A stretch of 64,000 nt of DNA from Clostridiales bacterium (GTDB taxonomy: Bacteria; Bacillota; Clostridia; Oscillospirales; QAMX01): positions 9,552-73,551 of the forward strand of contig JAEDMJ010000003.1 of NCBI GenBank assembly GCA_016303065.1, given 5' to 3'. Below, in pieces: positions 1-64,000 of this stretch. The stretch's first letter is position 1; each line of letters begins with the position of its first letter. Below the pieces are notes generated by a model that made no database searches, was not told where the DNA came from, and saw nothing but the letters and a program-made list of their open reading frames with translations. The translations under genes were made by a program, and so were the position numbers.

Positions 1-1905
1 GACCGCAAGAGCGGCGCCATTAAGGGCCACCCCGAAACGCTCATCACCGACCTTCCGGGGATCTATTCCCTCTCCCCCTATTCAAGCGAAGAGATCGTCT
101 CCCGTCAGTTCATCCTCAACGAAAAGCCCACCGGCATCATCAATATCGTCGACGCAACGAATATCGAACGAAATCTCTATCTCACGCTTCAGCTCATGGA
201 GCTTGACATCCCGGTTGTTCTGGCGCTCAACATGATGGACGAGGTCCGCGGAAACGGCGGCTCCGTACGCATTAACGAGATGGAAAATCTTCTCGGAATT
301 CCCGTTGTTCCGATTTCCGCAGCAAAAAACGAGGGCGTCGACGAGCTTGTCCGCCACGCCGTCCACGTGGCAAAGTACCAGGAACGCCCCGGCAGAACCG
401 ACTTCTGCGACAAGGACGCAAACGGCGGCGCAGTGCACCGCTGTCTCCACAGTCTCATGTGCCTTATCGACGACCACGCAAAGGCCGCCGGGATCCCGGT
501 CCGATTTGCCGCAAGCAAGCTTCTCGAGGGCGACCCGATTGTCCTCGACGCGCTCGCCCTCTCCAGAAACGAAAAAGAGACGATCGAACACATAATCGTC
601 CAAATGGAGGAGGAGCGGGGGCTTGACCGGGCGGCGGCAATAGCGGACATGAGGTTTTCCTTTATCAGACGGCTCTGCGAACAGACCGTTGTCAAGCCCC
701 GCGAATCAAAAGAGCACAACCGCAGCCGCAAAATAGACAGAATACTGACCGGGAAATACACCGCCATCCCCGCGTTCATCGGTATTATGGCGCTTGTATT
801 CTGGCTCACTTTCAACGTCATCGGAGCGTGGCTCCAGGGGCTTCTGGAGCTCGGGATCGACAAATTCACAGGGATCGTGGACTCCGCCCTTACCGGCTGG
901 GAGGTCAACGAAGCGCTCCACTCCCTTGTGATCGACGGTATTTTCAACGGCGTCGGCAGCGTTCTGAGCTTTATTCCCATAATCGTCACGCTGTTTTTCT
1001 TCCTTTCGCTCCTTGAAGACAGCGGCTATATGGCCCGCGTCGCCTTCGTCATGGACAAACTGCTTCGGAAGATCGGGCTTTCCGGCCGGAGCATCGTCCC
1101 CATGCTGATCGGTTTCGGCTGCACCGTTCCGGGCGTTATGGCAAGCCGCACGCTGCCCTCCGAGCGCGACAGAAAAATGACGATCATGCTGACTCCTTTT
1201 ATGAGCTGTACCGCGAAGCTCCCGATCTACGGCTTTTTCACCCAGCTCTTTTTCCCGGAGTACAGCGGGCTCATAATGGTCGGACTTTATTTTCTCGGCA
1301 TCGTCGTGGCGATACTCGTGGCGCTGATCTCAAAAAGCACCATGTTCCGCGGCGAAGCGGTTCCCTTCGTCATGGAGCTGCCGAATTACCGGCTTCCCGG
1401 TGCAAAAAACGTCGCATTCCTCCTTTGGGACAAGGCGAAAGACTTTCTGCAGCGGGCCTTCACGGTAATTTTCATCGCGACCATCGTGATATGGTTTCTT
1501 CAGACCTTTGACTTCCACTTCAACATCGTCTCCGATTCCAGGGACAGCATGCTTGCCTGGGCGGCGGGACTTATTGCCCCGGTCTTTTCTCCGCTGGGCT
1601 TTGGCGACTGGCGCATATCCACCTCGCTTATCGCCGGCATAATGGCAAAGGAGAGCGTCGTTTCAACCATCTCCGTGCTCTTCGGCAGCACAGACGCTCT
1701 GACCTCGCTTCTCACGCCGGTAACCGCTGCGTCGCTTCTCACCTTCTGCCTCCTCTACCCGCCGTGCATCGCGGCGATATCCTCCATCCGCCGTGAGCTC
1801 GGAACAAAATGGGCGTGCCTCACCGTCGTCGGCCAGTGCATCATCGCCTGGGTCTGCGCCCTTTGCGTTCGGCTTGCGGGAATGCTCATAGGTACTCTCC
1901 TGTGA
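1..1905 (+). CDS. feoB: Ferrous iron transporter FeoB (5' end cut by window edge)
   Basis: Frame 1 is open from nt 1 (..ITDLPGIYSLSPYSSEEIVSRQFI..INIVDATNIERNLYLTLQLMELDIPVVLALNMMDEV..), which is the FeoB G-domain. A polytopic membrane domain follows. Same frame as ORF-track 196..1905. Confidence 0.9.
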   Translation, partial: DRKSGAIKGHPETLITDLPGIYSLSPYSSEEIVSRQFILNEKPTGIINIVDATNIERNLYLTLQLMELDIPVVLALNMMDEVRGNGGSVRINEMENLLGIPVVPISAAKNEGVDELVRHAVHVAKYQERPGRTDFCDKDANGGAVHRCLHSLMCLIDDHAKAAGIPVRFAASKLLEGDPIVLDALALSRNEKETIEHIIVQMEEERGLDRAAAIADMRFSFIRRLCEQTVVKPRESKEHNRSRKIDRILTGKYTAIPAFIGIMALVFWLTFNVIGAWLQGLLELGIDKFTGIVDSALTGWEVNEALHSLVIDGIFNGVGSVLSFIPIIVTLFFFLSLLEDSGYMARVAFVMDKLLRKIGLSGRSIVPMLIGFGCTVPGVMASRTLPSERDRKMTIMLTPFMSCTAKLPIYGFFTQLFFPEYSGLIMVGLYFLGIVVAILVALISKSTMFRGEAVPFVMELPNYRLPGAKNVAFLLWDKAKDFLQRAFTVIFIATIVIWFLQTFDFHFNIVSDSRDSMLAWAAGLIAPVFSPLGFGDWRISTSLIAGIMAKESVVSTISVLFGSTDALTSLLTPVTAASLLTFCLLYPPCIAAISSIRRELGTKWACLTVVGQCIIAWVCALCVRLAGMLIGTLL

Positions 1906-2057
1906 ACGCGCAGAGCATCGCCGTTCTTGCGGCAGTCGCCGCATCTTCCGCCGCCGCCGTCGTTTCGCTCGTCCGAAACCGGAAAAAAGGCCGCGCTTCG
2001 TGCGCAGGCTGCTGCGCCGCCTGCGCGTCAAAAGGCAAATGCCGCTCAAAAAAATAA
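1902..2057 (+). CDS. FeoB-associated Cys-rich small membrane protein
   Basis: GTG at 1902 overlaps the feoB TGA (GTGA). Product VNAQSIAVLAAVAASSAAAVVSLVRNRKKGRASCAGCCAACASKGKCRSKK has one hydrophobic helix plus a Cys-rich basic tail, as in the family found directly after feoB in Firmicutes. Confidence 0.65.
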   Translation: MNAQSIAVLAAVAASSAAAVVSLVRNRKKGRASCAGCCAACASKGKCRSKK

Positions 2058-2205
2058 AGCTCTCTCCCCCCGCCGCCGGTGAACGCGCCCACGAGTCATA
2101 ACCCCAAACAGCCTTTTCTTTACACCGGCCGGAGCCTTCGGCCGCCTTCCTTTCCGATACACCTCACACCCACATCTGCTTATACTCATAACCGTACCTC
2201 ATGAA

Positions 2206-2241
2206 AATACCCCCAATACCGGGTGTCCGGTATTGGGGGTA
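2206..2241. repeat. Palindromic intergenic element, copy 1 (aatacccccaataccgg-gtgt-ccggtattgggggta)
   Basis: Perfect 15-bp stem with a 4-nt loop. An identical 36-nt copy lies at 25240..25275. It sits between the convergent feoB operon and yebC, so it probably acts as a bidirectional terminator. Confidence 0.8.
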
Positions 2242-2317
2242 AATAGCATTTTCGGATACTGTTTTCTCTTCACTCACCGCTGCGGCAAAAACCCTGCGGG
2301 CGCCCTGAGAGCCGATA

Positions 2318-3043
2318 TTATTCCTGATCCCAGCTGTGCCAGACGTTCTGGACGTCGTCGTTGTCGTCCAGCATGTCGAGAAGGCGGTTCATGTTCTTTA
2401 CCTGGTCTTCATTGGTAAGCGGCATGAGGGTCTGGGGGATCATCTTGACTTCCGCCTCAACGAACTCATATCCGTCTTTTTCCAACGCCTCGCGGACGGA
2501 ACCCAGATCGTCGGGGTTGGTGAGTATCTCGAAGACCTCGTCGTCGACGTTTACGTCCTCTGCTCCGGCGTCAAGGGCGGCCATTGTGACTTCTTCTTCG
2601 TCCTGACCGGCGTTTTCGATAAGCAAAACGCCTCTGCGGTCAAACTGCCAGGAAACGCTGTTGGACTGGCCGAGGTTTCCGCCGTTCTTGTCAAAATAGT
2701 GTCTCATGTCCGCGGCGGTGCGGTTGCGGTTGTCGGTAAGGGTTTCGACGATGACCGCGATGCCTCCGGGACCGTAGCCTTCATAGGTGATGTTTTCGAA
2801 GTTGGCGCTGTCGCCCTGTCCCGCATACTTGGTGATCATGCGGTTGATATTGTCGTTGGGGACATTCATGGTCTTCGCCTTTGCGATTATATCGCGCAGA
2901 CGGGAGTTGGACACGGGATCCGGTCCTCCGTCCTTGACGGCAATGGCTATCTCTCGGCCGATTTTGGTGAATATCTGGGCGCGCTTTGCGTCGCCCGCTT
3001 CTTTTTTATGCTTTATGTTGTTCCACTTGGAGTGACCGGACAT
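2318..3043 (-). CDS. yebC: YebC/PmpR family DNA-binding transcriptional regulator
   Basis: N-terminus MSGHSKWNNIKHKKEAGDAKRAQIFTKIGREI is the family signature. Length is 241 aa. Confidence 0.9.
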   Translation of the reverse strand: MSGHSKWNNIKHKKEAGDAKRAQIFTKIGREIAIAVKDGGPDPVSNSRLRDIIAKAKTMNVPNDNINRMITKYAGQGDSANFENITYEGYGPGGIAVIVETLTDNRNRTAADMRHYFDKNGGNLGQSNSVSWQFDRRGVLLIENAGQDEEEVTMAALDAGAEDVNVDDEVFEILTNPDDLGSVREALEKDGYEFVEAEVKMIPQTLMPLTNEDQVKNMNRLLDMLDDNDDVQNVWHSWDQE

Positions 3044-3178
3044 TTTATGATGACCCCTTTTGATAAGTTTCGTAAACAGCGCGCAAATCTGCCCGCATAC
3101 CTTGGGATATTATATCACAGTTTTGGCGGTTTTACAAGCCCCCGCAGCGTTCCGACAGCGCCCGCATCAGGCGTTTTT

Positions 3179-4525
3179 TCAATTTTCCTCCCGCTTTTTG
3201 CTTTCGGCAAGCGCCTCCGCCGCTTTAATAAGCGCACCGCGCTCGTTTTCAACGCTCTCCTCGATCACCATGGAAAGCAGTTTTTCGAGAACTTCCCCGA
3301 CGGCTTTTCCCTTTGGCACGCCGGCTTCGATAAGCTCCCTCCCGCCGACCGCAAGACCGCCCAGGTCAACGCAGGCGTTTCCGGCCCGCAGAGCGTCCAC
3401 GATCTTCCCGATTCGGTCAAGCCTTTCCGCCGCGCCCGGAATATGCGGCTTTGCCGCCAGATCCGCCCTTGCGGAAGCCAGAAGTCTCATGGCGTTTTCA
3501 TATCCGTACCTCCGCACAAGCCTCTTTGCGGGAATCACTTCGGCCGGCATACGCACGGTCTCCTCGTGGGCGGCGACGACTGTTTTCACGGTCTTTGCCG
3601 TGGCGTTGTCCGATTTCAGGCGTGAAAGAACATCCCCGGCGATCCGCGCGCTCTCCGCAGGGTGTCCGCGGAAATGCGCTCTGCCGTTCTCCTCGGTGAA
3701 GCACGCCGGTTTGCCGAGGTCGTGGAAAAACATCGAAAGCCGCATTATCGGGTCCCGCTCCGCGGCGTTCACCGCCGCGACCGTGTGTTCCCAAACGTCC
3801 CGGTCGTGCCACGGCGTGTTCTGCGGAAATCCGACGCAGGGCATGACCTCCGGAACAAACACGGCGATCACCTCCGGAAAACTTCTCAGAATCCGCTCCG
3901 CCCCCGCTCCGCAAAGGAGCTTCACAAACTCAGAAAAGATCCTCTCCGCCGATATGTTCCGAAGAAGCTCCCGGTTTCGCCGCACGCTTTCGGCAGTCCC
4001 TTCTGCGATCTCAAAATCCAGCACCGAAGCGAACCTCAGCGCCCGGAGAATACGCAAACCGTCCTCGGCGAACCTCAGGTCAGGATCCCCGACGCACCTT
4101 ATCACCCCGGCGTCAAGATCCTCCCGCCCGCCGAAGAGATCGCATATGCCCCTTTGCGGCGAAAACGCCATGGCGTTCACGGTGAAATCCCTTCTGGAAA
4201 GGTCCTCAGAAAGCTCAGACGTGAAAGATACGGAGACGGGGCGGCGGTTGTCGCGGTACTCCCCGTCGATGCGGAACGTCGTGATCTCGATCGGCTCTCC
4301 GTCGATGACGACCGTTACCGTCCCGTGCTTAAGCCCTGTCTCGATCAGCTTATAATCCGCAAAAAGCGAAAGCATCTCCCCGGGCAGAGCCGCCGTCGTG
4401 ACGTCCCAGTCGTGAGGCTGCTTTCCCATAAGGCTGTCCCGGACGCAGCCGCCCACGAGCCACCCCTCGAAACCGCCGCGGGCCAGCACCCCGAGGGCTT
4501 TATTTATACTTTCCGGGATCCTCAT
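3179..4525 (-). CDS. cca: CCA tRNA nucleotidyltransferase (class II, HD-domain containing)
   Basis: GWLVGGCVRDSLMGKQPHDWDVTT nucleotidyltransferase head, RDFTVNAMA motif, and a C-terminal HD-type region (FFHDLGKP). ATG at 4525 with AAGGA upstream. Confidence 0.8.
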   Translation of the reverse strand: MRIPESINKALGVLARGGFEGWLVGGCVRDSLMGKQPHDWDVTTAALPGEMLSLFADYKLIETGLKHGTVTVVIDGEPIEITTFRIDGEYRDNRRPVSVSFTSELSEDLSRRDFTVNAMAFSPQRGICDLFGGREDLDAGVIRCVGDPDLRFAEDGLRILRALRFASVLDFEIAEGTAESVRRNRELLRNISAERIFSEFVKLLCGAGAERILRSFPEVIAVFVPEVMPCVGFPQNTPWHDRDVWEHTVAAVNAAERDPIMRLSMFFHDLGKPACFTEENGRAHFRGHPAESARIAGDVLSRLKSDNATAKTVKTVVAAHEETVRMPAEVIPAKRLVRRYGYENAMRLLASARADLAAKPHIPGAAERLDRIGKIVDALRAGNACVDLGGLAVGGRELIEAGVPKGKAVGEVLEKLLSMVIEESVENERGALIKAAEALAESKKREEN

Positions 4526-4563
4526 TGAGTTTTTTACCGTCCTTTTTTATTTCCGCCCGAATT

Positions 4564-4608
4564 CAAAAACCGATCCCCGGCGGGGAAAGCCTGCTGTCGC
4601 CCGCCGGG
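4564..4608 (-). terminator. Stem-loop terminator after the Gfo/Idh/MocA gene
   Basis: The 9-bp GC stem cccggcggg (4576-4584) pairs with cccgccggg (4600-4608). A TTTTT run lies 6 nt downstream on the minus strand. Confidence 0.4.
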
Positions 4609-4639
4609 TCCTGTTTTTATCAAAGATTAAAGCGAGAGA

Positions 4640-5620
4640 TCAAAGCTCGATGACCCGGCCCGTAAACACGGATTCGTTGCAGGCCAGCGTGAGCGCCAGG
4701 GACTTGCAGGCGTCGGCGTACGGAGACTTGACCTTGCTCTGATCCCCGGTCAGCAGAGCGTCAATATAGGCGCGGTTGATGGCGCGCTCGTGGCTTTCGA
4801 CCCGCAGGAAATTCTTCGTGTACTCCGAAGTTTTGAACGTAACATTGTTTCTGAGCTGGTAGTCCACTTCGGCGTCGGTGCAGTGGATGCGCAGGCCGTT
4901 CTTGTACCCCGGATGTCCCGCGGTCACATAGCAGCCCGTGAATATGTTGGCGATAACTCCGCTTTTGAAGGTGATTACCGCGGAGGAGCAGTCGTGCAGG
5001 TCATAGCCATCGCGTTTGACGATGCCCTTTCTCGCGGTGCAGTAAACCTTTTCCGGTTCGCCGAAGAGATAACGCGAAAGGTCGAAATGGTGGATGTTCT
5101 GTTCGACGATCTGGCCTCCGGACGTTGCGTAGGTCGGCCACCAGTAAACGCCGGGAATGCCGCCGATCCACGCGCCGTCAACAAGGGCGACCTCGCGGTT
5201 TGCAATGAACTCGCGCGTCATGCGAACGATGTCAAGGTATCTGTCCTGGAAGCCCACACAGGTGATAAGACCTTTTGCCGCCGCAGCGTCGCGGATCTTC
5301 TCCGCAGTCTCCATGTCGAGCGCAAGGGGTTTCTCCACGAAGAAATTTATCCCGCGCTCTGCAGCGGCAAGCTCAATTTTTCCGTGCTGATCCGGCGGCA
5401 CGCAGATGTAGAGCGCGTCGGGGCGGCAGTCGTCAAGCATTTCTTCAACGCTTTCCCGATAGACCCTGCCGGTACCCATGAAAGCCTGCTTCTCTTCGGC
5501 GCGTTCCGGCCTTATGTCGTAGAAGCCGACGACTTCCGTTTCCCCGAAGTCCTTGAGATGGGGCAGATGCGCCATGCTTCTTCCTCCGCAGCCGCAGAGT
5601 GCGATTTTAAGCTTTGACAT
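4640..5620 (-). CDS. Gfo/Idh/MocA family NAD(P)-dependent oxidoreductase
   Basis: MSKLKIALCGCGGRS Rossmann N-terminus. The internal ATG at 5620 is preceded by GAAGGAAA. The longer ORF-track start at 5716 has no RBS. Confidence 0.8.
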   Translation of the reverse strand: MSKLKIALCGCGGRSMAHLPHLKDFGETEVVGFYDIRPERAEEKQAFMGTGRVYRESVEEMLDDCRPDALYICVPPDQHGKIELAAAERGINFFVEKPLALDMETAEKIRDAAAAKGLITCVGFQDRYLDIVRMTREFIANREVALVDGAWIGGIPGVYWWPTYATSGGQIVEQNIHHFDLSRYLFGEPEKVYCTARKGIVKRDGYDLHDCSSAVITFKSGVIANIFTGCYVTAGHPGYKNGLRIHCTDAEVDYQLRNNVTFKTSEYTKNFLRVESHERAINRAYIDALLTGDQSKVKSPYADACKSLALTLACNESVFTGRVIEL

Positions 5621-5885
5621 TCCGTTTTCCTTCTTTCTGTCTGTAAAAATATGTAATGCAAAAAAAATTTTATTTCCGCAAAGTTCAACAGGATTTACGC
5701 CAAACGCAAAAGACAACGGCGGTTTCTTTCGAATATAATATCACATTTTCCCTCTGAATGGAAGCCCCTTTTCCCGTTATTTTTCCGCCGCAGCCGTATT
5801 GACAACCCGAATGAATAATTGTATTATATATGGTAACAAGAAATATCGAGAAAGCGCTTGATATTCGACCGGAGGAAACAGTGTT

Positions 5886-7172
5886 ATGGCTGAAAGCAAG
5901 ACCAATTTCGGCGTTATCGGAATCAGCGGACGCGGTTCCGGAATGCTCAGAGAATTCCTGAGCGTTCCCGGCGTCGCCGTTACCGCTGTCTGCGACAAAT
6001 ACGAAGACCGCGCCCGCAGAGGCTCTGAGATCGTAAAAGAAGTCACCGGCAAGGACATCGAATGGTACACCGATTACCATGAGCTCCTGGCCCGCGACGA
6101 TATAAAGGGCGTACTCATCTGCACCACATGGATCACCCACGCGCGCATCGCCATCGACGCAATGCGCGCCGGAAAACACGCCGCGTTTGAAGTCGGCGGA
6201 GCCGCCTCCGTTGAAGAGTGCTGGCAGATGGTCCGAACCTCTGAGGAGACCGGCAAAATCTGCATGATGATCGAAAACTGCTGCTATGACAGAAACGAGC
6301 TGGCCGTTTTCAACATGATCAAAAAGGGCTTGTTCGGAGAGCTCATTCACCTTGAGGGCGGCTATCGCCACGACCTTCGCGACGAGATCAACAACGGCGT
6401 TGAAAACCGCCACGGACGTCTTGCCAACTTCACCTGCCGCAACGGCGAGCTCTATCCCACCCATCAGCTTGGACCGATCTCCAAGTGCCTCGGCATCAAC
6501 CGCGGCAACCGTTTCCTGACCCTTACCTCCATGGCGTCCAAATCCCGCGGGCTCCACGATTGGCTCGTCAAAAACCGCACTCCCGACTATCACAGCTATA
6601 ACCGCGTTTTCAACCAGGGCGACGTGGTAACGACGCTTATAAAATGCGCCAACGGCGAAACCATAACTCTCACGCACGACTGCAGCCTCGTCCGCCCGTA
6701 CAGCCGCAACTACGTGGTGCAGGGAACCGACGCGATCTACAACGAGGCTCCCCATCCCTATGACAATGTTATCGCTCTCGACAGCGAAGAACACGGCTGG
6801 AAGCCCTTCACGCCCTATCTTGAAAAGTACGAACATCCGCTCTGGCGCAAGTATATCACCGACGGCGTTCACGCCGGTCACGGCGGCATGGACTACCTCG
6901 TGCTCTGCGCCTACGCCGAAGCGGCCATAAACGACCTGACGCCGCCCATCGATGTCTACGACACCGCCGCATGGATGGCCGTCACCTGCCTTTCCGAGCA
7001 GTCCGTCGCCCTCGGCAGCATGCCCGTGGCCTTCCCGGACTTCACCAACGGCGCCTGGATCGACCGCGAACCCTTCAGACGCGGTATGTACTGTCTTGAA
7101 GACGTTTGCGAGGAATGCTTCCCGAACGCCGAAAACACTGCCGGAGACAGGAATAAATCTGAGGAGGAGTAA
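5886..7172 (+). CDS. Gfo/Idh/MocA family oxidoreductase, GH109-like architecture
   Basis: FGVIGISGRGSGM Rossmann start and a 428-aa length, with a C-terminal domain typical of NAD-dependent GH109-like proteins. GGAGGAAA RBS precedes the ATG at 5886. Confidence 0.7.
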   Translation: MAESKTNFGVIGISGRGSGMLREFLSVPGVAVTAVCDKYEDRARRGSEIVKEVTGKDIEWYTDYHELLARDDIKGVLICTTWITHARIAIDAMRAGKHAAFEVGGAASVEECWQMVRTSEETGKICMMIENCCYDRNELAVFNMIKKGLFGELIHLEGGYRHDLRDEINNGVENRHGRLANFTCRNGELYPTHQLGPISKCLGINRGNRFLTLTSMASKSRGLHDWLVKNRTPDYHSYNRVFNQGDVVTTLIKCANGETITLTHDCSLVRPYSRNYVVQGTDAIYNEAPHPYDNVIALDSEEHGWKPFTPYLEKYEHPLWRKYITDGVHAGHGGMDYLVLCAYAEAAINDLTPPIDVYDTAAWMAVTCLSEQSVALGSMPVAFPDFTNGAWIDREPFRRGMYCLEDVCEECFPNAENTAGDRNKSEEE

Positions 7173-7177
7173 GAAAC

Positions 7178-7924
7178 ATGAAACTCGGCGCCCAGCTTTA
7201 CACCATCCGGGAGTTCTGCAAAACCCCCGAAGACCTCGATGCATCCCTTGCGAAGATCGCCGGAATCGGCTACAAATATGTTCAGCTCTCCGGTTTCTCC
7301 TACGACGCGGCAAGCGTGAAACGCCGCTGCGACGAGCTCGGCCTTTCCATCATCCTGACCCACAACTCCGCCGACAGGCTAATCAACGATACCGACAGGC
7401 TCATTGAAGACCACCGGATCATGAATTGCCCCAACATCGGCATCGGCGGTTTTTTCGGCGACCGCACGCCCGAAGGAGTCCGCAAATTCCTTTCTGACTG
7501 CCGCCCCGCCATGGAGAAGATCGCCGCCGCCGGAATGAAGTTCCAGTATCACAACCACGGTTTTGAGTTTGAAAAATTTGACGGCGTCACGCTGTTCGAC
7601 ATTCTCAAAAACGAAAGCGATCCGGAGCTTATGGGCTTCACGCTTGACACCTACTGGGTGCAGTACGGCGGAGTCTGCATCGTCGACCTCGTCAATTCGC
7701 TCCGCGGACGCATTAACGTCTTCCACTTCAAGGACATGGCCATGACCCCCGAAGGCCAGCATTTCGCGCCCATCGGAGAGGGCAACCTCTCCTGGGAAAC
7801 CATAATTCCGGCTTTTGCACAGGCCGGCGCGGAATACGGCTTTGTCGAACAGGACAACACCTACGGCGCGGACCCCTTCGACTGCCTCGGAAAGAGCTAT
7901 AATTATCTGGCCGGGAAGCTCTGA
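7178..7924 (+). CDS. Sugar phosphate isomerase/epimerase (xylose-isomerase-like TIM barrel)
   Basis: 248 aa. KLGAQLYTIREF..GYKYVQLSG..HNHGFEF..TLDTYW pattern of the AP-endonuclease-2/xylose-isomerase-like TIM family. The RBS GGAGGAG lies in the end of the upstream gene (5-nt gap). Confidence 0.8.
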   Translation: MKLGAQLYTIREFCKTPEDLDASLAKIAGIGYKYVQLSGFSYDAASVKRRCDELGLSIILTHNSADRLINDTDRLIEDHRIMNCPNIGIGGFFGDRTPEGVRKFLSDCRPAMEKIAAAGMKFQYHNHGFEFEKFDGVTLFDILKNESDPELMGFTLDTYWVQYGGVCIVDLVNSLRGRINVFHFKDMAMTPEGQHFAPIGEGNLSWETIIPAFAQAGAEYGFVEQDNTYGADPFDCLGKSYNYLAGKL

Positions 7925-7957
7925 TATCGCCCGTTTTTCCCCCGAAAAAAGTTCAGA

Positions 7958-8004
7958 AACCCGCCGCAGCAGGATTTTTTTGCTCTCTGCGGCGGGTTTT
8001 ATTT
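7958..8004 (+). terminator. Rho-independent terminator
   Basis: aaacccgccgcag ... ctgcggcgggttt stem followed by tatttg. Confidence 0.55.
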
Positions 8005-8091
8005 GTTCCCCTGCCCCGCCGAAAACCCTGTTGAAATATAAAAATTTTTTTGCTATAATAATTTCAAACATATGAAAGGAAATTCACAGCC

Positions 8092-10095
8092 ATGTCAAAA
8101 TACTTTGTCGGCGTTTCATACTATCCCGAATGGTGGCCCGAGGAGGAATGGGAAACCGATTTTTCAAAAATGGAGGAAATCGGCATAAACGCCGTCCGCA
8201 TGGGCGAGTTTGCCTGGAGCTGGTACGAGCCGCGGGAGGGCGAATTCAATTTTGAGCCCATGCGCCGCGCCGTTGACGCCGCAGCCCGGCACGGCATCTC
8301 CGTCATCATGGCAACCACCTCCGCAGTCTGCCCTCCGTGGCTGTATAAAAAGCACCCCGAGGTCAAGGGCGGAAACATCTACGGAAAGTACACTTTCGGC
8401 GGGCGCAAGGGAAACTGCCTTTCTTCCGACATTCTGCGGGAGTATGTCCTCCGCGTGACCGAGGAACAGGCGCGCGCGCTCGGCGGCCACCCCAACATAG
8501 TCGGATGGCAGCTTGACAACGAGCCCGGTTTTCCCTTTGCCGAATACGACGAGCTCTGCGAAAAGAAATTCCGCGTCTGGCTCCGCGAAAGATACGGCAC
8601 CATCGAAAACCTCAACCGCGAATGGTTCAACATGGTCTGGTCAAACTGGTACAACGACTTTGACGAGATATCTTTCCCCACCAACTCCGCCGAGGGCGCC
8701 TGGACTCCCGGGCTTTTCCTCGCCACCCGCCGGTTCTTCTCCGACAATTTCAACTCCATCTTAAACATGGAAGCAGACATTCTGCGCAAATATATCTCCA
8801 AAGACGTCTTCCTTTACACCAACTGGCCCGGGGCCAACTGGTCGGTGAGCTGTTTTGACGGCGAAAAATATCTCGACTACGCCGGATGGGACAACTACGT
8901 TCCGCTTCCCGTCGGCGAAGATTACCGAATCCAGCTCCGCAGCGCCATGGAACACGACTTTGACCGGCGGCTTTCCCACGGAAAGCACCGCTTCCTCGTC
9001 GCGGAACAGACCTGCTTCCCCCACGCAAACGCGCTTCCCGAGTCCCTTGCCGCTCAAACCTGGCTTGACGTTTCCCAGGGCGCCTTCGGCACCGTATTTT
9101 TCGAGTGGCGCTCTCCCCTCGGAAGCATCGAACAAAACTATTCGAGCATGCTGGCAGGCGACCTCTCCTACTGCGAGGGCGCTCCCGCCGTCAAGCGCTT
9201 CGCCGAAGAGATCAAGCACATCTGGCCCCTTATCGACGGCGCGGAGACAAAAAGCGACATTGCCACGCTTTACTCCTACGAGTCAAGCTGGTCCACCCCC
9301 GGCTGGGTCGTGGACGGCCCCTATGACCAGGACTTTTTCAATATCCACGGCGCATTCAGAAACGCCCTCCGGCGTGACCTGGATGTTGTCGGCATCCAGG
9401 ACGACCTCTCTCCCTATAAGATGATATCTGCGCCGGGACTTCGCATCAGCACCCCCGAAAACGCGGAAAAACTCATTGACTACGTCCGCCGCGGCGGAAT
9501 TCTGATTCTGAACCGCGACTGCGGAATGTACGACGAAGACAACCGCCTTTACACGCTCTGCCCTCCCGGACTTTTCAGAGAGATGTGCGGCGTATCCGTG
9601 ATTTCGAGCATCTCCGCCGCCTCGATGGCAAAACAGCAGCCCGATGATTTCGTCGGCGTTGAGTTCCCCGACGGAAGCCGGTTTGCCGCCTGGAAGGACC
9701 TCTCCAAACTCCGCATTGAAGCTCCCGACGTCGAGGTTCTTGCCACGTTCACCTGCGGAAAGCTTCGCGGACTTCCCGCAATCACGATCCGTCCCTACGG
9801 CGACGGCCACATTGTCTATCTTGCCGCAGACTGCAACGATTACCGCTATTACGAAGCGCTTGCACACAGCCTCAACTCCCGCTTCGGGTTCAAGCCCTAT
9901 TTCGAAGCAGAGGACGGAATCCTGGCTTCCCGCCGCATAAAGGACGGAAAAGAGATTTTCTTCGCGGTAAACATGACGGAATCCGCAAAAAAGATCGTCA
10001 TCCCCCAAGGCATGGTCAACTGCCTCACCGGAGAAGCGCTCGGAACGGAATGCACCGTTCCCTTCTTTGACGCGCTGGTGTTCACAAAGAAGTAA
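8092..10095 (+). CDS. GH42 beta-galactosidase
   Basis: The N-terminus YFVGVSYYPEWWPEEEWETDFSKMEEIGINAVRMGEFAWSWYEPREGEFNF is the classic GH42 opening. Length is 667 aa. Confidence 0.85.
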   Translation: MSKYFVGVSYYPEWWPEEEWETDFSKMEEIGINAVRMGEFAWSWYEPREGEFNFEPMRRAVDAAARHGISVIMATTSAVCPPWLYKKHPEVKGGNIYGKYTFGGRKGNCLSSDILREYVLRVTEEQARALGGHPNIVGWQLDNEPGFPFAEYDELCEKKFRVWLRERYGTIENLNREWFNMVWSNWYNDFDEISFPTNSAEGAWTPGLFLATRRFFSDNFNSILNMEADILRKYISKDVFLYTNWPGANWSVSCFDGEKYLDYAGWDNYVPLPVGEDYRIQLRSAMEHDFDRRLSHGKHRFLVAEQTCFPHANALPESLAAQTWLDVSQGAFGTVFFEWRSPLGSIEQNYSSMLAGDLSYCEGAPAVKRFAEEIKHIWPLIDGAETKSDIATLYSYESSWSTPGWVVDGPYDQDFFNIHGAFRNALRRDLDVVGIQDDLSPYKMISAPGLRISTPENAEKLIDYVRRGGILILNRDCGMYDEDNRLYTLCPPGLFREMCGVSVISSISAASMAKQQPDDFVGVEFPDGSRFAAWKDLSKLRIEAPDVEVLATFTCGKLRGLPAITIRPYGDGHIVYLAADCNDYRYYEALAHSLNSRFGFKPYFEAEDGILASRRIKDGKEIFFAVNMTESAKKIVIPQGMVNCLTGEALGTECTVPFFDALVFTKK

Positions 10096-10118
10096 ACCCG
10101 CCGTATACCACAAAAACC

Positions 10119-10160
10119 AAATCCCGCCCTTTTTAAGAAAAAAGGGCGGGATTTTCTTTA
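10119..10160. terminator. Bidirectional terminator between convergent genes
   Basis: aaatcccgcccttttt / aaaaagggcgggattt stem with A/T runs on both sides. It lies between the GH42 gene (+) and cinA (-). Confidence 0.6.
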
Positions 10161-10217
10161 TGACACGGAGTTCTGTTTTCCCGGAATTTCCTTTCCGGAC
10201 GGGAAACGCGGAATTTT

Positions 10218-11462
10218 TCAGATTTTTGCCACAGCGTCCAGCACGGCTTTGAGCGCGGTGTTCGCGGCAATGCCGCGGATGTCCGCCCTTTCTCTGCTGC
10301 GGCCGCCAAGACGAAGCTCCCTGACCTCCGTCTTTCCGCCGCAGCACAGCCCGAGGTACACCAGTCCCACCGGTTTTTCGGCCGTGCCGCCTCCGGGACC
10401 GGCAATGCCGGTGAGGCTGACGCCGATATCCGCGCCGGTAAGCAGGCAGACTCCCCTGGCCATCTCCTCCGCAGTCTCCGGACTGACGGCGCCGAACGAG
10501 GCAAGCGTTTCGGCTTTTACTCCCAGAACGCGCTCCTTAACGGAGTTTGCGTAAGTCACCGCTCCACCGAGGAAAACGGCAGAGCTTCCCGAAACGTCGG
10601 TTATTCTCTTTGAAACAAGCCCTCCGGTGCAGGATTCCGCCGCAGCAAGCGTGAGACGCTTATCGTACAAAGCCGCAACAACCGCATGCTCCAGACTGTC
10701 GACGTTAACGCCGTATACGACGTCTCCCAAAGCCTTCCGGATGTCTGCCACAACGGGCGCAGTGAGCGCTTTCGCTTCTTCTTCCGTTTTTGCTCTGGCG
10801 GTGACGCGAAGCTCGACCTCTCCGAGCTTGCAGTAGGGCGCAACGGTGGGATTAACCGCATTTTCCATCATGGGGCGGAGCAGCGCTTCAACGGCCGACT
10901 CGCCCATGCCGCAAATCCGAACGGAGTCGGAATAAATGACCCCGTCGGCCATGGCGGCAAGGTACGGCACAAGGCGGTGATCCGTCATCGGCCGGCACTC
11001 CCGCGGCGGACCGGGCAGCATTGCGACAATGCATCCCCCCGCGTCAAAGGCGCAGCCCGGGGCGGTTCCCCAGTCGTTTTCAAAAACGGTGCAGTCCCGG
11101 GGAAGATAGGCCTGTTTTATGTTGTTTTCCGTCATGGGTCTGTCCCGTTCGGCAAAAAAAGCTTTGATTCTGTCAAGGCTCGCCTCGTGAAGCACAAGCT
11201 CCCTGTCAAAAACACGGCAGATGATCTCTTTTGTAAGATCGTCGTATGTCGGCCCGAGCCCCCCCGTCGTTATAACGAGGTCCGAACGCTTTCCCGCCTC
11301 CCGAAGCACCTGCTCAAGCCTTGCCGGATTGTCTCCGACAACGGTGTGATAAAAGACATTTATACCCAAATTTGCAAGTTTTTGGGAAATATATTGGCCG
11401 TCTGTGTTGGAAATCTCTCCCAAAAGCAATTCTGTTCCGACGGCGACAAGCTCTGCGTTCAA
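10218..11462 (-). CDS. cinA: Competence/damage-inducible protein CinA (MoCF-binding domain + PncC nicotinamide-nucleotide amidase domain)
   Basis: NAELVAVGTELLLGEISNTDGQ N-terminus and C-terminal PncC-like ..AAESCTGGL.. motif. TTG start at 11462 with GGAAGG 8 nt upstream. Confidence 0.85.
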   Translation of the reverse strand: MNAELVAVGTELLLGEISNTDGQYISQKLANLGINVFYHTVVGDNPARLEQVLREAGKRSDLVITTGGLGPTYDDLTKEIICRVFDRELVLHEASLDRIKAFFAERDRPMTENNIKQAYLPRDCTVFENDWGTAPGCAFDAGGCIVAMLPGPPRECRPMTDHRLVPYLAAMADGVIYSDSVRICGMGESAVEALLRPMMENAVNPTVAPYCKLGEVELRVTARAKTEEEAKALTAPVVADIRKALGDVVYGVNVDSLEHAVVAALYDKRLTLAAAESCTGGLVSKRITDVSGSSAVFLGGAVTYANSVKERVLGVKAETLASFGAVSPETAEEMARGVCLLTGADIGVSLTGIAGPGGGTAEKPVGLVYLGLCCGGKTEVRELRLGGRSRERADIRGIAANTALKAVLDAVAKI

Positions 11463-11480
11463 GATATTACCTTCCTCTCC

Positions 11481-12683
11481 TTAGTCGGCGCGGTTCCCGC
11501 CGCCGACGACAATGCGCTCCGCCGCTTCGATGGCCGCATCCAGAAGAGGTTCAAAGTCGAGCTTGGCTTCCTCGGCCTCAAGCCGCTCGAGCCGGGGCTT
11601 GGTGTTGGGATGCTTCGGCGTGAAAACGGTACAGCAGTCCTCAAAGGGGCGGGTCGATATCTCAAAAGTGTCCGTCGCGCGTGCAATCTGTATTATCTCT
11701 TCCTTGTCCATGCCTATAAGCGGCCGGAAAAGCAGCCTGTCGCACACGGCAGATGTGACGGCCAGGGATTTCATCGTCTGGCTGGCGACCTGTCCCAGGC
11801 TTTCGCCTGTTATAATGCACTCACAGCCCTCTCTGGCGGCAATTTTGCAGGATATTCTCATCATCATGCGCCGCAGGAGCAGTGTGAACAGGTCTTCCTG
11901 ACAGGCGTCCCGAAGCGCTTCCATGACAGGCGCGGCGTTGACCACAAAAAGCTGGATCCGGCCGCATCGGGCGCTCATCGCATCGGCAAGGTCCAGAACT
12001 TTCTGACGGGCGCGTTCGGAGGTGTACGGCGGGCTTTCAAAGTGAACCGCAGTCAGCCTCACCCCGCGCTTTGCAAGCATATGACCCGCAACCGGGCTGT
12101 CGATGCCGCCGGAGAGCATGAGAAGACCCTTTCCCCCGGTGCCGACCGGCATTCCTCCCGCTCCGGCAAGACGTCCGGCGTGGATATAGGCCGCATGGTC
12201 GCGGATCTCGACATAGACCGTCATGTCCGGCTTTTCCAGGTCCACGCGAAGGTGGGGGAAAGCGTCCAGAAGAACTCCCCCCGCCTCTCCGGCGATCTCC
12301 GGGGAAGTGAAGGGGAATTTCTTGTCCGAACGCCGGACAAGAACCTTGAAAGTCTCCGCGCCCAAAAGCGCATCTTTGCAGTACCCCGGAAGAAGCTTCA
12401 GTATGGTCGCCATGTCCTTTTCGCACTCTGCCGCGCGGCACACGACCACAACGCCGTACACAAGGCACATTGCCTCCGCCGCCTCGCCGATTCTCTCCTC
12501 CGCCTGTGCATCCGTCGGGCGGATATAAACGGTCGACTGCATGATGCTGACGTGAAAACTGCCTATTCTGGAAAGGCGGTATCGCACGTTCGTAAGGAGC
12601 TGCTGTTCAAAGCTGGAGCGGTTCAGCCCTTTAAGGACGATCTCGCCCAATTTCAAAAGTATAATCTCTTTATATTCCATCAT
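11481..12683 (-). CDS. thiI: tRNA 4-thiouridine(8) synthase ThiI
   Basis: THUMP-type N-terminus (ILLKLGEIVLKGLNR) and PP-loop LLMLSGGIDSPVA. Length is 400 aa. Confidence 0.9.
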   Translation of the reverse strand: MMEYKEIILLKLGEIVLKGLNRSSFEQQLLTNVRYRLSRIGSFHVSIMQSTVYIRPTDAQAEERIGEAAEAMCLVYGVVVVCRAAECEKDMATILKLLPGYCKDALLGAETFKVLVRRSDKKFPFTSPEIAGEAGGVLLDAFPHLRVDLEKPDMTVYVEIRDHAAYIHAGRLAGAGGMPVGTGGKGLLMLSGGIDSPVAGHMLAKRGVRLTAVHFESPPYTSERARQKVLDLADAMSARCGRIQLFVVNAAPVMEALRDACQEDLFTLLLRRMMMRISCKIAAREGCECIITGESLGQVASQTMKSLAVTSAVCDRLLFRPLIGMDKEEIIQIARATDTFEISTRPFEDCCTVFTPKHPNTKPRLERLEAEEAKLDFEPLLDAAIEAAERIVVGGGNRAD

Positions 12684-12689
12684 TTTTTC

Positions 12690-13799
12690 TTATGCGTGGG
12701 CAAGTTCACCCGCCGCGCGTTCCAGCGCCGACGCAAGCCTCACGGCGTCCTCCTCTGTGTTGTATGCCGAAAAACTTATGCGAAGCGCTCCGTCAAGCGT
12801 CTTCGCTTCAAGTTCAAGCGCCTTGAGCACATGGCTCGGCTTTCCCCGTCCGCAGGCGGAGCCGGACGAAACGTATATCTGTTCCGCAGAAAGCCTGTGG
12901 AGCAGAGTCTCCGAACGGAAGCCCGGAAGGCTCACCATGCATACGCCCGTATCTCCTCTTGATATCACTTTCAGGCCGTCTATGCGCTCCAGAAGAGAAA
13001 GAGCGTACTCCTTGAGCTTCACGGCTCTGCCGCTTTTGTCCCGGGCCGCGACCGCCGCGCCGAAAGCCGCGATCAGCGGCACCGGCTCCGTTCCGGGAGC
13101 AAGGCCCTTTTCCTGCCCTCCGCCGAAGGTTATCGGCGAAAGCTTCACGCCCTTCCGGACCCAAAGCGCCCCCACGCCCTTCGGCGCATGGACCTTGTGC
13201 CCGCTGACAGCCACAAGGTCCGCTCCGAGAGTTTTGACCGAAAACGGAATTTTGCAGAACGCCTGCACTGCGTCGGTGTGCAAAAGCGCACGGCTCTTTC
13301 TTCTTTTCAGTTCTCCTGCGATCTCCGCAACAGGCTGAACCGTTCCGAGCTCGTTGTTTGCAAGCATCACCGAAACAAGCACGGTGTCGCTGCGCACGGC
13401 GGAAAGGACGTCTTCCGCGCGCACTCTTCCGTCCGGTCCCGGAGCGACACGGGTCACCTCAAAGCCCTCTTTTTCCAGCGCGGCAGCCGCGTTCAAAACG
13501 GCGTCGTGCTCGATCCGGGTTGTGACAATGTGCTTTCCGATGCGGCAGTTTCTCCTTGCGCCGCCGAGAACGGCCAGATTGTCGCTGAAAGTGCCTCCGG
13601 GAGTGAACACCAGCTCGTCGGGAGCTCCGCCCAAAACCGAGGCAAGAGTTTTTCTGGCTTCATCCACCGTCCGCTCCGCAGCAAAGCCCGCAGAGTGCAG
13701 CGAGGACGGATTTCCGAAAGTCTCCTCTGCCGCACGTTCAAAAGCTTCCAGCGCCGCGGAACACACCTGCGTCGTCGCCGCGTTGTCAAGATATGTCAT
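12690..13799 (-). CDS. Cysteine desulfurase (NifS/NifZ type, class V aminotransferase)
   Basis: MTYLDNAATTQV start, SGHKVHAPKGVGAL PLP-lysine region, and SSGSAC active-site Cys loop. The ATG at 13799 overlaps the upstream stop (ATGA). The ORF-track start at 13946 is an upstream extension. Confidence 0.85.
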   Translation of the reverse strand: MTYLDNAATTQVCSAALEAFERAAEETFGNPSSLHSAGFAAERTVDEARKTLASVLGGAPDELVFTPGGTFSDNLAVLGGARRNCRIGKHIVTTRIEHDAVLNAAAALEKEGFEVTRVAPGPDGRVRAEDVLSAVRSDTVLVSVMLANNELGTVQPVAEIAGELKRRKSRALLHTDAVQAFCKIPFSVKTLGADLVAVSGHKVHAPKGVGALWVRKGVKLSPITFGGGQEKGLAPGTEPVPLIAAFGAAVAARDKSGRAVKLKEYALSLLERIDGLKVISRGDTGVCMVSLPGFRSETLLHRLSAEQIYVSSGSACGRGKPSHVLKALELEAKTLDGALRISFSAYNTEEDAVRLASALERAAGELAHA

Positions 13800-14707
13800 G
13801 GAAGCTTGTGTCCCGCCGCGGAATAGAGCCCGTACCAGTCGGCGCGGCTCATTCTGTAATCGGAGGCGGCACAGATGTCTTTGATGTGCGAAACCGACGT
13901 TGTTCCCGAAATTGCCTGTATGTTGGCCGGATGGCGCAGAATCCACGCGAAAGCCAGCGCCGCGGGGGTAAAGCCCGTTTCCGCGGACAGGCGGTCAAGC
14001 ACGGCGTTCAGCTCGGGAAATTTCTCATTTCCCAGGAAACAGCCTTCAAAGAACCCGTACTGCAGCGGGCTCCACGCCTGAACCGTGACCTTGTTGAGCC
14101 GGCAGTAGTCGAGAACGCCTCCGTCGCGTCCACAGGCCTGCGGCAGCGTCGTGTTGACATATATCCCCTGGTCCACCATCCCCGCATTCACAACGCTAAA
14201 CTGCATCTGGTTCGCAACGATGTGATCCGAGAGAGAGCGGTTCAAAAGCTCCATCTGACCGGCCGTGTGGTTGCTGACTCCGAAACGGCGCACAAGCCCG
14301 CGGCTTCGGAGCTCTTCAAAGACTTCCGCAACTTCTTCCGGCTCGCCCAGAGCGTCGTTTCTGTGCAGAAGAAGCACGTCGATATAGTCAAGGCCGAGCC
14401 TCTTCAGGCTTGCCTCGACGGCAGACCTGAGGTATTCCGCCGAAAAATCGTACATTCCGCGGCGAATCCCGGCTTTTGTCTGTATCTTCACGGATTCGCG
14501 CACACCCAGCTCCCGCACGGCGCGTCCCAAAAGCTCCTCGCTCTTTCCGCCGCCGTAAATGTCCGCGGTGTCAAAAAAATCTATTCCGTTCTCTATTGCC
14601 GCGGACACAAGCGCGGTGACGTCGCGCTGTTCCATTCCGCCCACGCGCCAAAGTCCCAAAGCGACCGCGGACGCCTCAAAGGCTCCGCCAATGCTTATTC
14701 TCTTCAT
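13796..14707 (-). CDS. Aldo/keto reductase
   Basis: GIDFFDTADIYGGGKSEELLG and LDYIDVLLLHR motifs. Length is 303 aa. Confidence 0.85.
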   Translation of the reverse strand: MKRISIGGAFEASAVALGLWRVGGMEQRDVTALVSAAIENGIDFFDTADIYGGGKSEELLGRAVRELGVRESVKIQTKAGIRRGMYDFSAEYLRSAVEASLKRLGLDYIDVLLLHRNDALGEPEEVAEVFEELRSRGLVRRFGVSNHTAGQMELLNRSLSDHIVANQMQFSVVNAGMVDQGIYVNTTLPQACGRDGGVLDYCRLNKVTVQAWSPLQYGFFEGCFLGNEKFPELNAVLDRLSAETGFTPAALAFAWILRHPANIQAISGTTSVSHIKDICAASDYRMSRADWYGLYSAAGHKLP

Positions 14708-14741
14708 CGTTAAAAATCCCTTCCGTTCCGAAACCCGGAGT

Positions 14742-15152
14742 TCATTCCTTCGGGCTGAAAAATTCGATCGTTTCCCCGTTCAGACCCTTTACAAAGGCAA
14801 TTCTGACCGGAAGATCCCCCTGGTGACAGGGAATGACCGTATCGTAGGGCGCTTTATCCGTAACCGCGCCTCCGGCAATCGCAGCGGCATAGGCTCCGTC
14901 CGCGTCGGAAGTTCCGATCGCAAGGTGGAAAAACTCGCCGTCCGCCTCCTCCGCCGCGCTTCCGCGGGCAAATATTTCAACACAGCCGCCGTCGCCGATA
15001 CCGACCATGCACACGCGTCTGTCGCCTTCTCCCCAGCTTCGTACAAGCTCCATTCCCAGAGCCTTCGTGTAAAACTCAACCGTTTTGTCGTAATCCGCCG
15101 CTCTCAGAGCGATATGATGAAAGCATGCGTTTTTAATTGTGCTGTTTGCCAT
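14742..15152 (-). CDS. VOC family protein (glyoxalase/bleomycin-resistance fold)
   Basis: FHHIALRAADYDKTVEFYTKALGMEL opening typical of the VOC fold. Length is 136 aa. Confidence 0.75.
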   Translation of the reverse strand: MANSTIKNACFHHIALRAADYDKTVEFYTKALGMELVRSWGEGDRRVCMVGIGDGGCVEIFARGSAAEEADGEFFHLAIGTSDADGAYAAAIAGGAVTDKAPYDTVIPCHQGDLPVRIAFVKGLNGETIEFFSPKE

Positions 15153-15249
15153 TTATATTGCCTCCCGTCAGGATGTGTATTTCAATTATACCACATAAGT
15201 TCCCGGAAATAAAGCCCGTCCGGCGCAAAACATTTGTCAGATGCGAACC

Positions 15250-15290
15250 GAAAAGCCCCGTTTCTCTTCAAAAAAGAAACGGGGCTTTTC
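15250..15290 (-). terminator. Stem-loop terminator after the GH29 gene
   Basis: A perfect 16-bp stem gaaaagccccgtttct / agaaacggggcttttc with U-rich stem ends. Confidence 0.55.
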
Positions 15291-15321
15291 ATCTCCGGCC
15301 TTGTCCGGAACCTTTAACTTA

Positions 15322-16617
15322 TCAAACTCTGATCTTTATGCCGTAAGCGCAGCGGCAGGGCAGCTCGTCGGGGTCGATCGGCGGGAAAGAAACGCGGATC
15401 TTTCCGTCTTCGTTTTCCACGGTGAGCTTCGCTCCGGGAAGTCCAAGCATGGACGCTTCCGCATTTTCGGAGTAGGGAATATCCAGAGTGACGGGTTTGA
15501 ACGGCGAACGCAGAAGCCAGGCATAAACCGCATCGCCCTTTTTGGTATAGCGCACGTCGCCGGAGGCTCCCGGAAGATATTTTCGGCTTCCGTAGATGCC
15601 CTCTCCGTTGACGTCAAGCCACCGGCCGATCTGAAGGAGCCTCTCCTGCATGATAACGGGGATGCGTCCGTCAGGCGTCGGGCCGACGTTCAAAAGCAGA
15701 TTGCTCCCCTTGCCCACAAGGTCAACAAACATATGTATGAGCGCCTTCTCGGTAAGATAGTGCTCGGGTCTTTCAAATTTGTTCCAGCCAAACGAGGCTC
15801 CGATTCCCCGGCACTCTTCGGAAACCCTGTCGAGCTCCGCCGCAGTGCGTCCCGCTTCGATCAGTCCGTATTCCGTGGTGAAGTTCCCGCCGAGACGGCC
15901 GCGGGTCTCTTTTCCCCAGCGGTCGTTGGGAACGATGAAATCCCTGACCGAACTCTCGTTGTAGAGCCACTGTAGAAACTCGGTGGAATGCCAGACGGAG
16001 CTCTCGTGGTCCCATTCCCCGTCGGTGAACAGCGTGGCGGGCTCATACTTTGTGACGATCTCCTTGAGCATCGGTATAAGGTGCTCAAGGGCGTAGCGCT
16101 CCGGATTTTCAAGGTAGAGCGGATGGAACCACTCGTAAACCGAATGGTAAACGCCGAAGCGCACATCCGTCCTGTCGCACGCCGCTTTAAGCTCGGCGCA
16201 GAAATCCCTGTGCGGGCCCACGTCCCAGCTGTTCCAGTTCCATGCGTAATCCGTTTTGTAAAGACAGAACCCGTCGTGGTGCTTGCTGACAAGGTTCATA
16301 TACTTCGCACCGGACTTCCGGAAAAGCCCGACCCACTCGTCCGCGTCAAAGTTCTCGGCGGTAAATCCGGAAACGAAGTCCTCGTATCTGAAATTCTCGC
16401 CGTAGCGCTTTTTGTGGTAGTCAACGTACATTTTCTGGCGCTCGCTGGGATTTTCCAGTCTCAGCGGCCATCCGTACCACTCTGCGTAATCCCCGAAAGG
16501 GGCATACGCCGGAACGGAATAGAGGCCCCAATGTATGAAGATCCCGAATTTGGCGTCTTCAAACCAGGCCGGCACCCGGCGGGAATTCAGCGACTCCCAG
16601 TTGTTTTCATATTTCAT
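15322..16617 (-). CDS. GH29 alpha-L-fucosidase
   Basis: WFEDAKFGIFIHWGLYSVPAY.. and ..KHHDGFCLY.. GH29 motifs. The ATG at 16617 has AGGAGGA 5 nt upstream. The ORF-track ATG at 16665 has no RBS. Confidence 0.85.
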   Translation of the reverse strand: MKYENNWESLNSRRVPAWFEDAKFGIFIHWGLYSVPAYAPFGDYAEWYGWPLRLENPSERQKMYVDYHKKRYGENFRYEDFVSGFTAENFDADEWVGLFRKSGAKYMNLVSKHHDGFCLYKTDYAWNWNSWDVGPHRDFCAELKAACDRTDVRFGVYHSVYEWFHPLYLENPERYALEHLIPMLKEIVTKYEPATLFTDGEWDHESSVWHSTEFLQWLYNESSVRDFIVPNDRWGKETRGRLGGNFTTEYGLIEAGRTAAELDRVSEECRGIGASFGWNKFERPEHYLTEKALIHMFVDLVGKGSNLLLNVGPTPDGRIPVIMQERLLQIGRWLDVNGEGIYGSRKYLPGASGDVRYTKKGDAVYAWLLRSPFKPVTLDIPYSENAEASMLGLPGAKLTVENEDGKIRVSFPPIDPDELPCRCAYGIKIRV

Positions 16618-16667
16618 AGTATCCTCCTGATATAACTTATCCTTATACTTATACGAAAGCTCCATCG

Positions 16668-17339
16668 TCAGACGCGCAGCTCGCCGGAATGGGTCATAAG
16701 CGTCACGCCGGTGACTCCGGGTATCGCCGCAACGGCTCTCACAAGCCCGAATTCATCCTTCACTCTGAGCTCCACGATCATTTCCACCCGTTCGGGAGTT
16801 ACCGACCTTGAACGCACCCGCGCCCCCTTGGCATACCGCTTCAGAACCGGAACCATCGCGGAATTGATCTCCTGATTCTCCGCGGAAACGATCAGAAGCA
16901 TCGGCGCGGCCAAAACCGGCACAAAATCCAGAAGAAGTATCCCCGCCGTCAGCAAAAGGGCCATGAACAGCGCGATGTGATAAAGCCCCGTTCCGCAGAC
17001 AATGCCCGAAGCAAACGACCAGAAGAGAAAGAGCATATCCGTCGGGCTCTTCACTGCGTTTCTGAAGCGGATTATCGACAGCGCGCCGACCATTCCCAGC
17101 GAAATTATGAGGCTCGACTGCATTGCAAGGATCACGCCGCAAGTCACAACGGCCATAAGCGCACAGCTTTTGTTGAATTCCGGTGAATACGATCCGCTTC
17201 TGCGGCATACTATCCTGTATACCGCATATATGTAGAGCGAAGAAGCAACCGAAGCAAGCAGGCTCGCAATAATGCGCGCCGTTCCCACGTCAGCCGTGGA
17301 AAGCCCGTCGCGGAAGGATGCGATTATCTGGTCAAACAT
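16668..17339 (-). CDS. DUF4956 family multi-pass membrane protein
   Basis: Several hydrophobic helices and the ..LSIIRFRNAVKSPTDMLFLFWSFASGIVCGTG.. core typical of DUF4956. The ATG has a GGGGGA RBS and overlaps the VTC gene end by 16 nt. Confidence 0.7.
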   Translation of the reverse strand: MFDQIIASFRDGLSTADVGTARIIASLLASVASSLYIYAVYRIVCRRSGSYSPEFNKSCALMAVVTCGVILAMQSSLIISLGMVGALSIIRFRNAVKSPTDMLFLFWSFASGIVCGTGLYHIALFMALLLTAGILLLDFVPVLAAPMLLIVSAENQEINSAMVPVLKRYAKGARVRSRSVTPERVEMIVELRVKDEFGLVRAVAAIPGVTGVTLMTHSGELRV

Positions 17340-18043
17340 ATTTTTTCCCCCTGTTCGGATTCAAAAAAAGGACTGAGACGGCTCATACGGTACTTTGAAA
17401 AAGCCGTTCGCCGCAGGTTTGCCGGTATCACCGCGTTTGATATCCACGCCGGCAGAAGAGCCGTATATTTCACTTCCAGCAGCCCCGTTCCCACGGGAAA
17501 CACCGGGACGGCATTTTTCAGAGAAACGTCAAAAAACTGTTCCGCGCCGCGCAGAGTCCGAAGCGACCGGTCAAGCGTAATCCGCACATGTCCCGGTTCT
17601 CCGGTGTACGCCTCGCGGGTGTACTCGCAAAGAGCCGCGGGCCGAAACCCCTCCGCCCGGCACAAAAAAGCAAGCTCCCTGACCGCCGGCGGATAATCCC
17701 TGTTTCCCGGCTCCGCCCGGCAGGATATGAGCGCGTCGGCAGTCTCCCGCGAAACCGGCACGGATGTCTTTTCCGAAGTATCTCCCCGGCGGAACTTCAC
17801 TTCAAGCCGGAGAAAGTCCGGATTCCCGTCGTAAAGCCGAAGACGGTATTTTTTCCGGAAATCCGTGCCGTCCTCGTTCTGTTCAAGGCACTTGTCATCC
17901 GCACTGTCAAAGTAGAGGCTTCTCACCGCATATCTTCCGTTTTGTCCGTGGACGTCCCGGCGCAAAAGCCCGCCCGCTCCGGCAGAGACGATCCTCAGTT
18001 CGCCCTCGGAGCATATGTATTTTTCTTCAAAACGAATCGCCAT
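17324..18043 (-). CDS. VTC-domain protein (polyphosphate-polymerase-like triphosphate tunnel fold)
   Basis: N-terminal MAIRFEEKY (RxExKY beta-1 signature), SLYFDS.., FRKKYRLRLY, LRLEVKFRRG, LLEVKY strand pattern. No TM segments. A 2-nt gap separates it from the cotH stop. Confidence 0.75.
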   Translation of the reverse strand: MAIRFEEKYICSEGELRIVSAGAGGLLRRDVHGQNGRYAVRSLYFDSADDKCLEQNEDGTDFRKKYRLRLYDGNPDFLRLEVKFRRGDTSEKTSVPVSRETADALISCRAEPGNRDYPPAVRELAFLCRAEGFRPAALCEYTREAYTGEPGHVRITLDRSLRTLRGAEQFFDVSLKNAVPVFPVGTGLLEVKYTALLPAWISNAVIPANLRRTAFSKYRMSRLSPFFESEQGEKICLTR

Positions 18044-18045
18044 AA

Positions 18046-19569
18046 TCAGTCTGCCGAAAACTCCGAATCCATGTATTCAAGCCTTGCTTCGATATACCGG
18101 CAAAGCTCGTCCATTCCCGCTCCGTAATCGCTTTCCGGCCAGCGCGCCCTGTCCCGCTCCGCCGCGCCGGAACGGACAAGTTCCGATCTCAGCGCCTGCG
18201 CCGCGCCGCAGATTTTTTCCGCGTCCAGAATTTTTTCAAGCTCCAGATATCTTCTGCAAAGCTGCTCTTCCGCTTTTTCCGGAAAAACCGACGCGTATGC
18301 CTCAAAAACCGGACAGGCGGTCGGCAGTGCGGCGCTTTCCCCGGAGTACACGGTATTGTTGCAGAACTTGAGTTCCGAAAAGCCGCACCCGAAGCTGAAC
18401 TTGAAATCCGTCGGGATAACCGTGTAAGAAAGCTCTCCGTAATTGTCGTGAGCGGTAAGATAAAAACTCTGAAATCCGTACCGGGCAGACGACACAAGCG
18501 ACGTAAAAATATAGTAGTCGCAGATGTTCGACGGCCGCTGGACCCGGGGCAGAGCTTCCGTTCCCGTTCCGCCAAACACCATTCCCGTCCAGAGCGCGCA
18601 GCTGTCCCAGAGCCCGGATTCAAAAAACGCGTGGGTAGAACGCAGCTCAACGTCCCGGCAGAAAAAGCTTTCGGTCAGCAGAAAATCTTCGGCTTCCGGA
18701 ACGTCCGGCCCGTCAAAGAGGTACACCGTGTCGTCGGCGTCCCCTCCGGAAAGCTTCGCATCCACTCTCTGTGCCAGAAGGTAAAGCCCGGCATAGTTTC
18801 CGTCGATGAAAACCTCCACATATTCCGCGTTCGCTCCGCTCTCGAGAGCGTACGGGTTTGTCGCCGCGATCCCGTTCCAGAGGTCCATCGCAAGTTTTTC
18901 GCGCACCTTGGTTCTGTCGCCGTACATCGGCATCAGTATCCAGTCGTCGTCGGCACGCATTCCGAGAAGCTGCGCCCGGTAATAAGCGCCGTTCTCATCA
19001 AAAAGTGTCAGCTTCCAGGAGCTTTTGGGCCAGAGCTCCGATTCGTACCCCCGGACATGGAATTCACAGGCGGAAACAACCGTCCGCGCACCCTTTTCTC
19101 CGCTTCCGTCGGGACAGAAAAGCCGCATTTCACCCGAGCTTTCGAGGCAAAGCGCCGGAAGCCCCGTGAACATCACGTTCACAGCGTCCGTAACCGTTCC
19201 GTCCGACACGCACAGCCTGAACACATGGCAGTATTCCAGGGCGCTGGGCCGGTATTCAAAAAACTCGTCGGGAACAAAAGACAGTTCATACCCCTCCGCA
19301 GTCGAAAGAGCACCGCTCCATCCCGCCCGATCGAGTGTCTGAGGGATGTAATAGGTGTCGGTATAACTGTCGTACGGGGCGGCGGCGCCGTTTAAGAGAA
19401 GCGAAAAAGCAAGCTCCCCTTCGGCGTTCCCATCCGCATCATCCCGTATCTCAACTCCGAGAACGCTGTTTTTTTCAAGCCGGATCAAAGAGGCCCCGAC
19501 AAGCCCCACTGCCGCAAGCAAAACCGCAAGAGCGGCGGCAAAGAGCAGTTTTTCGCGTTTTGACCTCAT
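18046..19569 (-). CDS. CotH kinase-fold family protein with N-terminal signal-anchor
   Basis: MRSKREKLLFAAALAVLLAAVGLVGA hydrophobic N-terminus. CotH-like core (..GDRTKVREKLAMDLWN.., ..VEVFIDGNYAGLYLL.., ..IPTDFKFSFG..). ATGA overlap with nif3. Confidence 0.7.
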   Translation of the reverse strand: MRSKREKLLFAAALAVLLAAVGLVGASLIRLEKNSVLGVEIRDDADGNAEGELAFSLLLNGAAAPYDSYTDTYYIPQTLDRAGWSGALSTAEGYELSFVPDEFFEYRPSALEYCHVFRLCVSDGTVTDAVNVMFTGLPALCLESSGEMRLFCPDGSGEKGARTVVSACEFHVRGYESELWPKSSWKLTLFDENGAYYRAQLLGMRADDDWILMPMYGDRTKVREKLAMDLWNGIAATNPYALESGANAEYVEVFIDGNYAGLYLLAQRVDAKLSGGDADDTVYLFDGPDVPEAEDFLLTESFFCRDVELRSTHAFFESGLWDSCALWTGMVFGGTGTEALPRVQRPSNICDYYIFTSLVSSARYGFQSFYLTAHDNYGELSYTVIPTDFKFSFGCGFSELKFCNNTVYSGESAALPTACPVFEAYASVFPEKAEEQLCRRYLELEKILDAEKICGAAQALRSELVRSGAAERDRARWPESDYGAGMDELCRYIEARLEYMDSEFSAD

Positions 19570-20339
19570 TTTTCTCCTATGTACTTAAAAAACGGACGGC
19601 AGGATTGGGCAATTTCAAACCGGCAGTCCCTAAACCGTTCCGAAAGCCGCTCTTTCACAACGGGAAGGACAAGTCGCTCCGTCTCGTAATGGCCGGCGTC
19701 GATAAGGGTAAAGCCCGCCCGGAACGCGTCGACCGCCTGGGAATACTTTATATCCCCCGTAATCAGCGCGTCCGCTCCGGCCGCCATGGCCGCCTCCACG
19801 AACGATGCGCCGCCTCCGCAGCAGACCGCGGCGGTCCCGACGGCTCTTCCCCCGTCGATAAGCCGCACAAAGGGCAGCCCGGCCGCAGTTCTGACTCTCC
19901 CGGCCAGGGCCGCGGGAGCGGATATCTCCTCAGGACAGGCGCAAAGAGCGCAGCAGCCGTCCGTGTCCGGCACAACTCCGACCTTTTTCAGTCCGATGGC
20001 ACGAATAAACGTGTCGTTGACCCCTCCCGGCGCGGCGTCAAGGTTCGTATGGCACGCGATCACGGCGACGCCCCGCTTTGCGGCCTGCCAGGGAAGGGCG
20101 TCCGAAGTGAAGCTTTTCACAGCGCGGAAAATCAGCGGATGATGAGTCAGAACGGCTCCTGCCCCCGCTTCCGCGGCTTCATCCAGTATCTCCTCCGTGA
20201 GATCCAGCGCAAGCATCACCTTTTTCGTCTCTGCCTCCGGGTCTCCGACGAGAAGCCCGCAGTTGTCAAACTCCTTTGCGCTTGAGAAAGGCGCCCAACT
20301 GTCGAGATATTCCAAAAGCTCAGATATTTTCAAACTCAT
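19566..20339 (-). CDS. Nif3-like dinuclear metal center protein (GTP cyclohydrolase 1 type 2 homolog)
   Basis: LLEYLDSWAPFSSAKEFDNCGLLVGD.. and ..VLTHHPLIF.., ..ACHTNLD.., ..IDAGHYETE motifs. Confidence 0.85.
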   Translation of the reverse strand: MSLKISELLEYLDSWAPFSSAKEFDNCGLLVGDPEAETKKVMLALDLTEEILDEAAEAGAGAVLTHHPLIFRAVKSFTSDALPWQAAKRGVAVIACHTNLDAAPGGVNDTFIRAIGLKKVGVVPDTDGCCALCACPEEISAPAALAGRVRTAAGLPFVRLIDGGRAVGTAAVCCGGGASFVEAAMAAGADALITGDIKYSQAVDAFRAGFTLIDAGHYETERLVLPVVKERLSERFRDCRFEIAQSCRPFFKYIGEK

Positions 20340-21626
20340 TCACCTCTGTTCTTCGGGAATATATTCAAAAAAATCATACATATCGTACCAGCTTCCGGTG
20401 TAAACCCCGTCCGGAAATTTCAAGCCGTCCAGAATCCGGGTGCATCCGGAGGTGTTGGCCGCCGCGGTATAGACCGACGCAACGACCGCAGTATATGTCC
20501 CCACGGCGTTTCCGTCCGCATCTGTTTCGGCAAGAAGCCTTTCGCCCCAGCCGACAAAAAACAGCGCCGAATCGTTTGCGGAAAAAAGCGGCGCGGCGTA
20601 TTCCGTTCCGGCGCTGCTCTCCACAACGCAGATGGTGTTGTCATTGGCGTAAACATAGACGCCCCTGTCTCCGGCTCCGTTTCCCGCCGCGGTATATGCG
20701 ACAACGCTTCCGTCGGAGGAAACGGCCGTCCCGCTGACTCCGGAAAATCCCGACGGGATGTACGAGAATCTGAGCTTTGTCAGATCCACGACGCATATCG
20801 TCTCGAGCTCATCCTCCTCGTATCTGTAAGTCAGAAAAGCGGCGTGCGAGCCGTCCGAAGAGACGGAATAGTCGCTTTCGGCTTTATATGCCACATTTTT
20901 CCCGCCGAGGAGGGACGAAGCCCCCTCGATCACGGGAAGACTGAAAAGCTGGGGTCTTTTCTCTCCCGCAGCTCCGCAGGCAAGCAGAAGAGCCCCGCCG
21001 TCCGAAGACCAGCACAGCGGCTCCACAAGCCAGTCGCTTCTTCCGCATATGCTCTCCGAAGAAAATTTTTCCGGCTCCGGAAGCCCCCTGTTTTTGACAT
21101 AGAGCCCTTCCGGCCGGTCTACGCCCACATCCACATAGCGCACTCCGGCGGCAAGTCTTACCTTGTCCGGAGAAATAAGCGCCGAGTCCACAAAACAGCC
21201 GTCCGCCGCCGTAAAAAGCGTTTCAGTCACGCCGGTTTCCGGGTCGTAGGCGCGGACGCCGCCGGAATACGAGCACGAGATCATCCTTCCGGACGAAAAA
21301 CACACAAACTTCGCATCCGGAGACGCCAGCGCGGCCGTTCCCCCGGACACGGGGACGACGAAGATGTCGCTGCTCCTGTTGAAATATACGTATTTCCCGT
21401 CGGGAGATATCTTCGGCGAAAAGATATGCTCTCCCGCGGCGATCAGCGCGCTCTCTTTGCTCTCCATATAATACATATACAGCCCGTCTTCTCCCACATA
21501 GGCCAGCATATCCTCCGGAGAGTCCCCGGAGCGCTCAAAAAAGCACCCGGAAAGCAGCGCCGAAACGCACAGCGCAGCGCATATTGCAAACAGGTATTTT
21601 CTTATTCCAAGGTTCTTCACTCCCAA
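20340..21626 (-). CDS. Lipoprotein with PD40/TolB-like beta-propeller repeats
   Basis: Signal peptide with lipobox LLSGC. Recurrent SPDG/SSDG blade motifs (ISPDGKYVYF, LISPDKVRLA, WSSDGGALLL, VSSDGSHAAF, VSSDGSVVAY). TTG start with GGAGG 7 nt upstream, inside the end of the preceding gene. Confidence 0.55.
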   Translation of the reverse strand: MGVKNLGIRKYLFAICAALCVSALLSGCFFERSGDSPEDMLAYVGEDGLYMYYMESKESALIAAGEHIFSPKISPDGKYVYFNRSSDIFVVPVSGGTAALASPDAKFVCFSSGRMISCSYSGGVRAYDPETGVTETLFTAADGCFVDSALISPDKVRLAAGVRYVDVGVDRPEGLYVKNRGLPEPEKFSSESICGRSDWLVEPLCWSSDGGALLLACGAAGEKRPQLFSLPVIEGASSLLGGKNVAYKAESDYSVSSDGSHAAFLTYRYEEDELETICVVDLTKLRFSYIPSGFSGVSGTAVSSDGSVVAYTAAGNGAGDRGVYVYANDNTICVVESSAGTEYAAPLFSANDSALFFVGWGERLLAETDADGNAVGTYTAVVASVYTAAANTSGCTRILDGLKFPDGVYTGSWYDMYDFFEYIPEEQR

Positions 21627-23377
21627 ATGAACGCCTCCAGGGTCTGCGGTTCAAGCGGCACGCGGAACACGGTCTCAGTCATGTCCTCACTCAGCTCCGG
21701 GGTTTCCTCTGCCGCGGCACCGGCGTTACGGCCGCGGACAACGGTATAGGGGGCATGGACCGCGCCGGTGACAAGGCTTCTGAGCTTTTCCGGGGTTCCC
21801 TTAACGTGAATGAGCGCCGCAGAGCCGTGTTCAAGGAAGGATTTCACCGCAAAGGTGTTGTTGTCCTTCGGGAAAACTGCAATACGGTTCTGGCCTTCAA
21901 TCCAGACGGGCATATTCCTCGAAAGATATTTGCGGACGTATCCCATGACGGGAGCCGGAATATCGTACCAGTCAGACATGCTGTCCGGCACGTTCAGTAT
22001 CCAGAGCTTTCCCTTTCCGTACCAGCTTCTGGAAAGCAGTATATTGGGCGAACAGTCATTGGTCTGAACCGCAAAGAACTCGTTTTCGTTGGTCATCCAT
22101 TCAATGACCGGAAGGGAAATGTCGTGGCTGGCGCGGTAATAGGCGCAGTCCGTTCCCCAGCCCGAGTCAAACCCGCCGAATTCGTTCCCGCTCTGTCTGG
22201 CGGAGGTGACGCGCATGGCGGTGAACTCCGCCGCTCCGGCGTCCTGAAGCCTTTCAAGGCAGCCCGAGGTCATGACCACGTGTCCGCCCTTCAAAAGGTG
22301 GTCTCCGATTTTTCTTATGATGTCCGGGTCGCAGGCCGAAGCCGCCGTCAGCATCACAAGGCAGGGCTGCGAGGGAAACTCGACGGTGGGGTCCGCCGGA
22401 ACGCCGCACATACCGAGGAAGTCGTAAACATGGTCCTCCCCCCTGGAATGATACGGCAAATAGACCGGAATGCCGACGGGCTTTCCGAGCTTTCCGAGGA
22501 AGCGGTCGGTTCTGTCGCAGAAATAGCCCAGCACCGGAGTGTACATCGTGTCGTAGTTAAGCTCCCAGCAGAAAAGCGTCATCTCTTCCGGAGAAGCCAT
22601 AAGAGTGAGCTCGGCCTGCTCGCTGAAAACATTCATGTCGTTTCCGCACTGGATGGAATCGAACCAGCCCCCCCGGTTGTTGTGGGGCGGAAGGCTCTGG
22701 AGATAGCGTATCAGCGAATAGGAGGTGTAGCGCGGATTGCGGAACAGCGAATAGCGCGTGTGGCGCGTCTCGGTTCCCGAATAGATATTGTCGAACATGG
22801 CCGGCTGGGTCTCCGTGTTATAGCCCAGAACCTGGAAGCTTTCGTGCCATGTGGGATACTTCAAAGTTATCTTCACACTGGGGTTCACGGCCTTCGCCGG
22901 GGCGACGATACAGTCCCGGCAGAAATCCGTCATAAGCGAAAGGCGGAACTCCTGCCAGGTGCGGTCTCCCTTTGCCTTCCGGCATCGCTCACAGGTGCAG
23001 TCCGTGGAGAGGGAGTCGTCGATCATGATCTCGTCGAAATACTGAGCCATCGAAGCGATGTATTCCGAAAAAAGCTTTCTGACGTCCGGGTTTGTAAAAC
23101 ACAGCATCCTCGCCGAACAGTCGAAATGAGGGGAATACGACGGCATGATGGCCGTTGCGGTGCGCACGCCGCGGGACTCGAAAAACTCCTTTGCCTTCAA
23201 AAGCCGGTCAAGTGGCGCCGCTTCCCCGCGGAAGCATTCAAGGTACACTTTTTCAAACCTGGTATATTTTGAATAATAGGCAAACTGCGCCTCGGGGTCT
23301 CCGTTATCTCCGAACATTTTGTTAACACAGCCAACTGTCATGAAGACGGAAAAACAAAAGTTATCATAACCCTTCAT
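21617..23377 (-). CDS. Hypothetical cytoplasmic Cys-rich protein (586 aa), family not recognised
   Basis: Long ORF with GC3-rich codon usage. ATG at 23377 with GGGAGAG 8 nt upstream. Contains a ..IMIDDSLSTDCTCERCRKAKG.. cluster. No signal peptide. Confidence 0.6.
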   Translation of the reverse strand: MKGYDNFCFSVFMTVGCVNKMFGDNGDPEAQFAYYSKYTRFEKVYLECFRGEAAPLDRLLKAKEFFESRGVRTATAIMPSYSPHFDCSARMLCFTNPDVRKLFSEYIASMAQYFDEIMIDDSLSTDCTCERCRKAKGDRTWQEFRLSLMTDFCRDCIVAPAKAVNPSVKITLKYPTWHESFQVLGYNTETQPAMFDNIYSGTETRHTRYSLFRNPRYTSYSLIRYLQSLPPHNNRGGWFDSIQCGNDMNVFSEQAELTLMASPEEMTLFCWELNYDTMYTPVLGYFCDRTDRFLGKLGKPVGIPVYLPYHSRGEDHVYDFLGMCGVPADPTVEFPSQPCLVMLTAASACDPDIIRKIGDHLLKGGHVVMTSGCLERLQDAGAAEFTAMRVTSARQSGNEFGGFDSGWGTDCAYYRASHDISLPVIEWMTNENEFFAVQTNDCSPNILLSRSWYGKGKLWILNVPDSMSDWYDIPAPVMGYVRKYLSRNMPVWIEGQNRIAVFPKDNNTFAVKSFLEHGSAALIHVKGTPEKLRSLVTGAVHAPYTVVRGRNAGAAAEETPELSEDMTETVFRVPLEPQTLEAFIWE

Positions 23378-23497
23378 AACCAAAACTCTCCCTTACAAGC
23401 TGTTGTCATTCAAATCCTTTACGTCTGATTTTAGCACAGCGAGCCCCTGCTGTCAAGGAATATGTTGTATTCTTCGGGCTTCACTCACAAATTGGAC

Positions 23498-23526
23498 TTG
23501 ACAAAATGAGGTTTTTGTTGTTAAAT
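23498..23526 (+). promoter_or_regulatory. Sigma-A type promoter for the carboxypeptidase gene
   Basis: TTGACA (23498-23503), 17-nt spacer, TTAAAT (23521-23526). An alternative TGGTATATAAT lies just downstream. Confidence 0.5.
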
Positions 23527-23585
23527 ATATGGTATATAATAGCTGTATTGCACAGTTGAAAATCCAAAACGGAGGTGTTCATATA

Positions 23586-25079
23586 ATGACGGGTAAATCA
23601 ATACTCGGAAAACGACTTCTCTGCACGGTGCTTGCCCTTTTCACGCTTCTCGCCGCAGCGCTCCCGGCCTTTGCCGAACCGACGGCCATGTCCGAATACG
23701 CGGTGCTCATTGACTCGACGACGGGCCAGGTTCTTTACAGCAAGGGCATGGACGAATCGATCTCTCCTTCCGGGCTTGTAAAGCTTATGACCGCCCTTGT
23801 CGCGGTTGAAAGCGGCACACCTCTGAGCACCAAGCTCACGGTCACGTCCGACGCGCTGGCTCCCCTCGGAACCGGATACCGCAGCATGGACCTTGTCGCC
23901 GGAGAGCAGATCACCCTTGAGGACTGCCTCTGCGGCATGATACTCAACTCCGCAAACGACGCTTCCAACGTCATCGCCGAGAAGCTCGGCGGAGACATCG
24001 ACACATTTGTCAAAAAGATGAACAGCAAGACCGAAGAGCTCGGACTCAAAAACACTTCCTTCGTCAACCCGAGCGGCCTTCCCGAAAACGGCCAGAAATC
24101 CACCGTTTACGACATGGCCATGATTCTTCGCAACGCGCTTTCCAACTCCGATTTCTCCAAAATATTCGGAATGCAGGAGTGCACGATCCTCCCCACGAAC
24201 TACAACAACAACACCAGAAACTACAAGACCCGCTGCCTGATGAACCACAATGCCTCCGAATACGCTTTTGACGGCACCCTCGGCGGCACGATCGGATATT
24301 CGACGGACGACGGCTATATAATCGCCACCGCAGCCGTCCGCGACAACCGCACGCTTATTGCCGTCGTTGCCGAAGCGGACAGCGAAGCAAATCTCTATGC
24401 CGACGCGGCGGCGCTTCTTGAGTACGGGTTCGACGGTTTCACCGAAGTTTCCATTGCCGGAAGCGATTTCGCCAGCGGTTCGATTCCCCTTACCGAAAAC
24501 GGCGTCAAAGTCGGCTCCGTCGTCTTCTCCGTCGCAAACGAAACGGTAAACGTTCTCCTCGCCGCCGACCGCAGCTCCGACAATGTCGAAGCCGTCGCCG
24601 AGGCGCTTCCCTCTTCAATCGAAAAAAACTCCCCGATGGAGTACACGGCGAATATCTGTTACAGGCTGTCCGACGGAACCTATGAAGTTCTCCTCAGAGA
24701 CGTCCTTCTGACGGCTGACATCCGGCTCGACGCTACCGGCACCGCTACTGCCGATCCCGCAGCCACCGGCTCCATCGCCACCGACGGCGACGGAAATCCC
24801 ATTACCGACGAGGCCGGAAACGTCGTCACCAACTATACGGGCGAAAGCACCGGCGGTTCCTCCGGCTCCGGAGGAGGCTTCAAGAAGTTCATCCTGACTC
24901 TGCTGAAGGTTCTCCTTATAATTATTGCCTGCGTCGCAGGATTGATACTCATATTCCTCCTGACGCTGGTGATCATCAAGCAGGTCAAGAGAAACCGCAA
25001 GAGAAAGGCCCGCGCCCGTGCCGCCGCCGAACGCGCCGCCAGAGCCCAGCGCCAGAGAAACGACAGAAATTATTACTGA
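23586..25079 (+). CDS. D-alanyl-D-alanine carboxypeptidase (peptidase S11, low-MW PBP)
   Basis: Signal peptide, S11-type region ..SISPSGLVKLMTALV.., ..LNSANDA.. (SxN). ATG at 23586 after GGAGG. C-terminal low-complexity linker, TM helix and poly-basic tail. Confidence 0.8.
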   Translation: MTGKSILGKRLLCTVLALFTLLAAALPAFAEPTAMSEYAVLIDSTTGQVLYSKGMDESISPSGLVKLMTALVAVESGTPLSTKLTVTSDALAPLGTGYRSMDLVAGEQITLEDCLCGMILNSANDASNVIAEKLGGDIDTFVKKMNSKTEELGLKNTSFVNPSGLPENGQKSTVYDMAMILRNALSNSDFSKIFGMQECTILPTNYNNNTRNYKTRCLMNHNASEYAFDGTLGGTIGYSTDDGYIIATAAVRDNRTLIAVVAEADSEANLYADAAALLEYGFDGFTEVSIAGSDFASGSIPLTENGVKVGSVVFSVANETVNVLLAADRSSDNVEAVAEALPSSIEKNSPMEYTANICYRLSDGTYEVLLRDVLLTADIRLDATGTATADPAATGSIATDGDGNPITDEAGNVVTNYTGESTGGSSGSGGGFKKFILTLLKVLLIIIACVAGLILIFLLTLVIIKQVKRNRKRKARARAAAERAARAQRQRNDRNYY

Positions 25080-25128
25080 TCCTTCCCCGCGCTCCAAACT
25101 GCGGCCGGCCAAAAAAAATAACGCGTCT

Positions 25129-25168
25129 TCCCCCGATGCCAAACGTCCGGTATCGGGGGATTTTCATA
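25129..25168 (+). terminator. Rho-independent terminator, a degenerate relative of the 36-nt palindrome
   Basis: tcccccgatgcc ... ggtatcggggga stem (1 mismatch) followed by ttttcat. Confidence 0.55.
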
Positions 25169-25239
25169 TAGATCGGCCTGAAAACTCTGACGCGCGGCGG
25201 ACTTTACCGGCAAAAAGAAAACGCCCTTTCTTCCATGAC

Positions 25240-25275
25240 AATACCCCCAATACCGGGTGTCCGGTATTGGGGGTA
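25240..25275. repeat. Palindromic intergenic element, copy 2
   Basis: Identical 36 nt to 2206..2241. It again lies between convergent genes (the carboxypeptidase gene + and rplT -). Confidence 0.8.
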
Positions 25276-25319
25276 CGTATCAAAAAGAAAACACTTTTTT
25301 GTTAAAAGGTCAATCCGGC

Positions 25320-25673
25320 TCAGAGAGCTGCCTTTGCGGTCTCGACAAGCTTTGCAAAGCCCTGGGGATCGGTGTGGGCAATGTCGGCGAGCATTTTTCT
25401 GTTCAGAACGACGTTGGCCTTCTTGAGACCGTTCATGAAACGGGAATAGTTGATGCCGTTGACCTTGCAGGCAGCGGAAATACGGCTGATCCAGAGCTTG
25501 CGGAAGTCGCGCTTTTTCAGTCTGCGGCTGGTATAAGCGTACTTCAGGGACTTCATGACCTGCTGGTTAGCAACCTTGTAGTGGGTGGATTTGGTTCCCC
25601 AATAGCCTCTTGCGAGACCGATGATCTTCTTTCTTCTCTTGCGGGTCATCAACGCGCCCTTAATTCTTGCCAT
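25320..25673 (-). CDS. rplT: 50S ribosomal protein L20
   Basis: [26 protein letters not shown]..; 117 aa. Confidence 0.95.
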
Positions 25674-25713
25674 TTTATCTCAATCCTTTCAATCAGTCAG
25701 TATTTGTGCGCGC

Positions 25714-25911
25714 TCAGGCGTAGGGCAGGAGCTGCTTAAGAGTGGGTGCGTTCGCCGCGGCGGCGTAGCCGGTCTTGCGGAGGTTGCGCTTTCTCTTTGT
25801 GGTCTTCTTTGAAAGAATATGATTCCTGAGCATGTGGTTGCGCTTGACCTTACCGGTCTTTGTAAGCGAAAATCTCTTCGCGGTACCCTTATGGGTCTTC
25901 AGCTTTGGCAT
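25714..25911 (-). CDS. rpmI: 50S ribosomal protein L35
   Basis: [27 protein letters not shown] at 25911 with AAAGGAG upstream. The ORF-track start is an extension. Confidence 0.9.
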
Positions 25912-25980
25912 AGTCTTACGACTCCTTTCATATATCAAGCGGAGCAAGGCCCGCGCTTTCTACGTTTTTCGGAAAATGAT

Positions 25981-26502
25981 TTATTTGTTGGCGCGGGAAG
26001 CAATGATGAGGCTCATATTGCGTCCTTCAAGCTTTGCCGGCTTTTCGATGACGCCCTTCTCGGAACAGGCGTCCGCAAACTTTGCCAGCAGGGCGGTTCC
26101 AAGGTCGGTGTGCGTCATTTCGCGGCCGCGGAACTGGACCGTGACCTTGACCTTGTTCCCGTCTTCAAGATATCTCAAAGCGGCGCGGAGGCGGAAATCG
26201 TAATCGTGGTCGCCGACGCCGGCAGTACGGAACTTGATCTCCTTGGTTTCCACTGTGTTCTGATTTTTTCTCGCTTCGCGCTGTCTCTTTGTCTGTTCAA
26301 ATTTGAATTTGCCGTAATCCATGATCTTGCAGACGGGCGGAACCGCACCCGGAGCGATCTTGACAAGGTCAAGCCCTGCGTCCCGTGCGGCAAGCTGGGC
26401 TTCGCGGGCGGACATGACGCCCAATTGCTCGCCTGTTTCGGAGATAAGACGGACTTTTTCGTCGCGGATCTCCTCGTTGATCATATGCTCGTTTTTCGGA
26501 AT
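25981..26502 (-). CDS. infC: Translation initiation factor IF-3 (probable ATT start)
   Basis: ..INEEIRDEKVRLISETGEQLGV..PPVCKIMDYGKFKFEQ.. The in-frame ATT at 26502 lies 6-8 nt after GGGGGTG. The ORF-track TTG (26517) overlaps that RBS. An ATG alternative exists at 26484. Confidence 0.85.
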   Translation of the reverse strand: MPKNEHMINEEIRDEKVRLISETGEQLGVMSAREAQLAARDAGLDLVKIAPGAVPPVCKIMDYGKFKFEQTKRQREARKNQNTVETKEIKFRTAGVGDHDYDFRLRAALRYLEDGNKVKVTVQFRGREMTHTDLGTALLAKFADACSEKGVIEKPAKLEGRNMSLIIASRANK

Positions 26503-26519
26503 GGCAAACACCCCCAAAT

Positions 26520-26686
26520 TTTTTTATTATATACCGCTTATCAAAAAACAAGCGGCGAAAGACAAATTCCTTCCGCCGTCAAACGCTCCGTCCGCCGCGC
26601 ACCGCACGGGAAACGGAAAATATTGAACCGCAGCCGCATTTATCCGCGGACAGGGTGAGGAAGGTTCCTTCTTTATTAGCCCGTTT
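26520..26686 (-). promoter_or_regulatory. infC-rpmI-rplT leader with candidate attenuator (possible L20 leader)
   Basis: About 165-nt untranslated leader between the promoter and infC. Hairpin CGGCGGAA/TTTCGCCG (26551-26580) is followed by CTTGTTTTTT (26541-26550) on the minus strand. Confidence 0.35.
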
Positions 26687-26715
26687 ATTTTACCACCGTT
26701 TTGCGTATTTGTCAA
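26687..26715 (-). promoter_or_regulatory. Sigma-A promoter of the infC operon
   Basis: On the minus strand: TTGACA (26715-26710), 17-nt spacer, TAAAAT (26692-26687). Confidence 0.55.
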
Positions 26716-26794
26716 GGCTTTATTTGAATTTTTCACCGTTACACATATTGACTTTCGGACAAATGTTAATTTTTATCTCATTTATACAATTGCC

Positions 26795-26823
26795 TTGAAA
26801 ACTCCGCCCTTTGATGATATAAT
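26795..26823 (+). promoter_or_regulatory. Sigma-A promoter with extended -10
   Basis: TTGAAA (26795-26800), 17-nt spacer ending in TGA, TATAAT (26818-26823). Confidence 0.55.
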
Positions 26824-26847
26824 GATTCGCTGAAAGGTGATGGTAAA

Positions 26848-27711
26848 TTGAAAGACTGGACATTTGAAAAAAGCTTTTTCCGCCGCGAAATCCGAAGAGT
26901 CAACATATCCCGGATCGTTCTTGCCGCAGCTGTGCTGGTCGCAATAGTTCTTCTTGACACCCGCCACACCGTCACTCTGGCCGCCGCAAAATTCCGCGGC
27001 GCCGCCGAAGTTACCGTTGATGAGATCGCCTCCATAACGAATCCCGAAACAGAGCTTACGGAGCTTTCTTTCAGCGCAAACCACGAAAACTCCTCCGCCT
27101 TTGAAGCGGACATCCGGCTCAAACGGCTCATGTACGTCAAGGACGGCTCGTGCCTTTTGAGTCTTAAACCCGACGCAATAACCGAGACAAATTATTCCGC
27201 CATGGAAAAAAGCGGAAACGTCTCGGCTTCCATCGAATACGTCTATGCCAGACTGAACGGAAAGCTTATGATCGTCAAGCGCAGCAAGCTTGAACCCGTC
27301 GACGTTCTTACGGGCACAATCGGATATCTTCCCGCCGACATAAAAATTGCCGTCACCGAAAATTCGGATGTGGAGCTGGAAGATGTTCTCCCCGTGATAA
27401 TGGATACAACGGGGGACGCGTTTTCCTCGCTCACAACCGACATCGCTTTTTCCTCCGTTATTCTTGTCATATGGTCGCTGTGGTTTTTCAGCATAATTCA
27501 CCGCACGCTGCGCTATGACCGCAGTCCCGCATACAAACGCCTCTTTACCTGCGCCGGAACCGTCGAAGAAAACGCCCGCGCCATTGACGAAGAGCTTTCC
27601 GGCCGCGCGGATTTCGGTTTGTTCGGAAATATCGTCACCGAAAACTGGCATATCCGCCGCCGCCCCTTCTCCTTCCTTGTGGAGCCCCGTTCAAGCTATA
27701 CCGACAACTGA
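26848..27711 (+). CDS. Hypothetical two-TM membrane protein
   Basis: TTG start with AGGTGA 8 nt upstream. TM1 is RIVLAAAVLVAIVLL and TM2 is AFSSVILVIWSLWFFSII. About 170-aa loop between them. Family not recognised. Confidence 0.55.
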   Translation: MKDWTFEKSFFRREIRRVNISRIVLAAAVLVAIVLLDTRHTVTLAAAKFRGAAEVTVDEIASITNPETELTELSFSANHENSSAFEADIRLKRLMYVKDGSCLLSLKPDAITETNYSAMEKSGNVSASIEYVYARLNGKLMIVKRSKLEPVDVLTGTIGYLPADIKIAVTENSDVELEDVLPVIMDTTGDAFSSLTTDIAFSSVILVIWSLWFFSIIHRTLRYDRSPAYKRLFTCAGTVEENARAIDEELSGRADFGLFGNIVTENWHIRRRPFSFLVEPRSSYTDN

Positions 27712-27794
27712 GATTTTCCGGCTTTCAGCTTTTTTACGGATTAAAAATCACTTTTGTCCTGCTCCGACGCTTTTCTCAAAAAAACACACAAATA

Positions 27795-27845
27795 CGGATC
27801 CCCGGATACCGAGCAAAGCTCAATGTATCCGGGGATCCGCTTTAT
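27795..27845. terminator. Bidirectional terminator
   Basis: cggatccccggatac / gtatccggggatccg 15-bp stem, with tttatt on the + side and a T-rich run on the - side. It lies between convergent genes. Confidence 0.55.
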
Positions 27846-27889
27846 TCCGGGCTGCGCTGAGTTTTATGCCCAGCGCGCTTTTCGGAAAT

Positions 27890-28795
27890 TTACGCTTCGT
27901 TTTTTTCCTGTTCCTTTGCAAGAACGATGCGGCCCTCTTCGATGTCCGCCCGGACTCTTCCCGGCGTCGAAAGCCGGAGTTCGGAGATGTACTCCGCCGG
28001 AAGCTGAAGCCGGCCTGCGCGGTCCAGCACGATAAGCTCCGTATGGGTGTGCTCGTTCCGCTCCGCGTTTGCCTGGGACTGCATTGCGGCAAGCTCGGCG
28101 GCGTAGCTTATGTTGCGTATAAACTCGGAGCTGGTCTTTCCGTCGCGGATGTTGACGACTCTGTCGACCTTTCCGGAAAGTCTCCGGTCGTGGGTCACGG
28201 TCACAATGGTCAGCTTCGCGTTTCGGTTCAGATCCCTGAAAAGGTCAAAGATCATGTCCGAGGTCTGGGTATCCACCGCGCCCGTCGGTTCATCCGCAAG
28301 CAGAATCTTCGGTGAATTGGCAAGGGCGATCGCAATCGCAACGCGCTGCTGTTCGCCGCCGGAAAGCTCGGTCAGTTTATTGCCCCGGCGCTTTGCAAGT
28401 CCGACCATCTCCAGAAGCTCAAGGGCCCGCTCCCGGCGCTTTTTCGTTCCCGAAAAGCACATCGGAAGCATGACGTTCTCTTCCGCAGTAAGATATGGGA
28501 GCATATTTCTTGCATTGTTCTGCCACACAAAGCCTACCGTTTCGCGCTTGTAGCGCACAAGCCCCTTTTTCGTGATCCTGGTCATGTCGATCCCGTCGAC
28601 CCGGAGCTTTCCCGCCGTGGGCGAATCGAGCCCGCCCAGTAGGTTCATCAGCGTCGATTTTCCGGAACCGGACTTTCCGATCATCGCCATGAGCTCGCCT
28701 TCCTCGACGTTGAGGTCGAGCCCCTGAAGCGCCATGACTTCAATGTCGCGCGTCTTGTATATCTTAACAAGGTTCTCGCATTCAATCATTGCCAT
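27890..28795 (-). CDS. ABC transporter ATP-binding protein (MacB/LolD type) with about 75-aa C-terminal AbrB/SpoVT-like extension
   Basis: Walker A GKSGSGKST, signature LSGGEQQR, Walker B ILLADEPTGAVD, H-loop VTHD. The tail ..LIVLDRAGRLQLPAEYISELRLSTPGRVRADIEEGRIVLAKE resembles the AbrB swapped-hairpin. Confidence 0.85.
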   Translation of the reverse strand: MAMIECENLVKIYKTRDIEVMALQGLDLNVEEGELMAMIGKSGSGKSTLMNLLGGLDSPTAGKLRVDGIDMTRITKKGLVRYKRETVGFVWQNNARNMLPYLTAEENVMLPMCFSGTKKRRERALELLEMVGLAKRRGNKLTELSGGEQQRVAIAIALANSPKILLADEPTGAVDTQTSDMIFDLFRDLNRNAKLTIVTVTHDRRLSGKVDRVVNIRDGKTSSEFIRNISYAAELAAMQSQANAERNEHTHTELIVLDRAGRLQLPAEYISELRLSTPGRVRADIEEGRIVLAKEQEKNEA

Positions 28796-29468
28796 CTGTG
28801 ATCACCCCATCCGACAGCGTATAGACTTTGTCCGCAAGCTCCAGCATATGCGGATCGTGGGTCGTCATGAGAACAGTCATCTCTTTTTCGGAAATCAGCC
28901 TTCTGAAGAGATCCACGACCTGTATTCCCATGGCGGTATCCAGCTCCGCCGTAGGCTCGTCGGCAAACAGCAGCGGAGGGTTGTGGGCAATACCGCGCGC
29001 AATCGCGACGCGCTGCTGCTCGCCTCCGGAAAGCTGGACGGGATAGTGGCCCATCCGCTTGGCAAGTCCGACAAGCTCAAGGCATTTCTTTGCCCTTCGG
29101 GTCGCTTCCGCCCCCTTAACGCCTGAAATCCGCAGACCGTATTCCACGTTTTCCAGCGCCGTCATGTCCGGAATAAGCGCAACCGCCTGGAACACAAAGC
29201 CCATGTTTTTGCGCCGGACGGTGTCTCTTTCGTTCCGGCTCATGGCGGTCATGTTTTTTTCTTCAAAGAAGACTTTTCCCTCCGAAGGCTCGTCAAGCCC
29301 GCTCAAAATGTTCAAAAGCGTCGTCTTGCCGGAGCCGGAACGTCCGCGCAGCACCGTAAGCTTTCCCTTCGGAACTTCTATCGTGATGTCCCGGAGCGCC
29401 GTGAAGACGGTTTTACCCGTTTCAAATCTGCGGGCAATGTTTTCCGTTCTGATTATCGATTCCGTCAT
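28782..29468 (-). CDS. ABC transporter ATP-binding protein (second, distinct ATPase)
   Basis: GRSGSGKTT, LSGGEQQRVAIAR, LLFADEPTAELD, TTHD. Overlaps the next ATPase gene by 14 nt. Confidence 0.9.
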   Translation of the reverse strand: MTESIIRTENIARRFETGKTVFTALRDITIEVPKGKLTVLRGRSGSGKTTLLNILSGLDEPSEGKVFFEEKNMTAMSRNERDTVRRKNMGFVFQAVALIPDMTALENVEYGLRISGVKGAEATRRAKKCLELVGLAKRMGHYPVQLSGGEQQRVAIARGIAHNPPLLFADEPTAELDTAMGIQVVDLFRRLISEKEMTVLMTTHDPHMLELADKVYTLSDGVITDGND

Positions 29469-29471
29469 AAC

Positions 29472-32324
29472 TTAATCCTCTCCGAGCTTCAGCGCTCTGT
29501 CGACTTTCTGCCTGACAACGATGGTAAAGAGCACGGCAAGGCACACGGCAAGCACTGCGCCAAGCACACCGAGGATTCTCAAAAGGTCGCTTGAACTGGT
29601 GAGCACGCGGAAAGCGATCGACTCGTATTCCGAGGTATAGTTCATTGACAGGAAGGGAACAAACATGATGCTCTGCACCCTGCCGATGAATATTCCCGCT
29701 GCAACCGCCGCACCGGAAACGAGAAGCTGTTCAAGCGCGAGCATTTTCATCACGCCCGCCCGCGTCACGCCGAGAGCCCGGGATATTCCGAACTGAAGCG
29801 TTCTTTCCTTGATGGATATCACCCAGTACACCATGAAGCCCGCGGCGCAGAGCGCAACCGCCGCCATAAACGACACGGTGAGCATTCCGTTGGTTCCCTG
29901 GAGCACCGGTGAATTTTTCTCGTCGGTCAGACGCTCGCCGGAGCTCTCAAGGTTGATCATTCCGAACTCGCTGTCGTAAAGAGCATTGTAAAGCTCCATG
30001 TCGCTGACTCCGTCGGCCTTTTTGATGAAGAAATCGTAAGGTCTGACTTCGTTCTCCTCCATGTAGTCGGAAAGACGCGCTATAACAAACTTGTTTCTCA
30101 CGATCTCGTCGGTGTTTCCGTACCTCGTGTACTTTTCAAGTCCGGGCCAGGATTCCACCGCCGCAACCACGGTGCACTCAATATACCCCGAACCGACAAG
30201 AATGTTTATCCTGTCGCCAAGCTCAAGCTTCAGCGTTTCCATCAGCTCAACGGAAACGACGCAGCTGTTTTCAAAGCGGTTCAACGCGTTTGCGTAATCG
30301 TTTATGTGATAGCTTCCCAGATCTGAGGGCCAGTTGGCCGTAAGTGCAAATTCATACGGATCCGTCAGCATAACGTCGACATTCTGCGTCTGGCTTCCAT
30401 CGCGCTTTACCGTGACGTCCTCTTCGCGGTAGACCCGCGCGATGCTTTCGATCTCCCCGAACTCCTTAAAGGAGTCGGTCAGAAGCTCAAGATATTTTAC
30501 GGTGATGGACTGCACGAGAACTCCGTCGTCGTAAATTTCAATCTTGTTTCCGTTCTGGACCGCGCCGCTGACATAGTTCCCGTTTTCATCGTATTTCCGC
30601 CACACGGGGGTATAGACGGCGTCCGCGCCCACCTGAACCTCGATATTTTTTTCTATGTATCTGTTTATCGATCTTGCCGTGTCGGCGCTTGTCACGCCGA
30701 TGGAAATCGTCAGAATCATGAACAGCATGATTCCCGCGCATTCCCGGTTGCGGCTTACACGGTTCAGGGTGAAATAGCTCCAGGCCGGCCACGCGCGCTT
30801 TCCTATCCTGAAAATAAACCTCAGAATATACGGATATATGCGAAGGAACAGCATGCCCGCGCCGAGGGCAAAAAGCGTTCCCGAGACATACATCATAATA
30901 TCCGTGTTCTCGATAGTAAGCACTCCCGACGAATCCAGCAGCAGCATTCTGACCTGCATGGAATACCATCCGTAAATTCCCGCCGCCAGCAGCAGCACGT
31001 CAAGGAAATACTTGTGGTAAAACGGCGTTTTCGAGATGTTTTTAAGCCGTTTGCTCTCCACAATGTTGACTCCGGCGCTGAGCACTGCCGGAATCATCGT
31101 TATGACAATGAACAAAAGCGCCGCAATGAAAAGGGAGAGGAATGCCTCGGGCTCAAGCTTCAGAGGCAGAGCCGAACGGTTTACAAAAGACAGGAAGCCG
31201 TTCGATGCGCCGATCATCCGGCACATCAGCAGCCCGAGTATCGGACCGAGCACGGCCGCCGCACCGACAAGCAAAACGCTCTCGATCAGATAGAGCCTGA
31301 GTATGTGCCCTCTTCCGGCTCCGCGGCTCTGCATAACGGAAATCTCGTTCTGTTCGCTTTTCAGCTTCAGCCTTGCGATCATCACCACATAGAACGAGAT
31401 GACCACCAAAAGAGGCACAAGCAGCGAATAGAGCGTGACGTACAGCTTCGACGAGAGCTCTTCAAGGGTCCCGAGGGTCTGATTTGCGCTGAAGGTCAGC
31501 GCGTCCTTGCCGGAGACATTGATAACCTCTTCTTTGCCAGCCTCGTAAGCGGCGATAAGCTCGGATACGTCGTCTATATCTATGGAGGTATAGTCCAAAG
31601 CCGAATACCAGACAAGCTGCGTCATGTGACGCGTTGCGGAAGGGTTCGTCTCCATGATACTGTTTATGTAAGAGCAGTCGACAAAGACGTTTCCGCCGAA
31701 ACGGTCGGACTTCGTAAACCAGAAGTATTCGGAGTTGTCCGAAGCTTCAAAAATGCCGACGATCTCAATTTTGAAAACAGTACTGCTGTTTGCGGAGCTT
31801 TTCACCTCGTATACTTCGCCCAGGGTCATGTCCGAATTCACAAGAAAAGTCCGCCTCACGACCGCTTCAACTACTCCGTCGTTTCTCGTTGGATCGTACA
31901 TTCGCCCCGTCGTAATGTTGATGTGGTCTTCAAGATCCTGCACATAGAACATCACAAGGTTCTCGCGTCCGGACAGGGTGTCGGCATCTCTGAAAAGCAT
32001 CGAATACCTGATGTACTTTCCCGAAACGACCGACGGAAGCCCGATTTTTTCGGCAATACCGGAATACGTGTTCTCCAGGGTCTCCATCGTGCCGACTGCA
32101 TCCTTTTCAACTGCAGCCATTTCATATTTAAGCGAGAGATATGCGGGATAGCGTTCCGTCTCCAAAAGCCGGTCTTCAAAGGTCTTGTTCAAAAGCCTTT
32201 GAAGTATCGCGTCGGAATAGACGGGAACGCTGAACGCCATTGCCAGCGCAAGCGTCAGTCCGGCAAGCATCGACAGGGCCTTCCACCGGTTGCCTGCGAG
32301 CCGCCTCAGTACCGTCAGCAACAT
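29472..32324 (-). CDS. ABC transporter permease with two FtsX-type modules and large extracytoplasmic domains (950 aa)
   Basis: Two FtsX-like TM bundles (..MQSRGAGRGHILRLYLIESVLLVGAA.. and ..ISRALGVTRAGVMKMLALEQLLVSGAA..), each preceded by a long soluble segment. Confidence 0.85.
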   Translation of the reverse strand: MLLTVLRRLAGNRWKALSMLAGLTLALAMAFSVPVYSDAILQRLLNKTFEDRLLETERYPAYLSLKYEMAAVEKDAVGTMETLENTYSGIAEKIGLPSVVSGKYIRYSMLFRDADTLSGRENLVMFYVQDLEDHINITTGRMYDPTRNDGVVEAVVRRTFLVNSDMTLGEVYEVKSSANSSTVFKIEIVGIFEASDNSEYFWFTKSDRFGGNVFVDCSYINSIMETNPSATRHMTQLVWYSALDYTSIDIDDVSELIAAYEAGKEEVINVSGKDALTFSANQTLGTLEELSSKLYVTLYSLLVPLLVVISFYVVMIARLKLKSEQNEISVMQSRGAGRGHILRLYLIESVLLVGAAAVLGPILGLLMCRMIGASNGFLSFVNRSALPLKLEPEAFLSLFIAALLFIVITMIPAVLSAGVNIVESKRLKNISKTPFYHKYFLDVLLLAAGIYGWYSMQVRMLLLDSSGVLTIENTDIMMYVSGTLFALGAGMLFLRIYPYILRFIFRIGKRAWPAWSYFTLNRVSRNRECAGIMLFMILTISIGVTSADTARSINRYIEKNIEVQVGADAVYTPVWRKYDENGNYVSGAVQNGNKIEIYDDGVLVQSITVKYLELLTDSFKEFGEIESIARVYREEDVTVKRDGSQTQNVDVMLTDPYEFALTANWPSDLGSYHINDYANALNRFENSCVVSVELMETLKLELGDRINILVGSGYIECTVVAAVESWPGLEKYTRYGNTDEIVRNKFVIARLSDYMEENEVRPYDFFIKKADGVSDMELYNALYDSEFGMINLESSGERLTDEKNSPVLQGTNGMLTVSFMAAVALCAAGFMVYWVISIKERTLQFGISRALGVTRAGVMKMLALEQLLVSGAAVAAGIFIGRVQSIMFVPFLSMNYTSEYESIAFRVLTSSSDLLRILGVLGAVLAVCLAVLFTIVVRQKVDRALKLGED

Positions 32325-32348
32325 GTTTCAAACCTCTCAAGCTTTCTT

Positions 32349-33374
32349 TTACTGGATCACAAGATCGCTCTCGCTCAATCCGCTCAGAACTTCCGTGTTG
32401 TAGTCCGTTGAAAGTCCGATGACAATGTCCTGCTCCTGGCGGTATCCGTCCCTTAAAACATAGACGTATTTTCTGTCGCCGACGCTCTTGATGGAAGACG
32501 TACGGATGCAGAGCGTATTTTCACTCTTTTCGATCACATAGTAGAGGTTCAGCTTCACTCCGATCGTCACGCCGTCCGGAAGGGATTCCGGACGCAGGAT
32601 GACCGCGTACTTGTCGCTGCTTCCCTCCGGCACGGTGTCCGGAGTCTGGATCGCCGTGGCTTCAAATTCGACAATGCTCCCGTCCTTTGCCTCAAAAGAC
32701 AGAGTTACGTCCGCATTTATCGGAATTTTGCCATAGCCGGCGCCGGTATATCTGATAAGCATTTCACTGGTGTCGGAAACGGTGAAAACCGTCACCCCCT
32801 CGGTAATCTGAGCGCCCTTCGCCATATTGAGCTCATAGGTTATCTGTCCGGAAATCGGAGCAACGAGCTGCGTTGTGCTGAATTCCATTCTAAGCTGTGC
32901 AATGTCGCGGCGGGAAATATAAATTGCAAGCTCGGCCTCTTTCCAGGATATCTCGTCAAGAGCGCCGGCTTCCCATCTTCTCTTTGCAGCTTCATATCTC
33001 AGCTCGTCTATCTCATACTGCATCTCCGCCACGCGGAGTTTTTCTTCCAGGGCGCTGTTGTCCGTCTCACAGAGGACGTCGCCCGCCTCGACCGTGTCGC
33101 CCAGGCGGTAATAGGATTCCATAAAAACGCCGTTCGAAGTCGGGAAGCTCACGTTCACGCTGGAAACAGCCTCAACGGAAGCATATCCGGAGACGGCGTT
33201 CTCAATGGTTCCCCGTTCGGGATTATAGGTAAAATAGTTTGCATCGACCGCCTCCACAAGGGGCGGCGGAAGCGCCTCTTCTTCTTCGGGGAAAAGCGCG
33301 CATCCGGAAAGCGCCGTCAGCATGGCCGCAGCAGCCATAAACGGCAAAAATGTTTTCACCAGCTTTTTTTTCAT
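32349..33374 (-). CDS. Efflux periplasmic-adaptor (HlyD/MFP family) lipoprotein
   Basis: MKKKLVKTFLPFMAAAAMLTALSGC lipobox. A coiled-coil hairpin segment and beta-barrel regions. ATG at 33374 with AGGAGGA 6 nt upstream. Confidence 0.75.
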   Translation of the reverse strand: MKKKLVKTFLPFMAAAAMLTALSGCALFPEEEEALPPPLVEAVDANYFTYNPERGTIENAVSGYASVEAVSSVNVSFPTSNGVFMESYYRLGDTVEAGDVLCETDNSALEEKLRVAEMQYEIDELRYEAAKRRWEAGALDEISWKEAELAIYISRRDIAQLRMEFSTTQLVAPISGQITYELNMAKGAQITEGVTVFTVSDTSEMLIRYTGAGYGKIPINADVTLSFEAKDGSIVEFEATAIQTPDTVPEGSSDKYAVILRPESLPDGVTIGVKLNLYYVIEKSENTLCIRTSSIKSVGDRKYVYVLRDGYRQEQDIVIGLSTDYNTEVLSGLSESDLVIQ

Positions 33375-33519
33375 TTTCCATCCTCCTGTTTTCCATCCAA
33401 AACCTTCAAAAATTTGTTTTTCTTTTTTTAACAAAAAACAACTTTTGTCCTAGTATACTACACCCCCCAACAAAACGCAAGCTTTTTTTGCGCAAATATT
33501 TTCATATAACTCTCAGCCT

Positions 33520-33563
33520 GCACGCAAAATCCCCCCGGAACATCTTTCGTGTTCCGGGGGGAT
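33520..33563 (-). terminator. Rho-independent terminator after rnz
   Basis: 14-bp stem atccccccggaaca / tgttccggggggat (33529-33563), followed on the minus strand by TTTTG. Confidence 0.55.
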
Positions 33564-33567
33564 CAGT

Positions 33568-34479
33568 TCAATCTTCTTTAAATCTAATCGTCACTGAATC
33601 GCCGTCTGCGCCGAGTCTTGCGGACGGAAAAAATCTGCGCGCTTCGTCGGCAAAAAGCATCGGCACGGGCATGGACGGGCTGTAATGCGTGAGCCAGAAG
33701 CGCTCGGGCTTTGCCTGAGCCGCAAGCTTTGCCGCTTCGGCAAAAGTCATGTGTCCGGACTCCCTGGCTCTTCCCAGCTTTTCCGGTTCTCCGAACATTC
33801 CCTCGCACACAAAAAGATCCGCATCCGCCGCCTCTTCCGCGATTATCTTCACCGGCCGCGTGTCCGTGGCATATACAAATCTTATGCCTCGGCGCGGAGG
33901 GCCCAGCACCATGTCGCTTGTATATCTGACTCCGTCGAGTATGACCTCCGCCTGTTTTTGAAGCGGGCTCCAGGCCTTCATCGGAACACCGTTCTTCCTG
34001 GCCTTTTCTATGTCAAACTTTCCCGCCCGGCTGATATCAATGCGGTATCCCCGGCAAGGCACTGCATGGCGCAGCGGGAACGAGGTCAGGGACCAGTCGC
34101 CGCAGGACATACTCTCCTCTCTTCCGCTGTGCTCTGCAAATCTGATCTCAAAGGGAAGCTCCGGAGCAATGACACGGAGACTGTTCACGACGCGTTCCAG
34201 ACCGGCCGGTCCGACCATCGTCAGCGGTTCCGTCCGCCCCTCGTTTCCCATGGAAAGGAGAAGTCCCGGGATTCCGCTTATGTGATCTGCATGGAAATGA
34301 GTTATGCATATTCTGTCGATGGGCTTGAAGGTAAAACCGCATTCCTTGACGGAAAGCTGAGTTCCCTCTCCGCAGTCGATCAGAGTGCACGAACCGTTGT
34401 GTCGCAGCATTACTGAGGCGAGCCTTCGGTTTTTGAGAGGCATCGTTCCTCCCGTTCCGAGAAGGGCCACATCAAGCAT
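33568..34479 (-). CDS. rnz: Ribonuclease Z
   Basis: MLDVALLGTGGTMP.., ..ITHFHADHISG metallo-beta-lactamase motif. Length is 303 aa. Confidence 0.85.
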   Translation of the reverse strand: MLDVALLGTGGTMPLKNRRLASVMLRHNGSCTLIDCGEGTQLSVKECGFTFKPIDRICITHFHADHISGIPGLLLSMGNEGRTEPLTMVGPAGLERVVNSLRVIAPELPFEIRFAEHSGREESMSCGDWSLTSFPLRHAVPCRGYRIDISRAGKFDIEKARKNGVPMKAWSPLQKQAEVILDGVRYTSDMVLGPPRRGIRFVYATDTRPVKIIAEEAADADLFVCEGMFGEPEKLGRARESGHMTFAEAAKLAAQAKPERFWLTHYSPSMPVPMLFADEARRFFPSARLGADGDSVTIRFKED

Positions 34480-34485
34480 ACGGGA

Positions 34486-34938
34486 TCAGTTCCTGTCTTC
34501 CGTGACGTTAAGGGTCACGCCGGCCGTAACGTCAAAGCCAAGCTTCACCTTGAGCTTGTAGCTTCCGAGGGCCTTTATGGGCTCGTCGATGGAGAGTTTG
34601 CGCTTATCCACCTCGACGCCCGTCGCCTTCGATATCGCCTCCGCCGCTTCGGCCGCAGTTACCGCGCCAAAAAGCCTGCCCGCCGCGCCGCATTTCACCG
34701 CCAGCGAAACGGTCTTGCCCTCCAGGACCTTTTTCGTCGCCTCTGCATTCGCGCGTTCGCGCTCAAGCTTCTGCTTTTTCGCCTCGTCCTGAAGCTTCAT
34801 TGTGTTGAGATTAGAGGCGTTGGCCTCTATGGCAAGCTTCCTGGGCAGCAGATAGTTTCTCGCATATCCGTCGGAAGCCTCGACAAGATCGCCCTTTTTG
34901 CCGTGTCCCTTGACATCGGCCTGCAAAATAACCTTCAT
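34486..34938 (-). CDS. rplI: 50S ribosomal protein L9
   Basis: MKVILQADVKGHGKKGDLVEASDGYARNYLLPRKLA. ATG at 34938 with GAAAGGAAG upstream. Confidence 0.9.
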   Translation of the reverse strand: MKVILQADVKGHGKKGDLVEASDGYARNYLLPRKLAIEANASNLNTMKLQDEAKKQKLERERANAEATKKVLEGKTVSLAVKCGAAGRLFGAVTAAEAAEAISKATGVEVDKRKLSIDEPIKALGSYKLKVKLGFDVTAGVTLNVTEDRN

Positions 34939-34983
34939 ATCAGTTGTCTTCCTTTCAAAATACACAGACGCCAAAGATGTCTC

Positions 34984-37041
34984 TCAGCGCTGCTCGTATT
35001 GGTAAATTGTGATGGCGTCTTTCAGCATGTTCACAACTTCGTCCATGGTTTTCCCTTTGACCTGCGCTCCCGCAGTCGTGAAATGTCCCCCGCCGCCAAG
35101 CTTCTCCATTATCAGCTGGACGTTTATTCGGCCCAGAGATCTGGCGGAAATGCTTACCGTGTCCTCAAACGGGAAGAGCACGAAGGACCCCGCGACGCCC
35201 GTGATGTTCATAAGATCGTCCGCCGCAGCCGCCGCAAGCGCCCTGTCAACGGGTTTGTCGGAAACGCTGACAGCGTACATATTGTCCACAAAGACCGCCT
35301 TTTTGACGATCTCCGCCCGCTCGATATAGCTTTTCATGTCGCTTTGGAACATTTTCTTGATTTCAACGGATTCCGCGCCGTTCCTGCGCAGGTACGCCGC
35401 CGCCTCAAAGGTGCGAACTCCGGTCTTCACGGCAAAGCTCTTTGTGTCGAGGATTATGCCCGCAAGCATGGCGCTCGCCTCAACCCGCAGCATATCTCCC
35501 GAGTCCAGCATATACCCAAGTATTTCCGCGATCAGCTCGCACACCGAAGAAGCCGTGGGCTCGTGGATATTCAGAACGGCGTTGTCGATATAGTCCGCGA
35601 CGCGCCGGTGATGGTCGACGACCGCAATCTTCGAGAAAGCGGACAGAAGGTTCTTGTCCTCCACATAGTTCGAGCGGTTTGTGTCCACAACGACAAGGAG
35701 ACTGCCCGGTTTTATTTCGATAAGCGCGTCTTCCGGGGAAATGAACACGTCGCGGTACTCGGGAGCCTGCTCCAAAAGCCCGATCAAAAGTCCCGCGTTG
35801 TTCAGTTTTTTGTCGACGATTATCCTCGCCCGCTTCCCGCACTTTCTCGCGGCGCACACAATGCCCGCGGTGCCGCCGACGCTGTCCAAATCAGCGATGC
35901 GGTGGCCCATGGCGTAAACGTCCGTGCTGTCATTTATGAGACCCCGCAGGACATTGGACATGATCCTGCTCTTGACCTTCGTGTGCTTTTCCTTTTCGTG
36001 GGTCATTCCGCCGAAGAACTCAAAATCCTTTTTCGTCTTTATGACCGCCTGATCCCCTCCGCGGGAAATCGCCATATCCAGCGCCAGCGCCGAAAAACGC
36101 TCCGCCTCCGCAAGGTCGGAAGAATCCCGGCCGATGCCGATGCTCACGGTAAGAGGAACTCCGCTGGGCGCCTTGATCGATTTCACCCGCTCAAGGATGT
36201 CAAAACGGTCGGCAGCCATTTTTCTGACAGAACGCTCATCCGCACAGAACATATATCTGTCCCGGTCGGTCTTTCTGAAGATACAGTCCGCGCCGATCTC
36301 CTCGACCCAGGCGCGCATCGCCGTGTCCAAATCCGCCATCATTGAGGTTCTGACCGATTCGCTGCTCCCGCGGCCAATGTCCTCGTAGTTGTCACAGACA
36401 AGCTCTCCGAACACAAGGCGGCTTCCGTCAAGCTCTTCCCGAAGAGCGATCTCCTCCGTGCGCTCAATCCAGTAAAGCGCGGCGAAAAGGTTGCTGTAAT
36501 CCCCTTTTCCGGGGCGGACAATGCTCGAATATATCTCAAAGCTCCGCCCGTCGATCACTTCCGTCTCCGGCTTCTGAACCTTTCCCTCGATTATCCACTT
36601 CAGGTCAAATCCCGGAACAACGTCCTTGAGCTGCATCTGAAAATAGTTGTTCGGACAGCCGGTAAGGCGCAGGAACTCGTTGTTGCACCAGACAAGCTCG
36701 CCCGTGTCGACTTTGACAAGAATGATCGGAGCAGGCATATTGAGAAGAGAGTCGTTTACCGCCATGTCCGTGTTCACCGGCACCTTCTCATAATACGGCG
36801 TCAGCACCACCGAACGCTTTTTTGCCGCCGCAAGAGAAGCCGCCACCGCTCCGATGTAAACAACGAATTCCGCCGCGCTCAGATACCATCTTCCGGCATA
36901 TTTAAGCTCTATCCACAGCGTCGCCCCCACAAAGACCGGCACAACGGCATAAAGGACGACCGCAATTGCAGAAACGCTTTTTTTGACACGCTTTTCCGTT
37001 TTCAACCCGAATCCCGCGCCTTTCCGCAGCCCGGAGCACAA
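34984..37041 (-). CDS. gdpP: GdpP-type DHH/DHHA1 phosphodiesterase (cyclic-di-AMP phosphodiesterase architecture)
   Basis: Two N-terminal TM helices, a PAS-like and degenerate GGDEF-like middle region, DHH (VVDHH) and DHHA1 (GGGGH) motifs. Conserved position upstream of rplI. The start codon is uncertain (TTG at 37041 has a poorly spaced RBS). Confidence 0.8.
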   Translation of the reverse strand: MCSGLRKGAGFGLKTEKRVKKSVSAIAVVLYAVVPVFVGATLWIELKYAGRWYLSAAEFVVYIGAVAASLAAAKKRSVVLTPYYEKVPVNTDMAVNDSLLNMPAPIILVKVDTGELVWCNNEFLRLTGCPNNYFQMQLKDVVPGFDLKWIIEGKVQKPETEVIDGRSFEIYSSIVRPGKGDYSNLFAALYWIERTEEIALREELDGSRLVFGELVCDNYEDIGRGSSESVRTSMMADLDTAMRAWVEEIGADCIFRKTDRDRYMFCADERSVRKMAADRFDILERVKSIKAPSGVPLTVSIGIGRDSSDLAEAERFSALALDMAISRGGDQAVIKTKKDFEFFGGMTHEKEKHTKVKSRIMSNVLRGLINDSTDVYAMGHRIADLDSVGGTAGIVCAARKCGKRARIIVDKKLNNAGLLIGLLEQAPEYRDVFISPEDALIEIKPGSLLVVVDTNRSNYVEDKNLLSAFSKIAVVDHHRRVADYIDNAVLNIHEPTASSVCELIAEILGYMLDSGDMLRVEASAMLAGIILDTKSFAVKTGVRTFEAAAYLRRNGAESVEIKKMFQSDMKSYIERAEIVKKAVFVDNMYAVSVSDKPVDRALAAAAADDLMNITGVAGSFVLFPFEDTVSISARSLGRINVQLIMEKLGGGGHFTTAGAQVKGKTMDEVVNMLKDAITIYQYEQR

Positions 37042-37071
37042 ATCTCCGGCAAATATAAAACCTCTAAGATA

Positions 37072-37080
37072 ATTATATCA
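37072..37080 (-). promoter_or_regulatory. Extended -10 promoter element (TGATATAAT) upstream of gdpP
   Basis: Minus-strand TGATATAAT lies about 30 nt upstream of the gdpP ORF start. Confidence 0.4.
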
Positions 37081-37204
37081 GAAACATGAAAAAAATTCAA
37101 CACGTCCCCCCTCTTTTTTCCCGTTTTGCTTTTTTGGTCTTTTCTTCTCTCCTTTCAAAATATCCCTTCCCGGCCTTCGCTTCCGGAAAAGCCTGAAATT
37201 TTTT

Positions 37205-37262
37205 CCCCCCCAAAAAAAGAAAAAACATGGTTTTTCCGCGCCTTGCACGGAGAAACCATGTT
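37205..37262 (-). terminator. Rho-independent terminator after polC
   Basis: aacatggttt / aaaccatgtt stem (37224-37233 / 37253-37262), followed on the minus strand by TTTTTTCTTTTTTT. Confidence 0.6.
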
Positions 37263-37268
37263 TTCGGT

Positions 37269-40200
37269 TCACATATCGAACAGTGTCGTCTGGCGGCTTT
37301 CGGGCATTCCTTCAAGCGCGCCGAGACGGCGAAGATCCTTCACGATAGTGTCGCTGAGCTTTTTGCACCGGTCGGAAAGATCCTCCACCGACGCAAAAGC
37401 GCCTTTTTCCCTCTCCTCGGCAAGCTCGTTTGCCGCAATTCCGCCAAGGCCCGGAACCGCCTGGAAAGGCAGGCGCAGCGCCTTTTCTTCCCGGCAGATG
37501 CCGAAGAACTGGGGCTCCGACCTGTAAAGGTCGATCGGCAGGAACCTGAATCCGCGGGCAAGGAACTCGTGGGCGATCTCAAGGGTGCGCACAAGCTCCT
37601 TTTCCGTCTGGGTCGCCTTGTTCCCGAGGGCTTCCATCTCACGGATGCGCCGCTTCACGGCCTCATCTCCGGCAAGCATGGCGTCGGCGTCAAACGCCTT
37701 TGCCTTTATTCCGAAGAACGACCCGTAATACTCAAGCGGATGGTAAACCTTGAACCAGGCGATTCTGAGAGCCATCACGACGTAGGCCGAAGCGTGGGCT
37801 TTCGGGAAAAGATAACTGATCTTGTTGCAGGACTCGATATACCACTCCGGAACGCCGTGGGCAAGCATGAGCTCCCGCCACTCCGGGGTTATCTTCGGCT
37901 CGCCCTCCACCTTGGATTTTTTTCTGACTTTTTCCATGATTTTGAACGCCGTCAGTGGCTCGATGCCCAGCTTCATCAGGTAGACCATGATGTCGTCGCG
38001 GCAGCAGATGCATCCGCGCAGGGGAATTCCGCTGGCGACAAGCTGATCCGCGTTGTCAAGCCACACTCCCGTTCCGTGGGAGAGTCCGGAAATTCTGACA
38101 AGGTCGGCGATCGTTGCCGGTTGGGTCGCGTCAAGCATCCCGCGGACGAATCCCGTTCCGAATTCGGGGATTCCGAGAGCGCCGTTCGTTCCGGTTATCT
38201 CGTCGTCGGGAATGCCAAGAGGCTCGTTGGAGGTGAATATCCGGAGCACGGTCGGGTCGTTTATCGGCACGTCGTCCATCTTGATGCCCGTGTTGTCTTC
38301 AAGATACCGGAGGATGGTCGGGTCGTCCTTTCCGAGAAGGTCAAACTTCAGGACGTTTGAGTCGATGGAGTGGTAGTCGACGTGGGTCGTTATCATGTCG
38401 ATGTCTTTTCCCGCAGGGGTCTGTACCGGGGTGAACTCGTAGATCTCCTTGTCCTTCGGAATGACGATAAGACCTCCGGGGTGCTGGCCCGTGGTTTTTT
38501 TGACGCCCGTACAGCCGATCGTCAGGCGGTTTTCCTCCGCCTTGCTGAGGTGGAGCCCCCGCTCCTCGCAGTACTTTTTGACATAGCCGTAGGCGATCTT
38601 GTCCTTGACGGCAGAGACCGTTCCGACCTTGAAGACCTTGTCCGCGCCGAAAAGCTCTTTCGTGTGTTCGTGGGCTTTGGCCTGGTATTCTCCGGAAAAG
38701 TTCAGGTCGATGTCCGGCTCCTTGTCGGCGTTGAAGCCAAGGAACGTGGCAAAGGGAATGTCAAAACCGTCGCGGATCATGAGCGTTCCGCAGTTGGGGC
38801 AGTTCTTGTCCGGCATGTCCGGCCCAAGGTCGGCTTCGGGATGAAATTCCGAATATTTGCAATTCGGGCACCGATAGTGGGGCGGAAGGGCGTTTATTTC
38901 GGTTATCCCCGAAAAAAACGCCACGATCGACGAGCCCACCGAGCCTCTGGAGCCGACGAGATATCCGTTTTCCATGGAACGCTTGATGAGTTTCTGGGAA
39001 AACATGTACATAACGTCGTAGCCGTGGCCGATTATCGGCTCCAGCTCTTTGTTTATTGCCGTCTCAACGATCTCCGGCAGCGGATCCCCGTAGAGCTCCT
39101 TTGCCTTCGACCAGGTAAGCCGCCTCAGCTCCTCGTCCGAACCGGGAAGCTTCGGCGGAAAAAGTCCGTCGGGGAAGGGTTTCGTCCCGTCCTCGCACCA
39201 GTCGGCAACGATGTTTGTATTTGTGACGACAACCTCCCACGCCTTTTTCTCACCGAGATACGCAAACTCTTCAAGCATCTCGTCCGTGGTCCGAAGATAG
39301 AGGGGCGCCTGGTTGTCGCAGTCCTTGAAGCCCTCGCTGGCCTGGAGAATGGCGCGGAAGCGCGCGTCCTCCTTGTCGAGAAAGTGCACGTCCCCCGTGG
39401 CCACGACGGGTTTTCCGAGCTTTTCGCCCAGCCGCACGATCCGTCTGTTGAAATCCCTGAGATCGTCCTCGGTGTAATACTGGATCTCGTCCTTGCCGCG
39501 CTTTATGCCGTCGCGGATCATGAATTCGTTGTTTCCCAGGGGCTGGATCTCAAGAAAATCGTAGTACGACGCGATGCGCTCGATCTCTTCGGCGCTCTTT
39601 CCGTCGGCAATTGCGGAGTAGAGCTCGCCCGCTTCGCAGGCAGAACCGACGATGAGCCCTTCGCGGTATTTGTCCAGTTCAAAGCGCGGTATGACCGGGT
39701 TCTTTCTGCGGTTCAAATATTTAAGATGTCCGATGCTGACCAGGCGGTACAGATTGACAATGCCCGTCCGGTTCTTTGCAAGCAGAATTATGTGATACGT
39801 CTTTGCCGGCAGGCCGAGCGCGCCGCTGGAGGCGTTTTTATACTTTCTTTCCGTCAAAAGCCCGTTAAGCTCCGAAAGCTTCGCCGCACCAAGCTCGCTT
39901 TCGGCCCTCCGCATGAGCTCCGCGAAAATGAACGCCAGCGCCGCCGTGTCCTCCGCGGCTGTGTGGTGGCGAAACTGCGGGGCTTTAAGGTGTTCGGCGA
40001 CGACGTCAAGCTTGTGCCTTGAAAGCTCGGGAAGCAAAACCCGCGAAATCTCCAGAGTGTCCACGGACACCGGAGTCCAGTCCAGCCCGATGCGCCCGCA
40101 GGCCTCGGCAATAAATCCCGTGTCAAAGGAAGCGTTGTGGGCAACGACCGGCCTGTCCCTGCAGAATTCGCGGAAAGCCCGCACCGCCTCGTCTTCCTTC

Positions 40201-41696
40201 GGCGCGCCGGAAACCGTCGCATCGGTTATTCCGGTGAGCTTTGTAATAAACGCGCTGATGGGTTTTTCCGGGTTCACATATGTGTGGAATGTCTCCCCGG
40301 TCACGCCGTTTTTGACAATGCAGGCTCCGATCTCGGTTATGCGCTCCCGGCGGGCATCGGTCCCCGTGGTTTCAAGGTCAAAACAGACAAATTCACCGTT
40401 CAGCGGCTCGTCCGAGTCCCCGACGACGGCGTTGGATTCCGTTGTGGCCGTTGAAAAATACCCCTCGCAGCCGTAAATGATCTTTATGCCTTTTCCGGCC
40501 TTCAGGGCTTCCGGGAATGCCTGGGTCACGCCGTGGTCGGTGATGGCGATCGCCTTGTGCCCCCAGGATTTCGCCCGAGAAATAAGGCTTGTGGCGGTGG
40601 AAACCGCATCCATCTGGCTCATGGTGGTGTGCATATGCAGCTCGACGCGCTTTTCCGAACAGGTGTCCTTCTTTTCCGGTTTGTCCGCGCGGACTATGTC
40701 GAAAAATTTCAAAACGCGGTCCCCGTAGAAATTGTCCTGTTCCATCTCTCCGCGAACCTTTATGTAGGCACCGACCGTCAGGTTTTTCAAAAGACTGTCG
40801 CTGTTTTCGACGGCAATTATGCGCTTTATGCGGACCGAACCGGTCTTGTCGGTGATGTCGGCGGAGATGATCCTCTGGCGTCCGGAACGAGTGTCCTTTA
40901 CGTCCATGGCGAAGACCTCGCCGCACACGGCGACCTCTCCCACGTCCGAGTCGATCTCGCTCATCTTTATCGGGGCTTCACCGAAGTTCTTTCCGAAATA
41001 GATGTCCTCATCCGGAACGGGCGGCGCTTTCGGTCTTGGCGGACGCTTTGAAAATCCGTTCTTTTGGAAACGCGCCTGCTCCCGGGGCTCTTCCGTCCGC
41101 TCCGGCGGCGCTTTGGGCTCCGGTTCAGGGATGCTGTACGCCTCTTCCTCCGGAGCGAAGCGGACCGGAGCGCTCCAGCTGTATCCGCAGTCCGGCCCCT
41201 CGTCCGTACAGCACGGAAGCTCCTCCGGGTCTTCCTCGAAAACGACCTGCAGCTTTTCCGAAAAGGACTCCCGAAGTATCCGTTCGATCTCTCTTGCAAT
41301 TCCCGCGTCGGCCAAAAGCTCCGCTCCCGGAGTTTTCAGCGAAACGATGAACTTTCCGTTTTCCCGTCTCACCGAGCACCCGGAAAGCACCGCCCCCGAT
41401 ATGGGATCGCCCTTCACCGCGCAGTCGATCACCGCCGGGATCATCGCGTCTTCAAGCGCTCCGTAGACCGGCGTCAGTTCGACTTTTCTCAGTGTGTACG
41501 CACGCTGAATCCGGCGCTCAATACCGGAGAGCTCCGGATATGTAAGCGGACGCTCAAATTTCACGCAGACGTGAAGATATCTCTCTTCGCGGTCAAGGTT
41601 AAGCTTTGTGCACACTGCGTTCTGCACCGCTTCCCCCAAACCCGCTTTATCAAAATCCGCAAGCCTGAAGGCTTCACGGATGCTTGCCTGTGACAT
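37269..41696 (-). CDS. polC: DNA polymerase III alpha subunit, PolC type
   Basis: 1475 aa with PHP domain, inserted DEDD exonuclease (..FVCFDLETTG..), and polymerase core. This is the Firmicutes hallmark. Confidence 0.95.
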   Translation of the reverse strand: MSQASIREAFRLADFDKAGLGEAVQNAVCTKLNLDREERYLHVCVKFERPLTYPELSGIERRIQRAYTLRKVELTPVYGALEDAMIPAVIDCAVKGDPISGAVLSGCSVRRENGKFIVSLKTPGAELLADAGIAREIERILRESFSEKLQVVFEEDPEELPCCTDEGPDCGYSWSAPVRFAPEEEAYSIPEPEPKAPPERTEEPREQARFQKNGFSKRPPRPKAPPVPDEDIYFGKNFGEAPIKMSEIDSDVGEVAVCGEVFAMDVKDTRSGRQRIISADITDKTGSVRIKRIIAVENSDSLLKNLTVGAYIKVRGEMEQDNFYGDRVLKFFDIVRADKPEKKDTCSEKRVELHMHTTMSQMDAVSTATSLISRAKSWGHKAIAITDHGVTQAFPEALKAGKGIKIIYGCEGYFSTATTESNAVVGDSDEPLNGEFVCFDLETTGTDARRERITEIGACIVKNGVTGETFHTYVNPEKPISAFITKLTGITDATVSGAPKEDEAVRAFREFCRDRPVVAHNASFDTGFIAEACGRIGLDWTPVSVDTLEISRVLLPELSRHKLDVVAEHLKAPQFRHHTAAEDTAALAFIFAELMRRAESELGAAKLSELNGLLTERKYKNASSGALGLPAKTYHIILLAKNRTGIVNLYRLVSIGHLKYLNRRKNPVIPRFELDKYREGLIVGSACEAGELYSAIADGKSAEEIERIASYYDFLEIQPLGNNEFMIRDGIKRGKDEIQYYTEDDLRDFNRRIVRLGEKLGKPVVATGDVHFLDKEDARFRAILQASEGFKDCDNQAPLYLRTTDEMLEEFAYLGEKKAWEVVVTNTNIVADWCEDGTKPFPDGLFPPKLPGSDEELRRLTWSKAKELYGDPLPEIVETAINKELEPIIGHGYDVMYMFSQKLIKRSMENGYLVGSRGSVGSSIVAFFSGITEINALPPHYRCPNCKYSEFHPEADLGPDMPDKNCPNCGTLMIRDGFDIPFATFLGFNADKEPDIDLNFSGEYQAKAHEHTKELFGADKVFKVGTVSAVKDKIAYGYVKKYCEERGLHLSKAEENRLTIGCTGVKKTTGQHPGGLIVIPKDKEIYEFTPVQTPAGKDIDMITTHVDYHSIDSNVLKFDLLGKDDPTILRYLEDNTGIKMDDVPINDPTVLRIFTSNEPLGIPDDEITGTNGALGIPEFGTGFVRGMLDATQPATIADLVRISGLSHGTGVWLDNADQLVASGIPLRGCICCRDDIMVYLMKLGIEPLTAFKIMEKVRKKSKVEGEPKITPEWRELMLAHGVPEWYIESCNKISYLFPKAHASAYVVMALRIAWFKVYHPLEYYGSFFGIKAKAFDADAMLAGDEAVKRRIREMEALGNKATQTEKELVRTLEIAHEFLARGFRFLPIDLYRSEPQFFGICREEKALRLPFQAVPGLGGIAANELAEEREKGAFASVEDLSDRCKKLSDTIVKDLRRLGALEGMPESRQTTLFDM

Positions 41697-41719
41697 TGGT
41701 ACATCCTTTCATTGCCGCT

Positions 41720-42778
41720 TCAAAGGAGCGCTCTGAGCTCGTCCAGCAGAGCTTCAACGGCGGCGTCTGCCGGAACCTTTCTGAGCGGAGTCCCCTTTAC
41801 AAAAAGAAGAAATTCGTCAATTCCTCCGGCAAGGCCGACATCGGCCTCTCTGGCCTCCCCCGGCCCGTTCACGATGCAGCCCATGACCGCCACCGTCAGC
41901 TTTTTGCCGGTCTTCATCCCGGCGACGGCTTCGCTGACCTCCGCCGCGACCTTTTCGAGGCAGACCCGCGTTCTCCCGCAGGTCGGGCATGAGACAACGT
42001 TTATTCCCGACGAATTAAGCCCGGCGGCGCTGAGAATATCTTTCGCCGCCCTGACCTCCTGAACCGGGTCCCCCGTCAGAGACACACGGATCGTGTCTCC
42101 GACGCCCATGGCCAGAAGCGCGCCGATGCCGATTGCCGAACGAAGTCTTCCGGCTTCGTTCGCTCCGGCTTCCGTCACGCCGATGTGAAGGGGATATCTG
42201 AACTTCTCCGACGCGGCAAGGTTTGCCTCGATCGTCCTGGCAACGTCGCTTGCCTTTATGGAAAGACAGATGTCGGTAAAGCCGAATTTTTCAAGGGCGG
42301 AAATATTCTCCTCCGCACTCATTATGAGCGCCTCCGCGGTCGGCCCTCCGCACTTTTCCAAAATGTCCCTGCGGACCGAACCGCTGTTGACTCCCACGCG
42401 GATCGGAACTTTTCCCGCGGCGCAGGCCTTCGCAACGCGCCTGATGCGGTCTTCGGAGCCGATATTTCCCGGATTTATCCTTATCTTGTCCGCGCCGCTT
42501 TCCAGTGCGGCAAGGGCAAGGCGATAGTCAAAATGTATGTCCGCAGAAAGCGGCAGGGGCGAACGCGCCCGTATTTTTCCAAAGGCTCTCGCCGACTCCA
42601 TATCCGGCACGGCAAGCCGCACAAGATCGCAGCCCGCCTCCGCCAAAGCGGCGATCTGTTCACAGGCCGCTTCCACGTCCGTCGTCGGCACGTTCGTCAT
42701 GGATTGGATCGAGATCGGCGCGCCGGCGCCGATGACCAGTCCGCCCGCATTTATCGCCGTGGTAATCTTTCGTTTCAT
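41720..42778 (-). CDS. ispG: 4-hydroxy-3-methylbut-2-enyl-diphosphate synthase
   Basis: ..PISIQSMTN.., ..RINPGNIG.., ..VSCPTCGR.. motifs. Length is 352 aa. Confidence 0.9.
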   Translation of the reverse strand: MKRKITTAINAGGLVIGAGAPISIQSMTNVPTTDVEAACEQIAALAEAGCDLVRLAVPDMESARAFGKIRARSPLPLSADIHFDYRLALAALESGADKIRINPGNIGSEDRIRRVAKACAAGKVPIRVGVNSGSVRRDILEKCGGPTAEALIMSAEENISALEKFGFTDICLSIKASDVARTIEANLAASEKFRYPLHIGVTEAGANEAGRLRSAIGIGALLAMGVGDTIRVSLTGDPVQEVRAAKDILSAAGLNSSGINVVSCPTCGRTRVCLEKVAAEVSEAVAGMKTGKKLTVAVMGCIVNGPGEAREADVGLAGGIDEFLLFVKGTPLRKVPADAAVEALLDELRALL

Positions 42779-42802
42779 TTTACGCTGTTTACCCTTTCAA
42801 GT

Positions 42803-43837
42803 TCAGCCTTTAATCAGCCGCACGATGTCGTTGAAGGTGACAAAAACCATAAGCGCCATGAAAAGCACCAGCCCGGCAAGATGAACGTAGTTCTCATATT
42901 TCGGATTCAGCTTTCTGACTCCGAACAGGCCGAGAACAAGCTCAACGGCCAGGAAAAACACTCTTCCTCCGTCAAGGGCCGGAAGCGGAAGCATATTCAT
43001 AACCGCAAGGTTAATGGCAATAAACGCCGCAAGCTCAAAAAACACCTCGAGGCTGTAATTTTTTGCGGCGGAGGACATGACCGCCGTTATTCCGACCGGC
43101 CCCGACATATCCGTGACCTTCGCCGCGCCGCTGAACAGGTCCATGATGCTCATCCGTATCATCCGGACGTATTCCATCGAGATCCTTCCGGCATACCCGA
43201 GTTTTGAAAAAAAGGTCGCTTCCTTCGTTTCAAGATTTATGCCGTACCGAAGGCCCCCGCCCTCTTCAAACTCCCGCGGCACGATCTCGGCGTTCTCAAG
43301 CCTGACCTTTTCTCCGCCGCGGCGAACGACGATCGTGTGGCTGCTGTTTCCGCTTCGCGAAAGAAGATAGGCGATCTTTCCCGGATCAAGCACACGCTCC
43401 CCGTCGATGGAGATGATTTCGTCCCCGGCAAGAAGTCCGGCGTTCGTCCCTCCCAGGGCTTCGGGAAAGCCCGATATCACGTTCGTGGTAAGAGTTTTTA
43501 CCGGCATTACAAGTATGGCCAGAATGACAAGCCCCATCAGAAAGTTCATCGCCGATCCGGCGACAAGCACCAGAAACCTCGCCCAGACCGGTTTGTTGAC
43601 AAAGGCGCGCTCGTCGGCGGAACTTTCGTCCTCGCCTTCCATGACGCACGCTCCGCCGATCGGGAAAGCACAGACGCAAAAATCCGTTTCACCGATTTTT
43701 TTGCCGAAAAGACGCGGTCCGAGCCCGATGGAAAATGCATTCACACGGACGCCGACCGCTTTTGCAACAAGAAAATGACCGAGCTCGTGAACAACGATCA
43801 GGAGCCCGAAAATCAAAATTGCCAGAACAATATACAT
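42803..43837 (-). CDS. rseP: RIP metalloprotease RseP (site-2 protease)
   Basis: HELGHFLVAK zinc motif near the N-terminus, an internal PDZ, and a C-terminal ..NLLPLPALDGG.. motif. Confidence 0.85.
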   Translation of the reverse strand: MYIVLAILIFGLLIVVHELGHFLVAKAVGVRVNAFSIGLGPRLFGKKIGETDFCVCAFPIGGACVMEGEDESSADERAFVNKPVWARFLVLVAGSAMNFLMGLVILAILVMPVKTLTTNVISGFPEALGGTNAGLLAGDEIISIDGERVLDPGKIAYLLSRSGNSSHTIVVRRGGEKVRLENAEIVPREFEEGGGLRYGINLETKEATFFSKLGYAGRISMEYVRMIRMSIMDLFSGAAKVTDMSGPVGITAVMSSAAKNYSLEVFFELAAFIAINLAVMNMLPLPALDGGRVFFLAVELVLGLFGVRKLNPKYENYVHLAGLVLFMALMVFVTFNDIVRLIKG

Positions 43838-43846
43838 AAAAATCTC

Positions 43847-44998
43847 CTAAAGCGCACCGAGCGCTTTAAACGCCGCTTCGCGGGCAGCGGCGTCGGTTTC
43901 GAGAACGGAGTCAAGACTGTCGGGTTCGCTCCGGGGCACAGCGTCCATGGCCTCCCCGATAATATCCGTTATCTGCGTGAAACGAATCTTTCCCTCCGCA
44001 AACATCTGTCCCGCCGCTTCCGCCGCGGCATTGAACACCGTGGGCAGACTCCCTCCGAGCCTTCCCGCGCGCCGTGCAAGGCCAAGGGCGGGGTAAGTGC
44101 CGCAGTCGGGTTCAAAAAACGTCAGTCCGGCGTAGTCCGAAAGCCGCAGTCTCTCAACTCCGCAGTCCTCCGAACCGTTCCCGGTCAGCGCATAGGCGAT
44201 CGGAGTCCGCATATCCGGAACGCCGAGCTGGGCAAGCATCGCCCCGTCCGAAAACTCGATCAGCGAGTGTACGACGCTCTGCGGATGGATGAGTATGTCT
44301 ATGCGGTCTTCGCTCAAACCGAAGAGCTGCATTGCCTCCATAAGCTCAAGTCCCTTGTTGACAAGGGACGCCGAATCCACCGTCACCTTTGCGCCCATGC
44401 TCCAGTTCGGATGCTTAAGAGCCTCGGCAAGGGTAACGTTTTCCATTTCCCCGCGGGTACGGCCGAAAAAAGCCCCGCCGGAAGCCGTAAGCGTTATGCG
44501 CGACGGCATATCCCCGGGATTTCTCGCAATACAGCGGTAGATCGCGCTGTGCTCCGAATCCACCGGAATGATCGAAACGCCCTTTTCCGCCGCCCTCTTC
44601 CGCACAATCGGACCGGCGCAGACGAGCGCCTCTTTGTTGGCAAGCGCAATATCGTGCCCCGCATCCACCGCGGAAAGCACGGGCTTTAACCCCGCGGTTC
44701 CGACAATGGCAGCGACGACAAGCTCCGCCAGGGGGTTCGCCGCCGCCTCGCAGACTCCGTCCTCACCGGAGAGGACTTTTATTCCCGTGTCCGAAAGCCT
44801 CAGGCGGAGCTCACGCGCAGCGCGCTCGTCCGCCATCGCCGCAACAGCCGGACGAAACCTTCGTGCCTGTTCTTCCGCAAGAGAAACATTTCTTCCGGCG
44901 GCCAAAGCCGTCACCGGAATTCCAAGCCTTGCGGCCACGTCAAGCGTCTGGGTCCCGATCGAGCCGGTGGAGCCCAAAACAGATATTGCCCGCTTCAT
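43847..44998 (-). CDS. dxr: 1-deoxy-D-xylulose-5-phosphate reductoisomerase
   Basis: ISVLGSTGSIGTQTLDV.., ..PVDSEHSAI.., ..NKGLE.. motifs. Confidence 0.9.
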   Translation of the reverse strand: MKRAISVLGSTGSIGTQTLDVAARLGIPVTALAAGRNVSLAEEQARRFRPAVAAMADERAARELRLRLSDTGIKVLSGEDGVCEAAANPLAELVVAAIVGTAGLKPVLSAVDAGHDIALANKEALVCAGPIVRKRAAEKGVSIIPVDSEHSAIYRCIARNPGDMPSRITLTASGGAFFGRTRGEMENVTLAEALKHPNWSMGAKVTVDSASLVNKGLELMEAMQLFGLSEDRIDILIHPQSVVHSLIEFSDGAMLAQLGVPDMRTPIAYALTGNGSEDCGVERLRLSDYAGLTFFEPDCGTYPALGLARRAGRLGGSLPTVFNAAAEAAGQMFAEGKIRFTQITDIIGEAMDAVPRSEPDSLDSVLETDAAAREAAFKALGAL

Positions 44999-45804
44999 AC
45001 GGTCACCAGGGGGATTATCTTCGTCGCGATCCAGACCAGCGCCGCCGCAAGCATGATGCTGTCGCAGCGGTCAAGCAGACCTCCGTGGCCCGGAATTATC
45101 TTTCCGTAGTCCTTAATGCCCCTCTCGCGCTTGATAAACGAAAACATAAGATCTCCGAACTGCGCGGCTCCGCTGCAAACGACTCCGAGCACGCATATCA
45201 CCGCCCAGCGCGGCTCCGCTCCGAATCCAAACCGAAGCACGGCGCAGTAGACCGCGGACGCCGCGGCGGAAAACACCAGCCCTCCGACGCTTCCTTCGAC
45301 GGTCTTTTTGGGACTTATCTTCGGACACAGCTTTCGCTTTCCGAACCAGCGGCCGAAAAAGTACCCGCCCGTGTCGGACATCCACGCCGCCGCCATCGGA
45401 TAAAGCACGAGATAGATCCCGTTCTCAGCCTTGAGTATCGCCACAAACGACGAAAGCATTATCGGCACCACAAGCGCAGAAAAATAGACCGGAGCAATCC
45501 CGTCGAAGCGGAGATTTCCGCTCATTGCCATTCCAAACAGTATCACGGTCAGCACAAGTATCCCCGCAACGATTATCCAGGCATCCGCGCCGAACCAGCA
45601 CAGGAGGGGTATCCCCGCAGCCAGAATACACGCCGCCGCCACCGCGGTTTTTTTCCTCAGAATCCGGGTGTTCCACAGGAGTTCTATCTGAATCAGGGCA
45701 CAGACTATCGCAATAAGCGACGAAAACCCCCATCCCGGCACCAGAAAGACCACACAAAGTATGATCGGAATACCGATCACCCCGGTCATTATTCGGGTAA
45801 ACAT
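44995..45804 (-). CDS. cdsA: Phosphatidate cytidylyltransferase
   Basis: Polytopic membrane protein with ..SDTGGYFFGRWFGKRKL..SPKKTVEG.. and ..GDLMFSFIKRERGIKDYG.. motifs. Confidence 0.85.
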   Translation of the reverse strand: MFTRIMTGVIGIPIILCVVFLVPGWGFSSLIAIVCALIQIELLWNTRILRKKTAVAAACILAAGIPLLCWFGADAWIIVAGILVLTVILFGMAMSGNLRFDGIAPVYFSALVVPIMLSSFVAILKAENGIYLVLYPMAAAWMSDTGGYFFGRWFGKRKLCPKISPKKTVEGSVGGLVFSAAASAVYCAVLRFGFGAEPRWAVICVLGVVCSGAAQFGDLMFSFIKRERGIKDYGKIIPGHGGLLDRCDSIMLAAALVWIATKIIPLVTV

Positions 45805-45869
45805 TAATATCTCTTCCCCCAGTATCCGGCAGCACCGGCAAATTTATACCCCCGCACGGAAAAGGCGTC

Positions 45870-46610
45870 TCAAACCCCTCCGAATCTTCTCTTTCTTCCG
45901 GCAAACCAGCTTATTGCCTCATCAAGTTTTTCCGGAGTAAAGTCCGGAAAAAGGGTGTCCGTGAAATAGAGCTCTGAATACGCGCTCTGCCAAAGCAGAA
46001 AGTTTGAAATTCTCGATTCCGCACCCGTGCGTATCAAAAGCTCCGGATCGGGAAGCCCCCTTGTCCACAAGCTTTCAGAAAACAACTCTTCATCTATTTC
46101 TTCCGGCTGTATCTCGCCGTTTTTAACTTTTTGAGCCAGCTTCTGCGCCGCCCGGACAATATCGAGCCGTCCGCCGTAATTGACGCACACATTAACTATT
46201 ATGCCGGTGCAGGCATCCGATATAACGCGGTTTTTCCCGATGAGCTCCTGTATATCGCGGGGGAGACGGTCGGTGTCTCCCAAAAATCTGAGGCGCACGT
46301 TTTCTTCGGCAAGCTGGGCGCAGCTGTCCCGGAGGTATTTTCTGAGAAGGTCCATAATTCCTTCGACCTCATCCTGCGGGCGCTTCCAGTTTTCCGTCGA
46401 AAACGCGAAAACCGTCAGCTGTTCAACGCCGATGCTGTCGCAGTATCTTGAGATCGTGCGAAATGTCTCCGCGCCGGCAGAGTGCCCAAAACTTCTCGGA
46501 AGTCCGCGCTTTTTGGCCCAGCGGCCGTTTCCATCCATAATAATCGCGATATGCCGCGGCATTACTGCCGCGGCTGTACCGTTTTTCTTATTTCTTCTGA
46601 AAAGAGCCAT
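45870..46610 (-). CDS. uppS: Isoprenyl transferase (undecaprenyl-diphosphate synthase)
   Basis: HIAIIMDGNGRWAKKRGLPR.., ..FSTENWKRP.., ..RISNFLLWQSAYSELYF.. Confidence 0.9.
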   Translation of the reverse strand: MALFRRNKKNGTAAAVMPRHIAIIMDGNGRWAKKRGLPRSFGHSAGAETFRTISRYCDSIGVEQLTVFAFSTENWKRPQDEVEGIMDLLRKYLRDSCAQLAEENVRLRFLGDTDRLPRDIQELIGKNRVISDACTGIIVNVCVNYGGRLDIVRAAQKLAQKVKNGEIQPEEIDEELFSESLWTRGLPDPELLIRTGAESRISNFLLWQSAYSELYFTDTLFPDFTPEKLDEAISWFAGRKRRFGGV

Positions 46611-47164
46611 TATACTTCAAGAATTTCCTTTTCCTTGGCTGCAACGACTTTGTCAATCTCTTTGACGTACTTGTCGACAAGCTCCTGGATGTCTTTTTCG
46701 ACGATCTTGAGGTCGTCCTCAGTGATCTCGCTCTTCTTCTTCATTGCCTTGTACTTATCCATGGCGTCGCGGCGGACGTTTCTGACCGTCACTTTGGCTT
46801 CCTCGCCGTACTTTTTGACGCCCTTTGCAAGGTCGCGGCGGCGCTCCTCTGTAAGGGGCGGGAAAGAAAGGCGGATTGCTTTTCCGTCGCTTACGGGAGT
46901 TATGCCCACATCGGACTGGAGAATCGCCTTTTCAACGGCTTTCAGAACCGACGGATCCCAGGGAGACACCATGAGCACTCTCGGCTCCGGAACGGATATG
47001 GAGGCAAGCTGGTTGATCGGCGTGGGAGTTCCGTAATATTCGACGTTAACTTTGTCAAGAACGGATGCGTTCGCGCGGCCGGCGCGGATCGTCGACAGCT
47101 CATAGGAGAGCGCGTCGATGGTTTTCTTCATTTTGCTTTCGATTTCCGGATAAGTGTCTTTCAT
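46610..47164 (-). CDS. frr: Ribosome recycling factor
   Basis: ..[16 protein letters not shown]..; 184 aa. Its stop overlaps the uppS start by 1 nt (TAATG). Confidence 0.95.
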
Positions 47165-47190
47165 GTCGTCCTCCTAAAAATCATTCAAAT

Positions 47191-47913
47191 TCAGTCTATT
47201 GTCACAAGTGTTCCGACGTCTTCACCGAGGACAGCCCGGCAAATGTTCTCCGGATCCTCCAGAGCAAACAGCAGAAGCGGTATCCCGCTGTCAAGGGCAA
47301 GGCTCGTCGCCGTCAGGTCGAGAGCTCTTAAACCCCTGTCAAGAATTTCCTTGTGCGTGATGTGCTCAAAGCGCTTTGCGTTTGGCACAACGCGCGGATC
47401 CGCGTCATAGATACCGTCGATGTTCTTTGCAAGCAGCACCACATCGGCTCCGATCTCAATTCCTCTGAGCACCGCGCCGGTGTCCGTGGAAAAATACGGG
47501 CTTCCGGTGCCGCATCCGAAAATGACGACCTTTCCGCTTTCCAAAGCGGCAACGGCGCCGCGCCTTGTAAACGGCTCGGCGATACGCTGCATATCCACGG
47601 CCGTCTGCACTTCGCATTTGACGCCTTCCTGCTCAAGGATGTCGGCAAGCGCCAGACTGTTCATGACCGTTGCGAGCATTCCCATGTGATCCGCCCGGGA
47701 ACGCTCCATTCCCACGGCCTTTGCTCCGCGCCAGAAGTTTCCGCCTCCGACGACAATCCCGACCTGGACGCCCATTGCGCTGCACTTTGCGATTGCCCGG
47801 CAGACGTTCCTGACCACATCCCAGTCGTAGCCGAACCCGCCCGCGGCGAGAGCCTCTCCGCTTATCTTGACAAGAACCCTGCGATATTTTGCGGCCCCGT
47901 TTTTACAGCTCAT
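47191..47913 (-). CDS. pyrH: UMP kinase
   Basis: ..YRRVLVKISGEAL.., ..VVGGGNFWRG.. The ATG at 47913 has GGAG 9 nt upstream. The longer ORF-track start is unsupported. Confidence 0.9.
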   Translation of the reverse strand: MSCKNGAAKYRRVLVKISGEALAAGGFGYDWDVVRNVCRAIAKCSAMGVQVGIVVGGGNFWRGAKAVGMERSRADHMGMLATVMNSLALADILEQEGVKCEVQTAVDMQRIAEPFTRRGAVAALESGKVVIFGCGTGSPYFSTDTGAVLRGIEIGADVVLLAKNIDGIYDADPRVVPNAKRFEHITHKEILDRGLRALDLTATSLALDSGIPLLLFALEDPENICRAVLGEDVGTLVTID

Positions 47914-48022
47914 GCCGACCATCTCCTTTTTGCGCGCGGGACACATACCCGCACTTTTATACTGAAATATTATACCACAGCGGTCGGTCAATTGCAACAA
48001 CCCAAACCGCCCGCGGCTTCTC

Positions 48023-50812
48023 TCAGCTTATAAACTTTATCGCCGCAACGCCCATGGACGGAAGCTCAACAGACGCGCCGTTTCCGTCGATTTCAAGTTC
48101 GCGCAGCGGATTTTCGCAGCAGTCCACAAGCACCGCCCTTACGGGACGTCTGAAAAGCTCCACGCGCGCGTCGGTCTTTTCTCCCGAGACATTGTATACG
48201 CGCACGACTATGCCGTTTCCGTCCTCCGCCGGCTTCAGCGCCGACAGCGCCGCTCCGCTCACCCTCACCGCGGAGGCGTCCGCCGGAAGGCTGCCCACAT
48301 GGGGCGTCACGCTTGCATAAACCGTGGGATGGGAAAATTTCACGGCGGTTTCCAAAAGCGCCTCTGCCCTCTGCTCCGACACGGCGACGCCAAGACGCAC
48401 ATCGTGCACGCCGTATTCCGGATACGGATCCGGATCCGTGGACGCGCGAATCAGAGAGACCGAAACCTCTTTTCCGGAACTTCTGAACCCGTATTTTGTG
48501 TCCGCCGTCAGCATGATAAGCGGAAGTCCCGGGTCCATGGCGTTTTCCGGCGCGCAGAAGCTCAGACAGGGAATGTCGTGACGGGCGGGCTCGCGCTTTA
48601 TAACGCCCATCGGAATGTCGCAGAAGGATTTTCCGGAAACATATCCGAAGGGGACGGAGAACACAAGCGACGGAATCCGCTCTTTCGAGCCGATCTCGTG
48701 CCAGTCGGCTTTCACCGCAAACTCCAGAAGCCTGGATTTTGCGCCGAGACTGACCGTCACGGTCAGTTTCGAGGCGCCGAAGGAAAGGCTGTACCTCACG
48801 CTTGAGCGCACGGGCCCTCTTTCCACCTTTTCGACTCTGACGGCTCTCGTCTCGTTCAGATCTTCGACGCGGCTGCGGTTCCCGACGCGCCATGCGCTCA
48901 TGCCGTTCACCGTGTCCTCTTCGATGTATTCAAACCGGCAGGAGGGCTCGTCGATAAGCTCCACGCCTCCCCGCGGGCGCAGGGAGACAAGCTTCATGGA
49001 ACGCCTGTCAAACCTTGCGCATATGAGGCCGTTGTCGAGAACGACGTCCTCGTCGGAGATGTCTTCAACGCGGTCGTTGCGCTCAAACCAGCCTTTTTCA
49101 AAGCTTTCAAGCTTCTTTTCACCTTCGGTTATCCAGCAGACGGTCCACCCCAGCGGCGGCACGGCAAGCTCTGCGGTCAAACGGACAAACCTGTGGTCCC
49201 AGTACCAGTTCCCGATCTCGAGGATCTGATGCGCGCACTCCGCTCCGTCAAAGCGAAGCACCTTCAGACAGTTCACGTCTCCCTGCCAGTCCCAAACGGT
49301 GATCTCCACGGGTTCCGTTCTCAGATACTCCGTCGTATTGTAGACGATGAACGCCCGGTTCCTGCCCCGTCCCCTTTCGGTTTTCGGGAGAGAAAATCCG
49401 GAATCCTGTCCCAAAGAGTAGCCCACTCCCGCTCCCTCGGAAACGGTCAGCTCTCCGCTTTCCGCGTCGAGCAGCGACACGTCGATGTGATCCCCGGCGC
49501 AGGCCATCGCCCTTGTGGACGCGGCATTCACAGCCGCAAGGGCTTTTTGAAACTCTCCCAGGGCATACTCCCTTGTCTCGACCTTTCCGCTTCCGGGAAG
49601 AATGTCGTGGAAGTGGTTGAACAGCACCTTTTCCCAGGCGCCGCCCAGAGCTTTTCCGCACTTTTCACCGGAGACCATGTCCGCGACGGCCGCCAGCGCC
49701 TCCCCGTCCCCAAGTCTTGCCTCGGCAATGCGGTTCGCCATTTTTATGCGCGACTGGGAGGTGTAGCATCCGGTGAATATGAAATTCTTTTCCCCCGAAT
49801 AAACCGGGAGCTTTTCGCGGATTTTTTCGAGGGCGGCAAAGTATTCCCCAAAGGTTCCGCAGCGCATCTCAGCCACAAGGGGCCAGGAGGCAATATCCCG
49901 TATGCGCTCGATATCGCGGCGCGTGGGTCCGCCGCCGTGGTCTCCGACGCCGTAAACCTTGAGCATTGTGTCCGTACCGTAGCGGCTGCAAAACTCCGGC
50001 GCCATGAGCACGGCCTCCGGCGATATGGAGCCGTTGTACCATTTCGCTTCCTTGCAGCACAAAAGCTCCGCTCCCGATTCCGAGCGCCAGCGGTAAAGAC
50101 AGTCCTCGTAAAAGCCCCGGCAGTGGTAATAATATCTGACTCCGCCGGAGGCGCAGATCTCCGGCACATTGGCCGAATGGCCGAAGGTGTCCGGTTCAAA
50201 ATCGATGTTCAGCGCTTCGGGATCCAGACCCCAAACTTCGGACATATAGCTCTTCGTGTTCAGAATATGCCGCGTCAGGGATTCGCCCGAAGGCATATTC
50301 TTGTCGGTTTCCACCCAGGTCGACGCCGTCACTTCCCAGCGGCCTTCTTTTATCCTGAGTTTTATCTCCTCCATAAGCCACGGCGCGTATTTCTCAACGA
50401 TTCGGTACACCGACGCCTGGGACTGGGCAAAGGTGAACTCCGGATATTCCCGCATCAGACCGAGGACAGTCCGGAAAGTGTCCACGGTCAGCCCGGCGGT
50501 TTCCTGGAACCCCCACATCCAGTTCATGTCGATGTGAGCGTGACCCACGCACAGAACCTTGTATTTTTTGCACTCCGCAGAATATGGCAGCAGCACTTTT
50601 TCGGCAAACTGCGCCGCAGCGTCGGTTATGACTCCGTCGGATTTGACGGACTCAAGAAGCGCGTCCGCGGAGAGCTCGATATCCCTGTCAAAACGCCCGC
50701 CCTGAACTCCTGAAAGCCTTGTTAAGTATTCGAGTTCGGATGTGATCCTTTCCGCCCAGTAGGACTTGCCGTTTTCAAGCTTCAGCTTTAAGATCTTTTC
50801 TGCAAGAGTCAT
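48023..50812 (-). CDS. GH38 alpha-mannosidase
   Basis: ..LCVGHAHIDMNWMWG.., ..FEPDTFGHS.., ..YGVGDHGGGPT.. GH38 catalytic-domain motifs. Length is 929 aa. Confidence 0.85.
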   Translation of the reverse strand: MTLAEKILKLKLENGKSYWAERITSELEYLTRLSGVQGGRFDRDIELSADALLESVKSDGVITDAAAQFAEKVLLPYSAECKKYKVLCVGHAHIDMNWMWGFQETAGLTVDTFRTVLGLMREYPEFTFAQSQASVYRIVEKYAPWLMEEIKLRIKEGRWEVTASTWVETDKNMPSGESLTRHILNTKSYMSEVWGLDPEALNIDFEPDTFGHSANVPEICASGGVRYYYHCRGFYEDCLYRWRSESGAELLCCKEAKWYNGSISPEAVLMAPEFCSRYGTDTMLKVYGVGDHGGGPTRRDIERIRDIASWPLVAEMRCGTFGEYFAALEKIREKLPVYSGEKNFIFTGCYTSQSRIKMANRIAEARLGDGEALAAVADMVSGEKCGKALGGAWEKVLFNHFHDILPGSGKVETREYALGEFQKALAAVNAASTRAMACAGDHIDVSLLDAESGELTVSEGAGVGYSLGQDSGFSLPKTERGRGRNRAFIVYNTTEYLRTEPVEITVWDWQGDVNCLKVLRFDGAECAHQILEIGNWYWDHRFVRLTAELAVPPLGWTVCWITEGEKKLESFEKGWFERNDRVEDISDEDVVLDNGLICARFDRRSMKLVSLRPRGGVELIDEPSCRFEYIEEDTVNGMSAWRVGNRSRVEDLNETRAVRVEKVERGPVRSSVRYSLSFGASKLTVTVSLGAKSRLLEFAVKADWHEIGSKERIPSLVFSVPFGYVSGKSFCDIPMGVIKREPARHDIPCLSFCAPENAMDPGLPLIMLTADTKYGFRSSGKEVSVSLIRASTDPDPYPEYGVHDVRLGVAVSEQRAEALLETAVKFSHPTVYASVTPHVGSLPADASAVRVSGAALSALKPAEDGNGIVVRVYNVSGEKTDARVELFRRPVRAVLVDCCENPLRELEIDGNGASVELPSMGVAAIKFIS

Positions 50813-51237
50813 CTCTTTTCCTCCTCGTGTTTTAAGATTCCCATATATGTTTCAAGTATCAGCGACGCCGCCACTGCGTCCACCGTATTCTTTCTCTTTT
50901 TTCCGTACACACCGTTGTCCCCGAGGATCCTGTGAGCGTCCACGGTCGTGCGTCTCTCGTCCACAAGGTCGACGCGCAGCCCCGTGCGCCCGGCAAGCTC
51001 CCGGGCAATGCGTTCCGCCCGCTCCGCCCGTTCGCCTTTTGAACCGTCCATGTTCACCGGACATCCGACCGCCACGGCGCCCGGACGCTTTTCTTCAAAC
51101 AGCGCGCACAGCCTGTCCAAAAGCCGTGCAGTATTTTTTTCCCGGAGCACTTCCGTCTCTCCCACAAGCGTCATCATTATGTCTGAAAAAGCGACGCCCG
51201 TCCTGCTGTCTCCGAGATCCACCGCGCAGACCTTCAT
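50809..51237 (-). CDS. ruvX: Holliday junction resolvase-like nuclease RuvX (YqgF)
   Basis: MKVCAVDLGDSRTGVAFSD.. YqgF opening. 142 aa. ATGA overlap with the GH38 gene. Confidence 0.85.
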   Translation of the reverse strand: MKVCAVDLGDSRTGVAFSDIMMTLVGETEVLREKNTARLLDRLCALFEEKRPGAVAVGCPVNMDGSKGERAERAERIARELAGRTGLRVDLVDERRTTVDAHRILGDNGVYGKKRKNTVDAVAASLILETYMGILKHEEEKR

Positions 51238-51269
51238 TTCTCCGCCTCCCCTGCTCGATTCACCTGCTT

Positions 51270-51299
51270 ATTATATCGCATTTTCGGCCGTTCTGGCAA
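51270..51299 (-). promoter_or_regulatory. Sigma-A type promoter upstream of ruvX
   Basis: On the minus strand: TTGCCA (51299-51294), 18-nt spacer, TATAAT (51275-51270). Confidence 0.45.
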
Positions 51300-51397
51300 C
51301 AGTTATTTTCCTTTTTCGATTTTTTCCGCGCGCTTCTCCCCCCAAAAGCAAAAAGCGCGCGCCCCTTTTTCCCAAAGAAGTGCGCGCCGAAAAAAAG

Positions 51398-52183
51398 CTA
51401 TTTTCGGAAAACGACGTACAGAAGCTCCGTGCCTATGACCTCTTTTCCCGCAATTTCAAAACATTTCGGAAGTCCCGCTTCAAAGCGTTCGCCGTAAAAC
51501 GCTTCCATTCCCCTGTCCCTGCCGCCAAGGGAACGAATCGGAAAGCTCACGGCAAGCTTTTTCACGGAAAGCTCTTCCATAAGCCGGAACCCGCGCCCCT
51601 TCTCCTGGGCGTCAAGAACCGGCAGAAGCTTGAACAGGAACGCCGCGTCTGCCGTTTTTTCCGGAGCCTCCGCCGCCGCATCCATGGGCTCCGCCGTTCC
51701 GCGGATTCCCGCAAGCGCAAAAAAGCGCTCTATGAGAGCAAGACTTCTCATGTCTATATCCGAGACCCAGTACTCCCTGACCGACGGCATCAGTCCCGCG
51801 CAGAACGGCGCAAAGCCGCACCCCGGTTCCAGGACGGACACGGGATTTTCAAGTTTTTCCGCCAAAAAGCCGTAAAACTCCGAAATAAAAGGAAGTCTCT
51901 CCCTTGTGGACGCGTGAAGCGAACAGATTTCCCTGAGCTCTTCTTCGGAGAGCATCCTTTTCCCGCGTTCCGCTTCTTCGAGTATTCCTGCGGCCCGCCT
52001 GTGGCAGTCCCCGTTTTCAAACGCACCGCAGAGTATATGCAGCCTGCGCTTCACGGCTTTTACGCAGTCCCTGTCCTTTTTATACTTCGCGCACTCTTCC
52101 CGGGAAATCTTTTCCACAAGCCCGGGGAAGACGAACGAATACTTTCCCTCTGCGGCTGCGGCCGCCGCGTCCTCAGCTCTCAC
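51398..52183 (-). CDS. FmrO/ArmA/Rmt-family 16S rRNA (guanine1405-N7)-methyltransferase homolog
   Basis: Matches recalled ArmA/RmtB blocks: ..RRLHILCGAF.., ..LHASTRERLP.., ..VLEPGCGFAP.., ..AAFLFKLLPVLD.., ..LAVSFPIRSLGGRDRGME..F., ..VIGTELLYVV. Start proposed at GTG 52183, which gives about 261 aa, similar to the Rmt enzymes. The upstream part of ORF-track 51398..52468 overlaps the tgt-like gene and looks non-coding. Confidence 0.7.
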   Translation of the reverse strand: MRAEDAAAAAAEGKYSFVFPGLVEKISREECAKYKKDRDCVKAVKRRLHILCGAFENGDCHRRAAGILEEAERGKRMLSEEELREICSLHASTRERLPFISEFYGFLAEKLENPVSVLEPGCGFAPFCAGLMPSVREYWVSDIDMRSLALIERFFALAGIRGTAEPMDAAAEAPEKTADAAFLFKLLPVLDAQEKGRGFRLMEELSVKKLAVSFPIRSLGGRDRGMEAFYGERFEAGLPKCFEIAGKEVIGTELLYVVFRK

Positions 52184-53285
52184 GGGCCGAAAGAAGCTCC
52201 ATAAGCTTCGTATAAAAGCGGAGGTTGTGCGCCGTCGCCAAACGCAGAGCCAAAGGCTCGCCGATGGAAAACAGATGCCGCAGATAGGCGCGGCTGTATC
52301 TGCGGCAGCAGATGCAGTCGCAGTGCTCCGACACCGGACGCGTGTCCCGCCAGTGGCGGTCGTCTTCGGGGTAATAGTGGGAATAGAACTTCGGGTCGGA
52401 AAGATCCAGCTCTTCCAGGGAGCGGCACTCCGGATTGAAAACAAAGAGGCGGTTGTGCCGCGCCTCACGGGTCGGTATCACGCAGTCAAAAAGCGTATAT
52501 CCCATCTTCCGGCAGGCGACGATCTCTTCCGGACGTCCGACTCCCATGGCGTATTTTACTCCGTCGTCCGGCATGAGCTCCGCCGTATACGCCAGAAGAT
52601 CGTAAAGAAGCTTTCCGTCCGGTCCCAGCGGCCACCCGCCGAAGCCGTACCCCTCAAATCCGATCTCTTTAAGACCTGCGGCGCACTCTGCGCGGAGGGC
52701 GAGGTCTCCGGCCCCCTGAATTATGGCAAAAAGCTTCGGCTTCGCGCCCTTTGTCTTTCTGGCAGAGAGCTGGGTCTCAAACTCTTTTTTGCATCTTTTG
52801 GCCCAGCGCACCGTCGTGTCCACGGAAATGCGGTTCACTTCCGGCGCGGCGTCCGGCGCGGTGCAGTAGTCGAGGCACATCATAATGTCCGAACCGCAGG
52901 CGAACTGGGTCGATATGCATTTTTCCGGCGTCAGGACCGTCTTTTCTCCCCCGTCGGGTTTGAAAACAATTCCGTCGGGCCTGATCTCTCCGTATTTCGG
53001 ATTCTCGCCGATAAGCGAAAACACCTGAAATCCACCCGAATCCGTCAGAATCGGCCTGTTCCAGCCGATAAAGCGGTTCAGACCTCCCGCAGCTTTCAGG
53101 GTTCCCGGGCCCGGCTTTGAATTGAGGTGGTATGTGTTCATGACAAGTCCCGGCACGCGGCAGTCCTCAAGATCCTCCGCGCCGACGCAGCGGACAACTC
53201 CGCGCGTTCCGTCCGGGAAAAAAGCCGGAAACCTGAGCGATCCGTGTGGAAGCTCCATCTCTCTGAGTTTTTCAGTCAAGTTCAA
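52173..53285 (-). CDS. tRNA-guanine transglycosylase (Tgt) family protein, divergent
   Basis: ..ILTDSGGFQVFSL.., ..YAMGVGRPEEIV.., ..LFDCVIPTREARHN.., and zinc site CDCICCRRYSRAYLRHL. TTG start at 53285 with AAGGAGAG 4-5 nt upstream. The N-terminus and the substrate-pocket segment (GFGGWPLGPDG) differ from canonical bacterial Tgt. Confidence 0.75.
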   Translation of the reverse strand: MNLTEKLREMELPHGSLRFPAFFPDGTRGVVRCVGAEDLEDCRVPGLVMNTYHLNSKPGPGTLKAAGGLNRFIGWNRPILTDSGGFQVFSLIGENPKYGEIRPDGIVFKPDGGEKTVLTPEKCISTQFACGSDIMMCLDYCTAPDAAPEVNRISVDTTVRWAKRCKKEFETQLSARKTKGAKPKLFAIIQGAGDLALRAECAAGLKEIGFEGYGFGGWPLGPDGKLLYDLLAYTAELMPDDGVKYAMGVGRPEEIVACRKMGYTLFDCVIPTREARHNRLFVFNPECRSLEELDLSDPKFYSHYYPEDDRHWRDTRPVSEHCDCICCRRYSRAYLRHLFSIGEPLALRLATAHNLRFYTKLMELLSARES

Positions 53286-54138
53286 ATCTCTCCTTAACGC
53301 GAATCGCCGCGCGTTTTATGTCGTTTTTGGGATATTTCCCCCGGGCAATGAGCCTGTCCGACGCTTCACGCACCGACGCGCCGTTCAGCACAAGCTCCAG
53401 TATTTCCGCTTCCGGAGAAACCCCGCCCCCGTCCGTTTCTCCGCCGGGCTTATCCGGTCCGAGGTTTATGACGATTGCGTATTCGCCCTTTCCGGAATCC
53501 GGATTTGCCCGCACCTCCGAAAGCACGTCCCCAGCCGGGCCGCGGTATATGCGTTCAAATTTCTTGGTCAGATCGTTGCAGAGACATATCTCCGCTTCGG
53601 GAAGCTCACGGCATATCAGCTCCAGGGAGGCCTCGATCCTCTTCGGGGATTCATAGAAAACCGCCACGCGGGCATATTCCGAATTTATCCGGCGCAGAAC
53701 CTCCGAAGTTTCCCTGTCCTTCCGGGGAAGAAATCCGTAGAAAGCGAATGCGACGGCGTTGAAGCCCGAAACGGATATCGCCGCCGCAACGGCGGAGGCG
53801 CCCGGAACCGCCGTTGCACATATCCCGGCGGACACGGCTTTGCGCACCAGTATGCTCCCCGGGTCGGAAACGCAGGGGGTCCCGGCGTCGGTTATAAGCG
53901 CGACGTCCTTTCCCGACGCAAGCTCGGCCACAAGTCCGTCCGAGCCGGTCTCCTCGTTGAACTTGTGATACGCCCTGAGCTTCTGCCGTCCGATTCCGAG
54001 ACGGTCCAGAAGCACTCCGCTCGTTCTCGTATCCTCCGCGGCGATGATATCCGCGTTCCGAAGAGTCTCCGCCGCACGGGAAGATATGTCGCCAAGATTT
54101 CCTATCGGCGTTGCCACAACAAAAAGGGTTCCGCTCAT
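53272..54138 (-). CDS. rsmI: 16S rRNA (cytidine1402-2'-O)-methyltransferase RsmI
   Basis: GTLFVVATPIGNLGDISSRAAETLRNADIIAAEDTR.. tetrapyrrole-methylase-fold signature of RsmI. ATG at 54138. Confidence 0.9.
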   Translation of the reverse strand: MSGTLFVVATPIGNLGDISSRAAETLRNADIIAAEDTRTSGVLLDRLGIGRQKLRAYHKFNEETGSDGLVAELASGKDVALITDAGTPCVSDPGSILVRKAVSAGICATAVPGASAVAAAISVSGFNAVAFAFYGFLPRKDRETSEVLRRINSEYARVAVFYESPKRIEASLELICRELPEAEICLCNDLTKKFERIYRGPAGDVLSEVRANPDSGKGEYAIVINLGPDKPGGETDGGGVSPEAEILELVLNGASVREASDRLIARGKYPKNDIKRAAIRVKERFELD

Positions 54139-54277
54139 TTTTTCTTCCAACCCTCCGAAATCAATATTCACCGGCGCATTTTACCGCCGCGTGACTATAT
54201 TATATCCCATGATCGCCTTTCCCGCAAGAGCCGCGTTTTTTCTTTTTGAAGGCGGACAAAAAAAACAAAAAAATCTC

Positions 54278-54306
54278 TTGACAATCCGGCGGCAATCTGT
54301 TAAAAT
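54278..54306 (+). promoter_or_regulatory. Canonical sigma-A promoter for the tRNA pair
   Basis: TTGACA (54278-54283), 17-nt spacer, TAAAAT (54301-54306), about 25 nt before tRNA-Asp. Confidence 0.6.
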
Positions 54307-54330
54307 AACTGCTGTCGCAAATAACGATTT

Positions 54331-54405
54331 GGCCCGGTAGTTCAGTCGGTTTAGAACGCCAGCCTGTCACGCTGGAGGTCGTGGGTTCGAGCCCCATCCG
54401 GGTCG
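54331..54405 (+). tRNA. tRNA-Asp (GTC)
   Basis: Manual cloverleaf: acceptor GGCCCGG/CCGGGTC, D-stem GTTC/GAAC, anticodon stem CCAGC/GCTGG with loop CTGTCAC, T-arm GTGGG-TTCGAGC-CCCAT. No encoded CCA. Confidence 0.9.
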
Positions 54406-54408
54406 TAC

Positions 54409-54481
<73 letters not shown>

Positions 54482-54483
54482 TT

Positions 54484-54536
54484 TCAAATAAAGACGGCTT
54501 CTGTCAAAAACGGAAGCCGTCTTTATTTGAAAAAAG
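54484..54536 (+). terminator. Rho-independent terminator after the tRNA pair
   Basis: About 20-bp stem tcaaataaagacggcttctg / cggaagccgtctttatttga, flanked by a T-run on one side and an A-run on the other. Confidence 0.6.
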
Positions 54537-54540
54537 CAGA

Positions 54541-54599
54541 CCCGCATACAAAAAGAGCAGGTCCCGTGAAAAAACCGGGGCGTGCTCTTTTTTTGCGGG
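54541..54599 (-). terminator. Stem-loop terminator after the small-ORF locus
   Basis: Nested pairing cccgca..aaagagca..cccg/cggg..tgctcttt..tgcggg. On the minus strand it is followed by CTCTTTTTGT. Confidence 0.45.
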
Positions 54600-54731
54600 T
54601 CAAATCGAATAATTGAGGGAAATTTCCGTTTGCATCAGGTCGGCAATGGTTATCCCGTCAAAATAGCTGTTCACAAGCTTGTGGAACTCCGACAGAGTTT
54701 CCCGGTTCAAAGCGGTCTTTTCCGCAGTCAC
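54600..54731 (-). CDS. Small ORF 2 (43 codons, GTG start overlapping the ORF1 stop)
   Basis: VTAEKTALNRETLSEFHKLVNSYFDGITIADLMQTEISLNYSI. GTGA overlap with ORF1 and no RBS of its own. It could equally be the 3' part of a frameshifted 85-codon gene. Confidence 0.3.
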   Translation of the reverse strand: MTAEKTALNRETLSEFHKLVNSYFDGITIADLMQTEISLNYSI

Positions 54732-54853
54732 GCGGACTGCTTTTTGATCAGAACGGAGAACTTATCGGAAATCTGCGCGCAGCCGTACATACACATATGT
54801 CCACGCCGCATGCGCCCAACCGTCATAACGCCCATTTTATAAGACTTCCGCAT
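54728..54853 (-). CDS. Small ORF 1 (41 codons)
   Basis: MRKSYKMGVMTVGRMRRGHMCMYGCAQISDKFSVLIKKQSA. The ATG is preceded by AAAGGAGAA (7-nt spacer), has its own extended -10 promoter and a downstream terminator. Below the 60-aa cutoff of the ORF track. Confidence 0.4.
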   Translation of the reverse strand: MRKSYKMGVMTVGRMRRGHMCMYGCAQISDKFSVLIKKQSA

Positions 54854-54901
54854 TTTGCGTTCTCCTTTCGCCACGTATTACCAACCGTTCAGGTTGGCTG
54901 T

Positions 54902-54910
54902 ATTATATCA
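54902..54910 (-). promoter_or_regulatory. Extended -10 promoter (TGATATAAT) for the small-ORF locus
   Basis: Minus-strand TGATATAAT. An A/T-rich block lies upstream (54925-54955). A leader hairpin ccaacc-gttca-ggttgg (54881-54897) sits between it and the RBS. Confidence 0.4.
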
Positions 54911-54991
54911 CTACCTACTATGTCATAGGTAAAATAAAAAATTTATATTCTTTTTTCGCAGGCGAAGTTTTCCCGTAGCACGCGCATACGC

Positions 54992-55035
54992 CAACCGCCC
55001 TGCCGGAGTCTTTACATCCCCCGGCAGGGCGGTTG
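54992..55035 (-). other. Perfect 15-bp GC-rich stem-loop downstream of the methyltransferase gene (no U-tract)
   Basis: caaccgccctgccgg (54992-55006) / ccggcagggcggttg (55021-55035) with a 14-nt loop. Confidence 0.4.
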
Positions 55036-55068
55036 ACCGGCTTAAATCCGGCTAATTCTGCGCTTTTT

Positions 55069-55821
55069 TTACACTCTCCCCACATATCCCCGCGAAAAAT
55101 TTGCGATTCTGATTTGACCGTATTCGGCTCTCCGGTCAAAAAGTTCTTCCAGCGCGCCGGCGAAGGCGGAAAAATTTTCTTCTCCGGGCAGAGGGGCATA
55201 TGACGATGAGAGCATTCTTTTCACGAAGGCTTCCCGGCTGAAAAAAAGGTCGTATCTGAAATCTGCGCACTCGCAGCCCTTTTCAAAAAAGCCTGTGACG
55301 CGACCTTCATCCCGGTGTATATTCCCGCTGAAACCTTTGAATCTCGGGCAAAGCCTGCGGCAGAGTTCCTCGCATTCCCAGACCGTTTGGTCGGAAGCGT
55401 CCCTTATGTTCCATACAAGCGCCGCGCTTCCTCCCGGGCGGACTATCCTTTGACACTCGCGGGCAAAAGCCGCCGCGTCAAACCAGTGAAACGCAGAGGC
55501 GGCGGTCACATGGTCGACGCATGCGGAATCAAGCGCTGTGTCCGAGGCGGAACCGTTCACGGAAAAAAACCTTTTTTCGTTTCCGAGAAATTTTTCCGCA
55601 AAAGCCCGCATATCCGCGTTCGGCTCAACGCCGAACACGGTACAGCCCGTTTCCAAAAGCTGTTTTGAAAATTTTCCCGTTCCCGAACCGACGTCGGCCA
55701 CGGCGACGCCTTCTCCGAGACCCAGCTTCCCGGTCAGCCATTCCATTAGTTCCACGGCGTATCCCGGTCTTGCGGCGGAGTACGCCTCCGCTTTGCCGCT
55801 GAAAACAGATGTGTTTTCCAT
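55069..55821 (-). CDS. Class I SAM-dependent methyltransferase
   Basis: ..VADVGSGTGKFSKQLL.. motif I and ..VTAASAFHWFD.. The ATG at 55821 follows GGAGGAAAA. Confidence 0.8.
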   Translation of the reverse strand: MENTSVFSGKAEAYSAARPGYAVELMEWLTGKLGLGEGVAVADVGSGTGKFSKQLLETGCTVFGVEPNADMRAFAEKFLGNEKRFFSVNGSASDTALDSACVDHVTAASAFHWFDAAAFARECQRIVRPGGSAALVWNIRDASDQTVWECEELCRRLCPRFKGFSGNIHRDEGRVTGFFEKGCECADFRYDLFFSREAFVKRMLSSSYAPLPGEENFSAFAGALEELFDRRAEYGQIRIANFSRGYVGRV

Positions 55822-55894
55822 TTTTCCTCCGTCCCGTAAAAAACAACGCAAAGCCGAAGGAGATACTGTTCTCCTTCGGCTTTATCGCTGTGTA

Positions 55895-56458
55895 TCAGTT
55901 TTGTTGGGCTGCGCCGATGAAAAGCTTTGTTTTCGGATCCAGAAAAACGATCCTGACGTCCCCGGAGGGGAAGGTCACATGGGCTTCCACGGCGTATTCG
56001 CTCTTCGACTTCGGAGCCGGCTCGGCACAATCCGCCTTGTCCCGCAGATAGTAAGTCACCGACTCGAAGCCGCCGAGATTTTTTTCGATCTGGGAATCGT
56101 ACTGCGAAGAAAAAGTCACTCCGCATATGTATTCCAGAACATACGTCCAGCCGTTCCCAATATTCCTTGAATACACCTTTACGTTGTAAGCCGTGACTGC
56201 CGGAGTTTCCGGTTCGGATTTCGTGACGTAAAGGCGCGTTCCGGGGCCTTCGTCCAGGACAAAGAAATCTCCGTCCCGATAAGCGTCATCGGTTTCGAGC
56301 ATCGTCAAAACCTCCGCTTCAGTGTAAGCCGCGATTTCTTTGGGATCAACGGCGCTGACCATGTTCTCCGGAACGATATCCCTGGCGTTGAGCATGGCGA
56401 TGGCCACTGCGGTCACGATTATCATCGCGACCGGTATAGCCCAGAGCCATTTTTTCAT
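55895..56458 (-). CDS. Hypothetical membrane-anchored protein
   Basis: MKKWLWAIPVAMIIVTAVAIAML signal-anchor and about 160-aa extracytoplasmic domain. ATGA-type 4-nt overlap with the upstream gene. Confidence 0.55.
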   Translation of the reverse strand: MKKWLWAIPVAMIIVTAVAIAMLNARDIVPENMVSAVDPKEIAAYTEAEVLTMLETDDAYRDGDFFVLDEGPGTRLYVTKSEPETPAVTAYNVKVYSRNIGNGWTYVLEYICGVTFSSQYDSQIEKNLGGFESVTYYLRDKADCAEPAPKSKSEYAVEAHVTFPSGDVRIVFLDPKTKLFIGAAQQN

Positions 56459-57381
56459 TTAAGGTTGCGAAGCTCGGCGCGGAGCGACTCGGTAAGGCGC
56501 TCGCACTGGTGCATACGGTAGGTGTTCTGCTCCTTGAGCTCCTCAAGTCCGGAACGGCGGGTATAATGGGTCATCTCGGCGCCGGTCTGGCTGATGTGGT
56601 ACTTGGCGATTGCCGGATACTGGCTGAGGATCTCGCCGGAGGTTCCGAGAAAATCGGAAACACGGAGAGCCATTTCCGGATACTTTTCCCAGTTGTCACA
56701 GAGCCACTGGTAGAGGTCGGGGTGGACATTGCCCATGATTCCGCAGAAGCCGGCGGCGCCGTCCTTCAGGGACTGATAGAGAAGCGTGGAGTTGGCGTTG
56801 TAGATGCCGAAATTGGTTCCGCGGACTGCGTCGATCTTGACCTTGATGGCGTCGGAACGGCAGGAAGTCTCCTTGAGGAAAACATATCTGCCGGTGTCGG
56901 TGCAGTGGCGCAGGATCTTGGGCGTCATGTTGAGGTTATACTGGTCGGGCTTCTCGTAGAAGCCAAGGGGAATATCCTTGTCCTCGATACCGTCGACCAG
57001 CTGATCCAGGATCTCGATAAAGCGGTCTTCGTCATTTCCGGCAAGCTTGTTGATTCTTGCGGTTATGAAGCAGAGAGCGTCCGCGCCGGTCTTTGCCATG
57101 GCGTTCATCTCTTCGATCTGCTCCTCGAGGCTGTCAGAAACGTGGCCCGAGACGACGACGGTCATCTTGCCCTTGTGCTCGACGATGCACTTTGCAAGCT
57201 CGATGCGCTCTTCAAGGGTGAGCTTTTCGCTCTCGCTGGACGCACAAAGCGCAAGAACACCGGCGCAGTTGTGATCCTCGTACCACTTCATAAGTCTGCC
57301 CACGGCAGGATAGTCGATGGCGCCGTCAAGAGTGAAGGGGGTTATCATCGCCGGATAGGCGCCGCCAGGAATTGTCTTCAT
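56455..57381 (-). CDS. Dihydrodipicolinate synthase/N-acetylneuraminate lyase family (class I aldolase) protein
   Basis: ..YPAMITPFTLDGAIDY.., ..VVVSGHVS.., and a Schiff-base-lysine context ..YVFLKETS.. The ATG at 57381 has GGGAGAT upstream. Confidence 0.75.
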   Translation of the reverse strand: MKTIPGGAYPAMITPFTLDGAIDYPAVGRLMKWYEDHNCAGVLALCASSESEKLTLEERIELAKCIVEHKGKMTVVVSGHVSDSLEEQIEEMNAMAKTGADALCFITARINKLAGNDEDRFIEILDQLVDGIEDKDIPLGFYEKPDQYNLNMTPKILRHCTDTGRYVFLKETSCRSDAIKVKIDAVRGTNFGIYNANSTLLYQSLKDGAAGFCGIMGNVHPDLYQWLCDNWEKYPEMALRVSDFLGTSGEILSQYPAIAKYHISQTGAEMTHYTRRSGLEELKEQNTYRMHQCERLTESLRAELRNLK

Positions 57382-57446
57382 TGTTGTTATCTCCCATTTT
57401 ATTTTATATATTTGCCCCGCTTTTCCGCCAGTGAAAAGTTCGGACA

Positions 57447-58241
57447 CTATATGCTGTTTTTTTCAAAAAACTCAAGAGATATGCGGTTGAATTCTCTCCG
57501 CTGTTCGATATTGCAGATGTGCCCCGCGTTTTCGAGGAAAACCGTTCCCGCTCCTTTTATGCGCGACACAAGGCGCGGAGTAAATCTTTTGAACAGAAAA
57601 TCTTCCTCGCCCAGTATATAAAGCTGGGGGATCGGCGTCGGAAGCAGATTCAGCTTGTCGGTGTAATCGCCGAGACTGCTGGTTCCGAACATGAACCTCA
57701 CCCATGCACAGAACTCGTCCCCGCCCATCTTCGCCGCGCCCTTCACGAAAACCCTTCTGGCAAAGGCGTGTTTTTTCCCGGGAATGATGACCCTCGCAAA
57801 AAGCTTGTAAACGGTGTAATAGGACACGAACTTGCAAAGCCAGATTACCGGATACGCAAAAATTCTCATTCCGAGTTCAAAGCGCAGAATTCCCGAGCCC
57901 TGAACCATGCTTATCACGCGCCCGGGATACGTTGCCGCAAGACCTACGGCGATAATCGACGAGAGCGACACCGCCATAAAATGCGCCCGTTCCACGCCGC
58001 ACTCGTCCATGACGGCTATGATCTCGGCCACGATGTCTTCCATGACGTACTCTTTCGGCGCGGCGGGCTGTCTTGAATTTCCGTGGCCCGGAAGTTCAAT
58101 CGCAATCGTGTTGTAGTATTTTGAATATTCCCTTATCTGATATTTCAGCGACAGGATATTCCCGCCCAGACCGTGCAGCAAAACAATCCATTCCGAAGGT
58201 TCATCACGGAGTGTTTTTTCGTAATATAATATTTTTTCCAC
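57447..58241 (-). CDS. Alpha/beta hydrolase
   Basis: ..WIVLLHGLGGN.., a nucleophile-elbow-like ..FMAVSLSS.., and a C-terminal ..AGHICNIE.. Confidence 0.7.
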   Translation of the reverse strand: MEKILYYEKTLRDEPSEWIVLLHGLGGNILSLKYQIREYSKYYNTIAIELPGHGNSRQPAAPKEYVMEDIVAEIIAVMDECGVERAHFMAVSLSSIIAVGLAATYPGRVISMVQGSGILRFELGMRIFAYPVIWLCKFVSYYTVYKLFARVIIPGKKHAFARRVFVKGAAKMGGDEFCAWVRFMFGTSSLGDYTDKLNLLPTPIPQLYILGEEDFLFKRFTPRLVSRIKGAGTVFLENAGHICNIEQRREFNRISLEFFEKNSI

Positions 58242-58270
58242 CCCCGTGATATTTTTTGCAAAGGCTCAGA

Positions 58271-59746
58271 TCATTCGTTGGCTTTTGTCAAATATTCCGG
58301 ATCACAGCTCAGATTTATTCCGAGCTTTCTGTACGCCGCCGTATCCGAGGCGGTGAGCATGACGGTTGAGTGGGCTTCGCATCCGGCAAGCTCTCCCAGC
58401 TTGTCCATCGCCAGTTCAACGGACGGATTCATGTCGGCGCAAACGCTCATTGCAATGAGAACCTCTTCCACATTGAGCCGCGGAGTCGAATTCTTGAGAA
58501 CGGATTTCTTCATTTTGAGTATCGGCTCGAGCACTCTCGGCGAAAGCAGATGCACCGCATCCGCCATTCCCGCGCAGAGCTTCACCGCGTTGAGCATGGC
58601 GCTTGCCGGAGACGTCATAAGGTCCGAAATTCTCCCGGTGACAAAACGCCCGTCCGAAAGCTGAATCGCCGTGACCGGCACGCCCGTCTCTTCCGCCCGG
58701 GCGCGCGCCGAGTTGGCAACCTCCCGGTTTTCCGGACGGATGCCCGCCTGCTGCATTATCACCTGAATGCGCGACGAAACGTCCGCTTCGGCAAGTCCGA
58801 GCTTTTTGTCGCATACCGCCTTGTAATAGCGGCGGATTATCTCCTGGAACGAGGCGTCCCGGCAGGCCGAATCGTCGCAGATCGCATATCCCGCCATGTT
58901 GACTCCCATGTCCGTGGGAGATTTGTAGATATCCTTCCCGGTTATGCGCTCGAGTATCGTCCGAACGACGGGAAAAACTTCAATATCCCTGTTGTAGTTC
59001 ACCGTGGTCTGCCCGTAGGCCTCCAGGTGATAGGGATCGATCATATTCACATCCTGGAGGTCGGCCGTCGCCGCCTCATAGGCCAGGTTGACCGGGTGCT
59101 TGAGGGGAATATTCCAAATCGGGAAAGTCTCAAACTTTGCATATCCCGCAGTAACCCCGCGTTTGTTCTCATGATAGAGCTGGGAAAGCGCAGTGGCAAG
59201 CTTCCCGCACCCCGGTCCCGGTGCGGTTATCACGACAAGCGGACGCGTCGTCTCGATATAGGGGTTTGCGCCGTACCCCTCGTCGGAAATGATCGTCTCA
59301 ACATCCGTCGGATATCCCTTTGTCGGGCGGTGGATATAGGCCCTTATGCCCATGTTTTCAAGCCGTTTTCTGAACTTCGCCGCTGCGGGCTGGTCGTCGT
59401 AAAGGGTGATGACCACGGAATTGATCTTTATTCCAAGGTCCGACAGCAGTCCGACAAGACGTATCGCGTCCTCGTCGTAGGTAATGCCCATATCGGCGCG
59501 GATCTTGTTCTTTTCGATGGCCTCCGCGCTGACGCACATGATGAGCTCGGCGTCGTTCTTCATATGCAGAAGGAGCTTCACCTTTCCGTTCAGGTCAAAT
59601 CCCGGAAGAACTCTCGCCGCATGATAGTCGTCGAAGAGCTTTCCGCCGAACTCAAGGTAAAGTTTGTTGTTGAACTGGCTTATACGCTTTCTGATCTGTT
59701 CCGTCTGAAGCTTTATATATAGGTCATTGTCAAAGCCGATTCTCAT
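58271..59746 (-). CDS. DUF1846 / UPF0371 family protein
   Basis: The MRIGFDNDLYIKLQTEQIRKRI..KLYLEFGGKLFDDYHAARVLPGF opening is characteristic of UPF0371. Length is 491 aa. Confidence 0.8.
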   Translation of the reverse strand: MRIGFDNDLYIKLQTEQIRKRISQFNNKLYLEFGGKLFDDYHAARVLPGFDLNGKVKLLLHMKNDAELIMCVSAEAIEKNKIRADMGITYDEDAIRLVGLLSDLGIKINSVVITLYDDQPAAAKFRKRLENMGIRAYIHRPTKGYPTDVETIISDEGYGANPYIETTRPLVVITAPGPGCGKLATALSQLYHENKRGVTAGYAKFETFPIWNIPLKHPVNLAYEAATADLQDVNMIDPYHLEAYGQTTVNYNRDIEVFPVVRTILERITGKDIYKSPTDMGVNMAGYAICDDSACRDASFQEIIRRYYKAVCDKKLGLAEADVSSRIQVIMQQAGIRPENREVANSARARAEETGVPVTAIQLSDGRFVTGRISDLMTSPASAMLNAVKLCAGMADAVHLLSPRVLEPILKMKKSVLKNSTPRLNVEEVLIAMSVCADMNPSVELAMDKLGELAGCEAHSTVMLTASDTAAYRKLGINLSCDPEYLTKANE

Positions 59747-59769
59747 AAGCCGCCGTTACCCGCCCTTTT

Positions 59770-61011
59770 TTATTTTCTTATGTGTCCGTTTCCGCGGACC
59801 GTATACTTCATGCTCGTAAGCGCCTCAAGACCCATGGGTCCGCGGGCATGAAGCTTCTGCGTCGATATTCCGATCTCTGCTCCGAGCCCGAATTCGTTTC
59901 CGTCGGTAAACCTTGTGGACGCGTTGACATAGACCGCCGCCGCATCGACGCCGTTCAAAAATTTCTCCGCCGCAAAATAGTCCGATGTGACGATTGCCTC
60001 GCTGTGGCCCGTTCCGAAACGCGATATGTGCGCGATCGCCTCGTCCACGCCGCCGACAGCCTTCACGGAGATGACCGGCCCAAGAAACTCCGCCGCAAAA
60101 TCTTCCTCCGTCGCCTTTGATGCCCGTCCGTCCAAAACGGCAAGGCATTCGGGACAGCACCTGAGCTCAACGCCCTTTTCTCTCAGAGCGTCCGCAATCC
60201 CCGGAAGCATTCCAAGGGCTTCCCTGTCGATCAGAAGGCTTTCCGCCGCGTTGCAGACCGACATTCTCGACGTTTTGGCATTTACGACTATCGACTCCGC
60301 CATTTTGGCGTCGGCAGTCTTTTCAACGTATATGTGGCAGTTTCCGACGCCCGTCTCGATGACGGGGACGGTGGAATTCTCCGCGACGGCGCGGATGAGT
60401 CCCGCTCCGCCCCGCGGGATAAGGACGTCGATAAAACCGCGGGCGTGCATCATCGCATTGGCGCCCTCCCGCGTCGTGTCCGCGAGAAAATTGATGCAGT
60501 CGGCGGGAAGTCCGGCGCTTTCGACGGCGTCCCGCATGATACCCGCAAGCGCCCCATTGGAATTCAGGGCTTCCCTTCCCCCGCGCAGAACGCAGGCGTT
60601 CCCCGATTTTAAGCACAGCGCCGCCGCATCCACGGTGACGTTCGGGCGCGCTTCAAAGATTATTCCGACGACGCCGAGGGGAACTCTTCTCCGCTCAATA
60701 CGCAGTCCGTCGGGTCTTACATACCCTCGGTCGACAACGCCCACCGGATCCGGCAGCGCCGCGACCTCGCGCACTCCGCAGGCAATCGCCCCGATCCTCT
60801 CAGCGGTAAGCACAAGACGGTCGAGCATGACCTCTCTCATGCCTTTTTCCCGCGCCGCGCAAACGTCCGCGTCATTGGCTTCAATGATTTCGTTTTTCCG
60901 GCTTTCGATCAGATCCGCGATTTTCAAAAGCGCCGCATCCTTCTCGGCTCTTCCGGCGGCGGCAAGTCTCGGTGCGGCAAGTTTCGCCGCAGAAAAAATT
61001 TCCGTGCTCAC
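59770..61011 (-). CDS. proA: Glutamate-5-semialdehyde dehydrogenase
   Basis: ..PLGVVGIIFEARPNV.., ..NAKTSRMSVCNAAE.., ..GHSEAIVT..; 413 aa. Confidence 0.9.
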   Translation of the reverse strand: MSTEIFSAAKLAAPRLAAAGRAEKDAALLKIADLIESRKNEIIEANDADVCAAREKGMREVMLDRLVLTAERIGAIACGVREVAALPDPVGVVDRGYVRPDGLRIERRRVPLGVVGIIFEARPNVTVDAAALCLKSGNACVLRGGREALNSNGALAGIMRDAVESAGLPADCINFLADTTREGANAMMHARGFIDVLIPRGGAGLIRAVAENSTVPVIETGVGNCHIYVEKTADAKMAESIVVNAKTSRMSVCNAAESLLIDREALGMLPGIADALREKGVELRCCPECLAVLDGRASKATEEDFAAEFLGPVISVKAVGGVDEAIAHISRFGTGHSEAIVTSDYFAAEKFLNGVDAAAVYVNASTRFTDGNEFGLGAEIGISTQKLHARGPMGLEALTSMKYTVRGNGHIRK

Positions 61012-61832
61012 TGTTTCCGCACACCCTCCTTTGCTCTGAAAAGCGTTCCGCGCGCTCTGCCGGAGCAGATGTCGATAAGGATATTCGGGTCGCTCCCGTC
61101 GGCAAGAACGACATTGACCCCCGCCGCCATGGCAAGCTCCGCCGCGGCAAGCTTTGCCGCCATGCCTCCGGTCCCGAGAGCCCCCGCTCCTCCGGCAAGC
61201 CCCCTGAGCCCGTCGTCGATTTCGGTGACGACGGGAATAAGCTTTGCTTCGTCGTTTTCACGGGGATCGGAATCGTAAAATCCGTTTATGTCCGAAAGTA
61301 TGATCAAAAGATCCGCCTCGCAAAGCACGGCGACATTCGCGCCCAAACGGTCGTTGTCCCCAAAGCTCACAAGGTTTTCAAGCTCATAGGTGGATACGCT
61401 GTCGTTTTCATTGACGACGGGAATGACTCCGTGATCCAAAAGACAGCGGAAAGTGTTCGCCGCATTCTGCCGGCTCGTCGCGTTGTCGACAATATCCCTG
61501 GTCAGAAGCACCTGAGCCGTAACTGCGCCGTATTCGCTCAGCGCTTTGTCGTAAAGGTGCATCAGCGTGCACTGACCCACGGCCGCGGCAGCCTGCTTTT
61601 CGACGGTTTCCCGCGGTCTCTCCCTGAGACAGAGCTTTGCCGCTCCCGCAGCGACCGCTCCCGACGTCACAAGGACGACCTCATGCCCGGAGTTTTTCAG
61701 GTCCGAAAGCGCCTCGGCCAATTTGTTTATACGGCGGAGGTTGAGCTTGCCCGTTTCGTGCGTGAGGGTCGACGATCCGACCTTCACCACAATTCTGTTT
61801 ATTTTGTTTGGATCGATATAAGGCACAGGCAA
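61008..61832 (-). CDS. proB: Glutamate 5-kinase (short form without PUA domain)
   Basis: ..RIVVKVGSSTLT.., ..VLVTSGAVAAG.., ..VVNENDSV.., ..FGDNDRLGA..; ATGA-type overlap with proA. Confidence 0.9.
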   Translation of the reverse strand: MPVPYIDPNKINRIVVKVGSSTLTHETGKLNLRRINKLAEALSDLKNSGHEVVLVTSGAVAAGAAKLCLRERPRETVEKQAAAAVGQCTLMHLYDKALSEYGAVTAQVLLTRDIVDNATSRQNAANTFRCLLDHGVIPVVNENDSVSTYELENLVSFGDNDRLGANVAVLCEADLLIILSDINGFYDSDPRENDEAKLIPVVTEIDDGLRGLAGGAGALGTGGMAAKLAAAELAMAAGVNVVLADGSDPNILIDICSGRARGTLFRAKEGVRKQ

Positions 61833-61873
61833 AACCTCCCTTTGCTGTAAAAATACGGTCTCCTCCGAAAAAA

Positions 61874-62950
61874 TCAGGCGCGGCCGCCGTCCGAAGGAAT
61901 AAAATAGTTGAAACGGTCAAATGCCGGGGGAGTGTACTCGCCGATGCCGGACGTTCCGTCGTAAAGCGAAACATAGGTCTTTTCAAGCCTTCCGGTATCT
62001 TCGTTCAGAACGATGACTCTTCCTCCGCGGACGAAATAGTCCCTGTACGGCGATTCGCCCTCCGGCGGATGCCGTCTTGCCTCGCTCTGCAGCGCGTGCG
62101 GCCTCGGCCAGAGCGCCCACCGGCAGTTTCCCGAACAGCGGCCGTAGGCAAGGGTTATGCCCATGAGCTGCCCCTGGAAGCTGTTCGTGTGGTCATGGCC
62201 GGCAAACACTCCGCGGAAGTCTCCGAGACGGAGCAGTATTCCGAAAAGCCCCTCTCCGACCGGCGCGCGGCAGACCATCTCTCCGTGATCGCCCCATATT
62301 CCGTCGAACATCCAAAGGTCGTCGAACTCCGCAAGGGGCACATGGTCAAAAAGGATCGCCGGAACGGACCCAAGCTCGGACTGAAGCTTCCTGTGCGTCT
62401 TTTCAAGCCACTCTGTCTGACCGGGAAGAATATATGAATCCCGCCGGGTGAGCTGTCCCGGGGTAAATTCATATTTTATGCCCGAGTGGCAGTCCAGATG
62501 GTAGAGAGCCCAGGCCATCCGGCTTTTGTCCCGGCTCATGACGGGAACCATGTAGTTCCCAACGCCGAGAGCTTCGTCCCCCCGTTCGAAAAGGCTCAGT
62601 TCATGCTTTTCAAGCGTTTCGGCGATCGCGAACTGCCGCCCGGACTTTCCGTCGGGAGCGACGTCGCTTTCATGGTTTCCGAGGGTGTACGTATACGGAA
62701 CTCCGAAAGCGTCGATTTTTTCAAGAAGCGCATCAAGCCTTCCGGTACACACGCTTCGCTCTCCGTCGCAGGAGATATCCCCCGTAAACGCGATCAGATC
62801 CGGCTTTTCCCTTTCGATCAGCCCGCACGCGGAATCCACGGCGGCTCTGTCCCGGCCTTCAACGTCAAAAAGATGCATATCCGTCAGCTGAAGGATGCGG
62901 AACGTGCCGTCTTCACGGAATTTGAGAACAGGTTTTTTCAAAAAACTCAC
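61874..62950 (-). CDS. Metallophosphoesterase (calcineurin-like)
   Basis: ..ILQLTDMHLF.., ..IAFTGDIS.., ..LGNHES.., ..AGHDHTN.. metal-ligand motifs. Confidence 0.75.
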   Translation of the reverse strand: MSFLKKPVLKFREDGTFRILQLTDMHLFDVEGRDRAAVDSACGLIEREKPDLIAFTGDISCDGERSVCTGRLDALLEKIDAFGVPYTYTLGNHESDVAPDGKSGRQFAIAETLEKHELSLFERGDEALGVGNYMVPVMSRDKSRMAWALYHLDCHSGIKYEFTPGQLTRRDSYILPGQTEWLEKTHRKLQSELGSVPAILFDHVPLAEFDDLWMFDGIWGDHGEMVCRAPVGEGLFGILLRLGDFRGVFAGHDHTNSFQGQLMGITLAYGRCSGNCRWALWPRPHALQSEARRHPPEGESPYRDYFVRGGRVIVLNEDTGRLEKTYVSLYDGTSGIGEYTPPAFDRFNYFIPSDGGRA

Positions 62951-63810
62951 ACCTTTTTGCCCTTGTACATCCGGGCAAGGTCACGGTAGTTGATCAGCTT
63001 GATCCCCTGAGCTTCAATGTGCGCTCTTGTCGCAGGGTCGGCAAAGAGGCGGTACTCCCAGACGCGTCTGAACCAGACGCTTGAAGTGTTTTTAAGCTCG
63101 TCGCACTCGGCGGACGGGTGGATATATGTTTCCACGATCCCGTCGGGACAGTTCTCAAACCGGGTCAGCATATAGTCCCGGAAGTTCTCGTAGCTGTCCG
63201 ACTGGGGGCCCTGCCAGCTGTGCTCCCAAAGATGGTCGAGAATCGGAACGCCGAACGAATCCGCAGCGGCGGCAAGCCTCGTCACCGTCTCCTGCGGGAT
63301 ACCCTGTTTTTCCGGCGCAAATCTCATCATTCTGAATGGCAGATCGTTCTCGGCGCAGATCTTGTAGACCGTGTCGAGAAAATCCCGTCCGCTTTCCAGA
63401 CCGTAAAGGGAGCCCATGTGGTTGTCAAGATGGGACGGCTCGAGCCCGTAGAATCTGGCAAGGGCGAGCTGGGCGCGGATCTCCGCTTCGACCTCGGAAA
63501 CAACCGCGTCGCGCTCAAAGGTATCGCAGTGCAAATGCATAAAGCCGCTTTCGTCCCGAAGAGAGGAATTCGCTCCCTCGGAGACCGGGCGCCATTTATA
63601 TTTTCCCCATTCGCTTGTGAAAGTAAGGTGTATACCTATGGCGAACTCCGGATGCTTCGCGGCGTACATAAGGGCTTCCGGCGCCCAGCCGCAGGGAGTC
63701 ATCACCGTTGCGGATGTGACCCCGCCGTTTTCCAGCAGATCGAACACCGCAGTATTTGCCGCGTGGCACATTCCGAAGTCATCGCAGTTTATGATGAGAT
63801 ATTTATCCAT
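62947..63810 (-). CDS. ChbG/YdjC family carbohydrate deacetylase
   Basis: ..LIINCDDFGMCHAANTAVFDLLENGGVTSATVM.. YdjC opening and ..HLDNHM.. motif. Confidence 0.8.
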   Translation of the reverse strand: MDKYLIINCDDFGMCHAANTAVFDLLENGGVTSATVMTPCGWAPEALMYAAKHPEFAIGIHLTFTSEWGKYKWRPVSEGANSSLRDESGFMHLHCDTFERDAVVSEVEAEIRAQLALARFYGLEPSHLDNHMGSLYGLESGRDFLDTVYKICAENDLPFRMMRFAPEKQGIPQETVTRLAAAADSFGVPILDHLWEHSWQGPQSDSYENFRDYMLTRFENCPDGIVETYIHPSAECDELKNTSSVWFRRVWEYRLFADPATRAHIEAQGIKLINYRDLARMYKGKKV

Positions 63811-63818
63811 AGTCTTTT

Positions 63819-64000
63819 TTACTTTATGACCGTGCCGACGGTGGCGCCGCAGCAGGCGTTGGCTTCGTCGACGTCAATGTGCATGGTGTCCGCAAAAGTC
63901 GGGCTGACACGAACAACGACCTCGTCAAAAGTGAGGGCGCGGTCGCCTTCGACGCGAACCTTGACGATCTGCTTGTCGGAGAGGCCGTACTTCTCAGCGG
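63819..64000 (-). CDS. pduL: Phosphate propanoyltransferase PduL-like protein (C-terminal 59 codons; 5' end outside the window)
   Basis: Minus-strand frame reads ..AEKYGLSDKQIVKVRVEGDRALTFDEVVVRVSPTFADTMHIDVDEANACCGATVGTVIK*, which matches the PduL repeat ending. Confidence 0.55.
   Translation of the reverse strand, partial: AEKYGLSDKQIVKVRVEGDRALTFDEVVVRVSPTFADTMHIDVDEANACCGATVGTVIK

Follow-up and report, generated by a model that had tools for sequence, protein, structure and literature searches.

Genes for a CotH-family protein, a VTC-domain protein and a DUF4956 membrane protein adjoin one another in a near-obligate arrangement that recurs far beyond chance. On the best, though tentative, reading the three are one envelope-directed polyphosphate module, whose product would be made at the membrane for surface chemistry. 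In the mechanism that we infer, a cytoplasmic VTC protein of the Vtc4 type would polymerize polyphosphate from ATP. DUF4956 would be its obligate membrane partner, probably oligomeric, with its N terminus outside and its ACT-like domain inside. Docking the VTC tunnel through a cytoplasmic ring of invariant basic residues, it would either retain the lengthening chain at the membrane or deliver it to the outer face, and its ACT-like domain would provide a regulatory input, as the SPX domain does in eukaryotes. CotH, anchored outside, would act on or with the product: it may bind polyphosphate, use it as a phosphoryl donor where ATP is absent, or carry out transfer to surface glycopolymers or proteins.

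The three-gene locus and its recurrence

The trio and its neighbors lie on the minus strand of the window, the 64,000-nucleotide stretch of a Clostridiales bacterium analyzed here:

15322..16665, minus strand: GH29 alpha-L-fucosidase gene, downstream, starting 2 nt past the DUF4956 stop
16668..17339, minus strand: DUF4956 gene, 223 aa, predicted MgtC-like membrane protein
17324..17339, minus strand: 16-nt overlap of the VTC end and the DUF4956 start
17324..18043, minus strand: VTC-domain gene, 239 aa, predicted soluble triphosphate-tunnel enzyme of the Vtc4 type
18046..19569, minus strand: cotH-like gene, 507 aa, with a signal anchor, an N-terminal region of ~140 aa and then the full CotH kinase fold
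19566..20339, minus strand: NIF3/DUF34 gene, upstream, with a 4-nt overlap (ATGA) with the cotH start
23428..23456, minus strand: best sigma-70-like promoter match, TTGACA-17-TAAAAT (11/12), a consensus match only

An earlier note on this DNA had described three consecutive genes, the first two 2 nt apart and the last two overlapping by 16 nt. Reading the coordinates and junctions directly bore this out: 2 nt separate the cotH TGA from the VTC ATG, a G-rich ribosome-binding site precedes the DUF4956 ATG, and the VTC/DUF4956 overlap points to translational coupling. The family assignments held as well, the products matching Pfam CotH (PF08757, E=8.8e-22), VTC (PF09359, E=5.4e-30, full length) and DUF4956 (PF16316, E=9.5e-11). 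The NIF3/cotH overlap and the fucosidase spacing, both omitted from that note, are additions to it. The promoter match lies upstream of the long co-directional array that holds the trio, and no convincing terminator was found within this array. NIF3 before cotH recurs in L121, a 50%-identity relative, and not in L122 or L205-L208; the NIF3/DUF34 gene is probably a neighbor through lineage-specific synteny, outside the module. Synteny of the fucosidase with the trio is confined to the close lineage.

Wherever VTC had 750 nt or more of sequence on each side, DUF4956 adjoined it: in 83/83 loci from genomes and 43/43 from marine metagenomes (126/126 in total). The two genes usually overlap or abut in observable loci, the median gap between their ORF segments being 4 nt in genome loci. 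Of 120 genome loci, 81 have CotH in the same 8-kb block; 33 of the other 39 break off within 1.8 kb on one or both sides, so that CotH is present in 81/87 observable genome loci. All 40 marine loci whose sequence reaches 3 kb or more upstream of VTC contain it as well. CotH is kept with VTC in 121/127 observable loci, across phyla. The trio ranges over Firmicutes and Collinsella and reaches marine contigs that are related to a gammaproteobacterial locus, and it also occurs in Streptococcus, Bifidobacterium and Abiotrophia. It repeatedly sits beside surface-polysaccharide genes, Pel among them; another context is a GT2/GtrA/Bac_transf/LytR-CpsA-Psr cluster with a purple-acid-phosphatase-like gene, and GT2/GT4 genes lie near the trio in marine loci.

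The earlier note had called this a combination with no assigned function. We found no biochemical function for the trio in the literature, but the combination itself is not new: cotH, a polyphosphate polymerase and DUF4956 are in print as a conserved accessory set by Gram-positive pel operons (bioRxiv 10.1101/768473; 10.1101/2024.04.20.589940), and NELoc-2 of Clostridium perfringens is reported to include the trio components (PMC11677781). The Streptococcus intermedius preprint (10.1101/2024.04.20.589940) reported that the trio was not seen outside pel operons. This statement is contradicted here, because the whole 64-kb window contains no pel genes and PelG lies near the trio in only 7/120 genome loci.

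The probable membrane partner and the tunnel enzyme

Four features of these two proteins bear on the proposed mechanism:

16692..16901, minus strand: DUF4956 C-terminal domain, residues 147-216, beta-alpha-beta-beta-alpha-beta (ACT-like) in AF2 secondary structure
16926..17288, minus strand: DUF4956 membrane domain, residues 18-138, five helices predicted by AF2
17393..17398, minus strand: VTC Ser216-Lys217, invariant, aligned with Vtc4 F-S-K-F (Ser457, catalytic Lys458)
18020..18034, minus strand: VTC beta-1 motif R4-x-E6-x-K8, aligned to yeast Vtc4 R-Q-T-T-K

DUF4956 shows the highest conservation within the trio. Of 1,654 homologues returned by a word-indexed search, 120 were listed, most of them 45-51% identical to the query. 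The protein is multi-pass, as had been noted: the hydropathy scan found several hydrophobic segments, and the AF2 model (pLDDT 79.5) has five helices. The membrane domain contains an invariant SLGMVGALS motif, and the invariant residues R42, R91, R93, K97 and D101 map to the predicted cytoplasmic face, the topology being our own reading from the positive-inside rule. Against MgtC (PF02308), DUF4956 scored E=1e-4, below the Pfam cutoff (23.1 vs 31.4 bits); 22 of 34 DUF4956 homologues also matched MgtC, the best at E=1.1e-5. Foldseek found no solved membrane structure similar to the membrane domain, and for the C-terminal domain it returned NikR, the ACT domains of PGDH and RelA, and the MgtC C-terminal structure 2lqj (E ~2e-3 to 6e-3). 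Sequence and model together suggest that DUF4956 resembles MgtC, as a membrane protein of five helices whose ACT-like domain lies on the cytoplasmic side; a Vtc1-type channel homologue was rejected in favor of this assignment. Translocation in yeast needs basic residues in the channel helices (PMC9911596); a DUF4956 pore is an analogy, not a finding.

Perhaps the polyphosphate is never exported? A cytoplasmic polyphosphate synthase could be tethered or regulated by DUF4956, which would localize or regulate it through the ACT-like domain; the cell would keep the polyphosphate as a reserve of phosphate or energy, or as a stress chaperone, and CotH would be co-regulated while leaving the product untouched. 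DUF4956 lacks a pore-like structural match, MgtC, according to the S. intermedius preprint, is a regulator that acts on ATP synthase and PhoR and does not transport Mg2+, and the authors of that preprint reasoned that polyphosphate may remain cytoplasmic, other VTC components being absent. However, this reading leaves unexplained both an extracytoplasmic CotH in the same operon in 121/127 observable loci and the repeated siting among surface-polysaccharide genes. We regard it as possible, if rather doubtful.

The VTC protein, in contrast to CotH and DUF4956, has no hydrophobic segment in the hydropathy scan, in agreement with its earlier description as soluble. Its profile matched yeast Vtc4 (3g3q) at E=2.9e-16. 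Vtc4 also gave the top Foldseek matches of the AF2 model (pLDDT 90.7; 3g3r, E=6e-14, TM 0.69-0.73); ygiF (7e-8) and CYTH proteins ranked below, the Vtc4 structural E value being about a million-fold better than that of other tunnel enzymes. In the N terminus MAIRFEEKY, which the earlier note had singled out as an RxExK beta-1 signature, R4, E6 and K8 are invariant across 22 homologues. So are R67, R69, K83, R143, R154, E190, K192, S216 and K217, which, together with K8, align with yeast Vtc4 tunnel residues, including K200, R264, R266, E426 and K458 (these numbers and Ser457 follow our own numbering of Vtc4). Lys458 has been named the catalytic residue of Vtc4p (PMC4641920), and an R264A/R266A/E426N mutant VTC complex has been described (PMC9911596). 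Many bacterial homologues of VTC are extended at the N terminus by a long stretch rich in K, R, P and Q that would bind polyanion. We conclude that the VTC protein has a predicted Vtc4-type fold with residues aligned to the catalytic ones of Vtc4. A measured activity for any bacterial VTC-domain protein was not found in the searchable literature.

The resemblance to Vtc4 that had been proposed holds for the catalytic residues but not for Glu6, which the bacterial protein keeps and Vtc4 lacks at the aligned position. The protein could instead be a triphosphate-tunnel hydrolase (a triphosphatase or short-chain polyphosphatase) or another triphosphate-using enzyme, working with the MgtC-like protein in phosphate/ATP homeostasis or signaling. 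Glu6 looks like a residue of the acidic patch that hydrolytic TTMs have (PMC4641920), and its position corresponds to Glu4 of AtTTM3, at the second metal site of hydrolytic tunnel enzymes; AtTTM3, moreover, has the Vtc4 tunnel-center arrangement yet only hydrolyzes. Nevertheless, Glu6 is the sole acidic one of three mappable acidic-patch positions (the other two, R4 and K192, share the basic character of Vtc4), an invariant lysine aligns to catalytic Lys458, and Vtc4 stands far above the hydrolases in both sequence and structure searches. A hydrolase is, in our judgment, unlikely.

CotH and the case for a module

Three features of CotH are relevant here:

18406..18408, minus strand: Asp388, equivalent of the metal-binding Asp (B. 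subtilis D251)
18466..18483, minus strand: catalytic-loop equivalent, with Arg363 replacing the catalytic Asp (B. subtilis D228) and Ser368 replacing Asn, codons checked
19474..19557, minus strand: residues 5-32, the sole hydrophobic segment, after MRSKREK, a signal peptide or type II anchor by hydropathy scan

The window CotH has an exact match (100% identity) in an NCBI entry named "CotH kinase family protein", which comes from a Clostridiales MAG. As a single sequence it matched Pfam over residues 171-273 only; a profile of 24 linked CotHs matched B. cereus CotH (5jd9) over chain residues 30-355 (E=9.7e-39), and all 66 sampled linked CotH ORFs matched Pfam CotH. The earlier proposal of an N-terminal signal-anchor and an outward domain agrees with the segment listed above and with its relatives: hydropathy scans found an N-terminal hydrophobic segment in 60/66 N-complete linked CotH ORFs versus 2/120 VTC ORFs. 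CHB_HEX_C, Fn3_assoc, beta-helix or LTD domains occur on many linked CotHs, and surface or carbohydrate-binding domains are common among them.

The further proposal of an extracytoplasmic kinase fold stands for location and fold, and the kinase label would hold for most linked CotHs. It is doubtful for the window copy because that copy lacks the catalytic Asp and the loop Asn. When 82 sequences, B. cereus CotH included, were aligned with MAFFT L-INS-i, the catalytic-Asp column held D in 70 and R in 7, the latter being the window clade; the loop Asn column held N in 72 and S in 10, and Asp388 was kept as D in 82/82 (it is also invariant in alignments A3 and A5). B. subtilis CotH is inactivated by D228Q (PMC7821199). 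Arg363 and Ser368 are conserved throughout the window clade, whose CotHs are 58-62% identical across relatives, versus 50-53% for the VTCs of the same relatives; the clade's CotH does not appear to be decaying. Since a conserved Arg replaces the catalytic Asp, binding of a polyanion or an atypical transferase activity is a likelier role for the window CotH than that of a standard Ser/Thr kinase.

CotH has been characterized as a spore-coat protein kinase (PMC7821199), and the window comes from a Clostridiales MAG. Still, a role of the trio in phosphorylating the spore-coat proteins of a sporulating Clostridiales bacterium seems to us most improbable: linked CotHs bear signal or anchor segments, no cotB- or cotG-like repeat genes adjoin the trio, the window CotH lacks the catalytic Asp, and the trio occurs in Streptococcus, Collinsella, Bifidobacterium, Abiotrophia, the gammaproteobacterial locus and related marine contigs. 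The four genera named are non-sporulating. Of these, streptococci alone are called so in the S. intermedius preprint. Accidental adjacency or lineage-specific synteny with no functional link, which tightly spaced unrelated genes (NIF3, fucosidase) in the long co-directional array might suggest, merits practically no credence, being already refuted by the recurrence statistics: flanking genes change by lineage, and the trio stays intact in two gene orders and at least three phyla.

For the polyphosphate module we counted the match of VTC to Vtc4 by sequence and structure, the adjacency of the three genes, the CotH N-terminal segments, the surface-polysaccharide contexts, the conservation and basic helix ends of DUF4956, the basic VTC extensions and the non-decaying window-clade CotH. 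Against it we counted that DUF4956 is unrelated to the Vtc1-type channel, has MgtC as its sole detectable relative and matches no solved membrane structure; that the phosphate-porin neighbor of diderm locus L005 does not recur in 80 related marine loci; Glu6 in VTC; the absence of the canonical Asp and Asn from the window CotH; that the searchable literature gave no measured activity for a bacterial VTC-domain protein; and, from the S. intermedius preprint, the suggestion of cytoplasmic polyphosphate and the lack of a clear Pel or aggregation phenotype in single deletions of the trio genes. The earlier note is confirmed in its observation and partly supported in its interpretation: of the VTC-like machine, the tunnel enzyme with a Vtc4 fold stands, but the membrane partner is MgtC-like, not a Vtc1-type homologue.

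Relation to known systems

PPK1 and PPK2 have a presumed product in common with the trio, polyphosphate from nucleoside triphosphate. Their folds are unrelated to VTC, and neither is known to have a membrane or extracytoplasmic partner dedicated to it. In a 2025 review, VTC figures as the eukaryotic type of enzyme and PPK as the prokaryotic one (PMC12526157). The hydrolytic tunnel enzymes (E. coli ygiF, AtTTM3, CYTH) share with the window VTC the beta-tunnel fold and a Glu two residues before the beta-1 Lys. Unlike them, VTC is basic, as Vtc4 is, at the first beta-1 position and at the position after the metal-binding Glu, and its lysine aligned to the polymerase catalytic Lys is invariant; they match it much more weakly than Vtc4 does.

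MgtC/SapB proteins (Salmonella MgtC; M. tuberculosis MgtC C-domain, 2lqj) show weak, repeated similarity to the DUF4956 membrane domain and have an ACT-like C-terminal domain, whereas DUF4956 is a separate family, invariably found with a VTC-domain gene and scoring under the Pfam cutoff. The Bacillus CotH spore-coat kinase (5jd9/5jda) shares the full CotH fold and the metal-binding Asp with the window CotH, which differs in its N-terminal signal anchor, ~140 aa of extra N-terminal region, Arg for D228, Ser for the loop Asn and a context that is not sporulation.

The S. intermedius Pel accessory genes SIR_1594, SIR_1593 and SIR_1592 (Whitfield et al., bioRxiv 10.1101/768473) belong to the same three families and are contiguous. 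Like those of the window trio, their products are predicted to be secreted (CotH), cytoplasmic (the VTC-like protein) and membrane-embedded (the third, which has an ACT domain); unlike the window trio, these genes are linked to Pel, and SIR_1594 is reported to have its catalytic residues.

The eukaryotic VTC complex (yeast Vtc4/Vtc3/Vtc1; 3g3q, 7ytj, 8i6v) has the same Pfam family and fold in its catalytic tunnel domain, and residues aligned to the basic tunnel residues and catalytic Lys of Vtc4 are conserved in bacterial VTC. Both systems pair the enzyme with a membrane protein bearing conserved basic residues at the cytoplasmic face. The bacterial trio differs in lacking SPX, in having the catalytic domain as a separate soluble polypeptide, and in a predicted five-helix, MgtC-like, ACT-bearing partner unrelated to the three-helix Vtc1-type domain. 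It also keeps Glu6 and adds an extracytoplasmic CotH, and its target would be the plasma membrane rather than the vacuole.

Arrangement of the three genes in the window

An earlier note on this DNA described three consecutive minus-strand genes: a CotH kinase-fold protein, a VTC tunnel enzyme and a DUF4956 membrane protein. The ORF list matched its coordinates exactly, and the junctions were as claimed, with 2 nt separating the cotH stop from the VTC start and a 16-nt overlap between VTC and DUF4956. Pfam HMM searches confirmed all three family assignments, and hydropathy agreed with the proposed topologies: CotH has a single hydrophobic segment, at its N terminus, DUF4956 has several and VTC has none.

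The three genes of the trio and their Pfam matches
18046-19569, minus strand: cotH, 507 aa; CotH (PF08757), E=8.8e-22, 78.5 bits against a cut-off of 23.8
17324-18043, minus strand: VTC, 239 aa; PF09359, E=5.4e-30, 105.1 bits against a cut-off of 23
16668-17339, minus strand: DUF4956, 223 aa; PF16316, E=9.5e-11, 42.1 bits against a cut-off of 30.6

DUF4956 has a G-rich ribosome-binding site ahead of its start codon. The tight packing continues on both sides of the trio: upstream, the NIF3 gene and the cotH start share ATGA; downstream, a GH29 fucosidase gene begins 2 nt past the DUF4956 stop. By Pfam, the neighbors of the trio are NIF3, a beta-propeller protein and the fucosidase. The best promoter-like site in the region, which is sigma-70-like, lies at 23456-23428, ahead of a 588-aa ORF without a family match; a promoter and terminator scan of the same region found no terminators beyond chance expectation.

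Other ORFs in the window deserve mention. The 588-aa ORF (21617-23383, minus strand), the first in the co-directional array of the trio, has no Pfam or NCBIfam match, and its counterpart position in L121, a comparison locus, holds an unannotated 356-aa gene. The 428-aa protein encoded at 20340-21626 (minus strand) has weak PD40/TolB-like beta-propeller matches and an N terminus resembling a lipoprotein signal (…ALLSGC); its L121 orthologue has faint Tricorn-like matches, and its synteny with NIF3 and cotH is limited to the close lineage. A 758-aa ORF (10686-12962, plus strand) lies antisense to ThiI-like (11481-12683) and cysteine-desulfurase-like (12690-13946) genes and is almost certainly a spurious open frame, a common kind in GC-rich DNA.

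Recurrence and genomic contexts of the trio

Could the three genes be neighbors by chance? We collected at least 120 loci from a species-representative genome collection, using a degenerate DNA pattern built on two VTC motifs, and scored the families in 8-kb blocks with iterated HMMs. Only VTC genes that contain RSLYFD...K[YF]R[ILMV]R are reached in this way, and the taxa named below are those among the loci listed. VTC was found in all 120 loci listed. DUF4956 was found in 107, and all 13 exceptions end at the edge of the stored block; where at least 750 nt was available on both sides of VTC, DUF4956 was present in 83 of 83. CotH lay within the same block as VTC in 81 of the 120 loci. The remaining 39 comprise 33 truncated within 1.8 kb on one side or both, and 6 with room on both sides. 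VTC-DUF4956-CotH (34 loci) and CotH-VTC-DUF4956, the order in the window (31 loci), were the commonest arrangements. Pfam CotH matched all 66 linked CotH ORFs that were sampled, a result that validates our home-made CotH model.

A second, independent set of 80 marine metagenome loci, found via relatives of a gammaproteobacterial VTC, contained DUF4956 in 43 of 43 observable cases and CotH in all 40 loci whose upstream flank of VTC reaches at least 3 kb. Genome and marine loci together couple VTC to DUF4956 in 126 of 126 observable cases. We conclude that the trio is a recurrent unit rather than local synteny and that VTC-DUF4956 adjacency is effectively obligate. Chance is thus the weakest reading of the arrangement, and the three genes almost certainly form one functional unit.

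Carriers among the loci listed include Lachnospiraceae, Oscillospiraceae, Collinsella, Paenibacillus, Erysipelotrichaceae, Abiotrophia, Trichococcus and C. difficile, as well as one MAG each of Treponema, Gammaproteobacteria and Bathyarchaeota. Trio-bearing species in the sampled loci include C. difficile, Abiotrophia defectiva, several Paenibacillus species and C. neonatale. A tblastn search against plasmids returned only 4 Gram-positive matches. On the Bathyarchaeota contig (L003, 2092-4197, minus strand), the VTC and DUF4956 genes are each split into two overlapping ORFs, which we read as frameshifts or sequencing errors; the neighbors there are LTD and Cthe_2159 proteins, and none matches CotH. 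In L121, a small DUF559 (endonuclease-like) ORF at 9652-10017 lies between cotH and VTC, and the remaining block is syntenic with the window.

We rejected one apparent Rosetta-stone fusion. The 379-aa homologue P0057 is annotated as VTC plus DUF4956, and it lacks the C-terminal part of VTC, the Ser-Lys motif included, as well as the first helix of DUF4956. Rather than a natural fusion, it is probably a deletion variant or an assembly chimera.

The genes flanking the trio vary by lineage. L121, whose VTC is 50% identical to that of the window, has the entire housekeeping block in common with it; in L122, a Lachnospiraceae-type locus, the trio sits among purine genes; and in a very abundant gut Clostridia version (L205-L208, with the notable features at approximately 2000-3355 on the minus strand and 6679-12042 on the plus strand) it lies inside a glycopolymer cluster (GT2, GtrA, Bac_transf, LytR-CpsA-Psr). 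These gut loci also encode a divergent purple-acid-phosphatase-like metallophosphoesterase adjoining cotH, which could be a counteracting phosphatase or polyphosphatase.

Is the trio tied to Pel polysaccharide genes? Only 7 of the 120 genome loci listed contain them. A phmmer search found no PelG, PelF, PelA-like, GT2 or LCP homologue anywhere in the 64-kb window, and we therefore rejected Pel linkage of its trio. The trio is autonomous and mostly not Pel linked.

Some other genes recur near it. In 28 of the 120 genome loci (for example, L056, 3311-5539), the 8-kb block contains a hybrid histidine kinase whose N terminus is a 7TM region (HisKA_7TM, HisKA, HATPase_c, receiver); in 10 of the 120 it contains a Cthe_2159 beta-helix carbohydrate-binding protein. 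In the gammaproteobacterial MAG locus L005, which is on one contig with L125, two cotH genes flank a porin gene with a Phosphate-selective porin O/P match (E=6e-11) at 6128-7288 (minus strand), and cotH(+beta-helix)-VTC-DUF4956 follows directly downstream of the porin. The porin did not recur in the 80 related marine loci; being confined to one gammaproteobacterial locus, it is an anecdote, and we dropped it as support for diderm export.

Predicted properties of the three proteins

The Pfam match of the VTC protein spans profile positions 2 to 231 of 235. As a single sequence it had no match in the PDB, and a profile was needed: a profile of its homologues matched the yeast Vtc4 catalytic domain (E=2.9e-16). 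Its AlphaFold2 model (pLDDT 90.7, pTM 0.86) retrieved only Vtc4, Vtc2 or Vtc3 tunnel domains at Foldseek ranks 1 to 13 (best E=6e-14, TM 0.69-0.74), followed by E. coli ygiF (7e-8) and CYTH proteins (about 1e-7 to 1e-6). The model thus indicates a closed beta-tunnel fold, closest to Vtc4. In an alignment of 22 sequences, R4, E6, K8, K65, R67, R69, Y71, E81, K83 and K92 are invariant in the first half, as are Y141, R143, R154, D158, E190, K192, S216 and K217 in the second.

Motifs of the window VTC protein paired with yeast Vtc4 by profile alignment
R-x-E-x-K: R-Q-T-T-K
R67-L-R69: R-L-R
E190-V-K192: E-V-K
S216-K217: S-K

Across the 22 homologues, K8, R67, R69, E190, S216 and K217 are the counterparts of tunnel residues needed for polymerization, which we take to be K200, R264, R266, E426, S457 and K458 in yeast Vtc4 numbering. 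A Vtc4 mutant complex, R264A/R266A/E426N, has been described (PMC9911596), and Lys458 has been named the catalytic residue of Vtc4 (PMC4641920). Given these likenesses in sequence and model, it is reasonably likely that the VTC protein makes polyphosphate. Might it hydrolyze its substrate instead? Glu6 is invariant where AtTTM3, a hydrolytic tunnel metalloenzyme, has Glu4 of its acidic patch, the second metal site of such enzymes, and where Vtc4 has Thr, and because of this, hydrolysis could still be its activity as far as sequence alone can tell. R4 and K192 are basic at acidic-patch positions, as in Vtc4.

The VTC profile matched 16,555 50%-identity clusters at E<=1e-3 and 10,218 at E<=1e-10, eukaryotic VTC proteins included; the best 150 matches are mostly proteins of bacterial size. 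Many top matches carry N-terminal extensions of 190-400 aa in which K, R, P and Q abound and Pfam recognizes no family. We considered whether homologues of 400-620 aa were DUF4956-VTC fusions and rejected this, since their N-terminal parts are basic, of low complexity and without a Pfam match. In the examples P0264, P0269, P0273 and P0299, an extension that looks intrinsically disordered is joined to a complete VTC domain. Such extensions could bind polyanion, as a built-in tail.

As a single sequence, CotH matched no more than the initial third of the Pfam model and nothing in the PDB. A profile of the linked CotHs was needed; it aligned with B. cereus CotH (5jd9) over residues 30 to 355 (E=9.7e-39), from which we infer that the entire kinase-like fold is present. 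The hydrophobic segment comprises residues 5-32, after MRSKREK, and 60 of 66 linked CotHs have one at the N terminus. About half of the sampled linked CotHs carry CHB_HEX_C, Fn3-associated, beta-helix or lamin-tail domains, which are typical of surface or carbohydrate-binding proteins. We read the catalytic columns from an L-INS-i alignment of 82 sequences that included B. cereus CotH, and two other alignments agreed.

CotH catalytic columns (B. subtilis residue in brackets), window residue and counts
Catalytic Asp (D228): Arg363; D in 70/82, R in 7/82 (the window and close relatives only)
Catalytic-loop Asn: Ser368; N in 72/82, S in 10/82
Second Asp (D251), metal binding by analogy with protein kinases: Asp388; D in 82/82

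CotHs of the window clade are 58-62% identical to that of the window, against 50-53% for the matching VTCs, and the clade conserves Arg363 and Ser368. It is thus not in decay, and the window CotH is a conserved but noncanonical form. In B. subtilis, CotH D228Q and D251A are catalytically inactive variants (PMC7821199). By the D228Q precedent, the window CotH is predicted to have lost canonical kinase activity. Most other linked CotHs look catalytically intact.

Of the three proteins, DUF4956 is the most conserved. A word-indexed search returned 1,654 homologues, most of the 120 listed being 45-51% identical to the query, and the DUF4956 family model matched 34 of 34 aligned homologues. Its AlphaFold2 model (pLDDT 79.5) predicts a short amphipathic helix, five membrane helices and a C-terminal domain.

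Features of the DUF4956 model
Residues 18-48, 53-72, 77-95, 99-117 and 120-138: membrane helices
Residues 147-216: beta-alpha-beta-beta-alpha-beta domain

Against solved structures, a library that includes the VTC complexes found by the VTC model, the DUF4956 model had no match at E<=0.001. Foldseek aligned only the C-terminal domain, with ACT-type folds (NikR, PGDH, RelA) and with the M. tuberculosis MgtC C-domain (2lqj, E=6.3e-3); the membrane part matched none of the solved structures. MgtC appeared in the family searches also. The window protein scored 23.1 bits against MgtC/SapB (PF02308), under the cut-off of 31.4; 22 of 34 homologues matched Pfam MgtC at E<0.01, likewise below the cut-off (best E=1.1e-5); and NCBIfam gave a weak full-length MgtC/SapB match. 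Beyond DUF4956, MgtC and a few sporadic matches, Pfam scans of the protein and its homologues yielded no other recurrent membrane-domain family. The Pfam and NCBIfam matches point to a remote relative of MgtC, not a member of that family, and hence not to a Vtc1 analogue by descent.

The positive-inside rule would place the N terminus outside and the ACT-like domain inside, which in turn would put the invariant residues R42, R91, R93 and K97 at cytoplasmic helix ends. Basic residues in the yeast VTC channel are needed for translocation (PMC9911596), and the invariant residues of DUF4956 recall them by analogy, which is no proof. DUF4956 probably binds VTC; that it serves as a conduit for polyphosphate is possible, with the balance tilting slightly against it.

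Candidate function and comparison with known systems

How might the three proteins work together? In the reading with the best support, a cytoplasmic Vtc4-type polymerase would dock on its MgtC-like membrane partner, which would take the product to or through the membrane, and extracytoplasmic CotH would then act on or with the product at the cell surface, with glycopolymers as plausible targets. The case for export is indirect: a persistent operon partner is extracytoplasmic, the gene contexts include cell-surface polysaccharide clusters, and the yeast enzyme offers an analogy. In its boldest form, the trio would be a third bacterial polyphosphate route, PPK independent and serving the cell exterior. 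The polymerase would extrude polyphosphate through the MgtC-like conduit, and surface CotH would use it as phosphoryl donor in modifying glycopolymers and proteins of the cell wall or matrix, or would transfer the chain itself to them. A polyphosphate donor would answer the absence of ATP outside the cell, and the Arg-for-Asp clade of the window CotH would be a derived polyphosphate-binding or chain-transferring form. We consider it rather unlikely that CotH uses polyphosphate, and this boldest form of the scheme unlikely.

Three rivals to surface export have to be weighed. Synthesis may be cytoplasmic only: a later preprint on S. intermedius suggested that polyphosphate may remain in the cytoplasm (bioRxiv 10.1101/2024.04.20.589940), and against this reading stands the extracytoplasmic partner. 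A hydrolase role would fit the invariant Glu6; the counterparts of the Vtc4 polymerization residues argue for synthesis. A spore-coat role for CotH is a further, improbable reading.

If export, or even synthesis, holds, what would follow? In reviews, VTC still stands for the eukaryotic kind of polyphosphate polymerase and PPK for the prokaryotic kind (PMC12526157). Should bacterial VTC proteins make polyphosphate, they would be a possible overlooked source of it in gut Clostridia, Collinsella, Paenibacillus, streptococci and marine bacteria. The trio could account for unexplained extracellular polyphosphate; PPK-independent extracellular polyphosphate has been reported in B. cereus, a species said to be without a Vtc4 homologue (PMC13484657). 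A tie to secreted CotH would bear on the phosphoryl donor of kinase-fold proteins outside bacterial cells. Disease-relevant loci are involved as well: the C. perfringens NELoc-2 list includes polyphosphate-polymerase-domain and CotH genes (PMC11677781), and the trio adjoins streptococcal pel operons. The hypothesis is sharp and bears on the origin of bacterial and extracellular polyphosphate.

The combination itself is already described and is not a discovery. An earlier preprint reported that cotH, a polyphosphate polymerase (PPP) and DUF4956 directly adjoin pel operons of Gram-positive bacteria as an accessory group (bioRxiv 10.1101/768473). In the models of the S. intermedius preprint, CotH is secreted and has an FN3 domain, the tunnel enzyme resembles Vtc4 and has catalytic residues, and the third protein is MgtC-like, with four helices and an ACT domain; single deletions of the trio genes left Pel production and aggregation in place, and the trio reportedly could not be found outside pel operons (bioRxiv 10.1101/2024.04.20.589940). 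We found no report in the literature searched that gives a bacterial VTC-domain protein an activity or ties one to CotH mechanistically, and the claim of the earlier note that the trio has no known biochemical function stands. The observation made in that note held up, and its interpretation is partly supported. The present analysis adds the autonomy of the trio, mostly unlinked to Pel; the effectively obligate VTC-DUF4956 adjacency; the extension to marine contigs related to the gammaproteobacterial locus; and the existence of an Arg-for-Asp CotH clade to which the window CotH belongs.

The Gram-positive Pel accessory cluster (cotH-PPP-DUF4956) contains the same three contiguous families as the window trio. 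That cluster adjoins the pelDEADAFG operon, whereas the window trio does not; the window copy is a stand-alone instance of the published trio, and its chemistry is putative. With the MgtC/SapB family, the window DUF4956 has in common a C-terminal ACT-like domain, predicted to be cytoplasmic. The trio also differs from the eukaryotic VTC complex. There, the catalytic subunit bears an N-terminal SPX sensor domain, whereas the 239-aa window protein is the VTC domain alone, split off as a separate protein, and an ACT-like domain stands in the place of SPX. The Vtc1-type channel domains have three helices, whereas the DUF4956 model has five and the protein is not homologous to them, and the trio has an extra surface protein, CotH. 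Relative to the characterized VTC complex, the trio is a clear variant.

Follow-up and report, generated by a model that had tools for sequence, protein, structure and literature searches.

The 16S rRNA modification m7G1405 blocks 4,6-disubstituted aminoglycosides. In E. coli, the genes for the methyltransferases RsmI, RsmH, RsmF, and RsmE are scattered, and we know of no description from model organisms of these genes being clustered with a TGT-family gene or of RsmI being fused to a TGT. Likewise, to our knowledge, no TGT-family enzyme acts on rRNA and no 7-deazaguanine occurs in rRNA. The target sites of RsmH, RsmF, RsmE, and RsmI have all been placed around G1405/A1408 (PMC12406665), and functional roles have been described for the near-universal residues of the m7G1405 enzymes (PMC10288597). 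In canonical Tgt, Glu235 backs a peptide switch at Leu231/Ala232 that binds the guanine N7 and then the aminomethyl group of preQ1, with the NH of the switch contacting the guanine N7 (PMC3660597). Other members of the TGT family work on DNA (DpdA) or on protein (Cap10; bioRxiv 10.1101/2025.04.06.647259). Adjacency of tgt and rmt genes has been mentioned for clinical plasmids, where the upstream tgt is treated as a passenger tRNA gene with no role given (PMC3904158, PMC9311965).

Here we analysed an operon within a 64-kb stretch of DNA (the window) in which a Tgt-like gene lies between rsmI and an FmrO/Rmt-like gene. Our main reading, to which we assign a probability of about 45%, is that the operon is a conserved decoding-centre module whose Tgt-like enzyme swaps a guanine of 16S rRNA for a 7-deazaguanine, which would make it the first rRNA base-exchange enzyme.

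Organization of the operon

From the open reading frames of the window, we found the three overlapping genes of the preliminary description all present on the minus strand, in the order rsmI, Tgt-like, FmrO/Rmt-like. The features of the region are as follows:

53272..54138, minus strand: rsmI, 288 aa from ATG 54138 (in-frame alternative GTG 54171)
52173..53285, minus strand: Tgt-like gene, maximal ORF of 370 aa from TTG 53285 (likely start TTG 53279, 368 aa)
51398..52183, minus strand: FmrO/Rmt-type 16S rRNA (guanine1405-N7) methyltransferase-like gene, 261 aa, GTG start
53272..53279, minus strand: overlap of rsmI and the Tgt-like gene, 8 nt (14 nt with the TTG 53285 start)
52173..52183, minus strand: overlap of the Tgt-like and FmrO-like genes, 11 nt
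53288..53295, minus strand: Shine-Dalgarno box AAGGAGAG for the Tgt-like gene, within the 3' end of rsmI, as read from the sequence
54199..54227, minus strand: weak candidate operon promoter TTGCGG-17 nt-TATAAT, picked by eye, below the scan threshold, -35 hexamer only 3/6
51327..51361, minus strand: GC-rich hairpin 3' of the third gene, a doubtful terminator (12-bp stem, no T tract, z = -1.5)
51270..51299, minus strand: strong sigma-70-like promoter site TTGCCA-18-TATAAT before ruvX, 11/12 matches
50809-51237: ruvX (PF03652 and TIGR00250), the next gene after the operon

The overlap between rsmI and the Tgt-like gene was originally given as 14 nt, which holds if translation starts at TTG 53285. 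The stop codon of rsmI occupies 53274-53272, and AAGGAGAG is spaced 2 nt from TTG 53285; the following in-frame TTG, 53279, lies 8 nt away from the box and is the start of the public Tgt-like protein (P0001/MDD6261951.1, 368 aa). Because of this spacing and the public start, the 8-nt overlap is more likely. The overlap of about 11 nt proposed from GTG 52183 was borne out, as the stop codon of the Tgt-like gene (52175-52173) lies across the FmrO-like start and the public 261-aa protein (P0121/MDD6261950.1) agrees with it; an overlap of this kind is indicative of translational coupling. A stop/start overlap of 8-14 nt between the Tgt-like and FmrO-like genes is kept in about 20 of 31 related loci and, since the same overlaps are seen again to this extent, the gene arrangement is far beyond chance.

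A terminator and a new promoter had also been described as following only the third gene. The promoter stands: the site at 51270..51299 marks the end of the operon, ruvX being separated from the FmrO-like gene by 160 nt. The terminator is weak, and the hairpin at 51327-51361 was not reported by the terminator scan.

The two rRNA methyltransferases

RsmI scored 198.5 bits with TIGR00096 (cut-off 167.9) and 101 bits with PF00590 (TP_methylase fold), which identifies it as a bona fide RsmI, the predicted 16S rRNA C1402 2'-O-methyltransferase. The FmrO-like protein, named 'hypothetical protein' at NCBI, scored 103 bits with PF07091 and 221.5 bits with NF000466, under the cut-off of 250, and its best PDB matches were RmtB (1e-39) and RmtF. 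Its FmrO domain is complete, with the N-terminal 30S-docking part (the alignment spans RmtB 11-250 and RmtC 13-280), and it keeps K20, Y21, H54, an aromatic residue at 60, S107, D160, K204, R241, and M245 (RmtC numbering). Across 32 partner proteins, K204, S107, H105, E110, and R111 do not vary, while 31 have H54. The FmrO-like protein of the window is a diverged member of the Rmt family.

A distinct TGT subfamily

The Tgt-like protein scored 322 bits with PF01702 and 306.8 with the TIGR00430 equivalog model, right at its cut-off of 306.75; two relatives from other loci (L173 and L174) scored 300.8 and 300.3, under that cut-off, and public names for these proteins differ ('Tgt' or 'tRNA-guanine transglycosylase'). 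It is about 45% identical to Z. mobilis Tgt, its AF2 model (pLDDT 93.5) found the Z. mobilis and T. maritima TGTs as top PDB matches (TM 0.83-0.85), and a PDB sequence search returned solely tRNA TGTs at E < 1e-5. In the subfamily alignment (n = 37), the catalytic D102 and D280 and, of the base-recognition residues, D156, Q203, and G230 are kept in all members, and M260, also a base-recognition residue, is replaced by Leu in three. The Zn ligands (C318, C320, C323, and H349), the residues that hold U33/U35 (R286, R289, and K264), and the homodimer interface that tRNA binding requires are kept as well. The Tgt-like protein belongs to a distinct, widespread 'PD[AG]T / GGWP' TGT subfamily with the bacterial TGT fold and catalytic residues.

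The fold, the identity to Z. mobilis Tgt, the equivalog score, and the retention of the catalytic, guanine-binding, U33/U35-binding, and dimer-interface residues all count for a rival reading, which we consider a realistic possibility. In this alternative, the Tgt-like protein is a variant salvage-type tRNA G34 transglycosylase with altered base preference, co-transcribed with the G1405 methyltransferase; tuning of the wobble base would offset m7G1405-linked errors or aminoglycoside stress, and the fusions described below would be by-products. Vibrio cholerae that lacks tgt becomes more sensitive to sub-MIC aminoglycosides, which also counts for this alternative, as does the finding that Rmt enzymes make ribosomes error-prone (PMC12406665). 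The retained tRNA U33/U35 residues and dimer interface speak against an rRNA substrate.

The base pocket bears differently on the tRNA alternative. The canonical motif GGL[AS]VGE (GGLAVGE) is replaced by GGWP in the subfamily and by GGWPLGP in the window; A232P and L231W/F occur in 37/37 sequences, E235 is replaced by variable residues, and V45D is found in 100% of the subfamily. A232P and the loss of E235 together abolish the peptide switch. The subfamily has lost the guanine/preQ1 switch and has an altered ribose-34 pocket, and the pocket around base position 7 is, by the same alignment, remodelled. Destruction of the guanine-then-preQ1 switch stands against an ordinary tRNA G34 role.

The same substitutions suggest another alternative, in which the enzyme is an m7G-specific exchanger that puts guanine back in place of N7-methylguanine, in the role of an eraser, a proof-reader, or a repair enzyme. 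It could make the resistance mark reversible, or it could clear the partner's m7G where this is off-target or damaged (ring-opened, depurination-prone). N7-methylguanine is an intrinsically good leaving group, and the coupling to an N7-methyltransferase through overlap and fusion is strict and stoichiometric. The invariant new Asp (V45D) and the Trp/Phe at 231 beside the base pocket would suit a cationic, N7-blocked base, and A232P takes away the one main-chain NH that reads the lone pair of guanine N7 (PMC3660597). However, this structural argument is drawn from sequence, a writer and an eraser of one mark within one operon or polypeptide look futile, and the linkage to QueE and to queuosine-precursor transporters is left unexplained; we regard the exchanger as improbable.

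Gene neighbourhood and natural fusions

We then compared the neighbourhoods of 55 assessable subfamily loci with those of 93 canonical tgt loci. An FmrO-like gene adjoins the Tgt-like gene in 44 of the 55 and rsmI lies within 2.5 kb of it in 20, neither gene being found in any of the canonical loci (0/93); queA/yajC, present in 50 of the 93 canonical loci, was found beside none of the subfamily genes (0/55). Fisher tests of subfamily against canonical neighbours gave 1e-27 and 8e-14, for loci that are not phylogenetically independent. The gene order is kept in related genomes across very different lineages (GC 35-74%), and the pairwise identities of the Tgt-like and FmrO-like proteins are correlated (r = 0.87), with a higher mean for the Tgt-like proteins (62%) than for their partners (37%). 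Within the 64-kb window, there was no second tgt and no queuosine gene, queA, queT, and queE included, nor was there a yajC.

Several loci extend the cluster. One reads RsmH-TGT-RmtF...RsmI (L173), with an RmtF that is 98% identical, and another reads TGT-FmrO-FmrO-RsmF-like-RsmE-queuosine precursor transporter-RsmI (L174). Genes for the supply of 7-deazaguanine or queuosine precursors are adjacent in three loci, namely QueT (L083), a YhhQ-type transporter (L174), and QueE (L087); an enzyme of tRNA queuosine would be expected to show such linkage just as well. The clusters examined contained no tRNA-modification gene, the neighbours being exclusively decoding-centre rRNA enzymes. Stand-alone Tgt-like genes occur on CPR-like (candidate phyla radiation) contigs (L094 and L099-L101) and, next to aspS, in a DPANN archaeon. 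For these copies, a tRNA role is the simplest reading.

In some genomes, the proteins are fused. A TGT::FmrO fusion (P0213, 628 aa) occurs on two NCBI contigs with rsmI upstream, and RsmI::TGT fusions (P0217, P0376, and P0377; 707-713 aa) occur on at least nine contigs that come from independent samples, with FmrO next in every case. Canonical TGTs are fused instead with QueA/YajC or an MnmC-like domain. Simple co-regulation may still apply, but it leaves the fusions unexplained. Against our main reading, adjacent overlapping genes can fuse and persist without a common substrate.

The tRNA G34 alternative draws on the QueT, QueE, and YhhQ neighbours and on the stand-alone copies in small-genome CPR-like and DPANN organisms, one of them beside aspS, but it does not sit well with the lack of queA/yajC, with neighbours that are solely decoding-centre rRNA enzymes, or with fusions to RsmI and FmrO, enzymes of the assembled 30S, where canonical TGTs fuse with tRNA-pathway proteins. 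The genes of the module are tightly coupled through overlap, co-evolution, and fusion. The functional tie of the Tgt-like enzyme to the helix-44 modifiers, put forward in the preliminary description, gains strong support from the conserved order, the translational coupling, the correlated identities, the fusions, the presence of RsmH, RsmF, and RsmE, and the absence of queA/yajC.

In Anaerobacterium chartisolvens, the Tgt-like/FmrO-like pair lies inside an aminoglycoside-like biosynthetic cluster, a classic site for a self-resistance gene, which counts for our main reading. Three loci have the pair in such a cluster, and this counts for a further alternative as well. In it, the Tgt-like enzyme might act on a non-RNA substrate, either a protein, on the model of Cap10 (a TGT-family enzyme that conjugates 7-deazaguanine to a protein N-terminus), or a small molecule of aminoglycoside-type biosynthesis, or its gene might be an unlinked hitch-hiker with the methyltransferase. 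Recruitment of the family to DNA and protein gives this idea precedent, and on plasmids the gene may simply be carried by ISCR/IS91 elements. Nevertheless, most loci lack the biosynthetic cluster, the PADLOC models of DpdA and Cap10 gave no match at E ≤ 0.01, and the RNA-contacting residues and Zn subdomain are kept. The 62% identity (37% for the partner) and the overlap kept over very wide phylogenetic distances argue against a passenger gene. We rate this the least probable of the readings.

Clinical plasmids

The module is also found on clinical plasmids, as rsmH-tgt-rmtG-ΔrsmI, tgt-rmtD1, tgt-x-rmtB2, and Δtgt-rmtE2, and the tgt-like gene is intact on the rmtG, rmtD1, and rmtB2 plasmids of Klebsiella, Enterobacter, and Providencia. 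With Δtgt-rmtE2, the acquired Rmt gives full resistance without an intact tgt-like gene, and armA and rmtC act alone, so the Tgt-like enzyme is not needed for the formation of m7G1405, a point against our main reading. Clinically important rmt genes have their ancestral context in this module, and loci such as the one with the 98%-identical RmtF indicate native, progenitor-like settings for acquired resistance genes. Since clinical rmt plasmids carry an intact tgt-like gene, the question is directly testable in E. coli and medically relevant.

A putative decoding-centre module

In the base-exchange reading that we prefer, the three genes would form a module for modification of the small-subunit decoding centre at the top of 16S rRNA helix 44. 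RsmI would make Cm1402, the FmrO/Rmt-like enzyme would make m7G1405, and the Tgt-like enzyme would be a specialised base exchanger on the same 30S/16S rRNA neighbourhood, working with the other two and sometimes joined to one of them in a single polypeptide (RsmI::TGT or TGT::FmrO). The base replaced would be the m7G1405 made by the partner, or a neighbouring guanine whose N7 contacts aminoglycosides, and the incoming base an imported or self-made 7-deazaguanine of the preQ0/preQ1 type. The substrate may be rRNA, and the guanine may be one of those that we take to be candidates, namely G1405/m7G1405, G1494, G1491, and the U1391-G1392-U1393 site, the only UGU nearby. Conceivably, the pay-off would be that losing or substituting N7 blocks aminoglycoside binding more broadly or more robustly, or that the fidelity cost of m7G1405 is compensated.

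If true, this would be the first base-replacement modification of the ribosome and would give the TGT fold a new class of acceptor, and it could add a layer of aminoglycoside resistance or fitness compensation not known before. Since rmtG, rmtD, and rmtB2 plasmids already carry the gene, an rRNA modification that has gone unrecognised and would affect aminoglycoside action or fitness may then circulate in clinical isolates. Even if the enzyme acts on tRNA, a defined TGT subfamily whose peptide switch is disabled would be new, and so would an obligate genetic tie of wobble-base exchange to decoding-centre methylation.

Comparison with known systems

Like the Arm/Rmt enzymes, the FmrO-like protein aligns over its full length with RmtB, RmtF, RmtC, and Sgm and keeps all the critical residues; it differs in that its identity to the named Rmt enzymes is 31-40% and in being encoded on the chromosome of an anaerobic Clostridia MAG. 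The housekeeping enzymes RsmI, RsmH, RsmF, and RsmE all have targets within a few nucleotides of G1405; the window has rsmI, and related loci cluster RsmH, RsmF-like, and RsmE. The Tgt-like model shares the (β/α)8-barrel and the C-terminal Zn subdomain with bacterial Tgt, although the protein lacks the N-terminal ~20 residues, has an insertion of ~17 residues ahead of the Zn site, and carries V45D, L68V, L231W, A232P, and G234D together with the loss of E235. Unlike the genes of DpdA and Cap10, the Tgt-like gene has no defence genes (dpd/CBASS) among its neighbours, and its neighbourhoods differ from theirs. In essence, DpdA and Cap10 are the TGT-family precedents in which the fold and the 7-deazaguanine chemistry are kept and the acceptor is changed.

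Operon structure

The three enzymes encoded by the operon are intact, and their ORFs are arranged head to tail on the minus strand:

53272-54138, minus strand: rsmI (TIGR00096, 198.5 bits; cut-off 167.9)
52173-53285, minus strand: Tgt-like gene (PF01702, 322 bits; TIGR00430, 306.8 bits; cut-off 306.75)
51398-52183, minus strand: FmrO/Rmt-like gene (PF07091, 103 bits; NF000466, 221.5 bits, below the cut-off of 250)

The preliminary description had the three genes overlapping, with a ribosome-binding site inside rsmI, and both features were recovered; its 14-nt overlap between rsmI and the Tgt-like gene is probably too long. The rsmI stop codon is at 53274-53272, and a AAGGAGAG box at 53295-53288 lies 2 nt from TTG 53285 and 8 nt from TTG 53279. 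Because the 8-nt spacing and the start of the public 368-aa protein MDD6261951.1 both point to TTG 53279, the overlap is most likely 8 nt, 14 nt being that of the longer ORF. The FmrO-like gene begins at GTG 52183, so that its first 11 nt overlap the end of the Tgt-like gene, in agreement with the public 261-aa protein MDD6261950.1. The 160-nt spacer downstream of the FmrO-like gene contains a strong promoter-like site for ruvX, as the earlier proposal of a new promoter there would have it, but the terminator proposed alongside is unsupported, being a GC hairpin without a T tract (z = -1.5).

Upstream, genes for tRNA-Asp(GTC) and tRNA-Thr(GGT) (54330-54481, plus strand) diverge from the operon, and a strong promoter-like site lies with them at 54278-54306. 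Tgt classically acts on four tRNAs, of which tRNA-Asp is one; the position of the tRNA-Asp gene beside the operon is probably a coincidence. An Rfam search of 40000-64000 for riboswitches and other RNAs returned just these two tRNAs. Searches of the 64-kb window by tblastn, HMM and phmmer turned up neither a further tgt, FmrO or rsmI nor any queA, queT, queE or yajC; as the contig spans 288 kb, the result carries little weight for the genome as a whole.

A distinct TGT subfamily and its methyltransferase partner

The Tgt-like protein is ~45% identical to Z. mobilis Tgt across the whole barrel and Zn subdomain, and its AlphaFold2 model (pLDDT 93.5, pTM 0.91) best matches bacterial TGT structures (TM 0.83-0.85). 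It is without the N-terminal ~20 residues, and a ~17-residue insertion precedes the Zn site. A defence TGT of the DpdA or Cap10 type was considered and rejected, as PADLOC gave no match to either. The protein is a real TGT of a distinct subfamily, marked by 'PD[AG]T' and 'GG[WYF]P', canonical Tgts having GGL[AS]VGE. The subfamily is large, both motifs being carried by roughly 50-60 clusters (50% identity) among 1.84 billion cluster representatives searched with HMMER.

We compared residues in an alignment of 37 relatives and 13 canonical Tgts (Z. mobilis numbering). Catalytic Asp102 and Asp280 are kept in the subfamily, along with Asp156, Gln203, Gly230, Met260, Arg286, Arg289, the Zn ligands and the aromatic residues of the dimer interface. 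At sites without variation among the canonical Tgts, the subfamily carries V45D and A232P (100% each), K52R, L68V, E157Y, L231W/F, G234D, S287E, N290H and Q292R, and it has lost Glu235. In canonical Tgt, the Leu231/Ala232 peptide flips so that guanine N7 is faced by its NH (via water) or the preQ1 aminomethyl group by its C=O, and Glu235 stabilises either state (PMC3660597). With Glu235 lost and a proline, which lacks an amide hydrogen, at 232, the peptide switch cannot operate in the subfamily. Judging from these residues, the subfamily appears to retain guanine-type base exchange chemistry and, because the switch cannot operate, to read base position 7 differently.

The FmrO-like protein of the window can be aligned over its full length with RmtB, RmtF, Sgm and RmtC. 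RmtC-30S cryo-EM has defined the residues that are nearly universal for 30S docking, distortion of h44 and catalysis (PMC10288597); the window's protein has every one of them (K20, Y21, H54, aromatic 60, S107, D160, K204, R241 and M245), and they show strong conservation among 32 partner proteins. By sequence, it is predicted to be a competent m7G1405 methyltransferase.

Conservation of gene order

A scan of GTDB species genomes yielded 36 subfamily loci, from Oscillospiraceae, Christensenellales, Lachnospiraceae, unclassified Bacillota MAGs, Anaerolineales and the isolate Anaerobacterium chartisolvens DSM 27016. The preliminary description had suggested examining the three-gene order in related genomes, and the order is conserved: the FmrO-like gene directly follows the subfamily TGT in 31/36 loci, and rsmI is adjacent, upstream or downstream, in 13/36 (the window's own counted). 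Stop/start overlaps of 8-14 nt occur in ~20 of the 31 Tgt-like/FmrO-like pairs, and pairwise identities of the two proteins are correlated (r = 0.87). Fisher tests of subfamily versus canonical neighbourhoods gave 1e-27 and 8e-14, on loci that are phylogenetically non-independent.

Neighbours of subfamily and canonical tgt genes (GTDB loci pooled with an independent metagenome scan sampling both types; loci with at least 700 nt downstream)
Subfamily loci (n = 55): FmrO adjacent, 44; rsmI within 2.5 kb, 20; queA/yajC adjacent, 0
Canonical tgt loci (n = 93): FmrO adjacent, 0; rsmI within 2.5 kb, 0; queA/yajC adjacent, 50

At one locus (L084), the Tgt-like gene is followed by a 260-aa ORF that, on comparison with the FmrO profile, proved not to be FmrO. 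In a group of 'OH_' Bacillota MAGs (L003, L004, L007-L010, L016, L034, L036), the pair is preceded by an NTP_transf_2 nucleotidyltransferase-domain protein and followed by an ECF-transporter S component, a P-loop nucleoside-kinase-like protein and a MatE exporter; no substrate could be assigned to the S component.

Fusion proteins

The genes are also found fused. TGT and FmrO form a single ORF in P0213 (628 aa; two members, on two different NCBI contigs), whose gene overlaps the preceding rsmI by 11 nt, and RsmI and TGT form a single ORF with a ~60-residue linker in P0217, P0376 and P0377 (707-713 aa), the last on at least 9 contigs from independent samples (pig-gut and other). On the contigs looked up, an overlapping FmrO gene follows P0217 and P0377, save on one P0377 contig (L168), which has an uncharacterised 445-aa ORF in its place. 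Canonical-type TGT fusions in the same searches had partners from the tRNA pathway: QueA and YajC, or an MnmC-like methyltransferase domain.

A 544-aa 'TGT' (L172:5306-8069; ENA/NCBI contig_129441, GC 74%) was rejected as a third kind of fusion. Its ORF is a frameshifted read-through of 170 codons into the FmrO 5' half in another frame, FmrO being called for the 3' half only; the frameshift would be either an assembly error or a pseudogene, and the rsmI-TGT-FmrO order is present again. A CPR-like protein (P0306, 581 aa) joins a subfamily TGT (FFPDAT, GGWP) to a C-terminal RNase H-like RVT_3 domain. In the pig-gut lineage (L168-L171:330-5179), the TetR-RsmI::TGT-FmrO unit adjoins a small NRPS-like set transcribed divergently (two AMP-binding proteins, a carrier protein and a condensation domain).

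Possible substrates

The trio is a deeply conserved, translationally coupled unit that belongs with decoding-centre rRNA modification and aminoglycoside resistance. We infer, with a probability of about 45%, that the Tgt-like enzyme targets the 30S subunit or 16S rRNA, where it would put in a 7-deazaguanine. The exchanged base could be a guanine whose N7 counts in the binding of aminoglycosides, or it could be m7G1405. m7G carries a positive charge, leaves readily and does not call for a hydrogen-bond donor at N7, so that m7G1405 as a target would fit A232P, V45D and L231W. G1392 is also a candidate, because the only UGU nearby is what we take to be U1391-G1392-U1393 (E. coli 16S rRNA) and the U33/U35-binding arginines are conserved.

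The main rival, to which we give serious though smaller than even odds, is that the enzyme is a variant acting on tRNA-G34, selected together with the methyltransferase to keep decoding fidelity in balance. The conserved RNA-contact and dimer residues favour it, as do stand-alone subfamily copies in CPR-like contigs and beside aspS in a DPANN archaeon. The archaeal copy (L035:303-4153; Woesearchaeota MAG CAZAGO010000001.1) is a bacterial-type subfamily TGT, 45% identical with GGWP kept, lying directly after gatE-like and aspS genes with no FmrO; queuosine synthesis is not known from archaea. It is improbable that the enzyme erases m7G, and slightly more so that it has a non-RNA substrate or is a passenger.

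Wider clusters

In all three distant FmrO lineages looked up (3/3), a subfamily TGT adjoins FmrO:

L173 (GC 64%): RsmH-TGT-FmrO...RsmI
L174-176: TGT-FmrO-FmrO-RsmF-like-(RsmE)-queuosine precursor transporter (TIGR00697)-(RsmI)
L177-179: ruvC-x-RsmI-TGT-FmrO-ruvA

The FmrO of L173 is identical to clinical RmtF at 236/241 positions (98%), and its apparently chromosomal RsmH-TGT-RmtF...RsmI cluster (L173:2968-7900; ENA ERZ27232966 k141_315352, 38-kb contig) is a candidate for a progenitor-like context of acquired rmtF. L174 (3016-9762; GCA_964536805.1, CAZHYQ010000002.1) packs a 'decoding-centre supercluster' into 7 kb, comprising TGT, two diverged FmrO paralogues that share 33% identity, RsmF-like, RsmE, a YhhQ-type queuosine-precursor transporter and RsmI; the arrangement recurs in Logan contigs L175 and L176, and tandem FmrO paralogues occur in an Anaerolineales MAG (L032) too. 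The target sites of these housekeeping decoding-centre enzymes lie around G1405/A1408, and resistance methyltransferases interfere with them (PMC12406665). As to 7-deazaguanine supply, the order QueT-TGT-FmrO is found in L083, and QueE (TIGR04508, 353 bits) adjoins TGT and rsmI on a 73%-GC contig.

An aminoglycoside-like biosynthetic cluster, the usual place of a self-resistance gene, surrounds the pair in A. chartisolvens and in two MAGs. The pair lies mid-cluster in L021:1-20800 (DSM 27016, NZ_QPJT01000027.1), and likewise in L019, L028 and, in part, L022. The cluster looks like one for a 2-deoxystreptamine-type aminoglycoside in an anaerobic Clostridium relative. Its genes encode a DHQS-like cyclase that scores under the aroB cut-off, three aminotransferases (two of the DegT type and one of class III), B12-radical SAM enzymes, a GT4 glycosyltransferase, a TylF-like methyltransferase, an ATP-grasp ligase and LuxCDE-like proteins. 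A Logan protein (P0390, 766 aa) fuses RsmI (PF00590) to a 3-dehydroquinate-synthase-like domain, and a DHQS-like gene directly follows rsmI-TGT-FmrO at L022:11890-12357; together they hint at a further link between the module and aminocyclitol chemistry.

Clinical plasmids and earlier literature

By tblastn against PLSDB, subfamily genes (FFPDAT/GGWP) 54-59% identical to the window's were found on resistance plasmids:

K. pneumoniae Kp13 pKP13f and related plasmids: rsmH-tgt-rmtG-ΔrsmI-ISVsa3
Resistance plasmids (PLSDB): tgt-rmtD1
Providencia: tgt-metallophosphoesterase-rmtB2
Resistance plasmids (PLSDB): IS91-Δtgt-rmtE2

Contig neighbourhoods were viewed over ±10 kb; the co-occurrence of a subfamily gene with canonical tgt that is shown here is that of these clinical plasmids, whose hosts have a chromosomal tgt. 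That Rmt enzymes give resistance alone, as with Δtgt-rmtE2, again favours a tRNA-G34 enzyme over action on the 30S subunit or 16S rRNA. In the literature, we found no functional study on FmrO with tgt, TGT with rRNA and aminoglycoside, or preQ1 with rRNA, and none assigning the rmt-linked tgt a function or a separate subfamily. The adjacency of tgt and rmt is partly known already, the notice being descriptive only: "a putative tRNA ribosyltransferase CDS" was reported upstream of rmtG (PMC3904158), and a review places rmtG in an operon with rsmH, tgt and rsmI (PMC9311965). To these accounts our analysis adds the generality of the adjacency, the fusions, the remodelling of the pocket and the contrast with canonical tgt.
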